Below are positions 1 to 64,000 of a stretch of 64,000 bases of DNA, piece by piece. The stretch is taken from assembly GCA_934101645.1 (NCBI GenBank), contig CAKORX010000001.1, forward strand, positions 81,051 to 145,050. Reading direction: 5' to 3'. The position numbers were made by a program, and so were the translations under genes. The DNA comes from an uncultured Bacilli bacterium. Its GTDB lineage: Bacteria > Bacillota_I > Bacilli_A > RF39 > UBA660. The notes under the pieces were generated by a model that was not told the origin of the DNA, did not search any database, and was given only the letters and a program-made list of their open reading frames with translations. Positions within the stretch are counted from its first letter, which is position 1; each line of letters begins with the position of its first letter.

Positions 1-1226
1 TCATAAGAAACATATTTATTAAAATTATCTACGCTAATAACAGGTATTTTTGCTTCAAGATAATTTTTATTTTTTTCAATAAAATAACTATCTTTAACAT
101 TTAAAAGTCCAAATATATTACTAACACTATACATAATAAATGCACCAGATGCAAAAAATCCAAGTAAAAGTAATTTCTTTATAAATGAATAATCAAGAAT
201 TTTTTTAAATCCTAAATGTACTACTTTAAAAATATTAAATATCGAAGAGTATTTATGTTTTTCATTTTTGTTTTCTTTAATATCAAATTCATATTTTTCA
301 TAAATAGATTTATCAATCTGTTTATAATGATCATTTATGAACTCTACACTAGAGTTTTCATCAACAGCAATAATTCTTTCATTGCCTTCGGTTTTTATAT
401 AAATATTATTATTTTTAACTACTAAAGTAATTTTTGATTTTATTTTATCGTCTGCATAAATATTAATACTATTATTTTCTTCCTTAAATTTGAAATCTTT
501 TAAATAAATTTTATTATCAATCTTATAATCTAAAGAATTTTCATGTTTATTTTTATAATCATTTACTATCTTACCATCAGAAAGTTCAATTATTCTATCT
601 GCATAAAATTTAGCAATATCAGTTTCATGAGTAACTAATATAACTAATCTATTTTTTGAAATAGATTTAATAATATTCATTATTTCAATAGTATTTTGAC
701 TATCTAAATTTCCCGTAGGTTCATCTGCTAAAATGATGCTAGGATTTTTTACTAGTGCTCTTGCTATAGCAACTCTTTGCTTTTCACCACCAGAAAGCAT
801 TCCCGCAGGTCTATTTCGATAACGATAAATTTTAAGCGTTTCTAAAATATCATTTACTCTTTTTTGAATTTCATTTTTGTTTTTTATACCAATCATTTTT
901 AGTGATATAGCAACATTTTCAAATACACTTAAGTTTTCTAATAAGTTATAATTTTGAAATATATAACCTATATTTAAATTTCTTTCTTTATCAACATAAT
1001 ATGTACTTTTTCTAGTAACCCTTTTTCCGTTTACAAAAATACTTCCACTCTTTACTTTGTCAAGACCTCCGATAACATTTAAAAGTGTTGTTTTTCCACA
1101 TCCCGAAGGTCCTAAAAGACAAACGAGTCCATTATCTTCGAAAGTAGTCGAAGTATTATCTATAACATGTAATTCATTTTTCTTATGTCTATTAAAATAT
1201 TTATTTACTTTTTCTAACTTTATCAT
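1..1226 (-). CDS. ABC transporter ATP-binding protein fused to a membrane domain (MacB/FtsX-like). The gene is partial and its 3' end lies beyond the window start.
   Basis: Reverse-strand translation from the ATG at 1226..1224 gives [11 protein letters not shown]...[20 protein letters not shown] (Walker A). An LSGGQ-type signature region lies around 700-800 and a hydrophobic TM segment near 100-200. The ATG overlaps the stop codon of the upstream gene. No stop is present in the window. Confidence 0.6.
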
Positions 1227-3448
1227 TATATTTCCTCGTCTCTATATGTTTTCATCGCTGATGATTTAAATAATTTTCTTGAATATCTTAATGAAATAAG
1301 TAAGCTCATTACAAAGCAAACTAAATAAACTATTATATAATCTTTTAAAGTTAAATAATTAATCATATCACTTAAAGTCGGAGAATTTATAATATCTTTT
1401 GAAATTAAAACGATAAATGAAATAACTAAAATGTATGCAATATGATAAACAGTAAATAGTTCAATACTAATCATATTTTTTAACACTTTTTTCGTAGCTC
1501 CTAAAATACGTAAAGTTGCATAATAAACATTTCTAGATTTTTCAATTATTCTAATAACAAAATATGCGACGAAAAATAGTACTATAAATAAAAATGCCAC
1601 TGCAACTACTTTAAATATTTTCAAAACCTCAGAAACGCCATAATTTAAACTTACTTTAACATCTTTTATATATAATGCTTGATATTCACTTTTATCTAAA
1701 TATTTTTTTACACTTTGAATATTTTTTACATCATCTACAAATACGGATACTTGATAATTTCCTTTATTAAATAAACTATTATAATCATCATTTGATATAT
1801 ATATAACAAAGTTATTATTATCATAGTCTTTAATATTTACTAAACCATAAAAATTATTTTTCGTATAAACTTCTGATACATTTAATTTAACTGAATTTTC
1901 ATAATACTGATTTTTTACTTTTATAGAAAGTTCGTTATTAATGCAGTTACCATAATTACAATAATTATTTAATTGATATGGAATATAAGCATTACCTGGT
2001 TTTACATTCTCGTTAGGTCTAAATACTACATATATTTCTTTATTATTAAGTAGCATTTTTATATTACTATAATCAACATTTGCACAAGTTTTTATATTAT
2101 TTAAAAGCTTATCACTTGCATAAAATGTTTCATTTTCTGATAAACTATTTGTCAAAATAAGTCCAGTTACTTTAACATTTTCTACGCATGATGAAGCATT
2201 TTTTGAACTCGTAGAAAATAAATTATAATTAGTATTTAATATATCTTCTTTAGAGTTAGTTACATAGTAATTATTTTTATATATTTTCATTACTACTTCA
2301 TTATCATTTTCAGGCATTTTACCAATTATTTTTTCATTAATATCGCTGGCTTCTTTGAAAAAGCCATAAAACCAATAAGAGTTACTATTGTCTGTTAAAT
2401 AATATTCCTTGTCTAAAATAATATCATTCAAATTAACTTTTTTTACATGCTCTAATTTTTTTAGTTTTTCTATATCACTATCAGAAATATAACTATTATC
2501 TTTCTTTTTTAAAACAATTCTTTCATCAGATAAATCCCTAAAATAATAATTATAGCCTAATTTATTTGCCTCATATTCAGAAACTCTAATAGATGAATAT
2601 TCTCCGAAAAAAGCTAAAGTAATAAGTAAAAATACAATTAAAAGTAAGATAAATTTCATTGGAATGTTAAAAGTATTTCTTACACCAAGTCTAATTTTAT
2701 TAAAAAAGCTAATTCCTTTATACTCGTGAATAGTCAAAGTACTTTTATTATATTCTTTTAAAGTTATATCTTCCCTAACCTTACCATCACTCATCTCTAT
2801 TTTTCTCGTAGCATATTTTTCTACTTCATCATAATTATGAGTAACTATAATAACTAGTTTATCTTTTGCAACCTCAGATAAAATTCTTATAACGCTTTGA
2901 CTAGAACGACTATCAAGATTTCCCGTAGGTTCATCGGCAATAATAATTGGCACATCTTTTGCAAGTGCACGAGCAATAGCAACTCTTTGTTTTTGACCAC
3001 CAGATAAATGGGATACTTTTGTATTACGATATTTATACAAATCAACTTTTTTAATTAAATCTAGAATTTTTTTCTTTACATCTTTTTTCTTAAATCCATT
3101 TAAAAGAAGTACTAATTCAATATTTTGATATACTGTATAACTTGATACTAAATTAAATGATTGAAAGATATTTCCTATATAGCATTTACGATAATTTTCA
3201 ATATCCTCGCTACTATAATGGCTTGTTTCCTTGCCATTAATATACATTTCTCCTTCTTCATAAGTATCAAGGCCAGATAGTACATTTAAAAGTGTAGACT
3301 TTCCAGAACCACTTTCTCCGGTAATAACCACAAACTCTCCTAAAAAAAATTCAAGTGAAACTTTACTAAATCCCGAAGAAACCATTCCTTTGTTATAATA
3401 AAACTTGCTAACTTTATCAAGCTTTAAAATGGGTTTTTCTGTTTTCAT
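1226..3448 (-). CDS. ABC transporter ATP-binding protein with a C-terminal FtsX-like permease domain (MacB-like fusion)
   Basis: 740-aa ORF with Walker A GESGSGKST, signature LSGGQKQR and Walker B IIIADEPT. Its C-terminal half has a TM segment, a long extracytoplasmic domain and 3 further TM segments, typical of FtsX/MacB. Confidence 0.85.
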   Translation of the reverse strand: MKTEKPILKLDKVSKFYYNKGMVSSGFSKVSLEFFLGEFVVITGESGSGKSTLLNVLSGLDTYEEGEMYINGKETSHYSSEDIENYRKCYIGNIFQSFNLVSSYTVYQNIELVLLLNGFKKKDVKKKILDLIKKVDLYKYRNTKVSHLSGGQKQRVAIARALAKDVPIIIADEPTGNLDSRSSQSVIRILSEVAKDKLVIIVTHNYDEVEKYATRKIEMSDGKVREDITLKEYNKSTLTIHEYKGISFFNKIRLGVRNTFNIPMKFILLLIVFLLITLAFFGEYSSIRVSEYEANKLGYNYYFRDLSDERIVLKKKDNSYISDSDIEKLKKLEHVKKVNLNDIILDKEYYLTDNSNSYWFYGFFKEASDINEKIIGKMPENDNEVVMKIYKNNYYVTNSKEDILNTNYNLFSTSSKNASSCVENVKVTGLILTNSLSENETFYASDKLLNNIKTCANVDYSNIKMLLNNKEIYVVFRPNENVKPGNAYIPYQLNNYCNYGNCINNELSIKVKNQYYENSVKLNVSEVYTKNNFYGLVNIKDYDNNNFVIYISNDDYNSLFNKGNYQVSVFVDDVKNIQSVKKYLDKSEYQALYIKDVKVSLNYGVSEVLKIFKVVAVAFLFIVLFFVAYFVIRIIEKSRNVYYATLRILGATKKVLKNMISIELFTVYHIAYILVISFIVLISKDIINSPTLSDMINYLTLKDYIIVYLVCFVMSLLISLRYSRKLFKSSAMKTYRDEEI

Positions 3449-3535
3449 ATTTTACTCTCCTACCAAAATTATATTATAAAATACCATTTTATACAATTCA
3501 TTATACACTTGTTAAGTGACTTATAGATGACTATA

Positions 3536-3544
3536 TGATATAAT
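3536..3544 (+). promoter_or_regulatory. Candidate extended -10 promoter element (TGaTATAAT) for the sortase gene, which may be leaderless or have a very short leader
   Basis: TGATATAAT at 3536..3544 lies 10 nt upstream of the ATG at 3555. No good -35 is present at 17-bp spacing. Confidence 0.3.
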
Positions 3545-3554
3545 TTACTAGGAT

Positions 3555-4370
3555 ATGAAGAAAAGAAAGTTAAATAAAAAAAATTTATTTTTGCTTATAT
3601 TTTTTGTTTTAATGTTTTTTACTTTTATACTTAGTTTAGTAAAAATTTTTATGTGGGTAATAGATAATAAAAAAACTGATAAAATTATAAAAGTTGCTAG
3701 TAATATTACAGAAATTACAGAAACAAAAAGTGATAATGAAGTAATTATAGAAACGAAAAGCAAAACTAATGCTTATTTTGAATATATTAAAATGAATTTA
3801 ATTGATGTAGATCTTGATAAATTAAAAAAATATAACGAAGATACTGTGGGCTGGCTTAAAGTCGAAGGCACCAATATAAACTACCCTTTTGTTCAAACTG
3901 ATAATAATGAGGATTATTTAACTAAATCTTTTGATAAAACATTTAATTATGCTGGATGGATATTTTTAGATTATCGAAATAGTTATCTATCACTTGATAA
4001 AAATACAGTTATTTATGGACACGGAAGAGTAAATGGAACAATGTTTGGTTCTTTAAAAGATACATTAAGACCATCATGGCAAAATAATGAAGAAAACTAC
4101 ATAATAAGAATGTCTACAGAAAAAATTAAGACTATGTGGCAAATATTTAGTACTTATAAAATACCCACTACTAACGATTATATTAAAACAAGCTTTACTA
4201 GTGATGAAGAATTTATAAATTTTTTAGAAACTATAAAAAATCGTTCTGAATTTAATTTTAATGTAGACCTTCAAAGTAATGATAAAATTCTTACTCTTTC
4301 AACTTGTTATAATGATACAGAAAAAATGGTAGTTCATGCAAAATTAATTAAATATGAAATTAAGTCATAA
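3555..4370 (+). CDS. srtB: Class B sortase
   Basis: N-terminal TM. SrtB-type motif VGWLKVEGTNINYPFVQTDNNEDYL...GWIFLDYRN, His in VIYGHG, and active-site TLSTC near the C-terminus. Confidence 0.8.
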   Translation: MKKRKLNKKNLFLLIFFVLMFFTFILSLVKIFMWVIDNKKTDKIIKVASNITEITETKSDNEVIIETKSKTNAYFEYIKMNLIDVDLDKLKKYNEDTVGWLKVEGTNINYPFVQTDNNEDYLTKSFDKTFNYAGWIFLDYRNSYLSLDKNTVIYGHGRVNGTMFGSLKDTLRPSWQNNEENYIIRMSTEKIKTMWQIFSTYKIPTTNDYIKTSFTSDEEFINFLETIKNRSEFNFNVDLQSNDKILTLSTCYNDTEKMVVHAKLIKYEIKS

Positions 4371-4403
4371 AAAAAATGCGTAATATTTTACGCAATTTTT
4401 TTT
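4371..4403. terminator. Bidirectional intrinsic terminator between the convergent sortase and adhesin genes
   Basis: A7-TGCGTAA-tatt-TTACGCA-T9: a 7-bp stem with a 4-nt loop, flanked by an A-run and a T-run. Confidence 0.65.
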
Positions 4404-7400
4404 AGTTTTCTTTTTTTCTTAAAAGTACACTAGCACCTAAAGCATTTACTAAAGTAAGCATAATATAAATGCTTCCATTACTTGTAGTGTGTGGTGGAAG
4501 AGGTTCTTCATCTGGAACAATTACACCTTTTCCATCAGTTTTATAATAAACATTTATAATATTATCTTTTTCAGTAATCTTTAAAGGTAAGTTTTCTACC
4601 ATTTCAAGTACATAGTCAGTAGTAGATTTATCAGTATAACTTTCAATTACATCGCCATAGAAGGCATCAAATGTATCAGTTTTTGTTTCATCTAAAACTC
4701 TATCATAATAATATCTAACTTCGTAAGTATATTTACCTTTTACATAGTAAACATCAATTACATCGCCATCTTCGAAAGTTTCAGAAATAGCACTTGGATT
4801 TGTTTTATCAAATACAAAACCTACATATTTATTTGTTACGTTAATTTTGTTAATATCTACTTTTCCTGTAGTTTCTAATACCTGTACCATTTTAGTTACT
4901 TTTTCTGTATCACTAGTTTGTAAAACACCATCTTTATAGTAATTTACTGTATAGCTAATTTCTTTTGTTTGACTTTCATCAAGAATATAATATACTTTTA
5001 TAACTTCACCTGTTTTAATTTCATCAGGTATAATACTTGGATTAGATTCTTTGAATCTATATCCTACATATTTATCTTTAGTATTAATTTCAAATTTATT
5101 TACTGTTAAATTATCACTTTCTAATACTTGTACTGTTTTTGTTACTACTTGTGTATCTTTTGTTTGAAGTACACCATCTATGTAGTATTCAACTGTATAT
5201 GTTAATTCTTTTACTTTACTTTCATCAGTAACATAATAAACATCTATTACATCTCCATCTTCGAAAACTTCTGGAATAGAACTTGGATTAGTCTTATCAA
5301 ACTTATATCCAAAATATTTATTTGTTACATTGATTTTGCTAGTTTCTACTTTTCCTGTAGTTTCTAGAACTTGTACTGTCTTAGTTACTTTTTCTATATC
5401 ACTAGTTTGTAAAACACCATCTTTATAGTAATTTACTGTATAACTAATTTCTTTTGTTTGACTTTCATCAAGAATGTAATATACTTTTATAACTTCACCT
5501 GTTTTAATTTCATCAGGTATAATACTTGGATTAGATTCTTTGAATCTATATCCTACATATTTATCTTTAGTATTAATTTCAAATTTATTTACTGTTAAAT
5601 TATCACTTTCTAATACTTGTACTGTTTTTGTTACTACTTGTGTATCTTTTGTTTGAAGTACACCATCTATGTAGTATTCAACTGTATATGTTAATTCTTT
5701 TACTTTACTTTCATCAGTAACATAATAAACATCTATTACATCTCCATCTTCGAAAACTTCTGGAATAGAACTTGGATTAGTCTTATCAAACTTATATCCA
5801 AAATATTTATTTGTTACATTGATTTTGCTAGTTTCTACTTTTCCTGTAGTTTCTAGAACTTGTACTGTTTTTGTTATTTTTTCTATATCACTAGTTTGTA
5901 AAACACCATCTTTATAGTAATTTACTGTATAGCTAATTTCCTTTGTTTGACTTTCATCAAGAACATAGTAAACATCAATTACGTCTCCATTTTTGAAAGT
6001 TTCAGGAATAACACTAGGATTAGTTTTATCAAATTTATAACCAACATATTTGTTTGTTACATTAATTTTACTAATGTCTACTTTTCCTGTAGTTTCTAAA
6101 ACTTGTATTGTCTTAGTTACTTTTTCTGTATCACTAGTTTGTAAAACACCATCTTTATAGTAATTTACTGTATAACTAATTTTTTTTGTTTGAGTTTCAT
6201 CTGCAACATAATAAACTTTTATTACGTTTTCTTTTTCAGAACTTATGGCAGAAGTTTTATCTGGAGTAGCTTTATCAAATTTATAACCATATTTTGTATT
6301 AGCTTTAATTTTTTCATCAGTTACACCAAATTCTTTACCTTTTGCAAGTGTGCCTGTTTCTGTTAAATCTGCATCTTTAACATTATTATAATAATATTCG
6401 ATAGTATAATCGTATTTATCTACTTCCCAATATACTTCAGGATTTTCATCACAAGTAATAGTTTTTTCATTACCTTGTGAATCAGTATAACTTAAAGTAA
6501 ATCCAGCATTTGTGGCATACCAACCATCATCAGTAATTTTGTCTTCATCAATTGTAATATCAAATGAGAATACTTTACCTTTTTCTGTAATGTCAAATTT
6601 TTCACTTGTATAAGTTTTGCCTTGAGCGTCTGTCATTACAAATTTTGCACCAATATTATCAGTTAAAGTTGCATTAGTACCAGCATCAGCTTTACCTATT
6701 ATAGTGGCAATATCAGTAAATTTATTTACAATTGTTGTAGGATCTGATAAATATACATGATCTGCACCTGAAGCTACTTCACTTAGTATTGTACCATTGT
6801 AATCATATCCAATAGCAAATACTTCAGCGCTTTTTTGAACTGTTTTAGCCATTTCTTTTGTCTTGGCTTCAGTAGTAGCGTCCATGTATGAGCCTGGACC
6901 TTGTGTATAACCGTCTTCATCATAATATAATGTTGGTTCACCATCACTTATTACAACAACATATTTAATAGCGTCTTTTTTTACATTTGATGCTGTTAAT
7001 AATTTATTTGCTTCATAAAGTCCAGCATGTAAGTTTGTTCCACCCTTTGGTGTTCCAAATTTTACATTAGAGAAATCTTTATTATCGAAATCTCTTAAAA
7101 CTTTAGCATCATTATAGGCATTATCAAATATTCCTAAAAAACCATCTTCATCAGCAAATGTTACAAGAGCAATCTTTGCGTTTGGTAATTTTTTATGTAA
7201 TGTTGAAGCAAATGTTTTTGCACCATTAACAGCGCTTGTCCATTTTTCATCTTTAGAGCAATTATAACTATTACACATAGAATTAGATTTATCAAGAACT
7301 ACAACAGCATAAACATCTTTTTTATTTGAAGTTTCTGTTTTAACACTTTTACCTTTTACTTCAAAGGTAACATTGTATTTACCCTCTACATCAGTTTTAG

Positions 7401-7593
7401 ATACTGTTTTAGTAACTTGCACATCACCATCTTCAGCTAAACTACCTTTAGTTACAGTAACACTTTTATTACTAATTTGATTACCTAATCTTAAATCACC
7501 TTTCTGTTCTTTATATTCTGCAAAAACCATAGTTGAAACTACTACTGCAACAAGAACAATTGCACTAGCAAAAAAATATTTTAGTTTTTTCAT
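4402..7593 (-). CDS. Cell-wall-anchored adhesin with a signal peptide, a vWA domain with MIDAS motif, tandem MucBP-like repeats and a C-terminal sorting signal
   Basis: 1063 aa. Signal peptide MKKLKYFFASAIVLVAVVVSTMVFA. DxSxS MIDAS motif in VVVLDKSNSMC. Eight to nine units of ~81 aa with the pattern YTVxYYxDGVLQT...NKYxGYKF...VYYV. The C-terminus is PLPPHTTSNG followed by a hydrophobic stretch and RKKEN, a noncanonical sortase signal. Confidence 0.8.
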   Translation of the reverse strand: MKKLKYFFASAIVLVAVVVSTMVFAEYKEQKGDLRLGNQISNKSVTVTKGSLAEDGDVQVTKTVSKTDVEGKYNVTFEVKGKSVKTETSNKKDVYAVVVLDKSNSMCNSYNCSKDEKWTSAVNGAKTFASTLHKKLPNAKIALVTFADEDGFLGIFDNAYNDAKVLRDFDNKDFSNVKFGTPKGGTNLHAGLYEANKLLTASNVKKDAIKYVVVISDGEPTLYYDEDGYTQGPGSYMDATTEAKTKEMAKTVQKSAEVFAIGYDYNGTILSEVASGADHVYLSDPTTIVNKFTDIATIIGKADAGTNATLTDNIGAKFVMTDAQGKTYTSEKFDITEKGKVFSFDITIDEDKITDDGWYATNAGFTLSYTDSQGNEKTITCDENPEVYWEVDKYDYTIEYYYNNVKDADLTETGTLAKGKEFGVTDEKIKANTKYGYKFDKATPDKTSAISSEKENVIKVYYVADETQTKKISYTVNYYKDGVLQTSDTEKVTKTIQVLETTGKVDISKINVTNKYVGYKFDKTNPSVIPETFKNGDVIDVYYVLDESQTKEISYTVNYYKDGVLQTSDIEKITKTVQVLETTGKVETSKINVTNKYFGYKFDKTNPSSIPEVFEDGDVIDVYYVTDESKVKELTYTVEYYIDGVLQTKDTQVVTKTVQVLESDNLTVNKFEINTKDKYVGYRFKESNPSIIPDEIKTGEVIKVYYILDESQTKEISYTVNYYKDGVLQTSDIEKVTKTVQVLETTGKVETSKINVTNKYFGYKFDKTNPSSIPEVFEDGDVIDVYYVTDESKVKELTYTVEYYIDGVLQTKDTQVVTKTVQVLESDNLTVNKFEINTKDKYVGYRFKESNPSIIPDEIKTGEVIKVYYILDESQTKEISYTVNYYKDGVLQTSDTEKVTKMVQVLETTGKVDINKINVTNKYVGFVFDKTNPSAISETFEDGDVIDVYYVKGKYTYEVRYYYDRVLDETKTDTFDAFYGDVIESYTDKSTTDYVLEMVENLPLKITEKDNIINVYYKTDGKGVIVPDEEPLPPHTTSNGSIYIMLTLVNALGASVLLRKKEN
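4720..6180. repeat. In-frame tandem repeats of about 243 bp, organised as a 489-bp higher-order unit, inside the adhesin gene
   Basis: 4962..5450 and 5451..5939 are near-identical at nucleotide level. For example, the same 60-mers recur at 5110 and 5598, and at 5221 and 5709. Two further single units lie at 4720..4962 and 5940..6180. Confidence 0.85.
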
Positions 7594-7745
7594 AAACCAA
7601 AACCCTCCCGATGGTTTACTATACTACCATACAAAAATATTATTGTCAATTAACATTTTCCTTTCTCTAGTAGTATAGAAATAATTATTCAAATTTATAC
7701 GAAAAAATAACCAAATTTTGGAAAATTTGATTATTTTTAAATTAT

Positions 7746-8450
7746 TTATTTAATTCTATATGGATTACCTAAACTTCCACTTCCAATAAGTTCAATGCTA
7801 GTATCCAGATTCAAGAGCGGACGGACCGAGCCAAGACTGCCGACGAAGATGTCGCCGCCGCCGTTGCCATCCGAACTGACATCGAAAGCGCTGCTGCCAT
7901 TAAGAGAACCCGGCGAAAGAGTCCATTCGAGTCCAGCCGAATAATCATTGCCAGAAACATTGTCCCAAAATGTTTTATCAAATTTTTTATTATATAACCA
8001 ATTTTGTGTTGAACACTTTTCCGTATTTACATAACTTGGAACTGTATCATCATTTGCCCAGCTTACCACACTTCTATCACAATCGTTTGCCATTACTCCA
8101 TACATATAATCGCTTGGATACATTAATCCTACTTTTGCATATGTATATGTTGGATTCCCCTCATAAACAACGCCATATTTTTCGCTATTATTAAATATTT
8201 GGGCTTGTGGCCAATATTCATTATATTTTCCTGTACTAAGGTCTAGTGAATTTAATGACCATCTTGTACTTAGTACTTTATCAATATGATTATAACTATT
8301 TAAGCTTGTTAAATATGTTCCATTTAATAGAGCCTTAAGTGATGAATTATTCCAATTATTCTTTCTATTTGTATCCCATGCTATACCACTTGATGTGTAA
8401 TTTGTAGATTTAATTATCCTTATTACTGGCTGAAGTTTTGTGTTTGTTTC
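7746..8450. repeat. Roughly 700-bp near-identical direct repeat, copy 1 of 2, covering the 3' halves of the tandem paralog genes
   Basis: 7750..~8450 matches 9563..~10263 at an offset of 1813 bp. Only a few substitutions near the stop codon, and divergence rises beyond ~8450. Confidence 0.85.
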
Positions 8451-9356
8451 GCTTGTTCCAACCTTTTCATCAAATACACCAATTATTCTAAAAGTATTAT
8501 CTTCGGCACATGTACCAGATGAATTATTATCTAAACATATATAATTATCTGGATCTTTGCCTTCATACCTATAACCGTTCTCATTTGCTACTAGATACTT
8601 TGTGGATGAATCTTGACTTGATGTTTTTAATCCTTCATTTGCTATACTTTTTATAAAGTCTTCGGCATCTGGGGTTACTGCTTCACATTTTAAATTCTCA
8701 GCATATATTTTACCAGTAAAGGCTTTACCCGCAAGTTGAGACTGATTTGCATTTAAATTATAATATCTAGCAGTTATTTTAAATGTTTGAGTACTTTGAG
8801 TACCACCATTATTTGTTATTCTTGCACCAGTTGCAAGTTTTATTTTTGCACCAGTTGTACTAGTTTTAGCTATCCATCCTTTTGAAGTATTATAATCAAT
8901 GTTTGCCTCTCCACCAAAAGGATTATTACTTCCTGTCGGGCCCTCAACTTCAAAAGTTATTTCTTTATTTGCATTACTTGTTTTAGTTGTAGGACTTTGT
9001 CCATATACATTTGAACTTGAATTATATTCAAATGCTATATCATATGTACACCTTGTACTTATATTAGTTGTTCCTAATAAAGATACATTAATTGTTGCTG
9101 TATTTTCTGCAACAGCAACTGTATTATTTGAATCAAAATTAGTCATATTTGCTCCAGGTACTTGTAAATTTAATGTTGAACTACTTGTGGTAAATGATGA
9201 ATTACCCGGAGAGACAGCATTAATATTTACTACTACATTGCCATTTAAGTTTGTATTAAATGATCCGAAAAAAGCAAATGTTGCGGATACTACTACAACA
9301 ACTAATATTAATAATGCGATAATTGAATAAATATTTATCTTTATATTATTTTTCAT
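7746..9356 (-). CDS. Secreted or surface protein of unknown function, paralog 1. It has an N-terminal signal/anchor and is Cys-containing.
   Basis: 536-aa ORF. The N-terminal hydrophobic segment is followed by SATFAFFGSFN. The C-terminal ~300 aa are identical to those of the downstream paralog. Confidence 0.7.
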   Translation of the reverse strand: MKNNIKINIYSIIALLILVVVVVSATFAFFGSFNTNLNGNVVVNINAVSPGNSSFTTSSSTLNLQVPGANMTNFDSNNTVAVAENTATINVSLLGTTNISTRCTYDIAFEYNSSSNVYGQSPTTKTSNANKEITFEVEGPTGSNNPFGGEANIDYNTSKGWIAKTSTTGAKIKLATGARITNNGGTQSTQTFKITARYYNLNANQSQLAGKAFTGKIYAENLKCEAVTPDAEDFIKSIANEGLKTSSQDSSTKYLVANENGYRYEGKDPDNYICLDNNSSGTCAEDNTFRIIGVFDEKVGTSETNTKLQPVIRIIKSTNYTSSGIAWDTNRKNNWNNSSLKALLNGTYLTSLNSYNHIDKVLSTRWSLNSLDLSTGKYNEYWPQAQIFNNSEKYGVVYEGNPTYTYAKVGLMYPSDYMYGVMANDCDRSVVSWANDDTVPSYVNTEKCSTQNWLYNKKFDKTFWDNVSGNDYSAGLEWTLSPGSLNGSSAFDVSSDGNGGGDIFVGSLGSVRPLLNLDTSIELIGSGSLGNPYRIK

Positions 9357-9533
9357 ACTACCCTTTTCTCTTTCATAAATACGATATCCATTATTTCAAA
9401 AACTATTACATTTAGAAATAACTCTATCTTATTTTTGTACCATTATAAATATATTTTATCATACTTTCATATTAAATAATATAAATTTTCATTAAATCAC
9501 ATATTTTTTTATAAATGTTTAACTTAATTTTAT

Positions 9534-9558
9534 AAAAAAAGCACATAATGTGCTAAAA
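9534..9558 (-). terminator. Intrinsic terminator downstream of paralog 2
   Basis: The minus strand reads GCACA-tta-TGTGC followed by T7, with an A7 run on the other side. Confidence 0.6.
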
Positions 9559-10263
9559 TTATTTAATTCTATACGGATTGCTTAAACTTCCACTTCCAAT
9601 AAGTTCAATGCTAGTATCCAGATTCAAGAGCGGACGGACCGAGCCAAGACTGCCGACGAAGATGTCGCCGCCGCCGTTGCCATCCGAACTGACATCGAAA
9701 GCGCTGCTGCCATTAAGAGAACCCGGCGAAAGAGTCCATTCGAGTCCAGCCGAATAATCATTGCCAGAAACATTGTCCCAAAATGTTTTATCAAATTTTT
9801 TATTATATAACCAATTTTGTGTTGAACACTTTTCCGTATTTACATAACTTGGAACTGTATCATCATTTGCCCAGCTTACCACACTTCTATCACAATCGTT
9901 TGCCATTACTCCATACATATAATCGCTTGGATACATTAATCCTACTTTTGCATATGTATATGTTGGATTCCCCTCATAAACAACGCCATATTTTTCGCTA
10001 TTATTAAATATTTGGGCTTGTGGCCAATATTCATTATATTTTCCTGTACTAAGGTCTAGTGAATTTAATGACCATCTTGTACTTAGTACTTTATCAATAT
10101 GATTATAACTATTTAAGCTTGTTAAATATGTTCCATTTAATAGAGCCTTAAGTGATGAATTATTCCAATTATTCTTTCTATTTGTATCCCATACTATACC
10201 ACTTGATGTGTAATTTGTAGATTTAATTATCCTTATTACTGGCTGAAGTTTTGCGTTTGTTTC
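9559..10263. repeat. Roughly 700-bp near-identical direct repeat, copy 2 of 2
   Basis: See copy 1. It includes the same GC-rich 150-bp patch at 9614..9763. Confidence 0.85.
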
Positions 10264-11169
10264 GCTTGTTCCAACCTTTTCATCAAATACACCAATTATT
10301 CTAAATGTATTATCTTCAGCACATGTACCAGATGAATTATTATCTAAACATATATAATTATCTGGATCTTTGCCTTCGTATCTATAACCGTTCTCATTTG
10401 CAACAATATATTTTGTAGATGTATCTTGACTTGATGTTTTTTCACCTTCAGCAGCTATATTTTTTATAAAGTCTTCGGCATCTGGTGTTACACCTTCACA
10501 AACTGGATTTTCTGCATAAACTTTTCCAACGAAATTTTTACTATCAAGTTGTGATTGTGACACCTCTAAATTATAGTATCTTGCGGTAATCTTCCAACTT
10601 TGAGTGTTTGGAGTGCTACTATTATTTGTAATTCTTGCACCAGTTGCAAGTTTTATTTTTGCTCCTTTTGTGCTAGTTTTAGCTATCCATCCTTTTGCTA
10701 TGTCATAATCAATATTTGTTTCTGCTCCAAAAGGATTAGTTTCACCGATTGGACCTTCAACTTCAAAAGTTATTTCTTTATCTGCACCACTTGTTTTAAT
10801 TGTTGGACTTTGTCCATATACACTTGAATTTAAATCGTATTCAAAAACTATATCATAAGTACATCTTGTGCTAAGTTCTGATGATCCCGTTAAAGTTACA
10901 TTTAATATTGCACTATTTTCTGCTGCTGCTACCCTATTATTTGCAACAATTTCACTCATATTTCCAGAGCGAACAAACAAATTTAAGATTGAACTATCTG
11001 ATACAAGTGATGAACTTCCTGGTGATGCTGCATTTATATTTACCGCTATATTACCATTTAAATTTTCATTAAATGAACCAAAATATGCAAATGCCGCAGA
11101 TACTACTATAATAAGTAACATTACTATTGCAAAAATTGAATATATATTTACCTTTACTTTATCTTTCAT
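9559..11169 (-). CDS. Secreted or surface protein of unknown function, paralog 2
   Basis: 536-aa ORF. The N-terminal half is ~60% identical to paralog 1 and the C-terminal half is identical. N-terminal motif SAAFAYFGSFN follows the hydrophobic segment. Confidence 0.7.
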   Translation of the reverse strand: MKDKVKVNIYSIFAIVMLLIIVVSAAFAYFGSFNENLNGNIAVNINAASPGSSSLVSDSSILNLFVRSGNMSEIVANNRVAAAENSAILNVTLTGSSELSTRCTYDIVFEYDLNSSVYGQSPTIKTSGADKEITFEVEGPIGETNPFGAETNIDYDIAKGWIAKTSTKGAKIKLATGARITNNSSTPNTQSWKITARYYNLEVSQSQLDSKNFVGKVYAENPVCEGVTPDAEDFIKNIAAEGEKTSSQDTSTKYIVANENGYRYEGKDPDNYICLDNNSSGTCAEDNTFRIIGVFDEKVGTSETNAKLQPVIRIIKSTNYTSSGIVWDTNRKNNWNNSSLKALLNGTYLTSLNSYNHIDKVLSTRWSLNSLDLSTGKYNEYWPQAQIFNNSEKYGVVYEGNPTYTYAKVGLMYPSDYMYGVMANDCDRSVVSWANDDTVPSYVNTEKCSTQNWLYNKKFDKTFWDNVSGNDYSAGLEWTLSPGSLNGSSAFDVSSDGNGGGDIFVGSLGSVRPLLNLDTSIELIGSGSLSNPYRIK

Positions 11170-11207
11170 AGTAATATTTTAACACATTTCAAATTATATA
11201 GGAATAT

Positions 11208-11229
11208 AAAAAAAGCACAAAATGTGCTA
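11208..11229 (-). terminator. Intrinsic terminator after sortase gene 2. It overlaps the sortase TAG stop and lies only ~40 bp upstream of paralog 2.
   Basis: The minus strand reads GCACA-ttt-TGTGC followed by T7. The same stem sequence occurs in the terminator at 9534..9558. Confidence 0.55.
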
Positions 11230-11952
11230 AATAATTTCTTTTGCTATAACAAGCATATATTTATTTTTATATTTACTATATTCTTTTAAGTTACTACATG
11301 TCTGAATTATTAATAAATTATCATTTGCATTTACATTTATACCTGTATCATAAAATGATTTATTTTTAAGTTTTTGATAATGTGCTTCTTTTTCTTCTTT
11401 AGAAGTATAATCTATTTTCATATAATCCCAATCTTTAGTTTCTACGTATGCAGAAAAGATTTGATATTTTCTTACTTTTTTAGTAGTAGAAATGTAAACA
11501 TACTGATGCTCTTTATAATAATCTTCATTTACATAATTTTCGATAATCATTATTGGAAGCATGTAATTCGGAGAACTATGACCAAATATTAAAAGTTTTT
11601 CACTTTCATCAATATCAACTCTATAATCTAAAAAGATTGAACCATTTATATTATATGTTTTATCTGGTAAATGATTTAAATAATAACTATTATCTTTTCC
11701 CTGCATTATAGCGGTATTAAAATCGGTATCATTAATTTGAATGGTTCCTACTACATCATCATTATTATATTCCTTTTTTAATGAAGTAATTTTTTCTTCA
11801 TATACTTCTTCTTTATTATCAGGTAAATCTTTTGTTACTAAAATAAAATTATCATATTTACCAACGTTATAATACTCTAAAACAAAATATACTGATAAAA
11901 CTGTAAGCACTATAACGGGAATTATTACTAATAGTTTATTAATAATTTTCAT
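11227..11952 (-). CDS. srtB: Class B sortase
   Basis: N-terminal TM. Motif VVGTIQINDTDFNTAIMQGKDNSYYLNH...NGSIFLDYR, His in LIFGHS, and active-site LIIQTC. Confidence 0.8.
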   Translation of the reverse strand: MKIINKLLVIIPVIVLTVLSVYFVLEYYNVGKYDNFILVTKDLPDNKEEVYEEKITSLKKEYNNDDVVGTIQINDTDFNTAIMQGKDNSYYLNHLPDKTYNINGSIFLDYRVDIDESEKLLIFGHSSPNYMLPIMIIENYVNEDYYKEHQYVYISTTKKVRKYQIFSAYVETKDWDYMKIDYTSKEEKEAHYQKLKNKSFYDTGINVNANDNLLIIQTCSNLKEYSKYKNKYMLVIAKEII

Positions 11953-12102
11953 AAGTTTTCTTCCTTTTCAAAAAAATTATAGCATCATTATATTATATAT
12001 GTAAACTAAAAATATTATATTTCATAATTCTTATTTTATTAGGTAAACTATATTTATAAAGTTTTTAATTGATGGTAAAATATTAAGGAAAAGGAGATTA
12101 TT

Positions 12103-14052
12103 ATGTTTAAATTAGTTTCTAAATATAAACCTGCGGGAGATCAAAATAATGCAATTGAAAAGCTTACTGAAGGCGTAAATAATAATGAAAAACATCAAGT
12201 TTTATTAGGAGCAACTGGAACTGGAAAAACATTTACAATTGCTAATGTAATTGCTAAAACAGGAAAACCAACTTTAGTTTTGTCTCATAATAAAACTTTG
12301 GCTGGACAACTTTATGCAGAGCTTAAGGAAATGTTTCCTGAAAACCATGTTGAATATTTTGTTTCGTATTATGATTATTATCAGCCCGAAGCATATGTTC
12401 CTTCATCAGATACATATATTGAAAAAGACTCTTCGATAAATGATGAAATTGATGAACTTAGACATAAAGCAACATCTGCATTAATTAATTATAAAGATGT
12501 CATTGTAGTGTCAAGTGTATCATGTATTTACAATATTGGGCAAAAAGAAGATTATGAAAAAAACATGTTTGTTATAAATTTAAATGATAATTTTTCTAGA
12601 AATTACATTATTTCCAAACTCGTAGATATGACATATGAAAGAAATGAAATGGATTTTCATCGTGGTACATTTAGAGTTCGTGGAAATAGTATAGATATTG
12701 TTCCCATAAATGAAAAAAGTGAGGCTATTAAAATTACTTTGGAAGATGACATTGTTTCTTCGATTGTAATATTTGACCCACTTACAGGTAGCGTACTTAA
12801 AAGAAAGCAAACAGTAATTATTTCTCCAGCATCTTTATTTGTCACAAGTAAAGAAACTTTAGAGATTGCTACGAAAAATATTGAAATTGAACTTCAGCAA
12901 AGGCTTAAGGAATTACACGAGCAAAATAAATTAATCGAAGAACAAAGACTTAAAGAAAGAACTAATTATGACATAGAAATGCTAAGAGAAACAGGATTTT
13001 GTAATGGTATTGAAAACTACTCAAGGCATTTATCTTTGAAAAAAGAAGGAGAAACCCCTACGACACTTATGGATTTTTTTCCTAAAGATTATTTACTTGT
13101 TATTGATGAAAGTCATGTTACCCTTCCCCAAGTAAGAGCCATGTATAATGGTGATAGAATGCGTAAACAAACTTTAGTCGATTATGGATTTAGACTTCCA
13201 AGTGCTCTTGATAATAGGCCTTTAAAGTTTGATGAATTTAATGATAAAATAAATGAAGTTATTTATGTATCCGCAACTCCCGGAGACTATGAACTATCAC
13301 TTACTAATAACAAATATGTTGAACAAATAATTAGACCTACAGGTCTTTTAGACCCAACTATCGAAGTAAAGAAAACCGAAGGACAAATTGATGATATTGT
13401 TTCACAAATAAATAAATGTAAAGAAAATAATGAAAGAGTTTTAATTACTACACTTACTATTAAAATGAGTGAAGAATTAACTGATTACTTAAAAAGTTTA
13501 AACATTAAAGTTGCTTATTTACATAATGAAGTAAAAACTTTAGAAAGACTTAAAATCATTCATGATTTAAGAGCTGGTGTATATGATTGTATCGTAGGAA
13601 TTAACCTTTTAAGAGAGGGTCTTGATATTCCCGAGGTAAGTTTAATATGTATACTTGACGCTGATAAACAAGGATTTTTAAGAAGTACAAGAAGTTTAAT
13701 TCAAACTATAGGTAGAGCCGCGAGAAATAAAAATGGTCATGTTATAATGTATGCTGATAATTATAGTGAAGCTATGAATGAAGCCATTAAAGAAACCCAA
13801 AGAAGAAGAAAAATCCAAGAGGAATACAACACTTTACATAATATTACACCACAGACAATTATTAAAAGTATTAAAGAACTTCCTACAACCGATGAAACAA
13901 ATGGCAAAACAAAAACTAAATTAAGTAAAAAAGATAAAGCTGAAATGATTATAAAACTTGAAAATGAAATGAGAGAGGCCGCTAAAAATCTTGATTTTGA
14001 AAAAGCAATGGAACTAAGGGATATTCTTTTTGAAATCAAAGGTTCAAAATAA
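12103..14052 (+). CDS. uvrB: Excinuclease ABC subunit B
   Basis: 649 aa. Helicase motif GATGTGKTF, a helicase C-terminal region, and a C-terminal UVR domain [31 protein letters not shown] lies upstream. Confidence 0.95.
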
Positions 14053-14086
14053 TTTAATATTATGATAAAATATTAGAAAGGTAGAT

Positions 14087-15172
14087 ATGGCAAAAAGAAG
14101 AAAAAAAATTAAAAAAAGTGGAATTTTATTTATATTAATAATAGTTTTTATAATAGGTTTTTTCTTATTTAATAAAAAAGATGATAAACCTAGTAATAAA
14201 ACTATATCAATTATGAAAGAAAATAACATTGATGAAAAGTATTATTCTAAGACTTTAGAATATGTTTTACTTAATGGAATATATGATGAAAAGTATTTAA
14301 ACGAATATAAAGATATAGATTTTAATAACGAAGACAATTTTGAAAGTATTTTAACTACATTTCTTCCTAAAGGATATAAAGGAAAAGAAATAAATTATAT
14401 TTTAAAATTAAGTGACAAAAACATTGATATTTTAAAGAGCAAAGACTACAAAGATATAAGCAATTATTATCAATATAAAAATTTTGATGCAAGTAAAATA
14501 GAAAGATATAATGATTATAAAACTTTAAGTGATGAAAGTTATCAAAACGTTATAACTATGGTAAATATTAATATTGATTTGCCTTATTATAGTGATACTA
14601 AAATGGTTGAAAATGCTGATGATGTACTTGTCCTTGTAAATAAATATAATTATCTTCCTAAAGGATATAAGCCAAGTGATTTAGACTATCTTGATGGAGC
14701 TTATGGTAATAAAGTTCCTATTAGAAAAATTATTAAAGAATCATTTCTAGCTTTACAAGAAAGTGCTAAAAACGAAATTAATATAACATTAATGCCTACG
14801 ACTGCATTTAGGGAAGAAAGTTTCCAAGAAACGCTTTATAATAACTATGTAAAATCTTATGGCAAAAGTGATGCTGATACATTTTCTGCAAGGCCTGGAT
14901 ATTCTGAACATCAAACTGGACTTGCTATAGATCTTAAAAATATTGCTATAAAAGGAAATGTTAGATTAACTGATGAAAACTATGACTGGCTTGAAAATAA
15001 TGCTTATAAATATGGCTTCGTAGTGCGTTTTCCTGAAAATAAAGAAAATATTACAGGTTATCAATTTGAAAACTGGCATATTCGTTATGTAGGCAAAGAA
15101 AATGCTAAAATAATGTACGAAGAAAAACTTTGTCTCGAAGAATATATTGATTTATACATAAAAAATTATTAA
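14087..15172 (+). CDS. Membrane-anchored D-alanyl-D-alanine carboxypeptidase of the M15 VanY family
   Basis: N-terminal TM. VanY-type motifs SEHQTGLAIDL and ENWHIRYVG. Confidence 0.75.
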   Translation: MAKRRKKIKKSGILFILIIVFIIGFFLFNKKDDKPSNKTISIMKENNIDEKYYSKTLEYVLLNGIYDEKYLNEYKDIDFNNEDNFESILTTFLPKGYKGKEINYILKLSDKNIDILKSKDYKDISNYYQYKNFDASKIERYNDYKTLSDESYQNVITMVNINIDLPYYSDTKMVENADDVLVLVNKYNYLPKGYKPSDLDYLDGAYGNKVPIRKIIKESFLALQESAKNEINITLMPTTAFREESFQETLYNNYVKSYGKSDADTFSARPGYSEHQTGLAIDLKNIAIKGNVRLTDENYDWLENNAYKYGFVVRFPENKENITGYQFENWHIRYVGKENAKIMYEEKLCLEEYIDLYIKNY

Positions 15173-15201
15173 TGTAATGGTTTAACTATTACATTTTTTT
15201 T
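15173..15201 (+). terminator. Weak AT-rich hairpin plus T8, a candidate terminator for the M15 peptidase gene
   Basis: TGTAAT-ggtttaact-ATTACA followed by T8. Confidence 0.35.
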
Positions 15202-15208
15202 GTTGCAT

Positions 15209-15232
15209 AAAAAAAGGAAGATAAACTTCCTA
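15209..15232 (-). terminator. Intrinsic terminator for the cluster running from lgt to the Zn-peptidase gene
   Basis: The minus strand reads GGAAG-tttat-CTTCC followed by T7. Confidence 0.6.
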
Positions 15233-15895
15233 ATCTCTATCTTTTGCCATTAAAATAAGTCTAAATATTTGAATTGCACTTGCTAAAACACCTGCTACAT
15301 AAGTTAGTGCTGCACTTACTAATACTTTTTTAACTCCACTTTTTTCTTCTTTATCTGCAAGTTTTAAAGAATCAATTTCTTTTCCAGCTCTTTTGCTTGC
15401 ATTAAACTCAACTGGTAAAGTTATTATTTGAAATAATAATCCAAGTGCTGTTAAAGCAATACCTATATATACTAAATTAAATGCTTCAAATAAAAAGCCA
15501 ATAAGAATAATATAATATGAAATTGATGTTGCAATATTTACTATTGGATAAATAAATGAACGTAGTCTTAAGAAAAAATATCCTTCTTTGTCTTGAAGTG
15601 CATGTCCACATTCGTGAGCTGCAATAGCAATTGAGGCAACACTATCACTTTGATATACATTATGTGAAAGTCTAATTACTTTTCTATTAGGATCATAATG
15701 ATCAGTTAAATACCCATTTGTTTCCACAACATAAATATTTGAAAGACCATTTTTTTCAAGTATCTTTCTTGCTACATCTCCACCATTTAAACCACAATTG
15801 TTTATCTTTTTAGAATATACACCATAATTAATTCTAACAAATATATCTGCCACTAAAGGGACAATTATAATAATTAAAAATAAAATTAAATCCAT
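15230..15895 (-). CDS. Putative membrane-associated neutral zinc metallopeptidase (YugP-like)
   Basis: HExxH motif in AAHECGHALQ and two TM-like segments. Its start overlaps the cysS stop by 1 nt. Confidence 0.7.
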   Translation of the reverse strand: MDLILFLIIIIVPLVADIFVRINYGVYSKKINNCGLNGGDVARKILEKNGLSNIYVVETNGYLTDHYDPNRKVIRLSHNVYQSDSVASIAIAAHECGHALQDKEGYFFLRLRSFIYPIVNIATSISYYIILIGFLFEAFNLVYIGIALTALGLLFQIITLPVEFNASKRAGKEIDSLKLADKEEKSGVKKVLVSAALTYVAGVLASAIQIFRLILMAKDRD

Positions 15896-17283
15896 TACTT
15901 CACCTCATATGTAGTACCTTCTCTAGTATCTTTTAATAAAATACCTTTTGAAAGTAGTTCTTCTCTAATTGAATCAGCTAAAGCAAAATCTTTATTTTCT
16001 TTTGCAATACGTCTTTTTTCAATCATTTCATTTATATAATTTTCATCTAAATTATGAGTTTTTTCTTTTGTTAAATCAAGTGATAACACTTCATCCCACT
16101 TATTAACAAGTTCATATTTTGTAATATCATTTGTATGCTCATCTTTAAGTAAATCATATAATAGTGTGATTGCATTCGCAGTATTTAAATCATCTTTTAA
16201 ATATTCAATAAATTTATTATTATAAAATTCATATGCATCAGAACTTACACTGCCCTCTTTTTTCAAAGATAATACTTTATTTTTTAATTTTTTATATGCA
16301 ATTTCTGCTCCGTCAAGGGAAGCATATGAAAATGTAAGTTGTCTTCGATAATGAGATTGCAAGCACATGAATCTGAATGAAAGTGGATTATAGCCTTTTT
16401 GAATTAATGTTTGAACTGTTAAAATGTCTCCCTTACTTTTACTCATCTTACCAGATTCATCATTTAAATGTTCATTATGAAACCAATAATTACACCATTT
16501 ATGTCCTAAATAACTTTCTGATTGAGCAATTTCATTTGTATGGTGCGGAAAAATATTATCAACTCCTCCGCCATGAATATCTAAATGCTCTCCTAAATAT
16601 TTAATTGATATTCCAGAGCATTCAATATGCCATCCTGGATAACCTGTTCCAAATGGAGAGTCCCATTTAAGTTCTTGGTCATCAAATTTAGATTTAGTAA
16701 ACCATAAAGCAAAGTCAGCTTGATTACGTTTATTTTCATCAAAATCTACTCCATCACGAGCACCAATTACCATTTCATCTTCTTTGTGATTTGTTAAAAC
16801 ATAATAGTCTTTTAATTTAGATACATCAAAATAAACATTACCACCAGCTTTATATGCATATCCAGTATCAAGAAGTTTACTTATAATTTTTATGTATTCA
16901 TCTATATTATCTGTGGCGTTACTTACTATTTCAGGCATTTTACAATTTAGAGCCTCAAAGTCTTTAAAAAATGCATCTTTATAAAAAGCAGCTATATCAA
17001 GTACTGACTTATGTTCTTTTTTAGCACTTTGAACCATTTTGTCATCACCTGAATCACTATCAGATGTTAAGTGTCCTACATCGGTTATATTCATACATCT
17101 TGTAACATCAAAGCCAATAAATCTTAAGGTTTTATCAAGTATATCATGTCCAATATAATTTCTCATATTACCAATATGTGCATAATGATAAACTGTTGGA
17201 CCACATGTATAAAATGTAACCTTTCCTTCTTTCCAAGGAATGAATACTTCTTCTTTATGTGTTAATGTATTATATATTTTCAT
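15895..17283 (-). CDS. cysS: Cysteine--tRNA ligase
   Basis: Class I aaRS HIGH motif (HIGNMRNY), KMSKS, and the Cys-ligase Zn-binding pattern. Confidence 0.95.
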   Translation of the reverse strand: MKIYNTLTHKEEVFIPWKEGKVTFYTCGPTVYHYAHIGNMRNYIGHDILDKTLRFIGFDVTRCMNITDVGHLTSDSDSGDDKMVQSAKKEHKSVLDIAAFYKDAFFKDFEALNCKMPEIVSNATDNIDEYIKIISKLLDTGYAYKAGGNVYFDVSKLKDYYVLTNHKEDEMVIGARDGVDFDENKRNQADFALWFTKSKFDDQELKWDSPFGTGYPGWHIECSGISIKYLGEHLDIHGGGVDNIFPHHTNEIAQSESYLGHKWCNYWFHNEHLNDESGKMSKSKGDILTVQTLIQKGYNPLSFRFMCLQSHYRRQLTFSYASLDGAEIAYKKLKNKVLSLKKEGSVSSDAYEFYNNKFIEYLKDDLNTANAITLLYDLLKDEHTNDITKYELVNKWDEVLSLDLTKEKTHNLDENYINEMIEKRRIAKENKDFALADSIREELLSKGILLKDTREGTTYEVK

Positions 17284-17372
17284 AATCTTTCTCCTTATCA
17301 GTATATTATACTATATTTTAGTAAAAACAAAAAGGTTATAATTCTAATTTTTGTCTATTAAAAAAGAAGGAT

Positions 17373-18794
17373 TTACCTTCTTAAATTTTCAAGAGTTTTT
17401 TCTTTTCCAAGTAGATAAATACAAGCATCTAATTCAGGTCCATGCATAAATCCACTTGCTTTAATCCTAAGAGGCATATATAAAAGTTTGCCTTTTACAT
17501 TTAAGCTATTTTTGGTGTTTTCAATAGCAATATTAATATTATCAGTTGTAAAATCTTCGATAGCTTCGATTTCTCTTGCAAATGTATCAATAACTACTGG
17601 AATAATTTCATCACTTTCTAAAAATGCTTTACACTCATCATCTAACTCATATCCTTCGAAAAAGAAATTTTTAATTACATCATTAATCATTTCTCCACAG
17701 TTTATATGAGTTTTATATGTTAATAATAACTTTCTTACCCACTCTTCAGATTTATTAGAAATATCAAATTTAATAAATGGCTTTATCCATTCTAGATATC
17801 TTTCATCATCCATTTCTTTAATATAATGAGCATTAAACCACTCTAGTTTTTTTATGTCATAACATCCAGGTGCTGAAGATATTCTTGTTATATCAAAATT
17901 TTCCTCAAGTTCTTTTAAAGTAAATATTTCCTTGTTATCTTTTGGAGCCCAGCCAATTAAGGCAATATAATTAATAATTGCTTCAGGTAAAAAGCCACGA
18001 TTAATAAGGTCCATTAAATTATCATCTTTGTTTCTCTTACTAATTTTTGTGCCATCTGCTTTAATTACTAAAGGTTGATGAATATATATTGGACTTTCCC
18101 AACCAAGAGCCTTATATAAAAGTAAATATTTTGGTGTGCTTGATAAATATTCATTACCTCTATTAACATGACTTATTTCCATTAAGTGATCATCAATTAC
18201 ATTGGCAAAGTTATATGTAGGAAAGCCATCACTTTTGATAAGAATTTGATCCTCTAAAGTGGAATTATCAACTTTTATTTCTCCATAAACAGTATCAATA
18301 TATGAAGTTACTCCCGCTTTTGGCATTTTTTGACGAATAACATATTTTTCACCATTTGCAATTCTTTGTTTTGCTTCCTCTAAAGGAATATGAGAGCAAT
18401 GTCCATCATAAGTAAACGGTACTTTTCTTGCACTAGCAATTTCTCTTAGTTTATTAAGTCTTTCTTCATCACAAAAACAATAATAAGCATCACCTTGTTC
18501 AACAAGTTTTTCTGCATACTTTTTATAAATATCTAATCTTTCACTTTGATAATAAGGTCCAAAATCTCCGCCTACTCCAGCGCCTTCATCAGGTTTTAAA
18601 CCCATCATATTAAGTGTGTTTAAAATGAATTCTACTGCTCCTTCAACTTTTCTTTCTTGATCAGTATCCTCGATTCTTAAAATAAATTCTCCACCCATAC
18701 TTTTTGCAGTTAAATAAGCAAATAAGGCACTTCTTAAATTACCTATGTGCATATATCCTGTAGGGGAAGGAGCAAATCTAGTTCTAACTTTCAT
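17373..18794 (-). CDS. gltX: Glutamate--tRNA ligase
   Basis: HIGH motif (MHIGNLRSALF) and KISKR (KMSKS-like). Length and N-terminal MKVRTRFAPSPTGYMHIGN are typical of GluRS. Confidence 0.95.
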   Translation of the reverse strand: MKVRTRFAPSPTGYMHIGNLRSALFAYLTAKSMGGEFILRIEDTDQERKVEGAVEFILNTLNMMGLKPDEGAGVGGDFGPYYQSERLDIYKKYAEKLVEQGDAYYCFCDEERLNKLREIASARKVPFTYDGHCSHIPLEEAKQRIANGEKYVIRQKMPKAGVTSYIDTVYGEIKVDNSTLEDQILIKSDGFPTYNFANVIDDHLMEISHVNRGNEYLSSTPKYLLLYKALGWESPIYIHQPLVIKADGTKISKRNKDDNLMDLINRGFLPEAIINYIALIGWAPKDNKEIFTLKELEENFDITRISSAPGCYDIKKLEWFNAHYIKEMDDERYLEWIKPFIKFDISNKSEEWVRKLLLTYKTHINCGEMINDVIKNFFFEGYELDDECKAFLESDEIIPVVIDTFAREIEAIEDFTTDNINIAIENTKNSLNVKGKLLYMPLRIKASGFMHGPELDACIYLLGKEKTLENLRR

Positions 18795-18802
18795 ACTACC
18801 TC

Positions 18803-19693
18803 CTAAAAATCATTTTTTTCTATATTTGAAACAGCTATACATCCGTCACTTGCGGCTGTAACTAATTGATAAACACCCTTTTTTATACAATCGCCAATTG
18901 CATAAAGTCCATCAATCTGTGTTTCAAAATTTTCATCTACTATAATATCACCATTTATATTAGTTATGTCAAGACTTTTAAACATATCAGTATCAGGTCT
19001 ATACCCAATATAAATAAATATGCCTTTTACATTAATAACATTTCCATTATCAAGTAAAACACTATTAATCTTACCATTTTCTTCATTAATTTTTTCTACA
19101 TTTACTCCACCAATAATTTCAATGTTATTAGTATTTTTTACATTTTCTACTAATGCATCATCGCCTTTAAACTTATTTCCTCGATGAAGTAAATAAACTT
19201 TTTTTGCAAGTTTTGCTAAATAAAGGCTTTCCTGAAGTGCCGAATTACCTGAGCCTACAACTGCAATATCTTCATCTTTATATAAAAAGCCATCACATGT
19301 AGCACACGTACTAATTCCCCTTCCTAAATAGTCTTTTTCATTATCAAGTCCTAAATATTTTGGAATTCTTCCAGTGGCAACAATAATATTTTTTGCTTGA
19401 TAATTACCATTTTTCGTAGTTACTACTTTAACATCACTACTTGTATCAATGCTTATTACCTCTTCCATTTTAAAGGGAATATCTAATTTTTTAACTTGAT
19501 TAAATAAATTCATTGCAAGATCTACGCCTTTTATTTCTTCATATCCAGGATAATTAGAAATTTTTTCAATTTTTGTAAGCGTTCCCCCCGGAGTAGACTT
19601 TTCAAACATTAGAACATTTAAACCCGCTCTTTTAGCATAAATACCCGCAGTTATACCACCAATACCCATGCCAATAATTATTACATCATACAT
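18803..19693 (-). CDS. trxB: Thioredoxin-disulfide reductase
   Basis: FAD-binding GxGxxG at the N-terminus. The redox-active CATCDG motif and an NAD(P)-binding GSGNSA motif are present. Confidence 0.85.
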   Translation of the reverse strand: MYDVIIIGMGIGGITAGIYAKRAGLNVLMFEKSTPGGTLTKIEKISNYPGYEEIKGVDLAMNLFNQVKKLDIPFKMEEVISIDTSSDVKVVTTKNGNYQAKNIIVATGRIPKYLGLDNEKDYLGRGISTCATCDGFLYKDEDIAVVGSGNSALQESLYLAKLAKKVYLLHRGNKFKGDDALVENVKNTNNIEIIGGVNVEKINEENGKINSVLLDNGNVINVKGIFIYIGYRPDTDMFKSLDITNINGDIIVDENFETQIDGLYAIGDCIKKGVYQLVTAASDGCIAVSNIEKNDF

Positions 19694-19708
19694 TTTACTA
19701 TCCCCTTT

Positions 19709-20521
19709 CTAAAATCTCATATCATTTTTATATACATTATTATATAAATCTTCGAATTTTGATTTTCTTGATATCATCATTATCATAATTAGTCCTGTCA
19801 AAAATAATAATATTGATACGATTTGAGCTACTTTAAAGCCTCCGAGCATTAATGAATCAGTACGCATACTTTCAATAAAAAATCTTATTACGGAATAATA
19901 CATTAAATAAAGTGCTGTCTGCATACCTACCTTAATATATTTTCCTCTTCTTACAATTAAAATTATTATAAAACCAACTAAACAAAAAATTGATTCATAT
20001 AAAAATGTTGGTTCATAATATATACCTGAAATATTCATTCCTTTAATAATAAATTCTGGTATATGTAATGATTTTAAATGTGCCAAACTAGTGGCAGCTC
20101 CGTGAGCTTCACCATTAAAGAAGTTTCCCCATCTTCCAAGTGCTTGTGCAAGTAAAAGAGGCGCTATACATAAATCTGAAATTCTTAAAAACTGCATTTT
20201 ATATTTCTTACAATAAAGTGCTATTGTTATAACACCTGCAATTATGCCTCCATGAATTGCAAGACCACCTTCCCAAATTTTAAATATACTAAAAATATCA
20301 TTTTTATAAAGATTAAAATTAAATATTACATAATAAATTCTTGCTCCAATAATTCCAATTACAATTGCCCAAAAAGCTAAATTAAACAAAAAATCTTTAT
20401 TAATATTAAATCTTTGCCCTTCTTTTTCAAGCATACGAATACCGATAATCACTCCAATTAAAATTAAAAGTGAATACCATCTTATACCAAAATTACCTAT
20501 TTTATAAACATATGGATTCAT
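19709..20521 (-). CDS. lgt: Prolipoprotein diacylglyceryl transferase
   Basis: Polytopic membrane protein with the Lgt signature GRWGNFFNGEAHG. Confidence 0.9.
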   Translation of the reverse strand: MNPYVYKIGNFGIRWYSLLILIGVIIGIRMLEKEGQRFNINKDFLFNLAFWAIVIGIIGARIYYVIFNFNLYKNDIFSIFKIWEGGLAIHGGIIAGVITIALYCKKYKMQFLRISDLCIAPLLLAQALGRWGNFFNGEAHGAATSLAHLKSLHIPEFIIKGMNISGIYYEPTFLYESIFCLVGFIIILIVRRGKYIKVGMQTALYLMYYSVIRFFIESMRTDSLMLGGFKVAQIVSILLFLTGLIMIMMISRKSKFEDLYNNVYKNDMRF

Positions 20522-20575
20522 ACTAAATATTATAGCAAAAAATAAGAAAAAAATATATAAAAAAAAAGAAAACGT

Positions 20576-23383
20576 TTATTTTCTTTTCAATATTTCTTTT
20601 AAGTAATAACCTGTATAAGAACCCTTTACTTTAGAAACTTCTTCAGGAGTACCAGTGCAAACGATTTTTCCACCACCATCTCCTCCTTCAGGACCTAAAT
20701 CAATTATATGATCTGCTACCTTGATAACATCTAAATTATGTTCAATAACAACAACTGTATCACCATTATCTACAATATTATTAAGAATCTCTAAAAGTTT
20801 TTTAATATCATCAGTATGAAGTCCGGTTGTAGGTTCATCAAGTATAAATATACTCTTTCCCGTAGCCTTTTTTTGTAATTCTTTAGAAAGTTTAACTCTT
20901 CCTGCTTCTCCTCCAGAAAGTGTTGGAGCACTTTGACCAAGTTTAATATATGAAAGTCCTACATCATTTAATACTTTTAATTTATTATATATTTTAGGAA
21001 CATTTTCGAAAAATGTTAAAGCCTCACTAACACGCATATCTAAAACATCTGCAATATTTTTTCCTTTATATGTAATATTTAAAGTTTCTTTATTATATCT
21101 TTTGCCATGGCAAACATCACAAGTTACATAAACATCCGGTAAAAAATGCATTTCAATCTTTTTAACACCATCACCATAACATGCTTCACATCTTCCACCT
21201 TTTACATTAAATGAAAATTTTCCTTTATCGTAACCTTTGATTTTAGCCTCTTTAGTATTTGTAAATAAATCTCTGATATCATCAAAAACACCTACATATG
21301 TTGAGGGATTACTTCTCGGAGTTCTTCCTATAGCATCTTGCGTAATCATTACAACTTTATCAATATTTTCCATACCTTCGATTTTTTTACATTCTCCAGG
21401 AATAACTTTTGATTTATATACATAGCTCTGAAGATTTTTATAAAGTATTTCGTTTACTAAGGTGCTTTTTCCACTACCAGATACACCGGTTACACAGACA
21501 AATTTTCCAAGAGGTATTTGAACATCAATATTTTTTAAGTTATTTTCTTTTGCACCAATAATATTTAAAAACTTACCATTGCCATTTCTTCTTTTCTTAG
21601 GTACCTCAATTTTCAAAGTACCATTTAAATATTTACCAGTTAAACTATTTGGATTTTTCATAACTTCTTCGGGAGTACCAAAGGCTACAACATTACCACC
21701 ATTTTCACCAGCTCCCGGGCCAATATCTACTAAAAAGTCACATTGTCTCATTGTATCTTCATCATGTTCAACTACAACTAAGGTATTACCTAAATCACGC
21801 ATTTCTTTTAAACTATCAATAAGTCTTTGATTATCTCTTTGATGAAGTCCTATTGATGGTTCATCTAAAACATATAAAACTCCAGAAAGTTTACTACCAA
21901 TTTGTGTTGCAAGCCTAATTCTTTGTGCTTCACCACCTGATAAAGTTTCAGCACTTCTATTCAAAGTTAAATAATTTAAACCAACATTTTCTAAAAATGA
22001 TAATCTATTAATTATTTCTTTTAAAATTAAACTACTAATATTTTTTTCTTCATCAGATAAAGATAAATCTAATAAAAATTTTTTTAATTTAGTAAGATTC
22101 ATTGCGGTTAAATCATAAATATTCTTTTTATTTATATAAATAGATAAAATTTCTTTTTTAAGCCTTGTTCCTTTACACTTTTCACAAGTACTTTCAACCA
22201 TATAATTAGAAAGCCAGTCTCTAATCCATCCCGCAGTTGTTTCTACATATCTTCTTTGTAATAAATTTACAACGCCTTCATAATAATCTGTAACATATCT
22301 AACATTACCAGTTTTAGATTCATATTTAAAATCAATTTTTTCTTTTGTACCATAAAAAATTATATCAAGTTTTGCTCTAGAAAGATTTTTTACCGGAGTA
22401 TCCATATCAATACCATATTTTTCACAAACTTGTTTCAAAGCACTGAAATATAAATTATTTTCATTATTTATTGGAAGTAATGCTCCATGGTTTAAAGTTT
22501 TATCTTTATCAGGCATTATTAAGTCTTCACTGATTTTTAATTTTGTACCAATACCTTTACATTCATCGCAAGCACCATATGGAGAGTTAAAAGAAAAAAT
22601 TCGCGGCTCTAATTCTGGAATTGAATAATTACATTTTGTACAAGCGTATTTTTCACTCATAACAATTTCTTCATCATCTATAATAAATACAACTTTGCCA
22701 TTTGCCATATTACATGATGCTTCAATATCCTCGAAAATTCTACTTCTTTCTTCAGCACTTATGGTTAACTTATCAATAACAATATCAATATTATCCTTAA
22801 TATTTTTTTCTAAAGTAATTTCATCATCAACGTTATAATATATACCATTTACTCTAAGTTTTGTATAGCCACTTTTTTTGGCTTCTTCGATTTCTTCTTC
22901 ATGTCTTCCTTTTTCACCATGAACTATCGGAGCTAATATTTGAACTTTTTTACCTTCATACTCCATTATTTTATTAGTCATTTCCTCAATAGATTGACTT
23001 TTTATAGGAATTTTATGAATTGGACAATAAGGTACACCAATTCTTGCAAAAAGCAAACGTAAATAATCATATATTTCAGTGATTGTTCCTACTGTAGAAC
23101 GAGGATTTTTATTCGTAGATTTTTGATCTATACTTATTGAGGGAGAAAGTCCTTCAATTGAATCAACATCAGGTTTATCCATGTTTCCAATAAACTGACG
23201 TGCATAAGCAGATAAACTTTCAACATATCTTCTTTGACCTTCCGCAAAAATAGTATCAAAAGCTAAACTACTTTTACCACTACCAGAAACACCTGTCATA
23301 ACTATTAATTTATTTTTAGGAAGAGTTAAATCTATATTTTTTAAATTATTCTCTCTTGCACCTTTTATAACAATATTATCCAT
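20576..23383 (-). CDS. uvrA: Excinuclease ABC subunit A
   Basis: 935 aa. Two ABC ATPase modules (GVSGSGKSSLAF and GVSGSGKSTL, each with an LSGGE signature) and Zn-finger Cys clusters. Confidence 0.95.
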   Translation of the reverse strand: MDNIVIKGARENNLKNIDLTLPKNKLIVMTGVSGSGKSSLAFDTIFAEGQRRYVESLSAYARQFIGNMDKPDVDSIEGLSPSISIDQKSTNKNPRSTVGTITEIYDYLRLLFARIGVPYCPIHKIPIKSQSIEEMTNKIMEYEGKKVQILAPIVHGEKGRHEEEIEEAKKSGYTKLRVNGIYYNVDDEITLEKNIKDNIDIVIDKLTISAEERSRIFEDIEASCNMANGKVVFIIDDEEIVMSEKYACTKCNYSIPELEPRIFSFNSPYGACDECKGIGTKLKISEDLIMPDKDKTLNHGALLPINNENNLYFSALKQVCEKYGIDMDTPVKNLSRAKLDIIFYGTKEKIDFKYESKTGNVRYVTDYYEGVVNLLQRRYVETTAGWIRDWLSNYMVESTCEKCKGTRLKKEILSIYINKKNIYDLTAMNLTKLKKFLLDLSLSDEEKNISSLILKEIINRLSFLENVGLNYLTLNRSAETLSGGEAQRIRLATQIGSKLSGVLYVLDEPSIGLHQRDNQRLIDSLKEMRDLGNTLVVVEHDEDTMRQCDFLVDIGPGAGENGGNVVAFGTPEEVMKNPNSLTGKYLNGTLKIEVPKKRRNGNGKFLNIIGAKENNLKNIDVQIPLGKFVCVTGVSGSGKSTLVNEILYKNLQSYVYKSKVIPGECKKIEGMENIDKVVMITQDAIGRTPRSNPSTYVGVFDDIRDLFTNTKEAKIKGYDKGKFSFNVKGGRCEACYGDGVKKIEMHFLPDVYVTCDVCHGKRYNKETLNITYKGKNIADVLDMRVSEALTFFENVPKIYNKLKVLNDVGLSYIKLGQSAPTLSGGEAGRVKLSKELQKKATGKSIFILDEPTTGLHTDDIKKLLEILNNIVDNGDTVVVIEHNLDVIKVADHIIDLGPEGGDGGGKIVCTGTPEEVSKVKGSYTGYYLKEILKRK

Positions 23384-23509
23384 TAATATACATCCTCCAA
23401 GCCTTATTATTTTACCACAAAAATAAATTTTTTTGCATATTTACTATAACATATTTTCATTCATAAATCAAATACAATTGTTCGTGTATAAACTATAAAA
23501 AAATAATGG

Positions 23510-23884
23510 TTAATTTTCATTATTCATATTGTATTTTTCTACTCTTTTAATGCATTTTGAACTTTTTGGTTTAGTAAAACATTCCATACAAACATCATAA
23601 TCATTTTTTACAGCATCAAAACCAGTTATCAAAGGATATATTCCATTCATAATACTAGGCAAAAAGAATATTACTACTGCAATAATAAATTTATTTATAA
23701 GTGATTTAATACCCTTTTTTATTTCTTTATCATCATCAGAAATAACTGCTTTTCCTAAAGTTAAAATACCCATTACAATTAACACTATTGGAAGTAAAAT
23801 TTTAACAATTATAAGTATATATCCTAAATTTTGCCATACAGTAATTGTACTTTGGCAAAAACCATTTTCAGTCCCAAGTCCCAT
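23510..23884 (-). CDS. Small 2-TM membrane protein with a Cys-rich C-terminal tail, paralog of the next gene. Function unknown.
   Basis: 124 aa. Two hydrophobic helices are separated by the charged loop SDDDKEIKKG. The C-terminus carries the motif CMECFTKPKSSKC. Confidence 0.55.
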   Translation of the reverse strand: MGLGTENGFCQSTITVWQNLGYILIIVKILLPIVLIVMGILTLGKAVISDDDKEIKKGIKSLINKFIIAVVIFFLPSIMNGIYPLITGFDAVKNDYDVCMECFTKPKSSKCIKRVEKYNMNNEN

Positions 23885-23983
23885 ACAAATCTCCCCTTCA
23901 TTAAAAATATATCACTAACTATACCACATATTCAAAAAAAATACAAATAAAAAACCATTATCACTTAAGATAATGGTTAATTA

Positions 23984-24367
23984 TTAATTTCCTCCAGATA
24001 CAGGACATTTAGATTGTGGACTACCAATACATTCAACACAAACCATGTAATCAGGTTTAACGTCATTAAATCCATTTACTAAATTAAAACATGCAGTAAC
24101 GATATTTGGTAAAAAGAATATTACAACTGCCGCAATAAACTTAGTTATTAATCTATTAACTTGCGTTTTAATTTCCTTATCATCATCTGCAAGAACTGCC
24201 TTTCCAAGTCCAATAATTCCTAAAACGATTAAAACAACTGGAATAACAATTTTTAAAACTAAAACAATTCTTCCAACAAATTGCCAAACGTCAGCTGTTT
24301 GTGAGCAAAATCCGTCAGCACCGCCTAAAGTAGATGGATCAAAATCATCAAATAATCTCATATACAA
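23984..24367 (-). CDS. Small 2-TM membrane protein with a Cys-rich C-terminal tail. Function unknown, possibly a pilin-like accessory.
   Basis: 127 aa with the same architecture as the previous gene (loop LADDDKEIKTQ, C-terminal motif CVECIGSPQSKC). Its topology only superficially resembles VirB2/TrbC. Confidence 0.55.
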   Translation of the reverse strand: MYMRLFDDFDPSTLGGADGFCSQTADVWQFVGRIVLVLKIVIPVVLIVLGIIGLGKAVLADDDKEIKTQVNRLITKFIAAVVIFFLPNIVTACFNLVNGFNDVKPDYMVCVECIGSPQSKCPVSGGN

Positions 24368-24439
24368 CTCTCCTTTACATACCTATATTTTACCTTTTTT
24401 ATATATTTATGTCAATATTTACTACAAATAGTTTACAAG

Positions 24440-25438
24440 CTATCTAAAGATACTAAATCCAAAAGATTCTTTATCAGAAATTCTTGTAAAACCTAATTCT
24501 TTAAGTAACTTATTAATTATCTTGTTATCGTCAATTTTATCATCAACATTTGGTAAATTGAAAAATACTTTACTACCACTTTCTTTTTCAAAATCACTTA
24601 CATCGTTATCGTTTAATACACTACGATTTAAGATAATCTTTTTGCCTTTTAACTTTTCAAAAGCCTTATGATCTGTTTTAATTAATTTATTAAGCTGAAT
24701 AAGGCCAGGCTCAATTAAATAAATTATATCCGTACAATAAGAACTTGCATCAGCATTATTCATATCAATTATAATAACTTCAGCATCTTTATTACTTGCA
24801 TCATCTAAATATTTTTCTATATCAAAACTATTTACATTGCTTTTTAAATTACTATCATTAAAATAAACAAAATCGCTTTTATCTAGTTCTGCAGCTTTAA
24901 CTTTATATTCCTTTTCTAGATGTTTTTTTAATAAATAAGCAAGTGTAGTAGCACCAGCATGTTCAGTAACATTTTTAATACCTAAAACTCTTCTTCCAAT
25001 AAAACCAACACTTTTATCAACTGCTTTATCATTAAGTTTTCTTTCTTCAGCTGCCATATTCAAATTATGATAATTGGCAACATCTTTGTATGTATTTGGG
25101 TTATCTATTAAAAAAGGTATAGAATCTACATTTTTTGTAAAATTGTAAATACCCATTGATACAAGACTTGACAAATACATTGGTGAGTTTACCTTCGGAG
25201 AATCATCTAAAAGTAAAATTACTTTACTCATGTCAAGAGCTACTGACAAATCTTGAATTGTGTTAATATCCTCGTAATTTTCAAGTGCTGTAATATCTAA
25301 AATCATTCTATTGTAATAAAAATTTTTGAATTGAGATGCTAAATCATTTACCTCAAAAACCCCGTTTAAAGTTTTAATTACATCTATGCCTAAACCAGCA
25401 AGTAATGCTTCATTTTTATTTGAAATAATAACGTTCAT
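24440..25438 (-). CDS. TadZ/CpaE-like pilus-assembly protein with a MinD/ParA-type ATPase fold and a degenerate P-loop
   Basis: The N-terminus is a receiver-like domain. The central segment GIKNVTEHAGATTLAYLL aligns to the MinD P-loop region but lacks the Lys. The gene lies immediately downstream of the pilin genes, as in Tad loci. Confidence 0.5.
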   Translation of the reverse strand: MNVIISNKNEALLAGLGIDVIKTLNGVFEVNDLASQFKNFYYNRMILDITALENYEDINTIQDLSVALDMSKVILLLDDSPKVNSPMYLSSLVSMGIYNFTKNVDSIPFLIDNPNTYKDVANYHNLNMAAEERKLNDKAVDKSVGFIGRRVLGIKNVTEHAGATTLAYLLKKHLEKEYKVKAAELDKSDFVYFNDSNLKSNVNSFDIEKYLDDASNKDAEVIIIDMNNADASSYCTDIIYLIEPGLIQLNKLIKTDHKAFEKLKGKKIILNRSVLNDNDVSDFEKESGSKVFFNLPNVDDKIDDNKIINKLLKELGFTRISDKESFGFSIFR

Positions 25439-25449
25439 AAAAAACCTCC

Positions 25450-25968
25450 TTAACTATATAATAATTTTGTTTCACCAATTGCTCTAAAATTAAATATGGC
25501 ATGTAAAACTGGAATATCTAACTGATAAAAAACATATACACGATAATAATAACCTTTTAGTGTATCCTCAGATTTATTACTATCTATCTTCGCAATGCAA
25601 AAAGAACTTTTTTTACCACTTAAAGTTTTATCGCCATTTCTCTGATAACCAACCATATCTACGACAACACTGCCGTTTTCATTAAATGGTATATCTTCAC
25701 AACTTCCTTGTTGACGATAAGAATTACTTTCTAATGAATCAACAATATTTTGTAAAGTGGCTTGATCTTTATTATCCATATTACAATTTCCTAAGAAACA
25801 TTGAGCGCTTGTATCAAATCCTCCAGCAGTTTCGATTATTGAAACTATTTGGTCCTTTACAGCAAAAGCATTAGCCTGATTTAATGTAAGAGACATTACT
25901 CCTGCAAAAATAAGTACCATTACAACAACAATTAAAAATAATTGTATTCCGCCTATTCCTTCTCTCAT
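25450..25968 (-). CDS. Pseudopilin-like protein, TadE-like. It has an N-terminal hydrophobic segment after a short charged leader.
   Basis: The N-terminus reads MREGIGG|IQLFLIVVVMVLIFAG followed by an extracellular domain. Its position in the Tad-like operon supports the call. Confidence 0.4.
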   Translation of the reverse strand: MREGIGGIQLFLIVVVMVLIFAGVMSLTLNQANAFAVKDQIVSIIETAGGFDTSAQCFLGNCNMDNKDQATLQNIVDSLESNSYRQQGSCEDIPFNENGSVVVDMVGYQRNGDKTLSGKKSSFCIAKIDSNKSEDTLKGYYYRVYVFYQLDIPVLHAIFNFRAIGETKLLYS

Positions 25969-25974
25969 AACTTA

Positions 25975-26196
25975 CTACCCCTTAAACATACATTGGAAAC
26001 TTTTACCATCTAAGGTGCAATTTACCATACCATTTTCATCAGGATACACTGAACAACTTGCTTTTTCACAACTTGTTTGCGCAACAAAATTAGTTTTAAT
26101 TATTGGCCATATTGTAAAGTAAAAAAAGGCTACGAGAATAGCCACACAAACACATACAACAACAAGATTTGCTAGACTTCCCGTAGCATTTTTCAT
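25975..26196 (-). CDS. Flp-type pilin-like small protein with a Cys-rich C-terminus
   Basis: 73 aa. The N-terminus MKNATGSLANLVVVCVCVAILVAF is a short polar leader ending in G plus a hydrophobic helix. It shares the K-x-A-T-G-[ES]-L-x-N motif with the next gene. Confidence 0.55.
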   Translation of the reverse strand: MKNATGSLANLVVVCVCVAILVAFFYFTIWPIIKTNFVAQTSCEKASCSVYPDENGMVNCTLDGKSFQCMFKG

Positions 26197-26220
26197 TTTT
26201 TCTTACTCCTTTTTGATTAA

Positions 26221-26481
26221 TTATTGACCTACTGTACAATCACATTGAATAGTGTCTTCGCTAATATTCATACCAGCAGCACTATCAGCATCTGTGTAAT
26301 AATGGCATTCTTGAGTACCATTATCACATGCAGTACATTGTACTGCAGCATGACAATAAGTTCTTGCTCTAATAGCGTTTCTTAAAGCGGGATATAAGAA
26401 TACTGTGAATAATGTTAGTATAGCAGCAATTGCAACTACAGTTATAACAGTGTTACTTAATTCACCTGTAGCTTCCTTCAT
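26221..26481 (-). CDS. Flp-type pilin-like small protein with a Cys-rich C-terminus
   Basis: 86 aa. The N-terminus MKEATGELSNTVITVVAIAAILTLF is followed by 8 Cys in the C-terminal 50 aa. Confidence 0.55.
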   Translation of the reverse strand: MKEATGELSNTVITVVAIAAILTLFTVFLYPALRNAIRARTYCHAAVQCTACDNGTQECHYYTDADSAAGMNISEDTIQCDCTVGQ

Positions 26482-26551
26482 ATATTTAATCCTCCTTTAT
26501 TGTATATTTTTATTATAACAACATTTTATTTAATTATCAATATATTTTACA

Positions 26552-27343
26552 TTATAGATTAATCATTTCAAGTACAGCAAGTATCAAGATAATCATTACA
26601 CCTACACCTGTTGTAACAAGCATTCTCATGGTCATACTTTCCATTTTATCAAGACGATTTTTATATCTTGTTTCTCTAGCCTTTTGCTGTAAAGATGAAA
26701 TTGATTTTGAAAATGTTAATAATTGTTCTTGTTTTCTTTCCTGTCTTCCTAAACTTAAACGATATAGTAGTCTCATCATTCTCATACTATCTCTAACAGG
26801 ATATTCTTTTGCAAATTCCATATAGGGAGTAATTGTATCATCACCAGAGTTAATTGCATTTATTAGTTCCTCAAGACCTGGTTTAAATATCTCTGGTGCA
26901 TCATTTATAGATTTACCTATTGCAACTGGAACTGTATAGTGTTGAATTAATATTTCAATACTTTTTAAATAGTGTGGAAGCAAAGAATCTATTTGAGCAA
27001 TATGCTTTTTATAGTAGTTTTTTATTTCCATATAAGTTATTTTAAATACACCATAACCTACAGCCACTGCAATAACCATTTTTATCGCAGAAAAGCCTGT
27101 CATCATTACGTAAAATACTGCTAAAATTGTACCAATTAAACCATTTCTAACACGTTTATTAAAAAGAATATCGGGATTTACGGCATTACCATATTTTGCT
27201 TTAACATAAAAATCCCAATCACTTTCTTTTAATTTTCTAAAAATAACTTCATTATCACTAATTAATTTACTAAAACTAATTTGTCCCGTAGTGAACATTA
27301 TTAAATAAATAATGGCCCCTAAAATAAATATTTCATAATACAT
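26552..27343 (-). CDS. tadC: Tad pilus assembly inner-membrane protein of the TadC/GspF-domain family
   Basis: 263 aa. An N-terminal TM, a cytoplasmic domain and C-terminal TMs. Adjacent to the TadB-like gene and the ATPase. Confidence 0.55.
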   Translation of the reverse strand: MYYEIFILGAIIYLIMFTTGQISFSKLISDNEVIFRKLKESDWDFYVKAKYGNAVNPDILFNKRVRNGLIGTILAVFYVMMTGFSAIKMVIAVAVGYGVFKITYMEIKNYYKKHIAQIDSLLPHYLKSIEILIQHYTVPVAIGKSINDAPEIFKPGLEELINAINSGDDTITPYMEFAKEYPVRDSMRMMRLLYRLSLGRQERKQEQLLTFSKSISSLQQKARETRYKNRLDKMESMTMRMLVTTGVGVMIILILAVLEMINL

Positions 27344-27344
27344 A

Positions 27345-28247
27345 TTATTCTACCCCCACATCTTCATTATAATATTTTTCACCTTTTAATAGGAACAAAG
27401 CATTTATAATAATAATTGCATGAAGTATAATTTGCACATACCATATATCTAAAAGGTCCATATATCTTTCAGTACCATACATGTATTGTACAGCTAAAAT
27501 CAAGAAAAATAATGCTAAACCAAATTTAATAAATCTTCCATGGAAATTTTTACGATCCATTTGGTCCCTATAAACGCCTTCAACAAGAGCATCTATATCC
27601 ATTGACATGTTCTCTAAACTTTGTCCAGCATCCCTTGCACCTTCTTTAGTTATTTGATAGAAAAGTTGGTGCATATTTTTAACCATATAATATGGATATT
27701 TTTTATTAAAATAATCAATTGATTCATCTATCGTACCATTTTGATAAGACATATCAATCATCTTTTTAAGGTCACCTAATACAGGTTCTTCAATAATACC
27801 AGAATCCCTAACACCCTCTAATGATTTAACAAAACTTTGAGTTGTATTAAACTCCATTATTACATTGGTTGTGTAAGTTTCAATTTGTTCAAATATAAAT
27901 TCTGAATATATTCTTTGGCATCTTAAATATGCTAGATAAGGAATTACAGATATTGCCACCACAGCATAAACAATTGATATCAAAACATTATAAAAATATA
28001 AATACGCTACGATACCAGCAAAACCAGCAAATAAAACTATTTGTGAAATATATTGTCTCGTAGTAAACTCTTGACCAAGTTCTTTAGCTTTTGCTCTTAC
28101 TGTCTTAAATGAATACGGAGCATATTTTTCATAAGCATTTGATGCAGTGGTAACAAAAAACTTATAAACATTTTCTCCAGGATTTCTACGATACAAAATG
28201 ATAAAAATTCCCAGTAACAAAAGTATAATAAGTTCTAACACATACAT
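27345..28247 (-). CDS. tadB: Tad pilus assembly inner-membrane protein of the TadB/GspF-domain family
   Basis: 300 aa with polytopic topology typical of the T2SS F domain. The ORF start is only about 10 nt downstream of the ATPase ORF end (stop not checked), and the ORF end is 2 nt from the TadC-like ORF start. Confidence 0.55.
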   Translation of the reverse strand: MYVLELIILLLLGIFIILYRRNPGENVYKFFVTTASNAYEKYAPYSFKTVRAKAKELGQEFTTRQYISQIVLFAGFAGIVAYLYFYNVLISIVYAVVAISVIPYLAYLRCQRIYSEFIFEQIETYTTNVIMEFNTTQSFVKSLEGVRDSGIIEEPVLGDLKKMIDMSYQNGTIDESIDYFNKKYPYYMVKNMHQLFYQITKEGARDAGQSLENMSMDIDALVEGVYRDQMDRKNFHGRFIKFGLALFFLILAVQYMYGTERYMDLLDIWYVQIILHAIIIINALFLLKGEKYYNEDVGVE

Positions 28248-28259
28248 ATAAACTCCTTT

Positions 28260-29402
28260 CTATAATGAATCAATAGCTTCCATTTTTGGCATTTCTAATT
28301 CTACATCTTCATTATTTGTTTCTTTTTTTACTTCATCGGTGTTATTAACTTCATCAAATAAAGTTTCATCAAGTTTCTTTCCTTGTGCTCCAAAATAATC
28401 CTTTAAATATTTCGTAGGTTTATTAAATGAAATAGTTCCATCCAAGCTCTTAGAAAATATTTTATTTACACCAGCTTCATTATTTTCATCTACATAAAAT
28501 TCCGCAACCTCAACTATTTCACGTTGAAATCTTTGAAGTTCTGCACTCATGTATCCTTTAACATGGATACCAATTTGTACATATCTATGAATTGATTTTA
28601 AAAATTGTTCAATATCTTGATTGCTTTCAAGAAGTGAATACATACGCATTGGAATATGACTTGCACTATCTGAGTGAATTGTAGAAATAATATTATGTCC
28701 TGATGAAATAGAGTTACGTACAGCAGTAACAGCTTCGGCAGAACGAACTTCGGAAAGTAGTATCCATTTAGGATTCTGTCTCATACATGTTACAAGTACA
28801 TCAGAATACGATGCAATATTATTGGTTTTCATTGCAACAATATCTCTATGTGGAAAAATTCTATCTAAATGTAATTCCAAAGTATCTTCGATTGTAATAA
28901 TTTTTTCGTTTTCCTCAGTATTTGAAGCTAAATATTTAGCAAGTTCAGTTTTACCTGAACCAGTTTCACCGGAAATAATAATATTGCAGTGTGCTTTAAC
29001 ACATGATATTAAAAAATTATGTACATTTTCAGTAACATATTTTTCATTAAGTAATTTTTCTTTATTAAGTCTTATCTTTGCAGGTGTTTTTCTTATAACA
29101 CATGCAATTCCATTTGTAGCAATACTTTCATGAACAAAGTTAAGACGAAGTTCTGTACTTTCGGCATCCAGAAATGGATGAGCCATGTTAAATGTAGTTC
29201 CCATAACATTTGAACATTGAAAAGCAAGTTTTTCCATTAAAGCATTATTTATTTCAGGTCTATTGACCATATATATACCTTTATCCAAAGTTTTTAGCCA
29301 AACATTTCCACCATTTGAGTACGAAATATCGGTAATATTATCATCATTTAAAAACTCAGTTATTGGTCCAAAATCTAATTGTGAAAATATTGATTCTTTC
29401 AC
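28260..29402 (-). CDS. tadA: Secretion ATPase of the CpaF/TadA/VirB11 family
   Basis: Walker A in IIISGETGSGKTE. His-box-like SSGHNIISTIHSDSA. GTG start with a GGAG RBS. Confidence 0.8.
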   Translation of the reverse strand: MKESIFSQLDFGPITEFLNDDNITDISYSNGGNVWLKTLDKGIYMVNRPEINNALMEKLAFQCSNVMGTTFNMAHPFLDAESTELRLNFVHESIATNGIACVIRKTPAKIRLNKEKLLNEKYVTENVHNFLISCVKAHCNIIISGETGSGKTELAKYLASNTEENEKIITIEDTLELHLDRIFPHRDIVAMKTNNIASYSDVLVTCMRQNPKWILLSEVRSAEAVTAVRNSISSGHNIISTIHSDSASHIPMRMYSLLESNQDIEQFLKSIHRYVQIGIHVKGYMSAELQRFQREIVEVAEFYVDENNEAGVNKIFSKSLDGTISFNKPTKYLKDYFGAQGKKLDETLFDEVNNTDEVKKETNNEDVELEMPKMEAIDSL

Positions 29403-29424
29403 AAATAATCACTCCCTTTTATTT

Positions 29425-30195
29425 TTATTCTTCTGGTAATGGTGAAGTCTTAGCTAATATAAAGTTCTTTAGATATTCTACAGTAACAGTACTAGCATTT
29501 TTTTCTGTATATGCTTTATTACGAGGTACAGGTACTAAAGTAATACCTGAAATATATCCAGCATACATTAATAATTTATACATGTCATTTGGTACGGCAA
29601 ATAAAAGTTCAGCAGGTGTTCTTGTCTCAGTAGAGCCAAATACATCTTTACCACTTGCATCACGTACACCTAAAACTGTGATACTTTCAATAAAGTTACC
29701 AAACATAATTTTTCCACTATCATCAGTAGCTTTTAAATAAAGGTCAATTTTATCACCAGGATAAATTGAATTACCAAATGTTGTATGATTATTAACAGAC
29801 ATACTATAAATTGTATGCTTATCTGGAATATTATCAAATACTGAGTTTGGTAGTTCAGCTTTTGTAACTACTTGAGTTTTATAGAAAAGTCCTCCTTTAG
29901 GAATAGATGTACCAGTAGTAACATAATAACCAATTAAAGCTCCTTGACTTTGAATAATATCTGCAGTTTTTAAGAGTTTATTATTAACCTCTACAAACCC
30001 AATCTTATCTTCAGTAATTTCTTCTGTAGCTTTAATCTCTTCCTTTGCATAAGGTACTCTTATCGGTGTTGTTGCCTCTTTTACTCTTGCTGAGTAAAAA
30101 GCCCAAAGTACAACAATACCTGCAAGTACAAGTAAAATAGTAACTGTATTTTTATTTGCAACAGTCTTTCTAATAAATTCTTTTATATTTCCCAT
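29425..30195 (-). CDS. cpaB: Flp pilus assembly protein CpaB/RcpC-like (N-terminal TM plus a SAF-like domain)
   Basis: The likely start is ATG at 30195 (MGNIKEF...) with a GGAGGA RBS. The ORF is open further upstream to 30270. TM is TVTILLVLAGIVVLWAF, and the SAF-like region is ADIIQSQGALIGYYVTTGTSIP. Confidence 0.5.
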   Translation of the reverse strand: MGNIKEFIRKTVANKNTVTILLVLAGIVVLWAFYSARVKEATTPIRVPYAKEEIKATEEITEDKIGFVEVNNKLLKTADIIQSQGALIGYYVTTGTSIPKGGLFYKTQVVTKAELPNSVFDNIPDKHTIYSMSVNNHTTFGNSIYPGDKIDLYLKATDDSGKIMFGNFIESITVLGVRDASGKDVFGSTETRTPAELLFAVPNDMYKLLMYAGYISGITLVPVPRNKAYTEKNASTVTVEYLKNFILAKTSPLPEE

Positions 30196-30314
30196 TTTTA
30201 TCCTCCATATTGATAATCTTCTACTATCAATTAAAATTATAGCAATTTTTAAAAATATTTTCAATAACATATCATAAAAAAAGACACATTTTTATTCTCG
30301 TGTCTTTTTGGTTT

Positions 30315-31463
30315 TTATTTGAATGCTATATATTCAGTAAATGCACTATTTACATTATCATACTTTTCACAAGATTGTCCTACCATCGGATTATAAACTT
30401 TAAAACAATTGTTAGTTGCATCATAACCATAAATAGTGTAATAATGTCCACTTTTTGTACTTTTCAAAGTTGAATCACTTCGTGCAGAAAAACCTGGTGC
30501 TAAAGATGCAACGACTACCTGACCACTTGCTAATGCATCATATATTGCCTTTGCATGACCGGATGGACCTTCGCCAAATTTTCCTCCAGACCCAGCAACA
30601 CTGATTCCGATTGAATTATAAAAACTATTACTTTGATTATAGTCATTAACTCTTCCACAGAATAAACTGCTTGAGGCATCAGTAGTATTACTTGTCGGAT
30701 CTCCATTTAATCCTACTTTATTCATTCCAACATAAGCAGCTGCTGCAAGTTTGTTATAATCACTGCCATTATAACCTGTTGCACTCTTCAAATTATTTAC
30801 TTTACCTAGAAAATATGCAGCTTCAGTAATAGCAATTGGTCCACATGCACAGCCAAAGTTTACATTGTAATCACCCCATGTAGTAGACACATTTTCACGT
30901 CTACTAGACTGATATATATTCGCAGGATTAATATTAAATCCAACGTCATGTAATTCTTCATCGCTTGGTGTTTCTTCATCAGGATTTGTAGGTGTATCTG
31001 GATTAGTCGGTGTTGTTTGATCTGGCTCTTTAACATTTTCTCCAGTTCCTTGACTATCTTTAGTCTTTGTTTCAAGAATTGCATCAATTCTATTAACAAT
31101 ATCAAATGTTGTTGAATCACCGCTTACATTAAATGCTGCAGATTTACTTGAAACTTGAACACCAACTTTTGGTGGAGCCTCGTAAATCTCAGTAAATTCG
31201 ATAGTATAAACAGTTGAAAGCGAAGCTTCTTCAGCAAATCTTCTTAAAAAAACTTCATAAAACTTTTCTTTGTTAATTTTTATCTCACCGTATTGACGGT
31301 AATAAGCATAATCTACTGCATCAACCATAGCTGACTCAGTAATTTCTTTTACTAAATAATAATCTTGTGTATTAGTTGAAGTATAGCTTTGGACAAGAAG
31401 GAGTACTACTATGATAAATACTCCTAAAACCATTAGCCAATAGCCCCAATAGGATTCCTTCAT
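30315..31463 (-). CDS. Membrane-anchored protein with a C-terminal papain-like cysteine peptidase domain (C39-like / BtrH-like)
   Basis: N-terminal TM. A Pro/Thr-rich linker (TPTNPDTPTNPDEETP). Catalytic-type Cys in NFGCACGPIAITEAAYF and His in SGHYYTIYGYD. Confidence 0.6.
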   Translation of the reverse strand: MKESYWGYWLMVLGVFIIVVLLLVQSYTSTNTQDYYLVKEITESAMVDAVDYAYYRQYGEIKINKEKFYEVFLRRFAEEASLSTVYTIEFTEIYEAPPKVGVQVSSKSAAFNVSGDSTTFDIVNRIDAILETKTKDSQGTGENVKEPDQTTPTNPDTPTNPDEETPSDEELHDVGFNINPANIYQSSRRENVSTTWGDYNVNFGCACGPIAITEAAYFLGKVNNLKSATGYNGSDYNKLAAAAYVGMNKVGLNGDPTSNTTDASSSLFCGRVNDYNQSNSFYNSIGISVAGSGGKFGEGPSGHAKAIYDALASGQVVVASLAPGFSARSDSTLKSTKSGHYYTIYGYDATNNCFKVYNPMVGQSCEKYDNVNSAFTEYIAFK

Positions 31464-31475
31464 TTCATACCCTCC

Positions 31476-34400
31476 TTACTTCCATGATGGTCCAACATCT
31501 GGTATACCATCACCATTTGTATCTAGTGAACTGAATTTATATATTGTCCAGTAATCATTTGTTACAACATCGCTCATTGTTCCAGCAGGACCTGTATAAA
31601 TTGTACTAAAGTTCTCTTTATTTTTTGTTCTGCCATCTTTATTTGCCATTTCTACTTTACCACCAAAATCATCGTTTAAAAGTTTATCAACAAATGTACT
31701 GTAGCAGAAAATGTTACTCATTCGACAAGTTTTGTCAGTATCATTAAATGAATAGCCATTCTTTTTACAACGATTTTCATCATAACCAGTTAGAACATAA
31801 TCTTCACATTTTAAAGTATCATTATTATATGTGCCTTGTTCTTTATTATATTCTCTAATTTTTGTTATCATATCTGTATCCATTGTAACTTTTAATGTAT
31901 ATTTTTCTACAGTTGGTACTCCTGAAGAACCACCACTTCCTTGACCAGTTTCTCCAGTCGCACGTTTAGTTATTTCTGTTCTTGTATCGCCAGCTTTTCT
32001 TGCAACTAATTTATTACCATATACATTAGCATTAGTTTCCCAGTTGAATCCAACAACACGGTCAGTTGGGAATAGGTTTCCTGGACTTACAGGTCTAAAA
32101 TCGTAAGATGGCTTTGATGGTGTATTAGGATCTTCTCTAGTTACAACACAGTCAATACACTCTACTACACAATTTGGACAACAATTATAATTTCTTTCAC
32201 ATTGTTCACCAGGAGTGCAGCCAACTGCAGCAAGTGCTTCTTGTCTAGAATTCATCTTCTGACAAGTTGAATCAAAATAGTTATTATCACAAACATAATA
32301 TCCTTTTGATTCCATTACACAATACCTTGCTTCACTAGATGCAGGGCAAAGTCTTTCTTTACATGTATCCCAATCCTCATCTTTGTTACATTCAGTTTTA
32401 TAATGTGATTTTCCAGAACTATCAACACATTCACTTTGTGATACTTCATAAGTACATGCATATTGATTTCCATCAAGTGTTATTCCAGAATTATCATTTG
32501 TTGTTGTAGTTTCTGATTTTCTAATTCCTTTATCAATATAATAGTTTGACATACTATCGCTTGATGTTCCAAATATACGTCCAAGTGTTGGACTTGTTGA
32601 ATAGAATGTACCAATATTATCAAGAGTTAAAATATAATAATATACTCCTTTTGCGGTATTAATTCCAACAGGTAAACCATCAACTCTATCATAGTTTTCC
32701 ATTTCAGTTTGGTTAGCTATTTTTATATTACCATCATCATGGCCTGAGAAATAAACTCTTGCTGTATTATATGTTCCTATAGAAGAAGCAATTTTATGAA
32801 CATATTTTATCTTTGTTACTGGGAACTCAGAATCATTTGATGTATTAGAACATGTGATTTCTCCCTCATCACTTTCAGGTACATCACATACAAAGTAATG
32901 TTCCTTATCATAAGATATTTCAGTACTTCCATCACATGTATCATAAGCATTATTTACTTCACCATCACAACGCCATGTAGTATCATGAATATTTCCATCT
33001 ATATCTTCTACTTGAGTAGCTTGTTCACAGTTAGCACTACCAGATGCACAAACCTCTGCTTGAACTTTTTCATCAGGACTTATCATTATATCGCAAGTAC
33101 CTTTTTCACAAGACAATCCTTGAACTTCATTTATCCATTTTGAAACAGAATTGTTGCCAGGTTCAGGTTCTTGATAACTATATTTTACATATGGATCATA
33201 AACATAAACCATATCCCAATTTAATTTTTTAGTAGTATCTCCAGACACACTTGTATAATCTTTGTCATCACCACATGAATTATATTTATCAACTATTTCT
33301 TTTAATTCTTCAATAGCCTTTGTAATTTTTGCTTTTGCAGCATTTCTCTTTTCTTCGAAACCACTCTTTTGACTTTCCCAATCACTTTTTGCAGATATGC
33401 ACATTGGGTCTTTGCTTGAATCTTCTTTACCAAAGTAAGATTTATTTCCCATATTAGTATCACTGAATACATCACTTGGATTACCTTTACTAAATGTTAT
33501 TTTCTTTCCATCATCTTCGACAGTATATTTAATGAATTTATTGCTATGGTTAATATAATATTTATACTCTACATCAGCACCTTCATCATCACTACATTTA
33601 ATTTCTTGGCTAGTATCTTTTATCCAAGTTTCAGTCTTATCTACAAATGTTAAATTTTCATAATAATATAGCCATTCATTATATGCATCAACTATTTCTT
33701 TTTGTTTTTCAACAACATCTTTGCTATATTGGTCTTTATCAATCTTAGTTGTATAGCAATCTTGTTGGCCCTTAATTTTAACACTTATTTGGAAATATCT
33801 TCCAGCTTCGGCTGTCTTTTTATAAGGTACACCAAATTTATAATCTTCTTTACATCTTACCTCACAATAAGGGTTATCTTGAACAGCTTGAGCATTAGTT
33901 GCATCAACATATTTATAAGAATTATCTGCAATATCTTTGCTGTCCTTTTTTAATAAACACTTTTTAATATTATAAGTTTTTGTATCAGGATTGTATGCTT
34001 CTCTAAACTCATAATCTAAATATTCTTCTATATCATTTTCATCGTATTTTACTAAATTATCACTATCACCAGGTTCACAAATTGTAGGTATTGTTACTGT
34101 TGGTTGGCATTTAGTATCACTACATAATTGTGTATTTAAAGTAAAATCGCCATTTACTGGTTCTGTGCTTGAAACTAAGAATCTTTGAATTTTGCTATCT
34201 TTACTAGTTTCTCCTTTTGGAGAAATTCTCGCTCCAGAAAAAGCTGATGTATATTCATATTCAATTTTTATACTAACAGAACAATCTTCCTCTGAATCCT
34301 CTTCATCGGCATCATCGTATTTATCTTCTTTTGTAAGTGTTAAAGAAAATCCTAAATAAAGTGTGCCTTTTCTATCACTATCACTTAATTTTTGTGACAA

Positions 34401-35261
34401 ATCCTCATTACTACTTACTGGGTCCCAACCTTCCACACTGTCATTAAAAGTTTTAGAAACCCCAAGGAATTTAACAGTAGCTCCATTTTTGGCTATTATT
34501 TCTGGTTCCTTAGTTAATTTAAAATATTCATCTGTACTTGTACCAGTTATATTGTTAATATCTAACTTGATTGAAACTATTTTTGTATAAGTAATTGTAC
34601 CATTCTCGGTAACTTTATTAATTTGACCTTCTTCGCCTTTTTCTACTTTAGTAGCCTTATTATCTTTAGAGTATTCTGCAGCATAATTTAAAGCTTTAGT
34701 TAAAATTTCTTTTACAGGAGAAGCTGCACTTGCATTACCAGCATACGCAGCAGTTGTAGTGACTTTCGCGCCGCCGTAAGCATTATAGGCTTTACTAAAC
34801 TCTTCGTCCTTCAAAAATTCTTTAACAAGAGCTCCTTCTTGGCTTACAAAGGCAGGATCATTAGAATTTTCAAATCCAGGTTGAATAACATCAGTAAGAA
34901 TTCTTAGTGCATAATGTTTAACATTATATTGGTTTGAATTATTCATTATGTACAAAGCCGCATAATCATATTTTGCAACAGTCGAACTTGTTGATGAAGG
35001 TAAAAGCCTTCCAACAACAAAATTTGAACCGTTAGGTGAATTTCCTCTGTCTATACAAAATGCCTCAAAGCTTTTTCCTGTTGAACTCTGAGTTGCCTTT
35101 GATATAGAATAACCCATATTACTAGGAAAGCCAAGGCCAGAATCATGTGAATTATGATCGTTACTAATTGTAAATGATTCACCCATTTTAAAGGCATAAA
35201 CATTTGGAACAAATATTAAAGTGAAAATAAATATAAATAATAATTTTGATATTTTTTTCAT
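31476..35261 (-). CDS. Very large secreted Cys-rich protein (1261 aa) of unknown function, a candidate pilus-associated adhesin or substrate
   Basis: Signal peptide MKKISKLLFIFIFTLIFVPNVYA. No C-terminal TM or sorting motif. Contains about 70 Cys. Only 1 nt separates it from the upstream gene, so it is operonic. Confidence 0.7.
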   Translation of the reverse strand: MKKISKLLFIFIFTLIFVPNVYAFKMGESFTISNDHNSHDSGLGFPSNMGYSISKATQSSTGKSFEAFCIDRGNSPNGSNFVVGRLLPSSTSSTVAKYDYAALYIMNNSNQYNVKHYALRILTDVIQPGFENSNDPAFVSQEGALVKEFLKDEEFSKAYNAYGGAKVTTTAAYAGNASAASPVKEILTKALNYAAEYSKDNKATKVEKGEEGQINKVTENGTITYTKIVSIKLDINNITGTSTDEYFKLTKEPEIIAKNGATVKFLGVSKTFNDSVEGWDPVSSNEDLSQKLSDSDRKGTLYLGFSLTLTKEDKYDDADEEDSEEDCSVSIKIEYEYTSAFSGARISPKGETSKDSKIQRFLVSSTEPVNGDFTLNTQLCSDTKCQPTVTIPTICEPGDSDNLVKYDENDIEEYLDYEFREAYNPDTKTYNIKKCLLKKDSKDIADNSYKYVDATNAQAVQDNPYCEVRCKEDYKFGVPYKKTAEAGRYFQISVKIKGQQDCYTTKIDKDQYSKDVVEKQKEIVDAYNEWLYYYENLTFVDKTETWIKDTSQEIKCSDDEGADVEYKYYINHSNKFIKYTVEDDGKKITFSKGNPSDVFSDTNMGNKSYFGKEDSSKDPMCISAKSDWESQKSGFEEKRNAAKAKITKAIEELKEIVDKYNSCGDDKDYTSVSGDTTKKLNWDMVYVYDPYVKYSYQEPEPGNNSVSKWINEVQGLSCEKGTCDIMISPDEKVQAEVCASGSANCEQATQVEDIDGNIHDTTWRCDGEVNNAYDTCDGSTEISYDKEHYFVCDVPESDEGEITCSNTSNDSEFPVTKIKYVHKIASSIGTYNTARVYFSGHDDGNIKIANQTEMENYDRVDGLPVGINTAKGVYYYILTLDNIGTFYSTSPTLGRIFGTSSDSMSNYYIDKGIRKSETTTTNDNSGITLDGNQYACTYEVSQSECVDSSGKSHYKTECNKDEDWDTCKERLCPASSEARYCVMESKGYYVCDNNYFDSTCQKMNSRQEALAAVGCTPGEQCERNYNCCPNCVVECIDCVVTREDPNTPSKPSYDFRPVSPGNLFPTDRVVGFNWETNANVYGNKLVARKAGDTRTEITKRATGETGQGSGGSSGVPTVEKYTLKVTMDTDMITKIREYNKEQGTYNNDTLKCEDYVLTGYDENRCKKNGYSFNDTDKTCRMSNIFCYSTFVDKLLNDDFGGKVEMANKDGRTKNKENFSTIYTGPAGTMSDVVTNDYWTIYKFSSLDTNGDGIPDVGPSWK

Positions 35262-35262
35262 A

Positions 35263-35988
35263 TTATATTATGTCCTTTCTTTTTTTCTTGCTAATTATTA
35301 TATAACCAGTTGCTCCAGCAATGATTACACAAGTTCCAATTATAAATATAGTTTTATTTTTCTTAACAAATTCCCATAATTTTTGAAAAAAAGTCTTATT
35401 TTTTTCTTCTTCTTGTCTTTCTTTATCCTCTTTATAATCCTCAATTTTATTTACAAAATCTTCAAATCCAGAATCAGTATATGATACATATTTATTGCAC
35501 ATATAAAACTCAGGATTCTCTTTGCAATAACCATAAGAAGAATATAAATTATATCTTGGTGTTGTTAAATAAAATGTTCTATTAAGTGTACCCTTACAAT
35601 CTGTTTTATCAGAATTGTATACATTAAAAGTAAATGTATGTATTGTCATTATATCTTCAAGATCAAAAGATATTATTCCATTTACAGCATTTTTACTTGT
35701 GAAAGTTTTATTAAATCCATTATCACCTTTTACAACTACATAAAAGTTTTCGCTTACATTTAATAATGATATTTTGAAGTAACTATACGATAAATCGCAA
35801 TCATTTTGTCCATCTGCACAAGTATATTTACTACGATCAAGTTCTGCAATTTGTTCTTCATATATTGCTTTAATCGTTGCAGCCTCACTATTAAGTTGTG
35901 CCTGCTGTTCATACGAGCACGCCGCATCTACATTGAAGCTAAAAAGTAGCATCAATAACATAAGAAAAAAATATTTTGTTTTTTTCAT
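35263..35988 (-). CDS. Secreted protein with a C-terminal TM anchor. It is the first gene of the Tad-like operon.
   Basis: Signal peptide ending NVDAA, a Cys-containing ectodomain, and a C-terminal TM with a KKKRK tail. Confidence 0.6.
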   Translation of the reverse strand: MKKTKYFFLMLLMLLFSFNVDAACSYEQQAQLNSEAATIKAIYEEQIAELDRSKYTCADGQNDCDLSYSYFKISLLNVSENFYVVVKGDNGFNKTFTSKNAVNGIISFDLEDIMTIHTFTFNVYNSDKTDCKGTLNRTFYLTTPRYNLYSSYGYCKENPEFYMCNKYVSYTDSGFEDFVNKIEDYKEDKERQEEEKNKTFFQKLWEFVKKNKTIFIIGTCVIIAGATGYIIISKKKRKDII

Positions 35989-36096
35989 TTTTTCGCACCA
36001 TCCCTACTATTAAAATAGTAACATATTGACAATTTTTTTTCAATAAAAATTGATTGAATTTAAAAGATATGTTATATTTTTATATAGGATGGTTTT

Positions 36097-36753
36097 ATGA
36101 AAATAAAGAAATTTTTTAAAAATTTATTCAAAGATATTGGTATAATCATAGGATTTATTCTTATTATAGTTTTACTATCTAATACATTTAGAAAATATGT
36201 TAGTAAAAATTCTATGTTATGGCAAATAATTATTTTTTCTATAGCAAGTTTATACTTATTAATTATTTATAGAAAAGAATTTAAAAATTACTTTTTAGAT
36301 TTTAAAAAAAATTATAAAAAGCATTTATCAAAAGGATTTAAAATTTACATAATATGTTTATTTTTTATGTATGTAAGTAACATATTAATTTATTATCTAA
36401 CTAAATCTTTAGCCACTAACGAAACAATGAATCGTGCATCTGTTTCTCAAAATTTAATACTTTCAGTTATTGATATGTGCATTCTTGCTCCCTTTTATGA
36501 AGAAACTTTATCTAGATTAAACTTCAAAAATTTATTTTCAAATAAATGGACATTTTCCATAATAACGGGACTTGCTTTTGGTTCATTACATCTTTTAGTG
36601 GCTGAGTCTTTAGTAGAATGTTTATATTTAATACCTTACTCAATTATGGGTTTTTCCCTAGGATATATGTATTATGATACAAATAATATATTTACTTCAA
36701 TGAGTTTCCATTTTTTGAATAATTTCGTAAGTATATTATTACTTGTTTTATAG
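36097..36753 (+). CDS. CPBP-family intramembrane metalloprotease (CAAX protease / Abi-like)
   Basis: Polytopic. Motifs EETLSR (EExxxR) and FGSLHLL (FxxxH). Confidence 0.7.
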   Translation: MKIKKFFKNLFKDIGIIIGFILIIVLLSNTFRKYVSKNSMLWQIIIFSIASLYLLIIYRKEFKNYFLDFKKNYKKHLSKGFKIYIICLFFMYVSNILIYYLTKSLATNETMNRASVSQNLILSVIDMCILAPFYEETLSRLNFKNLFSNKWTFSIITGLAFGSLHLLVAESLVECLYLIPYSIMGFSLGYMYYDTNNIFTSMSFHFLNNFVSILLLVL

Positions 36754-36762
36754 GAGTAATTA

Positions 36763-37554
36763 ATGAAAAGATTTATATGTATTGTGATTTTGATATTAGT
36801 TTCCATATTTTTATATGCAAACTATATTAATGTTAAAGGTTATAAAATATATGAGTATGAAATAGCGTCAAATAAAATCACTAAAGGATTTGATGGATTT
36901 AAAATAGTTCATTTTTCTGATTTATTATATGATAAAGATGAAGATATTGAGGAAATAAAATTAATTATAAATAATTTAAATAAGCAAAATGCTAATATGA
37001 TAATTTTTACTGGTGACGTTGCAAAATCAAGTATAGCATCTGAAAAACTAAATGAAATTGGTACTTTATTTAAAAGTATAAATGCAGACTACAAATTTGC
37101 TATTATGGGAGACCACGACGATGAAAACACTAAAAATATGCTTAAAAATAGTGGCTTTGAAGTCTTAGAAAATAATTATGTATATGTCTATAATAAAGAT
37201 ATATCACCAATAAAAATAATGGCTTTAAATAATTTTAATGTTGATATTTTAAACAATGAAGATGAAATTAATCCAAGTTTTGTAATTGGGCTTTTGCATA
37301 AGCCAGATGAATTTAAAAATATTAAAGAATATAATATTGATGTAGTTTTCGCTGGACACTCTCTTGGTGGTCAAATTAGATTGCCCTTCTGGGGTGCTTT
37401 AATTAAAAAAGATGGTGCCAAAATATATACAAATAATTATTATGAAGAAAATGATACTATGATGTATGTAAGCTACGGAGTTGGCGTTGAAAAAACTCCA
37501 TTTAGAACTCTAAATAAGCCTTCATTTAATGTGTACAGATTAAAAAGCTTATAA
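36763..37554 (+). CDS. Membrane-anchored metallophosphoesterase of the calcineurin-like family
   Basis: N-terminal TM. Motifs GDVAK, IMGDHDDE and FAGHSLGGQ (GD / GDxxD / GH). Confidence 0.7.
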   Translation: MKRFICIVILILVSIFLYANYINVKGYKIYEYEIASNKITKGFDGFKIVHFSDLLYDKDEDIEEIKLIINNLNKQNANMIIFTGDVAKSSIASEKLNEIGTLFKSINADYKFAIMGDHDDENTKNMLKNSGFEVLENNYVYVYNKDISPIKIMALNNFNVDILNNEDEINPSFVIGLLHKPDEFKNIKEYNIDVVFAGHSLGGQIRLPFWGALIKKDGAKIYTNNYYEENDTMMYVSYGVGVEKTPFRTLNKPSFNVYRLKSL

Positions 37555-37586
37555 GAGTTTTTTTGTGACATAAAAAAACATAGCAA

Positions 37587-37874
37587 TTATAAAAATTCCA
37601 CTATGTTAATATTTTTCTTTAATTTTTCAATTAAATCAGCTTTTTCATATTTAGCAAATATTGATTTAAAATTACTACTATCCATTAAGAACATATCATA
37701 ATACTTTATAAATATATCTTGATAGTTTGTTACTCCTAAATCTTTTAGAAATGAAAGATTCTCGGTAACTAATTTTCTTTGTTCTTTAATAAGTTCAATG
37801 AATTTTTCTGGTGTATTTTCTTCAAAATATGCAACATCATCTTTACTAAATCCTATTTTTTCTAAAAATTTCAT
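37587..37874 (-). CDS. Hypothetical 95-aa protein sharing a helical module with the two upstream genes
   Basis: Its ATG overlaps the stop of the upstream ORF (ATGCTGCA). It resembles the C-terminal region of the 412-aa protein (K-LLE-LGY...EKL). Confidence 0.5.
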   Translation of the reverse strand: MKFLEKIGFSKDDVAYFEENTPEKFIELIKEQRKLVTENLSFLKDLGVTNYQDIFIKYYDMFLMDSSNFKSIFAKYEKADLIEKLKKNINIVEFL

Positions 37875-38749
37875 GCTGCACTCCTTACATTATTCATACT
37901 TTCTTCTTGAACTAATTTTAATTCAGTATCAATTGCTTTGTATATCTTAACTTTTTCTTCATCAGTTAAATTCTTTTTAAATGTTAAAGTATAATAAATT
38001 ATTTCTCTTTCATCAGTAATACCACTAGCAAGTAATTTAATCATATTATCTGATTTAGTTCCATCAATTTCACTTCCATAATTAAGTGCCTCTAATACAT
38101 GTCTTAAGTGAAGTGATAAATCTTCATATTTAGCAAGCATTTCATCAGTTAGACGAATTGTTTGATCTTTTAATAATGCTAATAAATATGGATTAGTTTC
38201 AGCTTCAACATTTTTTTCCGTTTCATTACTTACAGGCTCAGTTTTAGTACTAATCTCAGTATTTACACTAGGACTAGGTACATTATTTACTTCTTGAGTT
38301 TTTTGAACATTACTCTCTTTTACTGAAGGCTCTACTTTTTTTACTCCTTCACCAAATTTTCTTTCAAAATCCCTTTTATTAAAAATCAATTTATTATATT
38401 TACCACTTTCAGATCTTACTGGAATACCATTTTTTAAACAATATTCAAGTCTTATAGTGCACTCTTTAGAATTAATGCGTGTTGGATCTTCTACAAAAGC
38501 TTGTAAATGACCAAGTGATTCCATTTTACTAACCTGAGATTTAATAAAATCAAATGGATTTGCAAAAATCTTAAATTCAGATGGTTTAGTTATATTAATA
38601 CCCTTACTCTTCAAGTAATTTACTATAGTAGTTAAATCTTCATAAGATACTACATCGTCAGTTATACTAGCGTAAAATTTAAATAAAGTTTTATAATTTT
38701 CTGGAGTTAGTGATAAAACTTTAATTTTTTCTACAAGACTACTACTCAT
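37871..38749 (-). CDS. Hypothetical 292-aa protein
   Basis: Long ORF with no TM. A Ser/Thr/Glu-rich central linker separates two helical regions. Confidence 0.55.
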   Translation of the reverse strand: MSSSLVEKIKVLSLTPENYKTLFKFYASITDDVVSYEDLTTIVNYLKSKGINITKPSEFKIFANPFDFIKSQVSKMESLGHLQAFVEDPTRINSKECTIRLEYCLKNGIPVRSESGKYNKLIFNKRDFERKFGEGVKKVEPSVKESNVQKTQEVNNVPSPSVNTEISTKTEPVSNETEKNVEAETNPYLLALLKDQTIRLTDEMLAKYEDLSLHLRHVLEALNYGSEIDGTKSDNMIKLLASGITDEREIIYYTLTFKKNLTDEEKVKIYKAIDTELKLVQEESMNNVRSAA

Positions 38750-38761
38750 AAATTCTCCTTT

Positions 38762-40000
38762 CTAATAAGCAATTAATGGAACATTTTTAGGTTCTAAACC
38801 ACTTTGATTTAATAAATTAATTGCATCACTTAAACCCTTTAAATCGTATTTAGTTAATACTGCAGGATTTAAATATATATCTTGTGGCATTTTTCCAATG
38901 CTTGTTAATTTTTCTATTTTATTTGGCATTTCTTTGTCATAAAGAAGTTCTACATTATCAGCAAAGAAATCCAAAGTTATTTTTAATGATTTAATATATT
39001 CTGTATTTTTTCTAATTGTATCTTCATCATAATTTGCAAGCAATTTTTCAAAATCATTACTTGTAAAATCTAAATAATCATATCCAAGTGACTCTAATAA
39101 TTTAATTAATGATTCTTTAGTAGGTTCATCTTTGGATTTTTCTTTAGAAGGTTCTACACTATTAGTATTAATTTCAGATATAACTGGTGTTTCTGTTTTT
39201 GTTGCATCTTCAATATCTTTCATAAAATCAAACTTAAATGTATCAATTGATTCTGGTTTAACTACAGGTTCTACGTCAATTACTGGAGTTTTAGTTTCTT
39301 TTGCTTCCTTAAAAACATCACTAATTGATTTTCCTGATTGACGATTTTTATAACTGCTTTCATATTCGAATAATCCATCTTCTGGGAACATCAATAGTTT
39401 AGCGGCTTCTCTTTGTTCTTCTTCAGAAAAATTAAATTTTTCTAATAATGAAGTAATTTCATCTCTTGTAATATTTATATTACCTTCTAAAGCAAGTTCA
39501 AAATATTTATTTAATCTTTCTTGATTTGATAAAGCTTCATCTTTCCTAATTCCAAGTTCTTCAATCTTAGTTGTTGCTTTATTCATTTCATCTTCAACTA
39601 AAACAAGTTCTTTTTCTGCTTTATCTTTTTCAGATGCAAATTCTTCTAAAGTTTTAGGTAATTTTACATCTAACTCTTTTTTTAATTCATTTGGGTCAAA
39701 AGCAATACTAAGTTCCTTTAAAACGTTAACGAAATCATCTCTTCGAATAGTTTCTAAAGCATTTTTAAAACTCTCGCCCTCTTTTGCAAGTACTTCTTTT
39801 TCGCTAGTAAGTTTTTCAATTTGTTCTTGAAGTTCTGTAGTTCTTTTACTAGTTCTTTCTTTTGTTTTTACTGCTTCATCTTTTTCCTTAGCCATTGATA
39901 CTAGGATAACACTATCTTCTCCTCGTAAGTTATATAACTTATCAAGAAGCATTCTCATCTCTGTATTCAAATTTCTCATTGTCTTCACACCCTTTATCAT
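38762..40000 (-). CDS. Hypothetical 412-aa coiled-coil protein
   Basis: Long ORF whose N-terminal ~200 aa are strongly coiled-coil (E/K-rich heptads). It is the first gene of a three-gene block. Confidence 0.55.
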   Translation of the reverse strand: MIKGVKTMRNLNTEMRMLLDKLYNLRGEDSVILVSMAKEKDEAVKTKERTSKRTTELQEQIEKLTSEKEVLAKEGESFKNALETIRRDDFVNVLKELSIAFDPNELKKELDVKLPKTLEEFASEKDKAEKELVLVEDEMNKATTKIEELGIRKDEALSNQERLNKYFELALEGNINITRDEITSLLEKFNFSEEEQREAAKLLMFPEDGLFEYESSYKNRQSGKSISDVFKEAKETKTPVIDVEPVVKPESIDTFKFDFMKDIEDATKTETPVISEINTNSVEPSKEKSKDEPTKESLIKLLESLGYDYLDFTSNDFEKLLANYDEDTIRKNTEYIKSLKITLDFFADNVELLYDKEMPNKIEKLTSIGKMPQDIYLNPAVLTKYDLKGLSDAINLLNQSGLEPKNVPLIAY

Positions 40001-40043
40001 ATAAAAATTATAGCATAAAAAAAAGGCATATGTAAACTACCTT

Positions 40044-41699
40044 TTAATTATTTTTTCTTAATTTAGTAATTATATAGCCTATTGCCAAAATGCTTAACGT
40101 AAATGTTGTAAAGTATACAGTTATATTATCAAGTGTATTTGGATTACTTAAATTATCGCTTGCCAAAATGTAATTACTAAAATGATTTGTTTTAAATGAA
40201 AGATATTTAACTCCATCAACATTCGTCTGTTCAACCTTATATTTTTCAATACTTCCATCATCATTAATGTAAAGCATTACTAGTCCATCAGAACTTTTAT
40301 CATATGGAATTAATACTTCAGTAACATCATTAAAATTACTAATAATTTTATCTAAAATGTCTGAATATAATTTTAAACTATATCCATCTACTGTTTTATA
40401 ACCTTTTTTAGTAAGAATATTAATTTCTTCATCAGAAAGTTTATAATTATCACTTATTAATTTAGCATCTAAAGGAACATTACTAGCTTTTGTTTTTAAA
40501 ATTATTCCTGTTTTAGTATCTACTGATGAAATAACTCCAAATTTACTAGAGTACTCTTCAGGCATTTGTAAAATACCAATACAATATTTTTTATCATTAA
40601 CTGTAAGAACATAAGGAAGTGTTGTAATAAGTTCATCCTTATCTTTATAGTAATTAATTATGCTCTCATTACTACTACCAGATTTTAATTTTTCATATTC
40701 TTTTTCAAAATTAGTATTTACAAGTTCATAGTATTTCTTTGTATTAATTCCCATTGTAAGAAATAATACTTCTTCAACAGGAAGTGCTTCATTTTCCCAT
40801 TCTTCAATACTAAAATCACTTTCAACTTTAACATTAATATCTGGATTATTTATATATTTTTTTAAACTATCTTCTAAAACTTTTGCATAATCTTTTACAT
40901 CAGTTCCAACTGGTACATAAAACATATTTGATTGATAAAAGCCATTAAATGTAAAGCCATAGTAAATTCCATTATATTTTACAAATGTAAAACCATCAGC
41001 AATACCAGTAAGTGAAATACCTCTTCTTGTTTCTTCAAATGAAATTGAAAAATCAAAATCAGGATTTTTTTCAACAACATTTTTTACTTGAGCAAATTCT
41101 TTAAGTGATCTTTTCGGAGAAAAAAACGTAGTTGTATCACTTTCATAATTAATTAAATGATTTATCATATCTTTGTCTGCAACATTAAATGTTCCAAATA
41201 ATTCATTTGTTATTAAATCAACCTTTTTTGTAATATTTTCATTACCACTTACTTCTTCATAAGTTACATCTAATGTATATTTATCATGTACTTCATTTTC
41301 AAAGCTAGTGCCATAGTAAACCATTACTTCACAAAAATCTTTATCTGCAATCTGCATTGTATTACCATAATAATAATTATCACCTTTTCTATAACATGCA
41401 GTATCCATACCTAATACATTTTCAAAATCAACTATGTTATATAAGTCATCACGAAATAAGTATTCAAAAAATTTATTATTTAAAAATTCTTTTTCATAAT
41501 TACTGCCATCATATTCATTTGCCTTTAACCAATTATAATTTTTTTCAACCATTGAATCCAAATTTGTATACTTAAATGAAAATACATGGTTTTCCAAAAT
41601 ATTTTTATTTTCTCGCCTGCTTTCCTCAATTGTTTTTGCGTTAACACTAGTTATTAAAAACAAACTTACAAATAAAACTCTTAAAATTTTTTTCATCAC
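40044..41699 (-). CDS. Secreted surface protein with a candidate sortase-B-type sorting signal (NPNTL plus TM plus KLRKNN)
   Basis: Signal peptide MMKKILRVLFVSLFLITSVNA. The C-terminus reads LSNPNTLDNITVY, then a hydrophobic stretch, then KLRKNN. Confidence 0.55.
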   Translation of the reverse strand: MMKKILRVLFVSLFLITSVNAKTIEESRRENKNILENHVFSFKYTNLDSMVEKNYNWLKANEYDGSNYEKEFLNNKFFEYLFRDDLYNIVDFENVLGMDTACYRKGDNYYYGNTMQIADKDFCEVMVYYGTSFENEVHDKYTLDVTYEEVSGNENITKKVDLITNELFGTFNVADKDMINHLINYESDTTTFFSPKRSLKEFAQVKNVVEKNPDFDFSISFEETRRGISLTGIADGFTFVKYNGIYYGFTFNGFYQSNMFYVPVGTDVKDYAKVLEDSLKKYINNPDINVKVESDFSIEEWENEALPVEEVLFLTMGINTKKYYELVNTNFEKEYEKLKSGSSNESIINYYKDKDELITTLPYVLTVNDKKYCIGILQMPEEYSSKFGVISSVDTKTGIILKTKASNVPLDAKLISDNYKLSDEEINILTKKGYKTVDGYSLKLYSDILDKIISNFNDVTEVLIPYDKSSDGLVMLYINDDGSIEKYKVEQTNVDGVKYLSFKTNHFSNYILASDNLSNPNTLDNITVYFTTFTLSILAIGYIITKLRKNN

Positions 41700-41811
41700 T
41701 CTCTCCTACTATTACAATTATTATAAGTGATTAAATTTATTTATTCAACATCAAAAATCACAAATTTAAAAAAACCGAATATAATACAAAGAAATACTAA
41801 GGAGGAAAATT

Positions 41812-42786
41812 TTGAAAAAAGTATTTTATAGTTTTTTAACTTTATTAATTATCATCATTTGCTTATTAATATTTTTGCCTAAAAAAGAAAATAAAAATAT
41901 TAAAACAATTAAACTTGCAGAAGTTACACATTCAGTTTTTTATGCTCCAATGTATGTTGCTATTGAAAATGGTTATTTTGAAGAAGAAAATGTAAAAATT
42001 GATTTAATATTAACACCTGGTGCTGATAAAGTAAGCTCGGCTGTACTTTCTGGTGATGTAAATATAGGTTTTGCTGGAGCTGAAAGTGCTATATATATCT
42101 ACGAAAAAAATGAAAAAGATTATTTACAGATTTTTGCAGGACTTACAAAAAGAGATGGTCAATTTATTATTTCTAAAAATAAAAATGACAATTTTAAATT
42201 AACTGACCTTTATGGTAAACAAATTTTAGTAGGAAGATCATCTGGCATGCCGGCATTAAACTTTTTAAACGCACTTAAAAAAGAAGGTATTGATGAAAGC
42301 AAAATAAATATTAATTACAGCGTAGACTTTGCTTCATTATCCGGAGCATTTATTGGTTCTAAAGAATATCACTATGTTAACTTATTTGAGCCAAATGCCT
42401 TAAAACTTGAAAATGGGGGTTATGGACACGTTGTGGCAAGTATTGGTCTTCTTTCTGGAGAAATGCCATATACAACGTTTTATGCTAAAAAAAGTTATAT
42501 TGAAAATAATAGCGACATAATAAATAGTTTTAGAAATGCTATTAATAAGGGACTAAAGTTTGTAAAAGAAAATGATGAACAAACAATTGCCAAAAGTATT
42601 CTTAAACAATTTCCAGATACTTCATTAAATGATTTAACAAAAATTGTAAAAAGATATAAAGATGCCGATTCATTTTTAGAAAGTACTTATATAAGTGAAA
42701 ACTTACTTGAAAATCTCGAAGATATTATGATTGATAACAATCTTTTAAAAGATTACGTTCCTTACGATAAATTAATTATAAATTAA
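41812..42786 (+). CDS. ABC transporter substrate-binding lipoprotein (NMT1/THI5 / SsuA-like family)
   Basis: N-terminal signal/TM. Overall similarity to the periplasmic-binding fold of NitT/TauT-family SBPs (GADKVSSAVLSGDVNIGFAG...). No permease or ATPase lies adjacent. Confidence 0.55.
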   Translation: MKKVFYSFLTLLIIIICLLIFLPKKENKNIKTIKLAEVTHSVFYAPMYVAIENGYFEEENVKIDLILTPGADKVSSAVLSGDVNIGFAGAESAIYIYEKNEKDYLQIFAGLTKRDGQFIISKNKNDNFKLTDLYGKQILVGRSSGMPALNFLNALKKEGIDESKININYSVDFASLSGAFIGSKEYHYVNLFEPNALKLENGGYGHVVASIGLLSGEMPYTTFYAKKSYIENNSDIINSFRNAINKGLKFVKENDEQTIAKSILKQFPDTSLNDLTKIVKRYKDADSFLESTYISENLLENLEDIMIDNNLLKDYVPYDKLIIN

Positions 42787-42814
42787 AAAAACACTAAAAT
42801 TTAGTGATTTTTTT
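42785..42814. terminator. Bidirectional intrinsic terminator
   Basis: A7-CACTAAAaTTTAGTG-T7. It overlaps the stop of the minus-strand gene. Confidence 0.6.
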
Positions 42815-44633
42815 ATTTTGACATAGATAAATCATTCTTGCTTAAAAATAAATTCAAATAATCGTTGTTAAGAATTAAAGAAAGATCTAGTTTATCTAAA
42901 TATGAATCAAAACAATTTAAATAAATAGTTAAAGGCACTTCTTTTTCACTACTCAAATTTTCATCAGTAAAAAAAATAACTTCATTATCTTTAAAAAGTT
43001 TTGCTCCGACTTTTCCCTCTTCATTATATCCTATCGATATAGTTATAAAACTGTCAATCATAACATCATTTATATATTTTCCTTGATAAAATATTGGTAT
43101 AGGTTTATATAAATGTGGGCTTACTTCCTTTGTATCCGCAATAATTTGGCTCATAAATCCATCTTCATTATATGAATGTATATTCATAAATGCATATACT
43201 ATAAAGTTATCAGAATCAAAATTAATTTTAAGAGTAAAATAATCTTCCAACGAAATTTCTTTATTTCCCGAAGGAGCACTTACAAACTCATTACCATTTT
43301 CATTATGTGCAGGACAAAATAATCCATTAAAATAGCAAAATTTACTTTCCCCCTTAAAGTTATTTACTTTACCGGCTATATCATTATATGAAATAACGTT
43401 TTCATAACCTAAACTGGCTAAATATTCATTGTAATCTTTTAAATATTTTGTTAATGAAGAATTGTCATTTAAATATAAAAATATTTGTGAAAAACTTTCA
43501 AAAGGTTCATATACGTTATCGGAATTTATATTCACACTTTGTTTAACAATTTTAAATAACTCTTCCATTAAGCTTGGAGCTTTATCAAATGTCATATTTA
43601 CACCAAAGTCTCTTTTTGTTGTATATAAACTATCCAAAACATTTGCAATAAACTCAATATCAATTGTTGGATATGCTTTTTTTAATGAAGATAAAAGTCC
43701 ATCAATTCCATTAATGCTGTAATCACTAATACTATAACCTACTCTTGAGCATAGAAAATCAAGAACAGATTGATAATCTTTATAACTATTATCCCTTACA
43801 ATAAGGTTTGTAATTTTAGCATTCATAGCTTCGCCTAAAGCTTCACATGAATATGGAAAACGATAATAATTTGCTTTATCCGTTTTATAATAAATATTTT
43901 GAGTAGAATGTAAAAGTTCATGATACCTAGTATTTTCACTAGCATTAATTGGATAACATATCTTATTTTCTTTTACACCATAATAACCTAATACAACCTT
44001 ACCAATCGAAGATAAAAATTCTTTATCACTTAATTTTTCAATTTTTATACTTTTAAGGTTCTCATAAAATACTCTAAAATCATAATCTGGACAATTATTA
44101 TATAAAGTGTTAACTAAAGTTATGGCTCTTGCTTTATCATCAATATCAAAACTTTCACAAGCATTTATCGCCTCAATAAGGTTTTCATAAGAAATACTTT
44201 CATAACCCAAAACATTAGTTAACTCTGCGTTACTTGTAATTTTCTTTTCTTCGGGAATATTTAATTCTTCAGTGTAAAATGGAGCTATACTATGAGTTGG
44301 TTCTTCTTCAACTAAAGCTGGTTTTTCTTCATTAACTTTCTCTGGTTTTTTTACTATATCTTTTGTAATCGAAGCAGTAACTGTTGCAAGAAGTGCAACT
44401 GCTACAGCAGTATTTTTTAATAAGGCTTTTTCTTCAAAATTTAACTTATGAATTTCATATGATATAAAACTTTTCTTTTTATTATAAACATTATTTAATA
44501 ATAGGTAATCTTTATATTCAGGATAAAATAATTTAGTATTTTTTACCTCTAAAAAAGCTTTGTGTCCATCATCACAAAGAAAGATTGCAAAGCATTTATT
44601 ATTTAGTTTAATATTAAACATATATTTAAACAT
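42813..44633 (-). CDS. RsgI-like anti-sigma factor: an N-terminal RsgI_N-like cytoplasmic domain, one TM and a large extracellular domain
   Basis: The N-terminus MFNIKLNNKCFAIFLCDDGHKAFLEVK matches the RsgI N-domain pattern (xIxxNKAIVLTxDGEFLxV). TM is AVAVALLATVTASI at ~aa 75-95, followed by a 500-aa ectodomain. Confidence 0.5.
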   Translation of the reverse strand: MFKYMFNIKLNNKCFAIFLCDDGHKAFLEVKNTKLFYPEYKDYLLLNNVYNKKKSFISYEIHKLNFEEKALLKNTAVAVALLATVTASITKDIVKKPEKVNEEKPALVEEEPTHSIAPFYTEELNIPEEKKITSNAELTNVLGYESISYENLIEAINACESFDIDDKARAITLVNTLYNNCPDYDFRVFYENLKSIKIEKLSDKEFLSSIGKVVLGYYGVKENKICYPINASENTRYHELLHSTQNIYYKTDKANYYRFPYSCEALGEAMNAKITNLIVRDNSYKDYQSVLDFLCSRVGYSISDYSINGIDGLLSSLKKAYPTIDIEFIANVLDSLYTTKRDFGVNMTFDKAPSLMEELFKIVKQSVNINSDNVYEPFESFSQIFLYLNDNSSLTKYLKDYNEYLASLGYENVISYNDIAGKVNNFKGESKFCYFNGLFCPAHNENGNEFVSAPSGNKEISLEDYFTLKINFDSDNFIVYAFMNIHSYNEDGFMSQIIADTKEVSPHLYKPIPIFYQGKYINDVMIDSFITISIGYNEEGKVGAKLFKDNEVIFFTDENLSSEKEVPLTIYLNCFDSYLDKLDLSLILNNDYLNLFLSKNDLSMSK

Positions 44634-44711
44634 TTCTTATCACCTTTATTATATATAATATATCAAAAATATTTGCCATTGTATAGTTTACAAATTAAAA
44701 AAACTTAAGAA

Positions 44712-46118
44712 TTACTTTTTCTTAAGTTTTTTTGCTTTTTTATCATCATCAAATATATTAAATATATCCTCTTCATCTTCGAGTTTATCTTTAATTTCAT
44801 TTATTTGATTATCAATATGTTTTTCTGTTATATTACTTTTTACTGGATTTTTCTTACTTTTCTTTTTGGAACTTAATCCTATAATAGCAATCACAGAAAG
44901 CGCAGTTGAAGCAATAAATGCAATTGTTGAATATGTTAAAGATTTATTTTTAGTTTCTAAAGATTTTACATAACTATCATCATATTTAATAGCATTATGA
45001 TCTTTGGTATCATATAAATAAAGACCCTTTTCATTTGTTTCAACATTAATTGCCTTAATTATCTTATATCTATTTTGAGCATCAAGTTCCAAACACTCAA
45101 TTTTGTTTTCTCCTACTAAAACTTCACTTTTCTTGTAATCTTTAATACTTTCATCCATTTTAAGAGGATATAAAGTAAGACTTCCAAAAGTAAGTTCTAC
45201 GTATTTAGTATATTTTCCATCTTCATAAATAAATAAAGAAATATTTGCTTTTTCATCTTTTAAACCAACTAAAGTAAAGTCAGTAACTTCGCTATAAAAA
45301 CCAGGAACTTCCATTTCATTAATTGTTAATTTTTTTTCAATATAACTATTTGGTTTTGATAATAAACTTGCAACTTTTACAACAGTGTATTTTTCATTAT
45401 CAACCATTACTTCTATAGGATTTTTATCAACAACCTCGACATTTAATTTATAAGTTTTTTCACTACCATTTTCGGCAACCACAACTATATTAAAGGAATT
45501 TGTACCAGCACTAACTTCATGCTCTCCATCGCCATTTACACTTGCTTTAGCATCCTCTTTTTCTGCAATAACTTTAATCTTTGTTTCATCTTCATTAACT
45601 TTAACAGTATATTCAGTTGTATCTTTATTAAATGTAGGGCTTATTTCATAACCCTCAACAGTTAAGTTTTTTAAATTATTATTATTTGATAAACTTGCTT
45701 GATATTCAGCATAAGTTATTACTTTAACATTTCTTTTGCCATTACTAACATCGAAAATACTTTCATCCCAACCAAGAACTGCAGAAGCATCTATATAAAA
45801 TGATGCATTACCACTTTTATTTGCTTTAAAAACATATCTATGTGATTTAGATTTAGTATTAGCATTTGGTGCAGCCTCAGCGTAATGCAATTCGACATCA
45901 CTTGATACTAGAGTAAATAAATTTTTATCATAGTTTAAATTGTATTCCCAAGAACCAAGAGCAGATGCTGATGACACGGTTACAGTTACGGTTACATTAT
46001 TTCCTACTATTATTTGTGAAGCGTTAGTACTAACACTTATTGTTGCACTTGCAGCATATACATTACTTGCGCAAAATAAACACATTATTACAATTAAATA
46101 ACTTATTATTTTTTTCAT
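44712..46118 (-). CDS. Membrane-anchored surface protein with an N-terminal cohesin-like domain and a cadherin-like beta-sandwich domain
   Basis: Signal peptide. Cohesin-like region ATISVSTNASQIIVGNNVTVTVTVSSASALGSWEYNLNYDKNLFTLVS. Cadherin-like motif LKNLTVEGYEISPTFNKDTTEYTVKV. C-terminal TM with a K-rich cytoplasmic tail. Confidence 0.55.
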   Translation of the reverse strand: MKKIISYLIVIMCLFCASNVYAASATISVSTNASQIIVGNNVTVTVTVSSASALGSWEYNLNYDKNLFTLVSSDVELHYAEAAPNANTKSKSHRYVFKANKSGNASFYIDASAVLGWDESIFDVSNGKRNVKVITYAEYQASLSNNNNLKNLTVEGYEISPTFNKDTTEYTVKVNEDETKIKVIAEKEDAKASVNGDGEHEVSAGTNSFNIVVVAENGSEKTYKLNVEVVDKNPIEVMVDNEKYTVVKVASLLSKPNSYIEKKLTINEMEVPGFYSEVTDFTLVGLKDEKANISLFIYEDGKYTKYVELTFGSLTLYPLKMDESIKDYKKSEVLVGENKIECLELDAQNRYKIIKAINVETNEKGLYLYDTKDHNAIKYDDSYVKSLETKNKSLTYSTIAFIASTALSVIAIIGLSSKKKSKKNPVKSNITEKHIDNQINEIKDKLEDEEDIFNIFDDDKKAKKLKKK

Positions 46119-46130
46119 TTAAATTCCTTT

Positions 46131-48086
46131 CTAACTAATTGTTGCATATCCTAAAATATGTTTCTGAACTTTTAGTAAATCTTTTATATCTACTACGCCA
46201 TCGCTATTAACATCGGCGGCTTTAGCATAACTTCCCACTAAATTTAAGTATCCTAAAATATGTTTTTGAATTTTTAGTAAGTCTTGAATATTTATATTTC
46301 CATCGCCACTAGGGTCGCCTTTAATAGCTATTATATAAGTTTTAGAATCATTGCCATTTACTAAAGTAAGTTCATCTCCAGTACAAAGTTTACCACTTGC
46401 TCTATTTGCAAAATTTACGGTAACTGTTGATGAAGACTTTTTAAATAGCTCTGTTAAAGATTCCACTGTATAACCAGCACTTAACATAAAAATATTATCA
46501 CTAAGTGGAATTCCACTACTAGCAACTATATCGCTAACAGATGCACTTTCTCCTTCAGTTTTAATAATATTTATAACATATTCTTGAACTTTTTGATTTT
46601 CAGCGGTTACTTTTAATGTTACAGTTGTCTTATCACTATTTAAATTTACTTCTCCAAGACCAGATATTGTTGCTTTACTATTTATTGTTTCAGCTGTAAT
46701 ATTTACTTTGTTAATTCCTTTACCAGTATAATAATTATATGTATAGTTATCATGGCTAAAGCCAATTACATCATTATTATTTATTTTTATATTTTTCAAA
46801 TGATTATTAGGATTTCCACCATTTGGAAGTGCTGCAATTGTTGATGGCATATTATCGTAAACTGGAATTACAAATTTATAAGCTACGCTTCCTATTAAAT
46901 CCATCTCTTTATACCCACTATAAGTAATTGATGCTTCTGTAGCAGCACCCCTTATATTAGTCATATATTGATGTGCATAAGGAGCATAAGCTGAATATGA
47001 ACTAACGTTAAATTTTTGAAAATATGAAGTATCTTGTCCTTTTGAAATATAATTATTTGTAATATAATTTGCTCCACCTTTTATAGCGTTATCAAGATTT
47101 GTCCATGGTCTTAAATAACTTGTACCACTTACGGCCCATACAAGTCCATCATAAACTCCTGTAAAAGCACCTATATTATAAGGATTATATACAGGATAAT
47201 ACTCTTTATTATCATAAATAATTTTAGTTCCTTTTAAAGAGTTTCCTGTATAATTTCCTCCAGTTTCTTGTTTAATTCTACTTGCTAAATATATTGCACT
47301 TGCATTAAAACTTTTTCCAGCCTCATAAATAACGCTTGCTTTTTCTTTAATATCTTTACCCTCTAAAATAGCTTCAACACTACTTATTGTTTGATAGCTT
47401 TCATCAAAGGATAATTTTTCAAACATAAATATAGTTCTTTCATCTAAAAAGTTTCGTGGGTCCATATAGTATGCCACGACTTCTTTGTTTGCAGCATACC
47501 AATCTTTTCCTTCTTTTACTTTAAATGTATCAGTTAAATAATCATAGCTTCCACTTTCAGTTGAAAAGTATCCTTCATAATTAGATTGAATAAAACTTTT
47601 ACCAACAACGCTTTCTTTTTCGGTAGCTATATCAAATGGTAATCCATTTTTATCAGCTGTAAAAGTCCAATTTGGATATTTTTCTTTAAGTGAGCAAAGC
47701 ATTGGCCAGTAAGAATTTGGAAAACCGTTTTGCTCCATTTCTTTTTCACAATCTGTAGTTGCCGAAACTGGTGTATCTTTTACCGTATAAATAGTTACAT
47801 AACTTGCACACACATAGCCAACATCTTTATTTGAATAATATATTTTATACCAACCATCGGAGCAACCTTTTTCATTCGGATACAAATTTTCATCCGCTAA
47901 ATCAAAATTTGCGCTTACACCGAGTTTTTTTATCGAAGAATAATTTGTTCCAGGGCCAGTTCTTAAATTAACATCATTATAATCCACTCTAAGTTTTTTT
48001 GTATCCGCTAAAACGTTACTTGTAAAGGTAAATAAACAAATAATAAATAATAAAATTTTATTTATTTTATTTATTTTATACTTCAT
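46131..48086 (-). CDS. Secreted dockerin-containing protein carrying SH3b, a GH73-like N-acetylglucosaminidase domain, a cadherin-like domain and a C-terminal type-I dockerin
   Basis: Signal peptide. SH3b region LRTGPGTNYSSIKKLG...GWYKIYY. Glucosaminidase-like segment AIYLASRIKQETGGN. Two dockerin Ca-binding repeats, DPSGDGNINIQDLLKIQKHILG and DVNSDGVVDIKDLLKVQKHILG. Confidence 0.7.
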   Translation of the reverse strand: MKYKINKINKILLFIICLFTFTSNVLADTKKLRVDYNDVNLRTGPGTNYSSIKKLGVSANFDLADENLYPNEKGCSDGWYKIYYSNKDVGYVCASYVTIYTVKDTPVSATTDCEKEMEQNGFPNSYWPMLCSLKEKYPNWTFTADKNGLPFDIATEKESVVGKSFIQSNYEGYFSTESGSYDYLTDTFKVKEGKDWYAANKEVVAYYMDPRNFLDERTIFMFEKLSFDESYQTISSVEAILEGKDIKEKASVIYEAGKSFNASAIYLASRIKQETGGNYTGNSLKGTKIIYDNKEYYPVYNPYNIGAFTGVYDGLVWAVSGTSYLRPWTNLDNAIKGGANYITNNYISKGQDTSYFQKFNVSSYSAYAPYAHQYMTNIRGAATEASITYSGYKEMDLIGSVAYKFVIPVYDNMPSTIAALPNGGNPNNHLKNIKINNNDVIGFSHDNYTYNYYTGKGINKVNITAETINSKATISGLGEVNLNSDKTTVTLKVTAENQKVQEYVINIIKTEGESASVSDIVASSGIPLSDNIFMLSAGYTVESLTELFKKSSSTVTVNFANRASGKLCTGDELTLVNGNDSKTYIIAIKGDPSGDGNINIQDLLKIQKHILGYLNLVGSYAKAADVNSDGVVDIKDLLKVQKHILGYATIS

Positions 48087-48162
48087 TACTTCTTACCTAC
48101 CTTTCTACTCATAATACATTATAACATATCTTTCAATAAAAAAAATACTATAAAAGTATTTT

Positions 48163-48954
48163 TTAGCCTAAAGCAACATCTAAAATCATCATTACTGTAA
48201 AACCAATTATTGTAAAAAGTGCCATCAAATCCTTGCATTTATTTGTCTGACTTTCAGGAATAAGTTCTTCGACTACAACATAAATCATTGCTCCTGCAGC
48301 AAAAGACAATAAAAATGGTAATATCATTTGAACTTTTAATACTAAAAGTGCACCAATAACACTAGCAATTGGCTCAACAACGCCTGTAAGAGCACCAATA
48401 ATAAATGATTTCAATGGGCTCATTCCCTCCCGTCTTAAGGGAAGTGATACTGCCGTTCCTTCGGGAAAATTTTGAAGGCCAATACCTAAAGCTAATACTA
48501 AAGATGAAATAAGAGTAGCACCTTCAATGTTATATCTTAATGAACCAAAGGCAACACCTACTGCTAAGCCCTCAGGAATGTTATGTAAAGTAATTGAAAG
48601 TACAAGCATAAATGTTCTTTTTACTTTATTATTACCAGAACTTTTAATTAATTTCGAGGAAACTTTATCACCTATAAAAAGTAGTATTCCCCCGCAAATA
48701 AATCCAAAAGCTACTATAAGTGGTGCATTAAGTTTTAAACTTTCTGCCATCGATAATGCTGGAGAAATAAGTGAGAAAAAAGATGCTGATATCATTACTC
48801 CTGCAGCAAAACCAAGCATTGCATCTAAAACTGTTTTGTTTACTTTTTTAAATAAAAATACTATCGAAGCACCCATAACGGTTATAAGGAATGTAAACAT
48901 GCAGGCAATGAAAGCAAGTAACACATAATTCATATTGGAAAAAAAAGTAATCAT
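48163..48954 (-). CDS. zupT: ZIP-family zinc transporter
   Basis: Polytopic. Signature HNIPEGLAVGVAF and a second FPEGTAVS motif. Confidence 0.85.
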   Translation of the reverse strand: MITFFSNMNYVLLAFIACMFTFLITVMGASIVFLFKKVNKTVLDAMLGFAAGVMISASFFSLISPALSMAESLKLNAPLIVAFGFICGGILLFIGDKVSSKLIKSSGNNKVKRTFMLVLSITLHNIPEGLAVGVAFGSLRYNIEGATLISSLVLALGIGLQNFPEGTAVSLPLRREGMSPLKSFIIGALTGVVEPIASVIGALLVLKVQMILPFLLSFAAGAMIYVVVEELIPESQTNKCKDLMALFTIIGFTVMMILDVALG

Positions 48955-49002
48955 AAATTAAAACAACTCCCTATTTTAATATATAATTACTTTTTAAAAT
49001 TG

Positions 49003-49722
49003 CTACTTTTTCTTTGATTCTTTTATAATTGTTGATAATATACCAATACCTAAAAAAACATACAATAAAATTCTTTCAAATTTACCATTATTTTCCTCTA
49101 AAACGCTTGTTATTTTATTATCAATTTTTTCAAATTTTTCTAAGTTTTTATTAAGTTTTTCTTCGTTAATAATTGTATTTTCAATGTCATCATAATTAAT
49201 ATTATCAGTAACATTATCATAACTAATTGTACTACAGTATCCTTCTTCATATCCATCTTGGGACCAAACATTTAACTTATTTTCTAAAGCATTTTTTTGA
49301 ATTAAGCAAAGACTATTTGTATATCTATATTTTCCGTAAATATAGGCAACTTTTCCTAAACCATTTTCAATTAATTCTTTTTGCAAAAGAGTACCATCTA
49401 CCCATATCCATGCAAGGCTTCTACCATATTTATCAGTTTTATTACTATCTTCATATTCTAAAACGATTTCTTTTGCATTAGTTAATTTTTCACAAGTATA
49501 ATCACTTGCCTCTTTTCCATATGGTTCAACTTTTTTCGTTGTACTTACAGATTCAGGGGTATCTATTGCCAAAAATCTAAATTTTACTTCTTCATCATCA
49601 ATTATAAAATAAGCAGTATCACCATCAACACATTTTGAAAACTCTGCCTTTTTTATGGATGTTTTAGCACTAACATCTATAAGAATAAATAAACTCAATA
49701 AAAATACACTAATTTTTTTCAT
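49003..49722 (-). CDS. Secreted, membrane-anchored thermonuclease (SNase / micrococcal nuclease-like)
   Basis: Signal peptide. SNase motifs CVDGDTAYF and FRFLAIDTPE. C-terminal TM. Confidence 0.8.
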   Translation of the reverse strand: MKKISVFLLSLFILIDVSAKTSIKKAEFSKCVDGDTAYFIIDDEEVKFRFLAIDTPESVSTTKKVEPYGKEASDYTCEKLTNAKEIVLEYEDSNKTDKYGRSLAWIWVDGTLLQKELIENGLGKVAYIYGKYRYTNSLCLIQKNALENKLNVWSQDGYEEGYCSTISYDNVTDNINYDDIENTIINEEKLNKNLEKFEKIDNKITSVLEENNGKFERILLYVFLGIGILSTIIKESKKK

Positions 49723-49734
49723 ACTTCACCTTTT

Positions 49735-49992
49735 CTATTTATTTTGGTTATTATAATAATTAAACTCGTCAATATCCATTGCTAATGATTCAAGTTCTTC
49801 ATCATCTTCAGTAAGCTCATTTAATTTAAAAATTAAACTAGATAAATCGTTATAGTCATTATAGTTAACATGATATTTTTGTAATAGTTTGACTTGATTA
49901 TTTGAAAGAAACATTCCATTTTCTCTTTCAACTTTTAAATCATTTGGATCGAATTCAAATTCACTAATTTCTTTTTTACATTCTTTCTTCAT
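49735..49992 (-). CDS. Small acidic hypothetical protein (85 aa)
   Basis: ORF overlapping the ABC exporter gene by 17 nt. No recognisable motif. Confidence 0.4.
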   Translation of the reverse strand: MKKECKKEISEFEFDPNDLKVERENGMFLSNNQVKLLQKYHVNYNDYNDLSSLIFKLNELTEDDEELESLAMDIDEFNYYNNQNK

Positions 49993-51718
49993 TTTTATAT
50001 AGTCCTTTATATATTTTAGATTTATTTAATAACTCTTTATGAGTTCCTTTCATTGATAATTTTCCTTTTTCTATCACAAGAATCTCATCAGCATCGATGA
50101 TTGTTGAAAGTCTGTGAGCTACAATAATGATCGTATGATCTTTTGCAAGAGCATCAATAGTTTTTTTAATATATTCTTGACTTTCATTATCAAGTGCAGA
50201 AGTTGCTTCATCAAATAAAATTATTTTTGTATTTAAAAGAAGCGTTCTTGCAATTGCAAGTCTTTGTTTTTGACCACCAGAAAGGTTTATTCCACCTTCA
50301 CCAATTATTGTATTATATTTTTTTGGTAAACTTTCAATATATTCATCAATATATGCTCTTTTGCAAACTTCTTTTATTTCTTTTAAAGTTATATCAGGCT
50401 TAACAATTTTAAAATTGTCCAAAATAGACATATTAAATAAGAATGGACTTTGTCTTACACATGATATTGTACTTCGAAGAGAATTTTCAGTTAAATCTTT
50501 AATATTTGTTTCATCAATTAAAACTTCTCCTGAGGTCGCATCAAAATATCGAAGTAACAAATTAAATATTGTAGATTTACCATTTCCACTTCTTCCTACA
50601 ATAGCGGTTTTTTGATTTGGCTTAATTACAAATGATAAATTATCTAAAGTTAAACTTTCCTTCTTTGTATATTTAAATGATACATTTTTAAACTTTACAT
50701 TACCGGTAACATTTTCTAAATTCACATTTCCGAATTCTTCATCTTTAAATACCCTGTTATTTACTACATCATCAATTCTTGATAAAGATACTTTAACTTT
50801 ATTATAATTAACTCCGAAAGAGGAAAGTGTTTCTGCTACCTCATCAATACGCCAAATATAATTATTAATCATCATAAATACACTATATACAATATGTCCT
50901 TTTATAAATAAATAACCACATGTTAGTAAAATAATAAATTGCAAAACATAATAAATAATGTTATTTAGGCCATTATACCAAGATTCATATTTAGAAATTT
51001 TAAGTGATTCTTCGCAATAATTATCAATATCTTCATTAATTAATCTAGCCATGTTTTCTTTTATACCTAAAGATTTAATTTCTCTAATTCCTGTTATGTT
51101 TTCTGTAGCTCTTTTAATAAGTTTATCACTTTCATTTTTTATTTTCTTTTGAGTTGTTTTGATTACTGGGAAAAATTTAGCAGAGATAAGTCCCATTATA
51201 ATAGCAAATATAGTTATCTCAATACCAATAAATATTGATATTTTAAATGAAATAACCACTATAATTAAAGCCATTATAATTTTTAAAATCATTTTTACCA
51301 ATTGGTTTAATAAATCGAGTACTCTATCTGGATCAGTTGAAAGTCTATTAATAAGTTCTCCAACTCCTGCTTTTTCAAAAGCAATTGCAGGTAAATTTTG
51401 ATATTTTTTATACATGTCTTTACATACATTATTTACAAATGTCATTTGAAGTTTATTATATAAAATCATTTTAGGTATAAGTAAGGCTCCATATATAATG
51501 GCATAACCCGAAATATAAAAAACTAAGTACTTTACAAATAATGCATAATTTTTTAAAAGTAAGCACTCTAATGCTTTGCCTACAAAAATCGGGCAACATA
51601 AATCAGGAATATAATTAAAAAACATCAAAATAATAAGTAAAATCATACTTACTTTCTCATGTTTTAAATAATGAAATATGAGTCCAAATGAATTTTCCTT
51701 TTTCTTACTACTTTTCAT
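49976..51718 (-). CDS. ABC exporter with fused permease and ATPase (MsbA/LmrA-like type I exporter)
   Basis: 580 aa. An N-terminal 6-TM domain precedes Walker A GRSGNGKST, signature LSGGQKQR and Walker B ILFDEATSALD. Confidence 0.85.
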   Translation of the reverse strand: MKSSKKKENSFGLIFHYLKHEKVSMILLIILMFFNYIPDLCCPIFVGKALECLLLKNYALFVKYLVFYISGYAIIYGALLIPKMILYNKLQMTFVNNVCKDMYKKYQNLPAIAFEKAGVGELINRLSTDPDRVLDLLNQLVKMILKIIMALIIVVISFKISIFIGIEITIFAIIMGLISAKFFPVIKTTQKKIKNESDKLIKRATENITGIREIKSLGIKENMARLINEDIDNYCEESLKISKYESWYNGLNNIIYYVLQFIILLTCGYLFIKGHIVYSVFMMINNYIWRIDEVAETLSSFGVNYNKVKVSLSRIDDVVNNRVFKDEEFGNVNLENVTGNVKFKNVSFKYTKKESLTLDNLSFVIKPNQKTAIVGRSGNGKSTIFNLLLRYFDATSGEVLIDETNIKDLTENSLRSTISCVRQSPFLFNMSILDNFKIVKPDITLKEIKEVCKRAYIDEYIESLPKKYNTIIGEGGINLSGGQKQRLAIARTLLLNTKIILFDEATSALDNESQEYIKKTIDALAKDHTIIIVAHRLSTIIDADEILVIEKGKLSMKGTHKELLNKSKIYKGLYKNEERM

Positions 51719-51762
51719 ATAAAATATTATATACTATTTACTAAAATTTTTAAACAAAAAAA

Positions 51763-51790
51763 ATAAGGCTTCAAAACCTTATTTTATATC
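51763..51790 (-). terminator. Intrinsic terminator after the Hsp20 gene
   Basis: The minus strand reads ATAAGG-ttttgaag-CCTTAT followed by T8. The hairpin overlaps the stop codon. Confidence 0.45.
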
Positions 51791-52180
51791 AATCAATTTC
51801 TTAGTATTTGTATTTTCTTCTTTAGGAACAACAATCTTTAATGTGCCATCATTAAATTCAGCGGAAATTTTGCTTTCATCTACATCGCCTAAATAAAATG
51901 ATCTTTCACATTTTTCATAGAATTTTCTTTCACGATGAATATATTTCTTTTTATTGTGTTCTTCTTTCTCAATGTGTTTTTCTGCAACAATTTTAAGATT
52001 TCCTTTATCACACTCTATTTTAATATCTTCCTTTTTAAATCCAGGAACATCTACTTCAATAAAGTATTTTCCATCTTGTTCATAAATATCACAAACCATT
52101 TTATTATTGTGCTCCTTATTTGAACTCAAATCATCTAAAAAATCATCTAAAAATATTCTACTTGGTAACATTGTTATCAT
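51779..52180 (-). CDS. Hsp20/alpha-crystallin family small heat-shock protein
   Basis: 133 aa. Alpha-crystallin domain: FKKEDIKIECDKGNLKIVAEK ... SFYLGDVDESKISAEFNDGTLKIVVPK. Confidence 0.85.
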   Translation of the reverse strand: MITMLPSRIFLDDFLDDLSSNKEHNNKMVCDIYEQDGKYFIEVDVPGFKKEDIKIECDKGNLKIVAEKHIEKEEHNKKKYIHRERKFYEKCERSFYLGDVDESKISAEFNDGTLKIVVPKEENTNTKKLIDIK

Positions 52181-52212
52181 CTTCCTTTCATGCTTCCATT
52201 ATATTACTATAG

Positions 52213-52239
52213 TTGGCACTTGTCAATAGTAACTGCTAA
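52213..52239. promoter_or_regulatory. CIRCE-like imperfect inverted repeat (9-N9-9) upstream of the Hsp20 gene
   Basis: TTGGCACTT-gtcaatagt-AACTGCTAA compared with the CIRCE consensus TTAGCACTC-N9-GAGTGCTAA: 7/9 match in each half with the correct spacing. It lies 33-60 bp upstream of the hsp20 start. Confidence 0.35.
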
Positions 52240-52317
52240 TTATTTTAAAAAAATATTTTATATTTGATATTATAAGCATAATATGTTAGAATATACTTAC
52301 TTTTTTTTGGGGGTATT

Positions 52318-53178
52318 ATGGAAAGTTTTATAACTATAGGAACAAAATCTATTAACCAAGAACTATTTCGTAAAGTAGTTCCATTTCCAAATAACTATGT
52401 AACTAAGCCGTATGGTGGACTATGGCTTTCTCCTTATTATGGAATAAATGCTAATGAATGGCTTGGCTATTTAGAATATAAAAGAAGTTTATTTTATATG
52501 AAATTTAACGGGTGTGGTGCTTTAGTAAATGTAAAAGATGAAGCAAATATTCTTAGGATTAATTCTGTTCAAGATTTTGAAAAAGCCTATCTTAAATACC
52601 CTAGCCCATTTTTTGAATTACGTGTTTTAGATTATATGAAAATATCAAAAGACTATGACGGTATTTTTATTAGTCGCCATGTTCTTGATAAAATTGGCTA
52701 TAATGATTGGTGTATATCAAGTTTAGTTATTTTTGATTTAGGATGTATTAGTACTTACGTACCACTAGATATTGACTATACTTGTGAACCTTATTCAATC
52801 GAATTTAATATTGCAAAAACTCATGATGAGCGAAGTATTGCTCCAATAAATAATGCCTATCAAACCTTATATAGAATTTTAAAGGAAGCATTCGAAGGTG
52901 AAATGTCAAAAACCGATTTTGCATGTTTACCATATGATGAATACTATCACAATTTATTTGTGTTAATTGAGGACTATGTCAAGGGTTTTTGCTTTAATTT
53001 CAACGATATGATAGATCTTATTTTAAGAGATCCTAATTTAAATTTTGGTAAAAAGACTCGCGATGATATTGTTTATAGTCTTATGTACAGACTATTCGAA
53101 GAAGAGTTTACAAAATTTATGCCAAATGAATTAACATTTAATCGAAGCCTTAGTAATAAAAAAGTTAGTTATATTTAA
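52318..53178 (+). CDS. Hypothetical cytoplasmic protein (286 aa)
   Basis: Long ORF with a GGGGG RBS. No recognisable motif. Confidence 0.5.
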   Translation: MESFITIGTKSINQELFRKVVPFPNNYVTKPYGGLWLSPYYGINANEWLGYLEYKRSLFYMKFNGCGALVNVKDEANILRINSVQDFEKAYLKYPSPFFELRVLDYMKISKDYDGIFISRHVLDKIGYNDWCISSLVIFDLGCISTYVPLDIDYTCEPYSIEFNIAKTHDERSIAPINNAYQTLYRILKEAFEGEMSKTDFACLPYDEYYHNLFVLIEDYVKGFCFNFNDMIDLILRDPNLNFGKKTRDDIVYSLMYRLFEEEFTKFMPNELTFNRSLSNKKVSYI

Positions 53179-53256
53179 AAAATCTTCATAAAAAGTGAAG
53201 TTTTTTTTTGAAAAATATGTTATCATTATATTACATAAAATAGAAAGGGTTTAATT

Positions 53257-54720
53257 ATGAATAGTGATAATAATAACAATAATGCAAATAATCAAGTTGA
53301 TTCTTTAGATTTTACTCCCCCACTTGTGCCTGAACAAAATATAACTAAATACGAACCTCCAGCTCCTCCGAAGAAAAATGTTTTTGCCATTATATTTTCT
53401 GTGATTGGTATTCTTATAGTTCTTGCACTACTATCTGCTTCACTTTATTATTTATTTGTATTTAATAAAAATGGTGAAGAGTCACTAAAAATGGCCATAA
53501 ATGGAGTAACAAGATATGTTGACCTAATTTATAATAAACAAAATGAATATACAAATATTAATTTTTCAAACAACAATGTTAGTGTAATTGGTAATATTAA
53601 TGTTAATAATCCAGATAGTTCAAAAAAATACCTAGCCAATTTTGAATTTGATTTAGATTATCCAAATGAAAAAATAGTTTTCGCTGGATCTTTATTTGAA
53701 AATGCAAATGAACTTATAAATCTCATATATAATTACGATGAAGAAGTATCCTATGTACTTATGAAAAAAGTTTTTAATAAGCCTTTAATCTTGAGCAAAC
53801 AAAATTTATTTACTACATCAAGTAAACAAGTTGTAACAATAAATGATTATTACTTACTTTTTAATAAAACCAAAAACTATGTAATTAATAATTTAAAAAA
53901 TGAAGATTTTGATGTAATATTTGATATTAGCAAAAAAAATGGTTCTTATGTATTTCAAAAAAAAGTTGTTTATCTACTTCAAAATACAGTATTTGATACT
54001 CTTTTAGAGGATACTTTAAATAATATTGAAAATGATGAAGTATATATGGAAAAATTATTTTATATTTTAGAGCAAAAAAATGGCTATCCAAAAGGATATA
54101 ACATGGATAATGTAAAAGAATATTTAAATGAGTTAAAAAATAATTTAATTAGAAATTATGATGGAAATATTGGTATTAATGTGTATACTGACCTATTAGG
54201 AAAAAAGATAAATAAAATTGAACTTGCTCATGCTGGTAAAAAATTATTTTATTATGATAATGGCAACTTTGAAATAAATCTTGATGATGAAAAAAAGATT
54301 AGTTACAATAATAGGACACTTACTTTATTGCAAAAAGATAAAGTTATAGCAACCATTATAGTTAATACTTTTAGTGAAAACTTAATAGACCTTGAGATAA
54401 CTAATCCAGATAACACTCAAAATATTAAAATTAAAATTGATAATAATATTAGTTTTTCTTACGAGCAAACAAATCAGAATATTTTATTAAACATAAATAA
54501 AAAAGAAAAAAACAATTACGAATATAAAATAACTATTAATGATGGTGTTAGTCCTTATGAAATATATGGTGAAATAATTATTAGTGATGAAGGAAAATAC
54601 ACACTATTTGATAAAAAAGATGCGGTAGAATATGACTCACTTACTTATGATGAAAAAATGCAAATTCAAGAAGCTCTTAAACAGCTCGGAGAATTATTAA
54701 ATTTTAAAGCTTTAACCTAA
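53257..54720 (+). CDS. Hypothetical membrane-anchored protein (487 aa) with an Asn-rich N-terminus
   Basis: Poly-Asn N-terminus, a single TM (FAIIFSVIGILIVLALLSASLYYLFVF) and a large extracytoplasmic domain. Confidence 0.5.
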   Translation: MNSDNNNNNANNQVDSLDFTPPLVPEQNITKYEPPAPPKKNVFAIIFSVIGILIVLALLSASLYYLFVFNKNGEESLKMAINGVTRYVDLIYNKQNEYTNINFSNNNVSVIGNINVNNPDSSKKYLANFEFDLDYPNEKIVFAGSLFENANELINLIYNYDEEVSYVLMKKVFNKPLILSKQNLFTTSSKQVVTINDYYLLFNKTKNYVINNLKNEDFDVIFDISKKNGSYVFQKKVVYLLQNTVFDTLLEDTLNNIENDEVYMEKLFYILEQKNGYPKGYNMDNVKEYLNELKNNLIRNYDGNIGINVYTDLLGKKINKIELAHAGKKLFYYDNGNFEINLDDEKKISYNNRTLTLLQKDKVIATIIVNTFSENLIDLEITNPDNTQNIKIKIDNNISFSYEQTNQNILLNINKKEKNNYEYKITINDGVSPYEIYGEIIISDEGKYTLFDKKDAVEYDSLTYDEKMQIQEALKQLGELLNFKALT

Positions 54721-54805
54721 AAAATATGATATTAAAATCATATTTTTATTTTGCACACTAGAAAAATGTAAATTACCTTATTAAAGTTATAAATGAGGTG
54801 ATATA

Positions 54806-55882
54806 ATGGGTCGTAAAGGCGAAAGCATTTACAAAAGAAGTGATGGAAGATATGAAGGAAGATATATTAAGGGAAAATATAAAAATAAAGTCATATATGG
54901 ATATATATATGGAACATCTTATTCAGAAATAAAAGAAAAACTTAGAAACTATGGTAATGTGGAATTTGAAATCGAAGAAATAGATACTTTTAATGAAAGA
55001 ATAGACAACTGGCTTGAATATAAAAAAAGCACTGTTAAGGAATCAACGTATTCAACTTATTATGCGGTTGCAATAAATAAAATAAAACCGATTCTTGGTC
55101 ACTATAAGGTAGTTAATCTAAATAATGAAATAATCGATAAGTTTATCAATAAATTATTAGATAATGAACATTTAAGTATTAATACGATACATGATGTAGC
55201 AAATATTTTAAAACAGATATTTAAATATAATAAAATAACTAATATTGATGTAAAAGCACCCTCAAAAGAGTATAAAAGTATTTCCGTTTTCACTCCTAAA
55301 GATATTAAAAAACTTGAAAGATTTGCTTTAACTTATGATAATAGATTTGTTTTTGGAATTATTTTAAGTTTATATACTGGTATTAGAATCGGGGAACTAT
55401 GTGCCTTAAAAAAAAGTGATTTTGATATAAACCTAATGACTCTTTCTGTAAACCGCACAATAATAAGAGTTAAAAATACAAATAGTCAAAGAAAGACTAA
55501 AGTTATATGTTCAGCTCCAAAAAGTAAAAAATCAATTAGAACAATTCCTATTCCTGATGTTTTGCAAAGTTATTTAATTCATTATTTAAGTGAAATGAAT
55601 GCAGATTACTATTTCCTTACTAACAAAATTAATGCAATTGAACCAAGAAGTTATACAAATAAATATAAAAAGTATTTAAATTATTGGGGTATTAATCATA
55701 AAAAATTTCACACAACAAGACATACATTTGCCACCAAAGCTGACGAAACAAAAATGAGTACTAAAGCTTTATCTGAAATATTAGGTCACTCAAATGCCTC
55801 AATTACTCAAAATTTATATATACACCCATCACTAAAATATAAAAGAGAATGCATAAATACGATTTACACAAAAAAAAGCTGA
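54806..55882 (+). CDS. Tyrosine site-specific recombinase/integrase (Tn916 Int-like N-terminal arm-binding motif)
   Basis: N-terminal GRKGESIYKRSDGRYEGRY. The catalytic region has R...HTTRHTFAT...LGHSNASITQNLYIH (R-H-R-H-Y pattern). Confidence 0.8.
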   Translation: MGRKGESIYKRSDGRYEGRYIKGKYKNKVIYGYIYGTSYSEIKEKLRNYGNVEFEIEEIDTFNERIDNWLEYKKSTVKESTYSTYYAVAINKIKPILGHYKVVNLNNEIIDKFINKLLDNEHLSINTIHDVANILKQIFKYNKITNIDVKAPSKEYKSISVFTPKDIKKLERFALTYDNRFVFGIILSLYTGIRIGELCALKKSDFDINLMTLSVNRTIIRVKNTNSQRKTKVICSAPKSKKSIRTIPIPDVLQSYLIHYLSEMNADYYFLTNKINAIEPRSYTNKYKKYLNYWGINHKKFHTTRHTFATKADETKMSTKALSEILGHSNASITQNLYIHPSLKYKRECINTIYTKKS

Positions 55883-55907
55883 TAATTCTAAATTTAATCA
55901 GCTTTTA
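55870..55907. terminator. Bidirectional intrinsic terminator between the convergent integrase and valS genes
   Basis: A7-AGCTGAT-(13-nt loop)-ATCAGCT-TTTT. The stem overlaps both stop codons. Confidence 0.5.
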
Positions 55908-58395
55908 AAATGGAAAGTTTTTCTTTTTCTTCTTTTAATTTATTTTGTTCTTCTTCAACTATATTTTTCGGAGCTCTACTTACAAATCCTTCATTACTAA
56001 GTAATTTTTCTCTTTTAGCAATCGACATTTCTAAAAATTCAATTTCTTTTTGCTTATTTTCACTGTTTTTTGCGTTATCTATTTTAAATAACAATTTAGC
56101 AAAGTTTGAATTATATTCGACACCTTCTGATAAACCTAAATTAACATTTTTTAACTTAAGCATATTTTTGTAAAATTCTTCATCATATAGATACTTAATG
56201 TTTACTTCATCATTGTTAGTAATTTTATTTTCTGCTTTAAAATTACGGATTGCAACTATATCACTTAAAATATCATTTACAAGTTTAATGTTAAAAACTT
56301 CACTCTTATTATATTTTGGATAAGAACTATTCATTATAGATTTACTTTCTTTTATATTAAGATTTTGATATATTTCCTCAGTTACAAACGGAATAAATGG
56401 ATGAAGCATTTTGATTATACCAGTTAAAACTTTAACTAATATACTTTTTGATGTAGTATTTAAGAAAATTTTGCTTATTTCAATATACCAAGAACAATAA
56501 TCATCCCAAATAAATGTATAAAGTTCATTAAATGCATTATGAAATTCATATTTATCCATATATTTAGTGACTTCTTTAATAGTTTTATTATATTTAGTTA
56601 AAATCCATTTATCATATATATTATATTCCTCAAAAGAAAGCTCATTTAAATCTTGAGTGTTAAGAATAACAAATCTTGAAGCATTCCATAACTTATTAAT
56701 AAAATTCCAAGATGATGCAACTTTTTCTTCATCATATCTGAGGTCCATTCCTGGAGCACTATTAGTAGTTAAAAATAGTCTTAATGAATCACAACCAAAT
56801 TTATCAATTACCTCAATTGGATTTACTCCATTTCCTAGACTTTTACTCATTTTTCTGCCTTGTTTATCTCTAATAAGTCCATGAATTAAGCAATCCTTAA
56901 AAGGTCTTTCTCCCATGAATTCTAGTGATTGAAAAGTCATCCTATTTACCCAAAATGGAATAATGTCATATCCTGTAACTAGTACATCATTTGGAAAATA
57001 TCTTTCTAAATCTGAAGTTTTTTCTGGCCAACCTAATGTTGAAAAAGGCCATAATGCAGAAGAAAACCAAGTATCTAAAACATCTTTATCTTGAACCCAG
57101 CCTTCACCAGCAGGAGCACTCTCGCCAACATAAATTTCATCACCTTTATACCAAGCTGGAATTCTATGACCCCACCAAAGCTGTCTTGAAATGCACCAAT
57201 CATAAGTTATTTCCATCCAATGATTCATAGTCTTTTCATATCTTCTTGGAACAAAATTAACCTTTTTGTTTTTATCTTTTTGATTTTCAAGTACTCTATC
57301 AGCTAAAGGGCGCATTTTTACAAACCATTGGCTTGATAAGTAAGGTTCAATCATTACCCCTGTACGTTCTGAATGACCAACATTATGTGTTATTTCTTCT
57401 TTTTTTATTAATAAACCTAATTTTTCTAAATCTTCAGTTATTTTTTCTCTTGCAACTTCACGAGTAAGTCCTTCATATTTACCTGCTTTATCGTTCATTG
57501 TAGCATCAGGATTAATACATATAATTTGCTCTAAATTGTGTCTAAGTCCTACCTCATAATCGTTAGGGTCATGTGCTGGAGTAATTTTAACACAACCAGT
57601 TCCGAATTCAGGATCTGCATGCATATCTGCAATAATTGGTATCTTTCTTGATGTAAGTGGTAATAAAACATTTTTACCAATTAGATCTTTGTATCTTTCA
57701 TCGCTAGGATTAACCGCTACTGCTGTATCTCCGAAAAGTGTCTCAGGTCTTGTAGTAGCAACATCTAAATATTTATCTTCTCCATCAATATAATATTTTA
57801 TATGATAAAAATAGCCTTTAACGTCTTTATAAATTACTTCTTCATTTGAAAGTGCTGTTTGTGCCTTAGGATCCCAATTTATTATTCTATATCCCCTATA
57901 AATAAGGCCTTTATTATATAAATCAATAAATACTTTATTTACAGCCTTACTAAGTCCTTCGTCTAAAGTAAATCTTTCTCTAGTATAATCTAAAGCAAGA
58001 CCTAACTTTGCCCATTGTTTATGAATATTTTCAGCATATTCATCTTTCCATGCCCAAGCATATTTAAGCCAATCTTCCCTATCTAAACTACGAGGATTAA
58101 TTCCCATATTAGTTAATTTTTCATCAACTTTTGCTTGTGTTGCAATACCGGCATGATCCATTCCAGGAACCCATAATGTATCAAATCCACTTAACTTTTT
58201 ATATCTTATAATTATATCTTGAAGTGTAGTATCCCATGCATGTCCTATATGTAAATTACCCGTTACATTAGGGGGAGGTATAACTATTGAAAATGGTTTC
58301 TTGTCTTTATCATTGCTTGCTAAAAATGTTTTATTGTTTAACCAATAATCATACTTTCCTTCCTCAACTTTTTTAAAATCATATTTTGTTTCCAT
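55894..58395 (-). CDS. valS: Valine--tRNA ligase
   Basis: HIGH motif (NLHIGHAWD) and KMSKS. The C-terminus is coiled-coil. The likely true start is ATG at 58395 (METKYDF) with a GGAGGAA RBS. The ORF-track start at 58449 is a GTG inside the T-box. Confidence 0.9.
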
Positions 58396-58650
58396 ATTTC
58401 CTCCAACAAAAAAAGGTAGTACAAAAGGGTGCAAAGTGCACGGTACCACCTTTATATTTAACTCTTTATCCTTAATGCGGAATTACAGCCTATCCTATTT
58501 ACTTAGATAAGCAACTTGCAAGCTACTTCATTTAACCAGTGTTTAAGAAAAGCTTTCAGCTAATAACTTTTCCTCTCTAATAAAATAGTTAAATTACTCC
58601 TCTTGTTCTTCGTTTTTATGTTCATAGTATAACAAATTCTTTTCTTTATT
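58396..58650 (-). ncRNA. T-box riboswitch leader of valS
   Basis: The minus-strand RNA carries the T-box sequence AAAGGUGGUACCGUG (template 58436..58450). A terminator follows: GGUGGUAC...GUACUACC then U7, directly before the RBS. Confidence 0.65.
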
Positions 58651-58658
58651 TCAAGACT

Positions 58659-59078
58659 TTAATATTTTTCTAAAACTTCTAGAATGCCACGATAAGGAAG
58701 CGTTGCACAAGTCTTTCTACTTTGCTGTTTATAAATATCTTCATAAACAAGTGCTTCATTTAAAATATTATTATCATATTCTTTTTCATTAACCATATTT
58801 AAAAAACTATTTACATATTTTTTAGCTTCCTCAATGGTTTTACCAATCAAGTTTTTTATCATTATTGAAGTTGATGAAATACTTATTGCACAAGCTTCAC
58901 CTGTGAAAGCAATATCTAAAACTTTACCATCTTTAATCAAAATATATAAATCTAAATTATCTATGCAAGATTGATTTGCGGTATTAACCTTTTCATATCC
59001 ATCATTAATTATCTTATCTCTATTAAGTGGATTTTGATAATGTTCCATTATAATTTCTCTTTTTACTTCAGGATCCAT
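58659..59078 (-). CDS. sufU: SUF system Fe-S cluster assembly scaffold, NifU-like SufU
   Basis: 139 aa with conserved Cys in NQSCIDNL, GEACAIS and TCATLPY. Confidence 0.8.
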   Translation of the reverse strand: MDPEVKREIIMEHYQNPLNRDKIINDGYEKVNTANQSCIDNLDLYILIKDGKVLDIAFTGEACAISISSTSIMIKNLIGKTIEEAKKYVNSFLNMVNEKEYDNNILNEALVYEDIYKQQSRKTCATLPYRGILEVLEKY

Positions 59079-60274
59079 TAAAACATCTCCTTTAAGATTT
59101 TATCTTTATTTTGTAATAGTTCTACAAACATATCAATTTCTTTTTCTGTATTATAAAATGATAAGCTCACTCTAATTGTATTATTTACTTTTGTGGCATT
59201 TTTTAAAATTTTAGCGCAGTGGTTTCCTGCTCTTACACATATTTTATATTTATTTAGGTAAAAAGCTACATCTTGAGCAAATATATCATCAACATTAAAA
59301 GCCACTACTGCACTATCGCATTCTAAATTTATAATATCTATAAATGGTATTTTAATTAATTTATCTATTAAATAATTTTTTAATTTAGTTTCTCTTTCGT
59401 GAATTTTTTCAATACCTATATTATTTATATATTTGATAGCTTCACCAAAACCAATTACTCCCGCAATATTTGGAGTTCCAGCTTCAAGTCTAAATGGTAA
59501 ATCCTTTAAATATATTTCATTTGGATTATCAAAAGATTCATTCATACCTCCGCCTAAATTAATTGGTTTAAGTTCTTCTAACAATTCCTTTTTTCCATAT
59601 AAAACACCAACACCAGTAGGTCCCAACATTTTATGAGCTGAAAATGCTAAAAAATCAACATCTAAATCTTGAACATCAATTTTTATATGTGGAGCACTTT
59701 GTGCAGCGTCTACAACTACAAAAATATTATTCTCATGAGCTAGTTTACATATTTCCTTTATTGGTCTTACATCACCAACAACATTTGTTATTTGAGCAAG
59801 AGCAATTACTTTAGTTTTTGGAGTAATTGCTTTTTTTACATTTTCTAAAGTAACATGTAATGACGAATCAAGTTCAATTAACTTAGTAACTGTTTTAATT
59901 TCATTTTCACATTTAAACCATGGAAGAACGTTTGATGCATGCTCAGATGTTGTAATTAAAACTTCATCTCCAGGTTCAAGAAGCGGTGCAAAAAAACCAT
60001 TTGCAATATAATTTAAACTTTGAGTCGTTCCTGATGTAAAAATTATTTCTTCATTATATCTAGCATTAATGAACTGTTTCACAAGTTCTCTTGTTTCTTC
60101 ATATTCATTTGAAGCTTTAAAAGATATATCATAGTCGCCTCGATGTGCATTTGCAGAATAATTGCTATAATAATCAACAACTTTATCAATAACACATTTT
60201 GGTTTTAAACTTGTGGCTCCATTATCAAAGTAAATCAAATCATTATTTAGCATTGGAAAATCTTCTCTATTCAT
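59078..60274 (-). CDS. sufS: Cysteine desulfurase SufS (class V aminotransferase)
   Basis: 398 aa. PLP-Lys in FSAHKMLGPTGVGVLYG and a C-terminal catalytic Cys in RAGNHCA. Confidence 0.9.
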   Translation of the reverse strand: MNREDFPMLNNDLIYFDNGATSLKPKCVIDKVVDYYSNYSANAHRGDYDISFKASNEYEETRELVKQFINARYNEEIIFTSGTTQSLNYIANGFFAPLLEPGDEVLITTSEHASNVLPWFKCENEIKTVTKLIELDSSLHVTLENVKKAITPKTKVIALAQITNVVGDVRPIKEICKLAHENNIFVVVDAAQSAPHIKIDVQDLDVDFLAFSAHKMLGPTGVGVLYGKKELLEELKPINLGGGMNESFDNPNEIYLKDLPFRLEAGTPNIAGVIGFGEAIKYINNIGIEKIHERETKLKNYLIDKLIKIPFIDIINLECDSAVVAFNVDDIFAQDVAFYLNKYKICVRAGNHCAKILKNATKVNNTIRVSLSFYNTEKEIDMFVELLQNKDKILKEMF

Positions 60275-60857
60275 TATTTTCCTCCTTAAAATTTAATAAA
60301 TTTAAAAATTCATCATTAAATATACTATATTTAAAACTCTTTTTTAGTAAATTATAAGTATTTTCTTTACTAATTCCAAGTGACTTCAAATAATTAATGC
60401 TTTCTTCATTAAATGGACCGACAGTTACAAAATGTGACGCTTCTACTTCATTTGTGTCAATCTCTAAAATCGGTTTAATCAAAATCTGGCCACCATCACA
60501 TAAACCTTTTAAATTTTCAACAATAATATTTTCTTTTGTATTTTCTTCTGCCTTTACGATAACATTAACGCTACATAAGTCTTTTCCTGCAAGTCCTCTA
60601 AAATTTAAAATGCATTTATTATTGTCACCTAAAATTTTAACATTAATATTAATATTAGAATTTTCAAAGCTTTCATTAGTAAAATTTACTACTAATAAAG
60701 AGTTTTCTTTTTGAATAATGTTAATATTAATATTTTCACTTTTATCATTATATATATTTAATAAAAGTTTTTTCTCAACTTTAAAATCAAATGTTCCATC
60801 TTTATTTATTAAACTAACATTATTCATTAGTAATATATTCTCCTTTTCATTATTCAC
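60267..60857 (-). CDS. sufD: Short SufB/SufD-family Fe-S assembly protein
   Basis: 196 aa. The C-terminal SufBD signature KPILEIDTNEVEASHFVTVGPFNEESINYLKSLGISKENTYNLL. 8-nt overlaps with both neighbouring genes. Confidence 0.65.
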   Translation of the reverse strand: MNNEKENILLMNNVSLINKDGTFDFKVEKKLLLNIYNDKSENININIIQKENSLLVVNFTNESFENSNININVKILGDNNKCILNFRGLAGKDLCSVNVIVKAEENTKENIIVENLKGLCDGGQILIKPILEIDTNEVEASHFVTVGPFNEESINYLKSLGISKENTYNLLKKSFKYSIFNDEFLNLLNFKEENNE

Positions 60858-61587
60858 TTATATCACTTGCCTTATTAAATCCCTCATTTTCAATATTTTC
60901 CGCTAAATGATAATCTCCAGTTTTAGTAATCTTCCCATCAGATAAAATATGAACATAATTTGGTTTAATATATTGCAAAATATTTTTATGATGTGTAATA
61001 AGTAAAATACTCGGTTTATTCTCATGATAATATTCATTAATAAAGTCAGCTACAACTTTTAATGCATCAACATCTAGTCCAGAATCAAGTTCATCTAAAA
61101 TAATAAAACTTGGTTTTAATACGCCTAAATGTAATAACTCGATCTTCTTTCTTTCTCCACCTGAAGCTCCAACATTTATATCTTTATGAATAAAGCTTTT
61201 ATCTAATTTAAGTTTTTCACAAATTTCTTCCATTTGTTTATTAAATTTAAAAATATCAATATTTTGGTTTTCTCTTTCTCTTAAAGCACTTCGTAAAGCT
61301 TCTGCATTGGTAACTCCCTCAATTTCCGGAGGATTTTGGCCTATTAACATAACACCATTCTTAGCAATATCATATGTATCAAGCTTAGTTAGTTCAACAC
61401 CATTATATACAATACTGCCACTTACCTTGTAGTTTGGGTAACCCATGATTATCTTACATAAGGTACTTTTTCCTATTCCATTTTTTCCCATAATCGCATG
61501 GATTTCTCCATCATTTATTGTCATTGAAAAATCATCAAGAATTTTTCTATCATCTATATAAGCATTTAAATTACTAATTTTAAACAT
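60850..61587 (-). CDS. sufC: Fe-S cluster assembly ATPase SufC
   Basis: ABC ATPase with Walker A GKNGIGKST and an LSGGE-like signature (ASGGERKK). The likely start is ATG at 61587 with a GGAGGAA RBS. The ORF is open further upstream. Confidence 0.85.
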   Translation of the reverse strand: MFKISNLNAYIDDRKILDDFSMTINDGEIHAIMGKNGIGKSTLCKIIMGYPNYKVSGSIVYNGVELTKLDTYDIAKNGVMLIGQNPPEIEGVTNAEALRSALRERENQNIDIFKFNKQMEEICEKLKLDKSFIHKDINVGASGGERKKIELLHLGVLKPSFIILDELDSGLDVDALKVVADFINEYYHENKPSILLITHHKNILQYIKPNYVHILSDGKITKTGDYHLAENIENEGFNKASDISE

Positions 61588-61694
61588 ATTTCCTCCACAC
61601 ATATTGTAAAACATTTTTCTTATAAATAAAAGCAAAAGTTTTCTTAAAATATGCCTTTATATTTTACTAAAATTATAATATAATTTATTTAGGG

Positions 61695-62090
61695 ATGTTT
61701 ATGAATAGAATTTTTGATCCAATTGATATAGTTTTTATTGTACTAATTTCTGCATATTTAGTTGTACTTGTTTTAATTGTACTTATTTTATGGCATCAAA
61801 AAGAAAAAAGAATGGCTTTAGAAAAGAAATCATTAAATATTGAAAATAAAGTAGTTAATAAAACAAAGACTTCTAAAGAATCTAACAAAACAAATAAAAA
61901 AGATAATACTAAAATTAGCAAAAATAACATCGCTAAGAATAAAAATGTTACAAATAATAAGAAAAAGAAAAATAAGAAAAAGAATGACAATAATGTCGTA
62001 AGATATAAAGGTAAAGGACCTACAAAGAAGAAGAATACTTCAAGGAAAAGAAAGCCGAAAACAAATGGTAAGAATAAAAAGAGGAAATAA
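61695..62090 (+). CDS. Small membrane-anchored protein with an extremely Lys/Asn-rich basic tail
   Basis: 131-aa ORF with an N-terminal TM (IVFIVLISAYLVVLVLIVLILW) and a tail over 50% K/N/R. It may be a chance ORF in AT-rich DNA, but it is open for 393 nt. Confidence 0.4.
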   Translation: MFMNRIFDPIDIVFIVLISAYLVVLVLIVLILWHQKEKRMALEKKSLNIENKVVNKTKTSKESNKTNKKDNTKISKNNIAKNKNVTNNKKKKNKKKNDNNVVRYKGKGPTKKKNTSRKRKPKTNGKNKKRK

Positions 62091-62093
62091 TTC

Positions 62094-62348
62094 ATGGAAA
62101 ATGAGAAAATATTTGAATTGGTCGATGACAATAATAATAAAAAAGAATATCGCATTTTAGCAGATTTTAATATTGATGATGTTTTTTATTTAATTTATAC
62201 TGATGACAGTATTAATAATGATGGTGAAATAGAAACATATGCTAATGAATACGAAGTAATAAAAGGAAAAATAATTTTAAAGGAAATTAATAAAGAAAAA
62301 TTGCCTTTAGTGTATAAAAAGTGGGATGAACTATGTCAAGAAGCATAA
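62094..62348 (+). CDS. Small acidic protein, DUF1292-like
   Basis: 84 aa. The pattern ...EYRILADFNIDDVFYLIYTDD...EIE... is typical of Firmicute DUF1292 proteins. It overlaps the next gene by 16 nt. Confidence 0.45.
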   Translation: MENEKIFELVDDNNNKKEYRILADFNIDDVFYLIYTDDSINNDGEIETYANEYEVIKGKIILKEINKEKLPLVYKKWDELCQEA

Positions 62349-63526
62349 TAATTAAATTGGATAATACTGGTGCTTTATCTGATGCATATTATCTACATGG
62401 AAATCAAACTGATAGTTTAAATAATTATCTAATTAGGGTTAATCGTATTTTAAATGAATTTGAAAATGTTAAACATAAAAAAATCAGTTACAATGAAATT
62501 GAAATTACAGATAGCGCTGTTATTAAAAAACTTTTAAATAGACTTCCAAATAATAGCGTTAGTAAGGATAACGCTGGAAAAAAAGTAATTGCTAGTGTTA
62601 TGGTAGTTGCAACAATGCTCGGAGCATCAAGAATGATTAAAAATACTATCAAAAATAATGATAAAGCTGATGACCTATCTAAAAAAGTTACAACTGAAAG
62701 TACAATAAATTTAGAAGATAATAAAATTCAAGATAGTTTTGATAATGAGAAAAAACCAGTCACATTAGAAAATGACGCTACTTCTTATTCTATAGGAAAA
62801 TTAGAAACACCAAAACAAGATGGTACATCATATTTTGTAGAAAGTACTGAAGAAGAAAAAGAACCCACTATAATAATTGAAACGCCTTACACATTTGATG
62901 AAGATATACCTGTATATGAATTTAATTACGAGGATCGTTCGAATAGTGAAAAAAGTAATTTTGCTAAAGAAAATTATAACGATATTGTAAATAAGTACTC
63001 TACTATGTATGGACTCGATAGTAAACTTGTTCTAGCTATGCTTACGCAAGAAAATGCTTATAATGAAGTTAATTATTCAAACGTTGGTGCAAATGGAGTT
63101 ATGCAAATAGAATCAATTTGGTATGGTCAAAATATTTGTGCATATAATTATGAAAGTAATTCTTATGAAACTGTAACTATAGAAAAAGATAAATTAACTA
63201 ATCCAGAATATTCAATTAAAATTGGTTGCATGATTTTAAATAACTATTATACTAGTTTATATAATAACTATGTTACTACTGGGGTTATTTCAAAAAGTGA
63301 TTCTATCTTAGCTACTATTATTGCATACAATAAAGGCATTACTGCTATTTGCAATTTAATCAATACCTACGGTTCTGATTTTACTTCTCACATTTCCGAA
63401 ACAAGAGGTGGAGACAATGATTATATAAATCATGTTTCAAGTTACATGGAAGATATGTCTCTTGTAGAATTACAAAATAAAGATGACTCTACTTCTCAAC
63501 TTGTATTTGATAATTTAAGCAGATAA
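62333..63526 (+). CDS. Membrane-anchored lytic transglycosylase (SLT domain)
   Basis: TM KVIASVMVVATMLGA. SLT motif GANGVMQIES and an AYNKG motif. Confidence 0.65.
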   Translation: MSRSIIIKLDNTGALSDAYYLHGNQTDSLNNYLIRVNRILNEFENVKHKKISYNEIEITDSAVIKKLLNRLPNNSVSKDNAGKKVIASVMVVATMLGASRMIKNTIKNNDKADDLSKKVTTESTINLEDNKIQDSFDNEKKPVTLENDATSYSIGKLETPKQDGTSYFVESTEEEKEPTIIIETPYTFDEDIPVYEFNYEDRSNSEKSNFAKENYNDIVNKYSTMYGLDSKLVLAMLTQENAYNEVNYSNVGANGVMQIESIWYGQNICAYNYESNSYETVTIEKDKLTNPEYSIKIGCMILNNYYTSLYNNYVTTGVISKSDSILATIIAYNKGITAICNLINTYGSDFTSHISETRGGDNDYINHVSSYMEDMSLVELQNKDDSTSQLVFDNLSR

Positions 63527-63560
63527 AAAGGCTCATATCTTAATTGATATGAACCTTTTT

Positions 63561-64000
63561 TTAATCATCTAAAGACGCTGCACCATTAATATAGAAATTT
63601 ATTGAACTAATATTTCTTAACAAAGTTCCAGCATTTACATCTTGATGAGCGATTAAATCTATACCTACTTCCTCATTATAAAACCCACTGTGATTATCTA
63701 TATATGTAAATTTACAATTTATATCATTTTGATTACAATAGTCTCTCGCATCATCCTTACTTTTCCCAATAAAATTTGGTAGTGTACTATTCGTTGCTCC
63801 ACTTCTTAAGCCTTTTCCTGCTATATAAGGCTCATAAGTATCATTGATTGAGTAACTAAATGTTTTTTCTATAGTAGGATTTTCTTTACCCAAATTTATA
63901 TTCATTACTTTAATGATGTCCTGTAAACTTGAATCATAATATCCAAGTGCTGAGGATACTCTGCCTGATGAAATATATACATTTAAATTATAAACCTCTA
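63561..64000 (-). CDS. C-terminal fragment of a protein ending in a PASTA domain. Its 5' end lies beyond the window.
   Basis: The ORF is open to the window end on the minus strand. The C-terminal LPNFIGKSKDDARDYCNQNDINCKFTYIDN...IDLIAHQDVNAG fits the PASTA pattern. Confidence 0.5.
   Translation of the reverse strand, partial: EVYNLNVYISSGRVSSALGYYDSSLQDIIKVMNINLGKENPTIEKTFSYSINDTYEPYIAGKGLRSGATNSTLPNFIGKSKDDARDYCNQNDINCKFTYIDNHSGFYNEEVGIDLIAHQDVNAGTLLRNISSINFYINGAASLDD

Follow-up and report, generated by a model that had tools for sequence, protein, structure and literature searches.

A cysteine-rich 1261-aa protein with a thioester-domain-like head from the Tad-like pilus operon in an uncultured Bacilli bacterium

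The window, as the whole 64,000-nucleotide stretch of DNA analyzed here is called, comes from an uncultured gut bacterium and carries a 13-gene cluster on its minus strand that codes for a Tad-like pilus machine, and the second gene of this cluster encodes a large secreted protein (Table 1). The gene is chromosomal, with uvrA, uvrB, and tRNA synthetase genes in its flanks, and no plasmid homologue of its product was found. Its ORF, which the original prediction had reported without a strand, is intact, running for 1261 codons from an ATG start to a TAA stop. The N-terminus (MKKISKLLFIFIFTLIFVPNVYA/FK, the stroke marking the cleavage site) combines a basic n-region with a hydrophobic core and has V-x-A at -3/-1, and the alanine at the cleavage site is invariant among the relatives. 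The protein has no other hydrophobic segment, at the C-terminus or elsewhere, and no [LIVN]Px[TSA][GANS] sorting motif; both the signal peptide and the lack of an LPXTG or transmembrane anchor had been recognized correctly. Searches of Pfam, NCBIfam, and PDB sequences with the 1261-aa protein gave no match and no internal repeats were found in it, and the suggestion of EGF-like or lectin folds, or of repeats, was not borne out.

Table 1. Genes and protein features of the locus, with the basis of each assignment
Feature	Coordinates	Strand	Basis or remarks
Secreted-protein gene	31476..35261	minus	ORF list and translation; 1261 aa, 39 Cys
Sec signal peptide, residues 1-23 (MKKISKLLFIFIFTLIFVPNVYA)	35193..35261	minus	n/h/c regions in the sequence; Ala23 invariant
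Thioester-domain-like head, residues 24-378	34128..35192	minus	strand/helix lobe (24-200), inserted β-sandwich (~205-350), hairpin with Gln359; class II TED-like topology
FCID, residues 68-71, predicted thioester Cys69	35049..35060	minus	[YFL]C-hydrophobic-hydrophilic motif; end of predicted strand
VKHYALR, residues 114-120	34902..34922	minus	corresponds to the TQxx-hydrophobic-W helix of TEDs, diverged; family consensus ATSIALR
IQRFL, residues 358-362, predicted thioester Gln359	34176..34190	minus	hydrophobic-Q-hydrophilic-hydrophobic-hydrophobic motif; start of predicted strand after the β-sandwich
Best-conserved family block, residues 463-504 (NPYCEVRCKEDY...GRYF...DCYT)	33750..33875	minus	C466, C470, E472, C502, Y503 invariant in broad alignment
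Cysteine knot, residues 936-1038	32148..32456	minus	15 Cys in 103 residues; includes CTPGEQCERNYNCCPNCVVECIDCVV; conserved
Extreme C-terminus, GPSWK-COOH	31479..31493	minus	G1257, P1258 invariant; W1260, K1261 in at least 90% (37-sequence alignment, ~25% identity)
Partner gene, 241 aa	35263..35988	minus	signal peptide, ~185-aa ectodomain, C-terminal TM helix, basic tail (sequence and hydropathy)
382-aa membrane protein, DUF5411 and C39-like cysteine peptidase domain	30315..31463	minus	PF17424 3.7e-54; PF13529 1.2e-07
CpaB/RcpC-like protein	29425..30270	minus	PF16976 5.4e-06, TIGR03177 9.8e-07, both under curated cut-offs
TadA/VirB11-type secretion ATPase	28260..29402	minus	PF00437 8.8e-29, above cut-off; TIGR03819 (TadA family) 3.9e-28, under equivalog cut-off
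Two polytopic membrane proteins (300, 263 aa), TadB/TadC position	26552..28247	minus	position and hydropathy
Two small Cys-rich Flp-like pilins (86, 73 aa)	25975..26481	minus	leaders MKEATG and MKNATG, each before the cleavage site
Remaining genes: 172-aa pseudopilin-like, 332-aa soluble (tadZ position), two small 2-TM proteins	23510..25968	minus	sequences

The gene had been placed second in a pilus operon. The position stands, and the type of machine can now be specified: a sortase pilus was rejected, the genes being those of a Tad-like (type IVc-like) system. The profile matches of the ATPase point to the hexameric TadA/CpaF type expected of a Tad system, and the two small pilins each have a Gly-ending leader followed by a hydrophobic stretch of about 25 residues, as in Flp pilins, with the canonical G/xxxxEY motif absent from both; equivalent pairs of small genes occur in the related loci L003 and L007. 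The CpaB-like gene probably starts at an internal codon, Met26, and its orthologue in L001 is 256 aa long. The proteins at the TadB/TadC position gave no T2SSF or other Pfam match and resemble each other weakly (E 0.017), and the protein at the tadZ position had no Pfam match either. The small 2-TM proteins weakly resemble T4SS pilins (PF18895, 5.3e-05 and 8e-04, under the cut-off), and NF045849 gave a weak match among the remaining operon genes. No A24 prepilin peptidase (TadV) was detected in the 50 window ORFs scanned with Pfam, which comprised the operon and its flanks and left out about 15 mostly large ORFs; the peptidase may be encoded in another part of the genome. A CPBP protease gene adjoins the operon, and a separate sortase locus is located at 3.5-12 kb of the window. 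Given its sortases and VanY, we take the bacterium to be probably a single-membrane Gram-positive.

The gene preceding that of the 1261-aa (giant) protein ends 1 nt before its ATG, as described in the original prediction, and AGGA lies about 11 nt upstream of the start. Among distant relatives there is a 4-nt overlap between the two genes, and their translational coupling, proposed earlier from the spacing, is plausible. The upstream gene encodes a membrane-anchored partner, the ectodomain of which contains four cysteines that are invariant in an alignment of nine orthologues. A partner of about 245 aa, likewise membrane-anchored, is found directly 5' of the giant gene in each of the eight related loci that were read. 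The order partner, giant gene, DUF5411, (CpaB-like), ATPase recurs in these eight loci, down to 22-25% identity, with the DUF5411 gene 3' of the giant gene annotated as such by Pfam on record for six of them. Locus L007 has two tandem copies of the partner-giant gene pair; one L007 copy differs from L008 solely in an A7/A6 tract and is possibly phase-variable.

The giant protein belongs to a previously unannotated family of at least 587 clusters at 50% identity, none of which is named. Its conservation was followed in alignments of 22 sequences (close family, 45-79% identity) and 37 sequences (broad, ~25% identity), and in 183 relatives for the putative bond residues. Within the close family, identity reaches 62% in the C-terminal part, the best-conserved region, and falls to 36% in the N-terminal head, the most variable one, and long family variants have an insertion of about 300 aa within the helical lobe of the head. 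In the close family the block at residues 463-504 has additional invariant columns, and the region next to it is modeled with pLDDT 74-94. The C-terminal 700 residues gave no fold match, with a poor model (pLDDT 57), and the GPSWK end is present also in the distant relatives P0039, P0040, and P0082. Neither Cna_B nor any other Pfam domain was found in the 1261-aa protein or the 37 relatives of the broad alignment.

About 70 cysteines had been claimed, an almost two-fold overstatement of the actual 39, while the unusual density holds: it amounts to 3.1%, compared with 0.3-1.1% in the other signal-peptide proteins of the window, and is 3-10 times as high. In the close family 35 of the 39 are kept in at least 90% of the sequences, and in the broad alignment cysteine accounts for 13 of the 31 invariant columns. 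Cysteine counts range from 25 to 85 across the relatives and are odd in 143 of 179 full-length sequences (p 2.7e-16) and in 107 of 140 representatives at 50% identity (p 2.6e-10), about 20% of relatives having an even count. Those cysteines that vary are gained and lost two neighbors at a time (718/723, 738/745, 1165/1179, 1015/1021, and 991/1000; r 0.92-1.0). The odd parity argues for one cysteine outside disulfides and, together with the pairwise gain and loss, is consistent with about 19 disulfides and a single thioester cysteine. Disulfide stabilization of the protein, as originally suggested, thereby receives indirect support from sequence comparison; the thiol-disulfide oxidoreductase that had been thought worth seeking nearby is not encoded in the window, at least as an extracytoplasmic enzyme. 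Fifteen of the cysteines make up the knot at residues 936-1038, in which the peptide quoted in the original prediction, CTPGEQCERNYNCCPNCVVECIDCVV, is indeed present at residue 1015. Of the knot pairs, 991/1000 and 1015/1021 show correlated presence across relatives, CxxC-type spacings occur at residues 1027-1038, and the cysteine spacing inside the knot differs from one relative to another.

The N-terminal head resembles a thioester domain (TED). In a Foldseek search with its model, the sole matches at E<=1e-3 were the class II TEDs 6fwy (5.5e-6) and 6fwv (2.8e-4), aligned over about 380 columns that cover both the lobe and the sandwich. TEDs consist of a β-barrel and a three-helix subdomain, to which class II adds an inserted β-sandwich, and the predicted fold is class II TED-like. 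In TEDs the bond cysteine occurs in a [YFL]C-hydrophobic-hydrophilic motif (PMC4450167) and the bond glutamine in a hydrophobic-Q-hydrophilic-hydrophobic-hydrophobic motif, the class II topology having been described as well (PMC6194298). The equivalent of Cys69 is present in 182 of 183 relatives in the context [YF]C[LIMV][DN] (Y/F at -1 in 175, D/N at +2 in 164), and that of Gln359 in 176 of 183, at about 25% identity, in the context Q[RK][FY] (R next in 119, then F/Y in 164). Gln359 is the predicted bond glutamine on grounds of conservation and topology, and an internal Cys69-Gln359 thioester may be inferred; the pLDDT near Gln359 is about 69-82. The TQxx-hydrophobic-W motif, which lies on the central helix of TEDs, is not retained, the family having Ser/His where Gln is expected and Arg in place of Trp, and A118 and R120 of the corresponding helix are found in 179 of 183 relatives. 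Most family members score under the Pfam TED threshold, and a profile of the N-terminal lobe retrieved no TED chains from the PDB. One relative, P0082 (family profile E 6e-83), reaches 23.5 bits on Pfam TED PF08341 (cut-off 22), in a match that runs from the Cys motif to the VKHYALR-equivalent helix; the N-terminal domains of 4 of 22 relatives match Pfam TED at E<=1, and no other family recurs.

These observations suggest that the giant protein is, with somewhat better than even probability, a sortase-independent covalent adhesin of the TED type that works with the Tad-like pilus. The TED fold and the two signature residues support this reading for the N-terminal ~355 residues, and a fast-evolving head, the tandem duplication of the gene pair, and the possibly phase-variable copy are typical of adhesins. 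Once the protein has been exported by Sec and cut at Ala23, these ~355 residues would fold as a class II-like TED, in which the chain passes from the lobe through the inserted β-sandwich and back to the lobe by a hairpin, bringing Cys69 and Gln359 together to form the thioester. By analogy with SfbI, Cpa, and their relatives, the thioester could then be attacked by a nucleophile of the target, such as a lysine amine of a host or microbial surface molecule, and this would tie the target covalently to the bacterium. The remaining ~880 residues would serve as a stalk or body, stiffened by about 19 disulfides in place of the isopeptide or ester bonds found in classical TIE (thioester-isopeptide-ester) proteins. 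The anchorless protein would most likely be held by its co-translated single-pass partner, through the conserved C-terminal half that ends in GPSWK, and could act on the pilus, as an associated or tip adhesin, or on the cell surface, as an adhesin that engages after pilus contact. Among the options named in the original prediction (adhesin, toxin, or pilus tip component), the adhesin is thus favored by the fold and the Cys/Gln pair, the toxin is opposed by the conserved C-terminus and variable head, and placement at the pilus tip is possible.

A rival explanation is that the TED is degenerate, its fold being kept with no thioester and Cys69 being free or disulfide-bonded (e.g., to Cys327), in which case the protein would be a non-covalent, disulfide-stabilized surface adhesin. 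We consider this unlikely. The loss of the TQxx-hydrophobic-W motif would agree with it, but that motif is incompletely conserved among TEDs and its Gln and Trp are dispensable for the bond (PMC4450167, PMC6194298). Also in its favor, the 1261-aa protein itself has no Pfam TED match, and the Cys69-Gln359 spacing, 290 residues, is unusually long compared with the 171-204 of solved class II TEDs (PMC6194298). Cys327 occurs in 85% of relatives, yet it is missing from 8 of the 22 close relatives, all of which keep Cys69, and the odd parity again argues for one cysteine outside disulfides. Furthermore, the persistence of Gln359 at the site of the class II bond glutamine would be difficult to account for if no bond formed.

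The remaining explanations move the protein away from adhesion. It is quite improbable that the giant protein and its partner are a non-adhesin, extracytoplasmic, wall-spanning part (conduit, stator, or assembly platform) of a DUF5411-type Tad-like apparatus, as might be imagined from the strictly conserved, translationally coupled location at the start of the operon, from the highly conserved C-terminal half with its invariant terminus, and from the TadB/C-like and other parts, whose divergence beyond Pfam recognition indicates an unusual system. No role in such a machine is known for a TED head that conserves its bond residues, and the head evolves fast and tolerates insertions. Duplication as a tandem pair, with a possibly phase-variable copy, also speaks against a machine part, and the Tad cluster of gut TANB77 Clostridia lists no giant TED-type protein. 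Least probable of all is an effector, toxin, or metal/redox protein, with cysteine clusters (CCPNC..C..C) that bind metal or are redox-active, released as cargo by the Tad-like system. The CxxC-type spacings, the missing anchor, and an ATPase that resembles VirB11-type secretion ATPases as well would suit it, but the spacing within the knot varies, and it is pairs of cysteines, rather than sets of three or four, that come and go. Conservation is highest at the C-terminus and lowest at the N-terminus, opposite to the pattern of polymorphic toxins, the search of the 37 relatives revealed no toxin or enzyme domain, and the Sec signal peptide already exports the protein from what is probably a single-membrane cell.

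If the covalent adhesin reading is extended to the whole family, a possible though tentative picture is that of a dedicated adhesive tip or cargo of an uncharacterized DUF5411-type Tad-like nanomachine in uncultured, small-genome gut Bacilli, with a disulfide-braced stalk, a substitute for sortase, and switching of targets. TED adhesins themselves are already known. If true, this would be the first coupling of thioester covalent capture to a type IV-filament machine instead of sortase pili, and the stalk would be cross-braced by disulfides where isopeptide bonds are otherwise used. The partner, possibly with the C39-like peptidase or the CPBP protease, would stand in for sortase by docking or processing the GPSWK end, and tandem, possibly phase-variable cassettes would allow a switch between targets such as host mucosa and other microbes.

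The best structural matches are the class II TEDs of Enterococcus faecium TIE86, Bacillus anthracis BaTIE, and Staphylococcus aureus SaTIE (6fwy, 6fwv, 6fx6). Like them, the giant protein has an N-terminal head after a Sec signal, a strand/helix lobe with an inserted β-sandwich, the Cys motif on a strand, and the Gln motif on the strand that follows the sandwich. Unlike the sortase-anchored TIE proteins, it has no LPXTG, TM segment, or basic tail but ends in GPSWK, lacks a CnaB isopeptide/ester stalk in favor of an ~880-aa disulfide-rich body of unrecognized fold, and shows T/x-S/H-x-A-L-R in place of TQxx-hydrophobic-W. Cpa (Spy0125), the tip adhesin of the Streptococcus pyogenes sortase pilus, carries its class I TEDs within isopeptide domains and is attached to the pilus by sortase, whereas the protein described here is encoded with type IV/Tad pilus genes and has no sortase signal. 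The type IVa pili of diderm bacteria have large non-pilin tip proteins, PilY1/PilC, which like the giant protein are ~1000-1200 aa long, have a Sec signal and a non-pilin N-terminus, and are encoded among pilus genes; they are thought to sit at the tip via other proteins. PilY1, with a vWA-like N-terminus and a β-propeller C-terminus, belongs to a different pilus class, and we know of no sequence or fold relation between the two. Nor, to our knowledge, do actinobacterial Tad loci contain a giant TED-type protein. The DUF5411 "secretion-related" operon that Miller et al. 2022 (PMC9523054) predicted computationally in Roseburia, Ruminococcus, and Eubacterium, also gut Firmicutes, likewise combines a CpaF/TadA-type ATPase, a PilC/GspF-like membrane protein, DUF5411, and a large adhesin-like protein; the latter is described there as internalin-B-like rather than TED-like. 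Finally, TIEpLS20 (p34) of the Bacillus subtilis plasmid pLS20 provides a precedent, being a class II TED adhesin without a sortase signal that is needed for cell-cell contact. Both proteins are encoded inside a membrane-nanomachine operon and lack LPXTG, but TIEpLS20 is plasmid-borne, lies in a conjugation (T4SS) operon, and has Cna-type domains after the TED, whereas the giant protein is chromosomal, belongs to a Tad-like operon, and continues into a cysteine-rich body.

The gene for the 1261-aa Cys-rich secreted protein (hereafter, the giant protein) is intact, with an ATG, 1261 uninterrupted codons and a TAA, and AGGA is located about 11 nt upstream of the start codon. Most of what the original prediction had read from it is borne out: the open reading frame (which lies on the minus strand), a signal peptide with the three Sec regions (MKKISKLLFIFIFTLIFVPNVYA/FK, the slash marking the predicted cleavage site, with Ala23 invariant among relatives), the lack of an LPXTG-like motif or of any other hydrophobic segment, the Cys-containing peptide that it quoted (found at residue 1015), and the 1-nt spacing between the start codon and the stop of the upstream gene, which encodes a membrane-anchored protein (hereafter, the partner). 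The exception is the number of cysteines, estimated at about 70, which is 39 (3.1%); this figure aside, the finding holds, and it proves more specific than the original prediction could show. The Cys content is 3-10 times that of the other exported proteins of the window. The cysteines are under strong constraint: for 35 of the 39, at least 90% of 22 relatives (45-79% identity) have Cys at the same position, and when 37 sequences of about 25% identity are aligned, 13 of the 31 invariant columns are Cys.

The N-terminal head of the giant protein (residues 24-378) is very probably homologous to the thioester domain (TED, Pfam PF08341). The giant sequence itself matched nothing in Pfam, in NCBIfam or, by phmmer, among PDB sequences; a profile of the N-terminal lobe gave only spurious PDB matches (designed helical repeats, cullin-3), and phmmer with the N-terminus of the family member P0082 retrieved no TED chain. 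P0082 passes the Pfam gathering score for TED (23.5 vs 22 bits), and among the N-terminal domains of 22 relatives TED is the only family with repeated matches, in 4 of them. The structure was predicted as two overlapping halves from a 33-34-sequence alignment, giving a mean pLDDT of 72 for the N-terminal half (residues 24-720; 80-95 over 24-313 and about 85 over 503-663) and of 57 for the C-terminal half.

Only the two bond-forming residues are universally conserved in TEDs: the Cys is carried by a strand in a [YFL]C-hydrophobic-hydrophilic motif, the Gln by one at the C-terminal end of the domain, within a weak hydrophobic-Q-hydrophilic-hydrophobic-hydrophobic motif, and the TQxx-hydrophobic-W motif is dispensable for formation of the thioester (PMC4450167, PMC6194298). 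Class II TEDs have a beta-sandwich inserted ahead of the Gln-bearing hairpin, which places Cys and Gln 171-204 residues apart (PMC6194298). In the giant protein, Cys69 (FCID) ends a strand of the model and occurs in 182 of 183 aligned family sequences, preceded by Y/F in 175 and with D/N at position +2 in 164. The central-helix TQxx-hydrophobic-W motif has diverged to ATSIALR (VKHYALR in the giant protein), with A118 and R120 kept in 179 of the 183 sequences; if this helix were the site of the thioester Gln, the residue would be missing, and this reading was rejected because the Gln of the helix motif is not the bond Gln. Since the published class II bond Gln is on the strand after the sandwich, its predicted counterpart is Gln359 (IQRFL), which in the model starts a strand following a nine-strand sandwich and is present in 176 of the 183 sequences, followed by R in 119 and then by F/Y in 164. 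That the Cys69-Gln359 thioester actually forms is somewhat probable.

As for the body, the EGF-like, lectin or repeat architecture that had been envisaged is rejected, as self-BLAST shows no internal repeat; residues 379-1261 also lack a fold match, and no Pfam domain was found there in 37 relatives. The most conserved block of the family spans residues 463-504, and the model of residues 466-661, confident from about residue 500, consists of a long hairpin and two long helices. Further on, 15 cysteines form a knot within residues 936-1038, and GPSWK is the invariant extreme C-terminus. In the close family, mean identity is 36% for the head and rises to reach 62% at the C-terminus, and long variants carry an insertion of about 300 aa within the helical lobe of the head. 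Such a pattern would be expected if a variable head served for binding while a constant body contacted conserved partners. In the same close family, GPSWK is closely preceded by LDTNGDGIPD (both within residues 1246-1261), a DxNxDGxxD loop that resembles those binding calcium in dockerins and EF-hands. The wider family does not keep this loop. The window also encodes a true dockerin-domain protein.

With Cys69 taken up by a thioester, 38 cysteines would be left, an even number, and the parity is the same across the family: 143 of 179 full-length relatives have an odd number of cysteines in the mature part (binomial p 2.7e-16), as do 107 of 140 representatives at 50% identity (p 2.6e-10). These p-values overstate independence as the sequences are related; the totals range from 25 to 85 across the family, and thus many independent changes have occurred. 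The variable cysteines co-occur as sequence-adjacent pairs (718/723, 738/745, 1165/1179, 1015/1021 and 991/1000; r 0.92-1.0), and this joint presence or absence is the behavior of disulfide partners, unlike that of metal clusters. Metal binding by the CxxC motifs was rejected, given their variable spacing and the pairwise gain and loss of Cys. The other extracytoplasmic products of the operon, i.e., the pilins, the partner and the proteins resembling T4SS pilins, are Cys-rich as well. No thiol-disulfide oxidoreductase with an export signal turned up when the window was searched for one; the only CxxC matches there are cytoplasmic TrxB, the zinc fingers of a probable UvrA, and one pair within a signal peptide. 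The distant related locus L004 encodes, beside a CPBP protease and the operon, a membrane-anchored thioredoxin-fold protein with a CSHC motif; this gene, which has no equivalent in the window, would fit a requirement for forming disulfides outside the cytoplasm.

The nearest genomes are a MAG of an uncultured member of the Bacilli, obtained from Hadza stool (79% identity), and "Mycoplasma sp. CAG:472" (47%), MAGs that we take to be RF39-type small-genome gut Bacilli. A word-indexed search returned about 40 clusters of relatives, none named or with a Pfam domain, and further searches of this kind contributed almost nothing; the breadth of the family came from an exhaustive profile search with residues 360-1261, which found 587 representative clusters at 50% identity (E<=1e-3; 310 with E<=1e-30), nearly all of 1000-1400 aa and with recovered names either blank or "hypothetical protein". 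A plasmid-borne or conjugative origin was also considered, and no sign of it was seen, as tblastn against plasmids gave no homologue of the giant protein.

The order partner-giant-DUF5411-(CpaB-like)-ATPase is kept in all eight related loci read, including those of relatives with 22-25% identity, and in distant loci the partner gene shares 4 nt with the giant gene. In one locus from a Hadza contig (L007) the partner-giant pair is duplicated in tandem before a single machine operon, which indicates that the two genes form one cassette. The upstream giant paralogue is intact in this contig and split into 207 + 1117 aa in another (L008), the sole in-gene difference over the 4.2 kb compared being an A7 vs A6 homopolymer, which may be the mark of an adhesin that undergoes phase variation by strand slippage, or else a mistake in assembly.

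Coordinates of the operon of the giant protein (genes 1-13 in order) and of other features in the window and in related loci
Feature	Sequence	Positions	Strand	Description
Sortase-type surface or pilus locus	window	3555-11952		separate from the operon
Sortase	window	3555-4370	+
vWA-domain protein	window	4402-7593	-	1063 aa; sorting-signal-like tail, LPPHT...hydrophobic...KKEN
Paralogue 1	window	7746-9356		536 aa; N-terminal hydrophobic segment; no Pfam match
Paralogue 2	window	9559-11169		536 aa; as paralogue 1
Sortase	window	11227-11952	-
Operon	window	35988 to 23510	-
Gene 1, partner	window	35263-35988	-	241 aa; signal peptide, Cys-containing ectodomain, C-terminal TM helix, basic tail
Gene 2, giant	window	31476-35261	-
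Segment of gene 2 with LDTNGDGIPD and GPSWK	window	31479-31526	-
Gene 3	window	30315-31463	-	DUF5411 fused to C39-like peptidase; apparent catalytic Cys (GCACGP) and His (GHYY)
Gene 4	window		-	CpaB/RcpC-like
Gene 5	window		-	TadA/VirB11-type ATPase
Genes 6-7	window		-	two polytopic membrane proteins, TadB/TadC position
Gene 8	window	26221-26481	-	86-aa Cys-rich pilin, leader MKEATG/
Gene 9	window	25975-26196	-	73-aa Cys-rich Flp-like pilin, leader MKNATG/
Gene 10	window		-	pseudopilin-like
Gene 11	window		-	332 aa, TadZ position
Genes 12-13	window	23510-24367	-	124- and 127-aa two-TM proteins, conserved Cys
Terminator-like hairpin	window	23953-23978		between genes 12 and 13
CPBP/Rce1-like intramembrane protease	window	36097-36753	+	divergent from the operon
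Dockerin-domain protein	window	46131-48086
Thioredoxin-fold protein	L004	1207-1659	-	150 aa
Upstream giant paralogue	L007	5062-9144		intact
Upstream giant paralogue	L008	5063-9144		split

The operon is a diverged Tad-like (type IVc-like) system; an A24 prepilin peptidase was not found among the 50 ORFs of the window scanned against Pfam. The gene for the second Flp-like pilin lies in an apparent 252-nt gap of the operon, the leader of this pilin parallels that of the first, and both pilins have about six cysteines within a short exposed tail. The last two products have weak matches both to T4SS_pilin (PF18895, E 5e-5 and 8e-4) and to the pilin-like conjugal transfer family Mbov_0395, odd company for a Tad-like system. 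In the six Pfam-annotated relatives DUF5411 is a separate protein of 132-170 aa, followed by a protein of about 250 aa; in L007 the latter is encoded between DUF5411 and the SAF/CpaB-like gene and may be the peptidase. The CPBP/Rce1-like gene adjoins the operon also in L001, L002, L003 and L004, and not in L006 or L007; its product has weak NCBIfam matches to MrtS and MrtJ, CPBP proteases that belong to C-terminal sorting systems, and could process the pilins or the C-terminal anchor of the partner, or else the adjacency may be retained synteny only. The flanking housekeeping genes resemble uvrA, uvrB, cysS, gltX, trxB and lgt, as judged by N-terminal sequences and lengths, with Pfam support for the uvrA neighbor only, in L003. 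A scan for promoters and terminators was uninformative in DNA of 27% G+C (98 sites vs 84 expected). Because the window encodes sortases and a VanY carboxypeptidase, the bacterium appears to have a cell wall and sortases, which the giant protein does not use.

Fold similarity, residue conservation, Cys statistics and gene order are the only observations behind the mechanism proposed here, in which four elements are predicted: the thioester, the disulfides, the tethering and the target. The giant protein would be exported by Sec, with cleavage of its signal peptide, and on folding would acquire about 19 disulfides as well as a Cys69-Gln359 thioester formed by autocatalysis. It would then be kept at the surface via the membrane-anchored partner and/or the pilus, so that an amine of the target could attack the thioester as a nucleophile and become covalently linked. 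Such a link, by attack on the TED thioester, has been shown for SfbI and fibrinogen (PMC4450167). The Tad-like pilus would supply reach and perhaps retraction; a location of the giant protein at the pilus tip is a tentative idea, and rather unlikely.

Current annotation misses this family entirely, with at least 587 clusters at 50% identity and none named. It places a TED-like head on a different, disulfide-rich body with a genetic tie to a Tad-like pilus machine of uncultured gut Bacilli, and it offers a functional handle on the DUF5411-type "secretion-related" operons, hitherto computational predictions only. If the thioester is real, these bacteria would have a concrete, testable mechanism of attachment to the host or to other microbes, TED biology would reach beyond sortase systems, and a new reactive protein scaffold would be at hand.

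To our knowledge, thioester adhesins are the only bacterial adhesins known for covalent target binding, and those we know of so far are sortase-anchored with isopeptide or ester stalks or, once, encoded in a conjugation operon. The giant protein would work like a TED adhesin or a thioester-isopeptide-ester (TIE) protein, but it lacks two features that define TIE proteins, the LPXTG anchor and the isopeptide/ester stalk. In function its nearest known counterpart would be TIEpLS20, an adhesin that has a class II TED but no LPXTG and is encoded in a conjugation operon. Cpa is a TED tip adhesin of sortase pili. PilY1, a large Sec-exported non-pilin at the tip of type IV pili, provides a further analogy. 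For gut Clostridia, a computational study predicted a DUF5411 operon that also encodes a CpaF ATPase and an adhesin-like protein, and it mentions no TED protein (PMC9523054). Tad-type clusters have also been reported from another uncultured gut clade, again with no mention of a TED protein. The family of the giant protein is therefore not categorically new; a large hidden family is defined, and what is new is its combination of a TED head, a disulfide-rich body, a membrane partner and a Tad-like machine, which is widespread and unannotated.

Follow-up and report, generated by a model that had tools for sequence, protein, structure and literature searches.

Two adjacent genes predicted to tether a peptidoglycan hydrolase to the cell membrane through one cohesin and one dockerin

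In a 64 kb stretch of DNA (hereafter the window), we identified two adjacent minus-strand genes, P1 and P2, that we think form a unit tethering a peptidoglycan hydrolase to the membrane of the cell producing it, through a single non-cellulosomal cohesin-dockerin contact (probability roughly 0.6). The window had been described in a first-pass annotation as encoding a three-gene operon that resembles a miniature cellulosome-style display system, with an RsgI-like anti-sigma factor, P3, as the third component. The features discussed below are, in the order of transcription:

48133-48166: AT-rich hairpin between the ZIP transporter gene and TGTTATAAT (-6.4 kcal/mol, z -3.4, RNA fold)
48118..48126 (-): putative extended -10-like promoter element TGTTATAAT upstream of P1, a consensus match only
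46131..48086 (-): P1, 651 aa, predicted secreted GH73 N-acetylglucosaminidase with a C-terminal dockerin
47796..47975 (-): P1 SH3b-like domain, borderline, residues 38-97
46857..47516 (-): P1 GH73 catalytic domain, residues 191-410
47265-47267 (-): codon of the P1 catalytic residue Glu274
46563..46799 (-): P1 cadherin-like beta-sandwich with weak Pfam support, residues 430-508
46332..46553 (-): P1 module ahead of the dockerin, residues 512-585
46152..46322 (-): P1 dockerin with two EF-hand-like calcium loops, residues 589-645
44712..46118 (-): P2, 468 aa, predicted type-I membrane protein with an N-terminal cohesin
45714..46052 (-): P2 domain with a modelled cohesin fold, residues 23-135 (113 residues)
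45435..45674 (-): P2 cadherin-like beta-sandwich, residues 149-228 (PF12733, E 4e-10)
44943..45416 (-): P2 conserved extracellular domain, residues 235-392 (~160 residues)
44715..44930 (-): P2 membrane helix (residues 397-415) and Lys-rich cytoplasmic tail (416-468)
44692..44735 (-): AT-rich hairpin with a U-run that spans the P2 stop codon, likely terminator of the P1-P2 unit
42813..44633 (-): P3, 606 aa, single-pass membrane protein
43830..43922 (-): P3 putative zinc site, H238-E-L-L-H242 (43908-43922) and E268 (43830-43832)

P1 has a signal peptide and a lone hydrophobic segment, which is N-terminal. Its catalytic domain resembles the Staphylococcus aureus Atl and AtlE glucosaminidase structures (E 1e-13 to 1e-12) and matches PDB entries 6fxo and 4pi7 at E 1e-13. 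The domain also matches the NCBIfam model for SagB, named 'peptidoglycan release complex glucosaminidase' (E 6e-13; 48.6 bits, far under the model cut-off of 425), while Pfam Glucosaminidase gave no match at E ≤ 0.1. Of the 85 members of the P1 family, 84 retain E274 and 83 retain Y374, and P1 looks like an active, peptidoglycan-cutting GH73 N-acetylglucosaminidase. The annotated cargo, a peptidoglycan hydrolase, is upheld. The SH3b-like region is borderline, with an SH3_3 score of 26.4 bits against a Pfam cut-off of 27; it matches the SH3 domain of PDB 2krs (E 0.001), and the P1 homologue of one related locus (L005) has an unmarked SH3_3 match. The cadherin-like domain scores 18.5 bits against a cut-off of 24.2 (E 0.0028) and is found in only about half of the family (alignment occupancy 0.52), although the P1 and P2 cadherin-like domains cross-match in many loci. 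Residues 512-585 match no family in profile searches and have an alignment occupancy of 0.98.

The dockerin is canonical, as annotated, with two calcium-loop repeats and Pfam Dockerin_1 scores of 41.7 to 46.5 bits (cut-off 22.9), the lower of them at E 1.3e-10. Its loop motifs, DPSGDGNINIQD and DVNSDGVVDIKD, are the sole motifs of this kind in a six-frame translation of the window, and each loop is followed by a helix of the form DLLK[IV]QKHILGY. It is the most conserved module of P1 (mean major-residue frequency 0.70 versus 0.53 for GH73): the Asp residues that ligate calcium vary hardly or not at all, and in either repeat the helix residues L-L…Q-K almost never change. At position 10 of the repeats, Ile and Ala change in lockstep (I/I, n = 40; A/A, n = 39).

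P2 also begins with a signal peptide. Pfam Cohesin gave no direct match to the window P2 at any score, but 16 of 47 P2 homologues matched it (PF00963). When the P2 family profile was compared with PDB sequences, nearly all matches were cohesins, non-cellulosomal ones included, at weak E-values (0.002-0.2). The AF2 model of the N-terminal domain (pLDDT 95.9) has a cohesin fold, and its best Foldseek matches in the PDB are nearly all cohesins (E 3e-7 to 1e-4). The cohesin-like N-terminus named in the first-pass annotation is supported by both the predicted structure and the family. TM-scores against solved cohesins are moderate (0.61-0.70), and the domain is ~25 residues shorter than typical cohesins. 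A few non-cohesin beta-sandwiches, from complement C3c and TRAP subunits, were also among the Foldseek matches. The cadherin-like domain, likewise annotated before, is present in all 47 homologues, and the adjoining residues 235-392 have no Pfam or PDB sequence match. The expected membrane anchor was also recovered: the C-terminal helix has a hydropathy peak of 2.11 and is followed by SSKKKSKK. P2 is thus predicted to be anchored at its C-terminus, with the cohesin outermost.

P1, P2 and P3 are consecutive ORFs. The P2 start codon lies 12 nt past the P1 stop, with an AAAGGA ribosome-binding site ahead of it. The hairpin over the P2 stop is followed by a T-run and is strongly stable (-12.8 kcal/mol, z -5.25; none of 200 shuffles equally stable, RNA fold); being AT-rich, it was overlooked by a terminator scanner that requires G+C. 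Since promoter-like sites also precede P3, the arrangement looks like a P1-P2 bicistron and a separate P3 transcription unit. The order and strand of the annotated operon hold; its unity is not confirmed.

A GH73-dockerin ORF lies directly upstream of the P2 homologue in 86 of the 87 loci holding one, with identity to the window P2 falling to ~39%. [quoted passage not shown] The annotation of a dockerin enzyme beside a membrane-anchored cohesin protein, in a non-cellulosomal context, holds and is strengthened by this pairing. The genes around the pair are housekeeping genes, in the conserved order SNase-ZIP-P1-P2. Of the 100 most strongly covarying dockerin-P2 pairs, 54 involve the cohesin domain, versus 30 expected; this signal is suggestive only and is confounded by phylogeny. 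The host of the window is an uncultured low-GC gut bacterium. The same P1-P2 architecture is also present in a gut Firmicute contig of 47% GC, with LtaS-like/YfhO/GT2 genes on one side and ClpC on the other, which shows that the module is not confined to the low-GC clade. The host makes peptidoglycan: the window encodes VanY, SLT and sortases, and a related locus (L004) encodes a PBP.

In the arrangement that we favor, P1 would be exported via its signal peptide, carrying an SH3b-like wall-binding domain, the GH73 domain and the C-terminal calcium-binding dockerin. P2 would be exported as well, and its C-terminal helix would fix it in the membrane, with the cohesin topping a stalk that consists of the cadherin-like domain and the domain of residues 235-392. 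The P1 dockerin would bind the P2 cohesin and the glucosaminidase would thereby stay on the cell that made it, inside the wall and at a fixed distance from the membrane. Tethered in this way, P1 may act as a housekeeping autolysin that trims glycan strands, turns over the wall or separates daughter cells. Other Firmicutes use LysM, choline-binding, SLH or GW wall anchors, and the tether would stand in for these.

We compared the pair with known systems. Ruminococcus bicirculans has one dockerin and one cohesin, linked to GH73 (Wegmann et al. 2014, via Ze et al. 2015, PMC4611034), and is likewise a non-cellulolytic gut Firmicute, a likeness of description. A genome-level precedent for the one-cohesin/one-dockerin GH73 pairing is thus already known; we found nothing on its conservation, membrane anchoring or function, whereas the P1-P2 pair is documented here in hundreds of genomes of uncultured Bacilli. 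In structure, the P2 cohesin is best matched by the non-cellulosomal cohesin-dockerin complexes of Clostridium perfringens (toxin/glycosidase complexes of the NagH/NagJ family; 2jh2, 2w1n, 2vo8, 2ozn), which also assemble secreted glycoside hydrolases outside plant-fibre degradation. There, however, cohesins and dockerins are modules of large secreted enzymes binding one another, host glycans rather than the cell's own wall are the targets, and a membrane-anchored cohesin stalk is lacking. The C. perfringens dockerins are preceded by FIVAR modules.

Cellulosomes, amylosomes and 'mucinolysomes' share with P1-P2 both modules and the docking of an enzyme to an anchoring protein, and dockerin-bearing lysozymes and cell-wall hydrolases are reported from Ruminococcus cellulosomes (PMC6403190). 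The pair differs from cellulosomes in having no multi-cohesin scaffoldin, CBM or set of dockerin enzymes, in its 1:1 stoichiometry per locus, and in being anchored by a membrane helix instead of SLH or sortase. With one cohesin and one dockerin, 'miniature cellulosome' overstates the system. By sequence, the P1 catalytic domain is most closely related to S. aureus SagB and Atl/AtlE. SagB is a glucosaminidase, tethered to the membrane, that trims nascent glycan strands with a membrane partner, and SagB-SpdC may serve as a functional analogy for a membrane-referenced GH73 enzyme. The parts differ: SagB has its own membrane helix, SpdC is polytopic and CAAX-protease-like, and neither cohesin nor dockerin is involved.

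It is possible, though unlikely, that the pair is instead a surface weapon ('lyticome') that displays GH73 outward and lyses neighbouring bacteria for competition or nutrient scavenging. Attack on other bacteria would also fit the architecture: a stalk of ~370 residues carries the cohesin at its far end, P1 has an SH3b-like targeting domain, and the hosts are small-genome gut bacteria, plausibly dependent on neighbours. The dockerin-bearing hydrolases of Ruminococcus cellulosomes have been discussed in these terms (PMC6403190). However, the pair is single-copy, almost universally conserved and set in stable housekeeping synteny in many species, as one would sooner expect of a core autolysin, and the P2 anchor is a membrane helix under the wall rather than a wall-surface anchor. 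The gene downstream of the pair varies (a 244-aa protein, a 66-aa ORF then a cation ATPase, or Peptidase_M29), so no immunity-like gene is conserved beside it.

We consider it improbable that the P2 N-terminal domain is a generic Ig-like spacer and that the dockerin binds another protein, a wall polymer or nothing, P1 and P2 being neighbours without contact. The domain's shortness, moderate TM-scores, non-cohesin matches and lack of a direct Pfam match would suit a spacer, and many orphan dockerins exist. Against this, about one third of P2 homologues match Pfam Cohesin, sequence and fold matches in the PDB are mostly cohesins, some of them non-cellulosomal, the 1:1 adjacency is strict, and the dockerin helices are extremely conserved.

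That P1 is a prophage or phage endolysin in a mobile locus is very improbable: tblastn found P1-like sequences in human faecal records labelled 'Bacteriophage sp.', and Staphylococcus phages gave weak matches to GH73, but P1 has a Sec signal peptide, no holin neighbour and a conserved housekeeping neighbourhood. The best phage-labelled record, MT836697.1 (unverified), encodes LtaS-like, YfhO, GT2, ClpC and RadA proteins, and we rejected it as a bacterial chromosome fragment.

The model in which P3, as a transmembrane anti-sigma factor of the RsgI type paired with SigI, controls a miniature cellulosome-style display is largely refuted and only faintly probable. P3 follows the pair on the same strand and, as annotated, has one membrane segment (residues 74-92) and a large C-terminal part (~510 aa), and with its small, predicted cytoplasmic N-terminal domain it is laid out broadly like many anti-sigma factors; with the RsgI/SigI systems of Bacillus and cellulosome-producing clostridia it shares this gross membrane topology only. 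The annotated RsgI_N-like N-terminus was not recovered: RsgI_N was matched by 0 of 50 homologues at E ≤ 0.01 and by 0 of 33 even at E ≤ 10, and the N-terminal profile had no PDB sequence match. The top Foldseek match, the anti-sigma factor DdvA, is noise (E 0.25, probability 0.11, TM 0.13). No sigma factor gene or domain, an adjacent sigI included, was found among the scanned window ORFs of at least 120 aa. P3 is away from the neighbourhood of the pair in 83 of 86 pair loci, adjoining it only in the window's own species, where the terminator-like hairpin intervenes. Its layout comprises a conserved 55-aa N-terminal domain, the hydrophobic segment, a gluzincin-like HExxH…E domain in place of a carbohydrate-sensing one, and a beta-rich C-terminal domain. 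Across 50 homologues (21-37% identity), the four HExxH…E residues never vary. We regard P3 not as an RsgI-type factor but as a putative membrane-anchored zinc metallopeptidase. Since P3 relatives often adjoin a small GH73 gene, P3 may still be part of envelope physiology.

The first-pass annotation of this region described a three-gene minus-strand operon encoding a cohesin-dockerin pair and an RsgI-like anti-sigma factor. We recovered three consecutive open reading frames (ORFs) whose coordinates match that description exactly, followed by an oppositely oriented gene:

46131-48086, minus strand: ORF of 651 aa, the GH73 and dockerin protein (P1)
44712-46118, minus strand: ORF of 468 aa, the predicted membrane-anchored protein with an N-terminal cohesin domain (P2)
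42813-44633, minus strand: ORF of 606 aa, the third ORF (P3)
41812-42786, plus strand: gene for an NMT1-type binding protein, the next ORF downstream of P3

Lying on the plus strand, the NMT1-type gene is convergent with P3. Upstream of P1, Pfam identified a ZIP transporter and a staphylococcal-nuclease homologue on the minus strand; a small hairpin after the ZIP gene and then TGTTATAAT lie 5' of P1. The remainder of the window (~27% G+C) is ordinary chromosome that encodes tRNA synthetases, UvrA/UvrB, Lgt and SUF genes, together with a VanY carboxypeptidase, an SLT-domain protein, two sortases, Tad-like pilus genes and one integrase. The P1 stop and the P2 start are separated by 12 nt, and an AAAGGA ribosome-binding site precedes P2. 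An AT-rich 15-bp hairpin followed by U7 overlaps the P2 stop codon (-12.8 kcal/mol, z -5.25, 0 of 200 shuffled sequences as stable), a structure that a G+C-based terminator scan overlooks, and promoter-like hexamers lie between this hairpin and P3. Because of the P1-P2 spacing and ribosome-binding site, the hairpin with U7 and the hexamers, we read P1-P2 as a bicistron and P3 as an independent gene, so that the proposed operon would hold for its first two genes and P3 would form a unit of its own.

We assessed the dockerin of P1 by the presence of two tandem segments of ~22 residues, each with an EF-hand-like Ca loop (D-x-[DNS]-x-D-G-x-x-[DN]-x-x-D) and a helix. Both segments are present (DPSGDGNINIQD…LLKIQKHILGY and DVNSDGVVDIKD…LLKVQKHILGY), and their Ca loops are the sole such motifs in a six-frame translation of the window. 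Residues 589-645 match Dockerin_1 (PF00404), a Pfam model that spans dockerin types I, II and III alike, with 41.7 bits against a curated cut-off of 22.9; the isolated C-terminus scores 46.5 bits. Among the P1 modules the dockerin is conserved best: across 85 aligned sequences its mean major-residue frequency is 0.70, compared to 0.53 for the catalytic domain. The Asp ligands are kept in 81-85 of the 85 relatives and both helices retain D-L-L-x-V-Q-K-x-I-L. At repeat position 10, Ile and Ala swap in lockstep (I/I in 40 sequences, A/A in 39). Maintained internal symmetry is typical of type I dockerins with a dual binding mode, and the symmetry of the P1 dockerin would fit such a mode.

The remaining modules of P1 agree with the make-up proposed for it, namely a secreted protein with SH3b, GH73, cadherin-like and dockerin domains. 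Apart from the signal peptide at its N-terminus, P1 has no strongly hydrophobic stretch. Residues 191-410 are similar to characterised GH73 catalytic domains, including 6fxo (Atl, E 1.4e-13), 4pi7 (AtlE, 1e-12) and 6fxp/6u0o (SagB, E 2e-8); Pfam Glucosaminidase (PF01832) gave no match at E≤0.1. E274 aligns with the Glu of the Atl 'LETG' motif and is kept in 84/85 relatives, and Y374 of the Y-x-T-[ND] motif is kept in 83/85, so that both the catalytic Glu and the tyrosine motif are in place. The GH73 match and the intact E274 point to a peptidoglycan hydrolase as the cargo, which the first-pass annotation had also suggested. Two assignments rest on scores below their Pfam cut-offs: SH3_3 (SH3b, PF08239) at 26.4 bits (cut-off 27), with a PDB SH3 match at E 0.001 and the domain also seen in homologues, and the cadherin-like domain (PF12733) at 18.5 bits (cut-off 24.2).

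Direct sequence searches against Pfam, NCBIfam and PDB were uninformative for both the P2 cohesin and P3, and family profiles and structure models were required. The sole Pfam match in P2 is the cadherin-like domain at residues 149-228 (PF12733, 40.3 bits against 24.2, E 4e-10), as had been claimed; Pfam Cohesin (PF00963) did not match the P2 of the window at E≤0.1. A homologue search retrieved 635 relatives, many of them with a precomputed PF00963 match, and 16 of 47 diverse homologues scanned singly matched this model (best E 2.5e-7). When a profile of the N-terminal domain was compared to PDB sequences, cohesins made up 20 of the 22 matches, each of them weak (E 0.002-1.2); they comprised types I, II and III and the C. 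perfringens NagJ cohesin. AlphaFold2 modelled residues 22-145 (52 sequences) as an all-beta domain of 10 strands with a mean pLDDT of 95.9. The top Foldseek matches of this model in PDB were the cohesins 2jh2, 2w1n, 2vo8, 6kgf, 5n5p and 2xdh (E 3e-7 to 1e-5, TM 0.61-0.69). They were led by non-cellulosomal C. perfringens cohesins (E 3e-7 to 2e-6, TM 0.61-0.69), followed by cohesins of C. acetobutylicum, R. flavefaciens, A. fulgidus and C. thermocellum, with a few unrelated sandwiches (C3c, TRAP) interspersed. We accept from the model that the domain, a flattened beta-sandwich (jelly-roll), has the cohesin fold; the fold matches are dominated by cohesins, not unrelated Ig-like domains. It is short (~113 residues) and divergent in sequence. 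By hydropathy P2 has a signal peptide and, near its C-terminus, one helix (397-415) ahead of a Lys-rich tail, in line with the proposed membrane anchor; in a type-I membrane protein of this topology the cohesin would form the tip farthest from the membrane. Conservation extends over residues 235-392, for which no family or PDB sequence match was obtained. A 160-residue PDB chain named 'Ribonucleases G and E' (7urp_A) aligns almost full-length with the P2 cohesin-like domain (E 0.007); the depositor name seems inappropriate and the chain is probably a cohesin-like module.

The adjoining P1 and P2 genes, hereafter the pair, are conserved together. All P2 relatives at 44-65% identity have a dockerin protein immediately upstream, and the downstream gene varies by locus. 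A scan of species-representative genomes confirmed at least 462 stretches (80 loci listed). Among 87 listed loci, 86 encode a GH73 and dockerin ORF directly upstream of the P2 homologue; in the remaining one the contig stops at that point. Using family-specific HMMs, we detected exactly one dockerin and one cohesin per locus in 86-87 related loci, and likewise in the window. Mutual information between the dockerin and P2 assigns 54 of the top 100 covarying pairs to the cohesin domain, where 30 are expected from column numbers; this enrichment is suggestive only, because in 85 related sequences the signal is inseparable from clade structure.

Pair-bearing records come from human, rabbit, ruminant and chicken gut and are titled 'uncultured Bacilli', 'Tenericutes', 'Mycoplasma sp. 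CAG:472', Ca. Onthocola or Ca. Caccenecus. NCBI places the latter two under Bacilli incertae sedis, and we take the named genera to correspond to GTDB order RF39. Ten pair-bearing contigs (L021, L029, L038, L041, L043, L063, L069, L077, L081 and L086) belong to MAGs titled Muribaculaceae, Methanobacteriaceae archaeon or Bacteroides helcogenes, titles that probably reflect binning errors in the source assemblies. The same GH73-dockerin and cohesin-TM pair occurs in MT836697.1 (L096, positions 1-13706), a human faecal record titled 'UNVERIFIED: Bacteriophage sp.' with 47% G+C. There it sits between LtaS-like/YfhO/GT2 genes and ClpC/RadA, and the record is plainly a bacterial chromosome fragment; its P2 homologue falls in a cluster of 2,491 members. 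Given the G+C content of this bacterial contig, the module extends beyond the low-GC clade. In two distant lineages (contigs L004 and L096) the pair lies directly downstream of YfhO and a family-2 glycosyltransferase, which are presumably teichoic acid glycosylation genes. These neighbours would provide a second link to cell-envelope biogenesis.

Our explanation builds on the domain identities and the conserved pairing; secretion of P1 and anchoring of P2 are predicted from sequence features. P1 would be secreted, and we infer, with the strict 1:1 adjacency as indirect support, that its dockerin binds the single cohesin of P2. Since P2 is predicted to be fixed in the membrane, the GH73 enzyme and the SH3b-like wall-binding domain would be retained on the producing cell. 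The P2 stalk may set the distance at which the enzyme is held, and the tethered GH73 would serve as a housekeeping autolysin. The main rival is that the pair-borne GH73 is displayed at the surface as a weapon directed at other bacteria, as has been discussed previously for wall hydrolases with dockerins in ruminococcal cellulosomes (PMC6403190). We favour the autolysin over the weapon because the pair is conserved in single copy almost universally, its synteny is that of housekeeping genes, and an immunity-like neighbour is not conserved beside it. Several other faecal records titled 'Bacteriophage sp.' also match P1; a phage endolysin was rejected, as these records are unverified bacterial fragments.

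The locus had also been likened to a miniature cellulosome with a SigI/RsgI-type sensor. Whereas a cellulosome has a scaffoldin with several cohesins, several dockerin enzymes and a CBM, the pair comprises one cohesin and one dockerin in the window and in 86-87 loci; Pfam detected no CBM at the window locus, and a scaffoldin and an enzyme set are absent there too. Nor is the P1-P2-P3 locus a SigI/RsgI system. RsgI_N (PF12791), which P3 had been thought to resemble at its N-terminus, matched 0 of 50 full-length P3-family homologues at E≤0.01 and 0 of 33 isolated N-terminal domains even at E≤10, and an N-terminal profile retrieved nothing relevant from PDB. No sigma-70/ECF domain was found in the P3-flanking genes or in the scanned window ORFs of ≥120 aa, and no polysaccharide-sensing extracellular domain was found in P3. 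With no RsgI_N match and no sigI neighbour in the window, we reject P3 as an RsgI. The initial observation is thus real and partly mis-described: it was right on the cohesin-dockerin pair and its cargo and wrong on the regulator.

P3 itself had no match in Pfam, NCBIfam or PDB sequences, and a word-indexed homologue search found 3 near-identical relatives only, as did its profile version. An exhaustive HMMER search uncovered a family of 163 clusters (50% identity), mostly full-length, in which relatives of 600-950 aa share ~22-39% identity. These are single-pass membrane proteins, consistent with the one transmembrane segment ascribed to P3. Four of the five invariant columns in an alignment of 50 homologues are H238, E239, H242 and E268, that is, an HExxH motif with a downstream Glu as putative third zinc ligand, the gluzincin signature. 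A metallopeptidase-toxin model weakly matched 2 of the 50 members. In the AlphaFold2 model (pLDDT 82) a small beta-plus-helix domain at the N-terminus is confidently predicted; the middle domain is helical and the C-terminal one rich in beta structure. Foldseek returned no significant match for this model in PDB; the top match, 'anti-sigma factor DdvA', is noise (E 0.25, TM 0.13).

Only the species of the window or its closest relatives (L006, L007 and L010) have P3 beside the pair, and the 244-aa gene found in its place in other relatives shows no similarity to P3. Eight other contexts of P3 relatives were examined; in four, the genes immediately ahead of the relative encode a ~190-aa GH73 glucosaminidase with a membrane anchor and a conserved protein of 98 aa. 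Several of these loci are mutually syntenic, so they are not independent. One further relative adjoins BacA. These contexts hint that the P3 family works in the cell envelope, possibly alongside GH73 enzymes. The loci of note for this unannotated single-pass membrane family are:

42813-44633 of the window, minus strand: P3
contigs L009, L090, L092 and L093: P3 relatives

A wider reading, which we consider unlikely at perhaps one chance in five, joins these observations into a new form of autolysin control with the cohesin-dockerin contact at its core. P2, as a stalk referenced to the membrane, would keep the principal GH73 glucosaminidase of the lineage at one height within the wall. In a large clade of uncultured gut Bacilli with reduced genomes, and in some Clostridia, wall maturation or cell separation would require this tether. 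GH73 enzymes would have a second recurrent partner in membrane gluzincins of the P3 type, for example as processing or release proteases. On the same reading, the P2-held GH73 would be a functional analogue of SagB-SpdC made from cellulosome parts.

Cohesins and dockerins outside cellulosomes are well known, and the pairs have been studied mostly for holding together enzyme complexes that degrade fibre. Here a pair of this kind occurs once per locus, strictly conserved, with a peptidoglycan hydrolase and a membrane stalk, across hundreds of uncultured gut species. The pair is very widespread and has a genome-level precedent, the closest being a statement on R. bicirculans in Ze et al. (PMC4611034), which reports a single cohesin and a single dockerin there, associated with a GH73 enzyme. 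Our literature search found no paper linking RF39-type bacteria with dockerins, no account of the pair in these bacteria, of its membrane anchoring or of its function, and no experimental characterisation. The tether, if real, would explain in a simple and experimentally tractable way how these bacteria keep a dangerous wall-cutting enzyme on their own surface. It would also widen the accepted biological role of cohesin-dockerin modules, and human gut commensals would supply a natural 1:1 pair for surface display. The importance of the tether would grow if it were the clade's essential autolysin-positioning device. The analysis also removes a false SigI/RsgI lead and exposes an unannotated membrane zinc-peptidase-like family that tends to adjoin GH73 genes.

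Other parts of the window yielded further observations. Between two sortase genes, beside a 1063-aa VWA-domain protein, lie tandem paralogues of 536 aa:

3555-4370: further gene at this locus
4402-7593: further gene at this locus
7746-9356, minus strand: 536-aa paralogue
9559-11169, minus strand: 536-aa paralogue
11227-11952: further gene at this locus

The paralogues have N-terminal hydrophobic segments and no Pfam match. They are 84% identical overall with one difference only in the C-terminal ~240 residues, a pattern suggestive of recent gene conversion, and the locus may encode a sortase-dependent pilus or adhesin. Consecutive minus-strand genes at 25450-35988, several small unannotated ORFs among them, look like a Tad/Flp-type pilus cluster:

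28260-29402, minus strand: T2SSE-type ATPase
29425-30270, minus strand: RcpC/CpaB-like protein
30315-31463, minus strand: DUF5411 and Peptidase_C39_2 protein
31476-35261, minus strand: 1261-aa protein with no Pfam match

Beyond P3 and the plus-strand NMT1 gene, three minus-strand genes at 37871-41699 have no family matches and are syntenic in the related contigs L006 and L007. Their products are a 551-aa protein with a signal peptide and a hydrophobic C-terminal end, a 412-aa coiled-coil-like protein and a 292-aa protein. Finally, a phage-type integrase (54806-55882, plus strand) follows a 487-aa ORF without a Pfam match; the GC skew switches sign in this region (53257-55882), which may be the edge of a mobile element.
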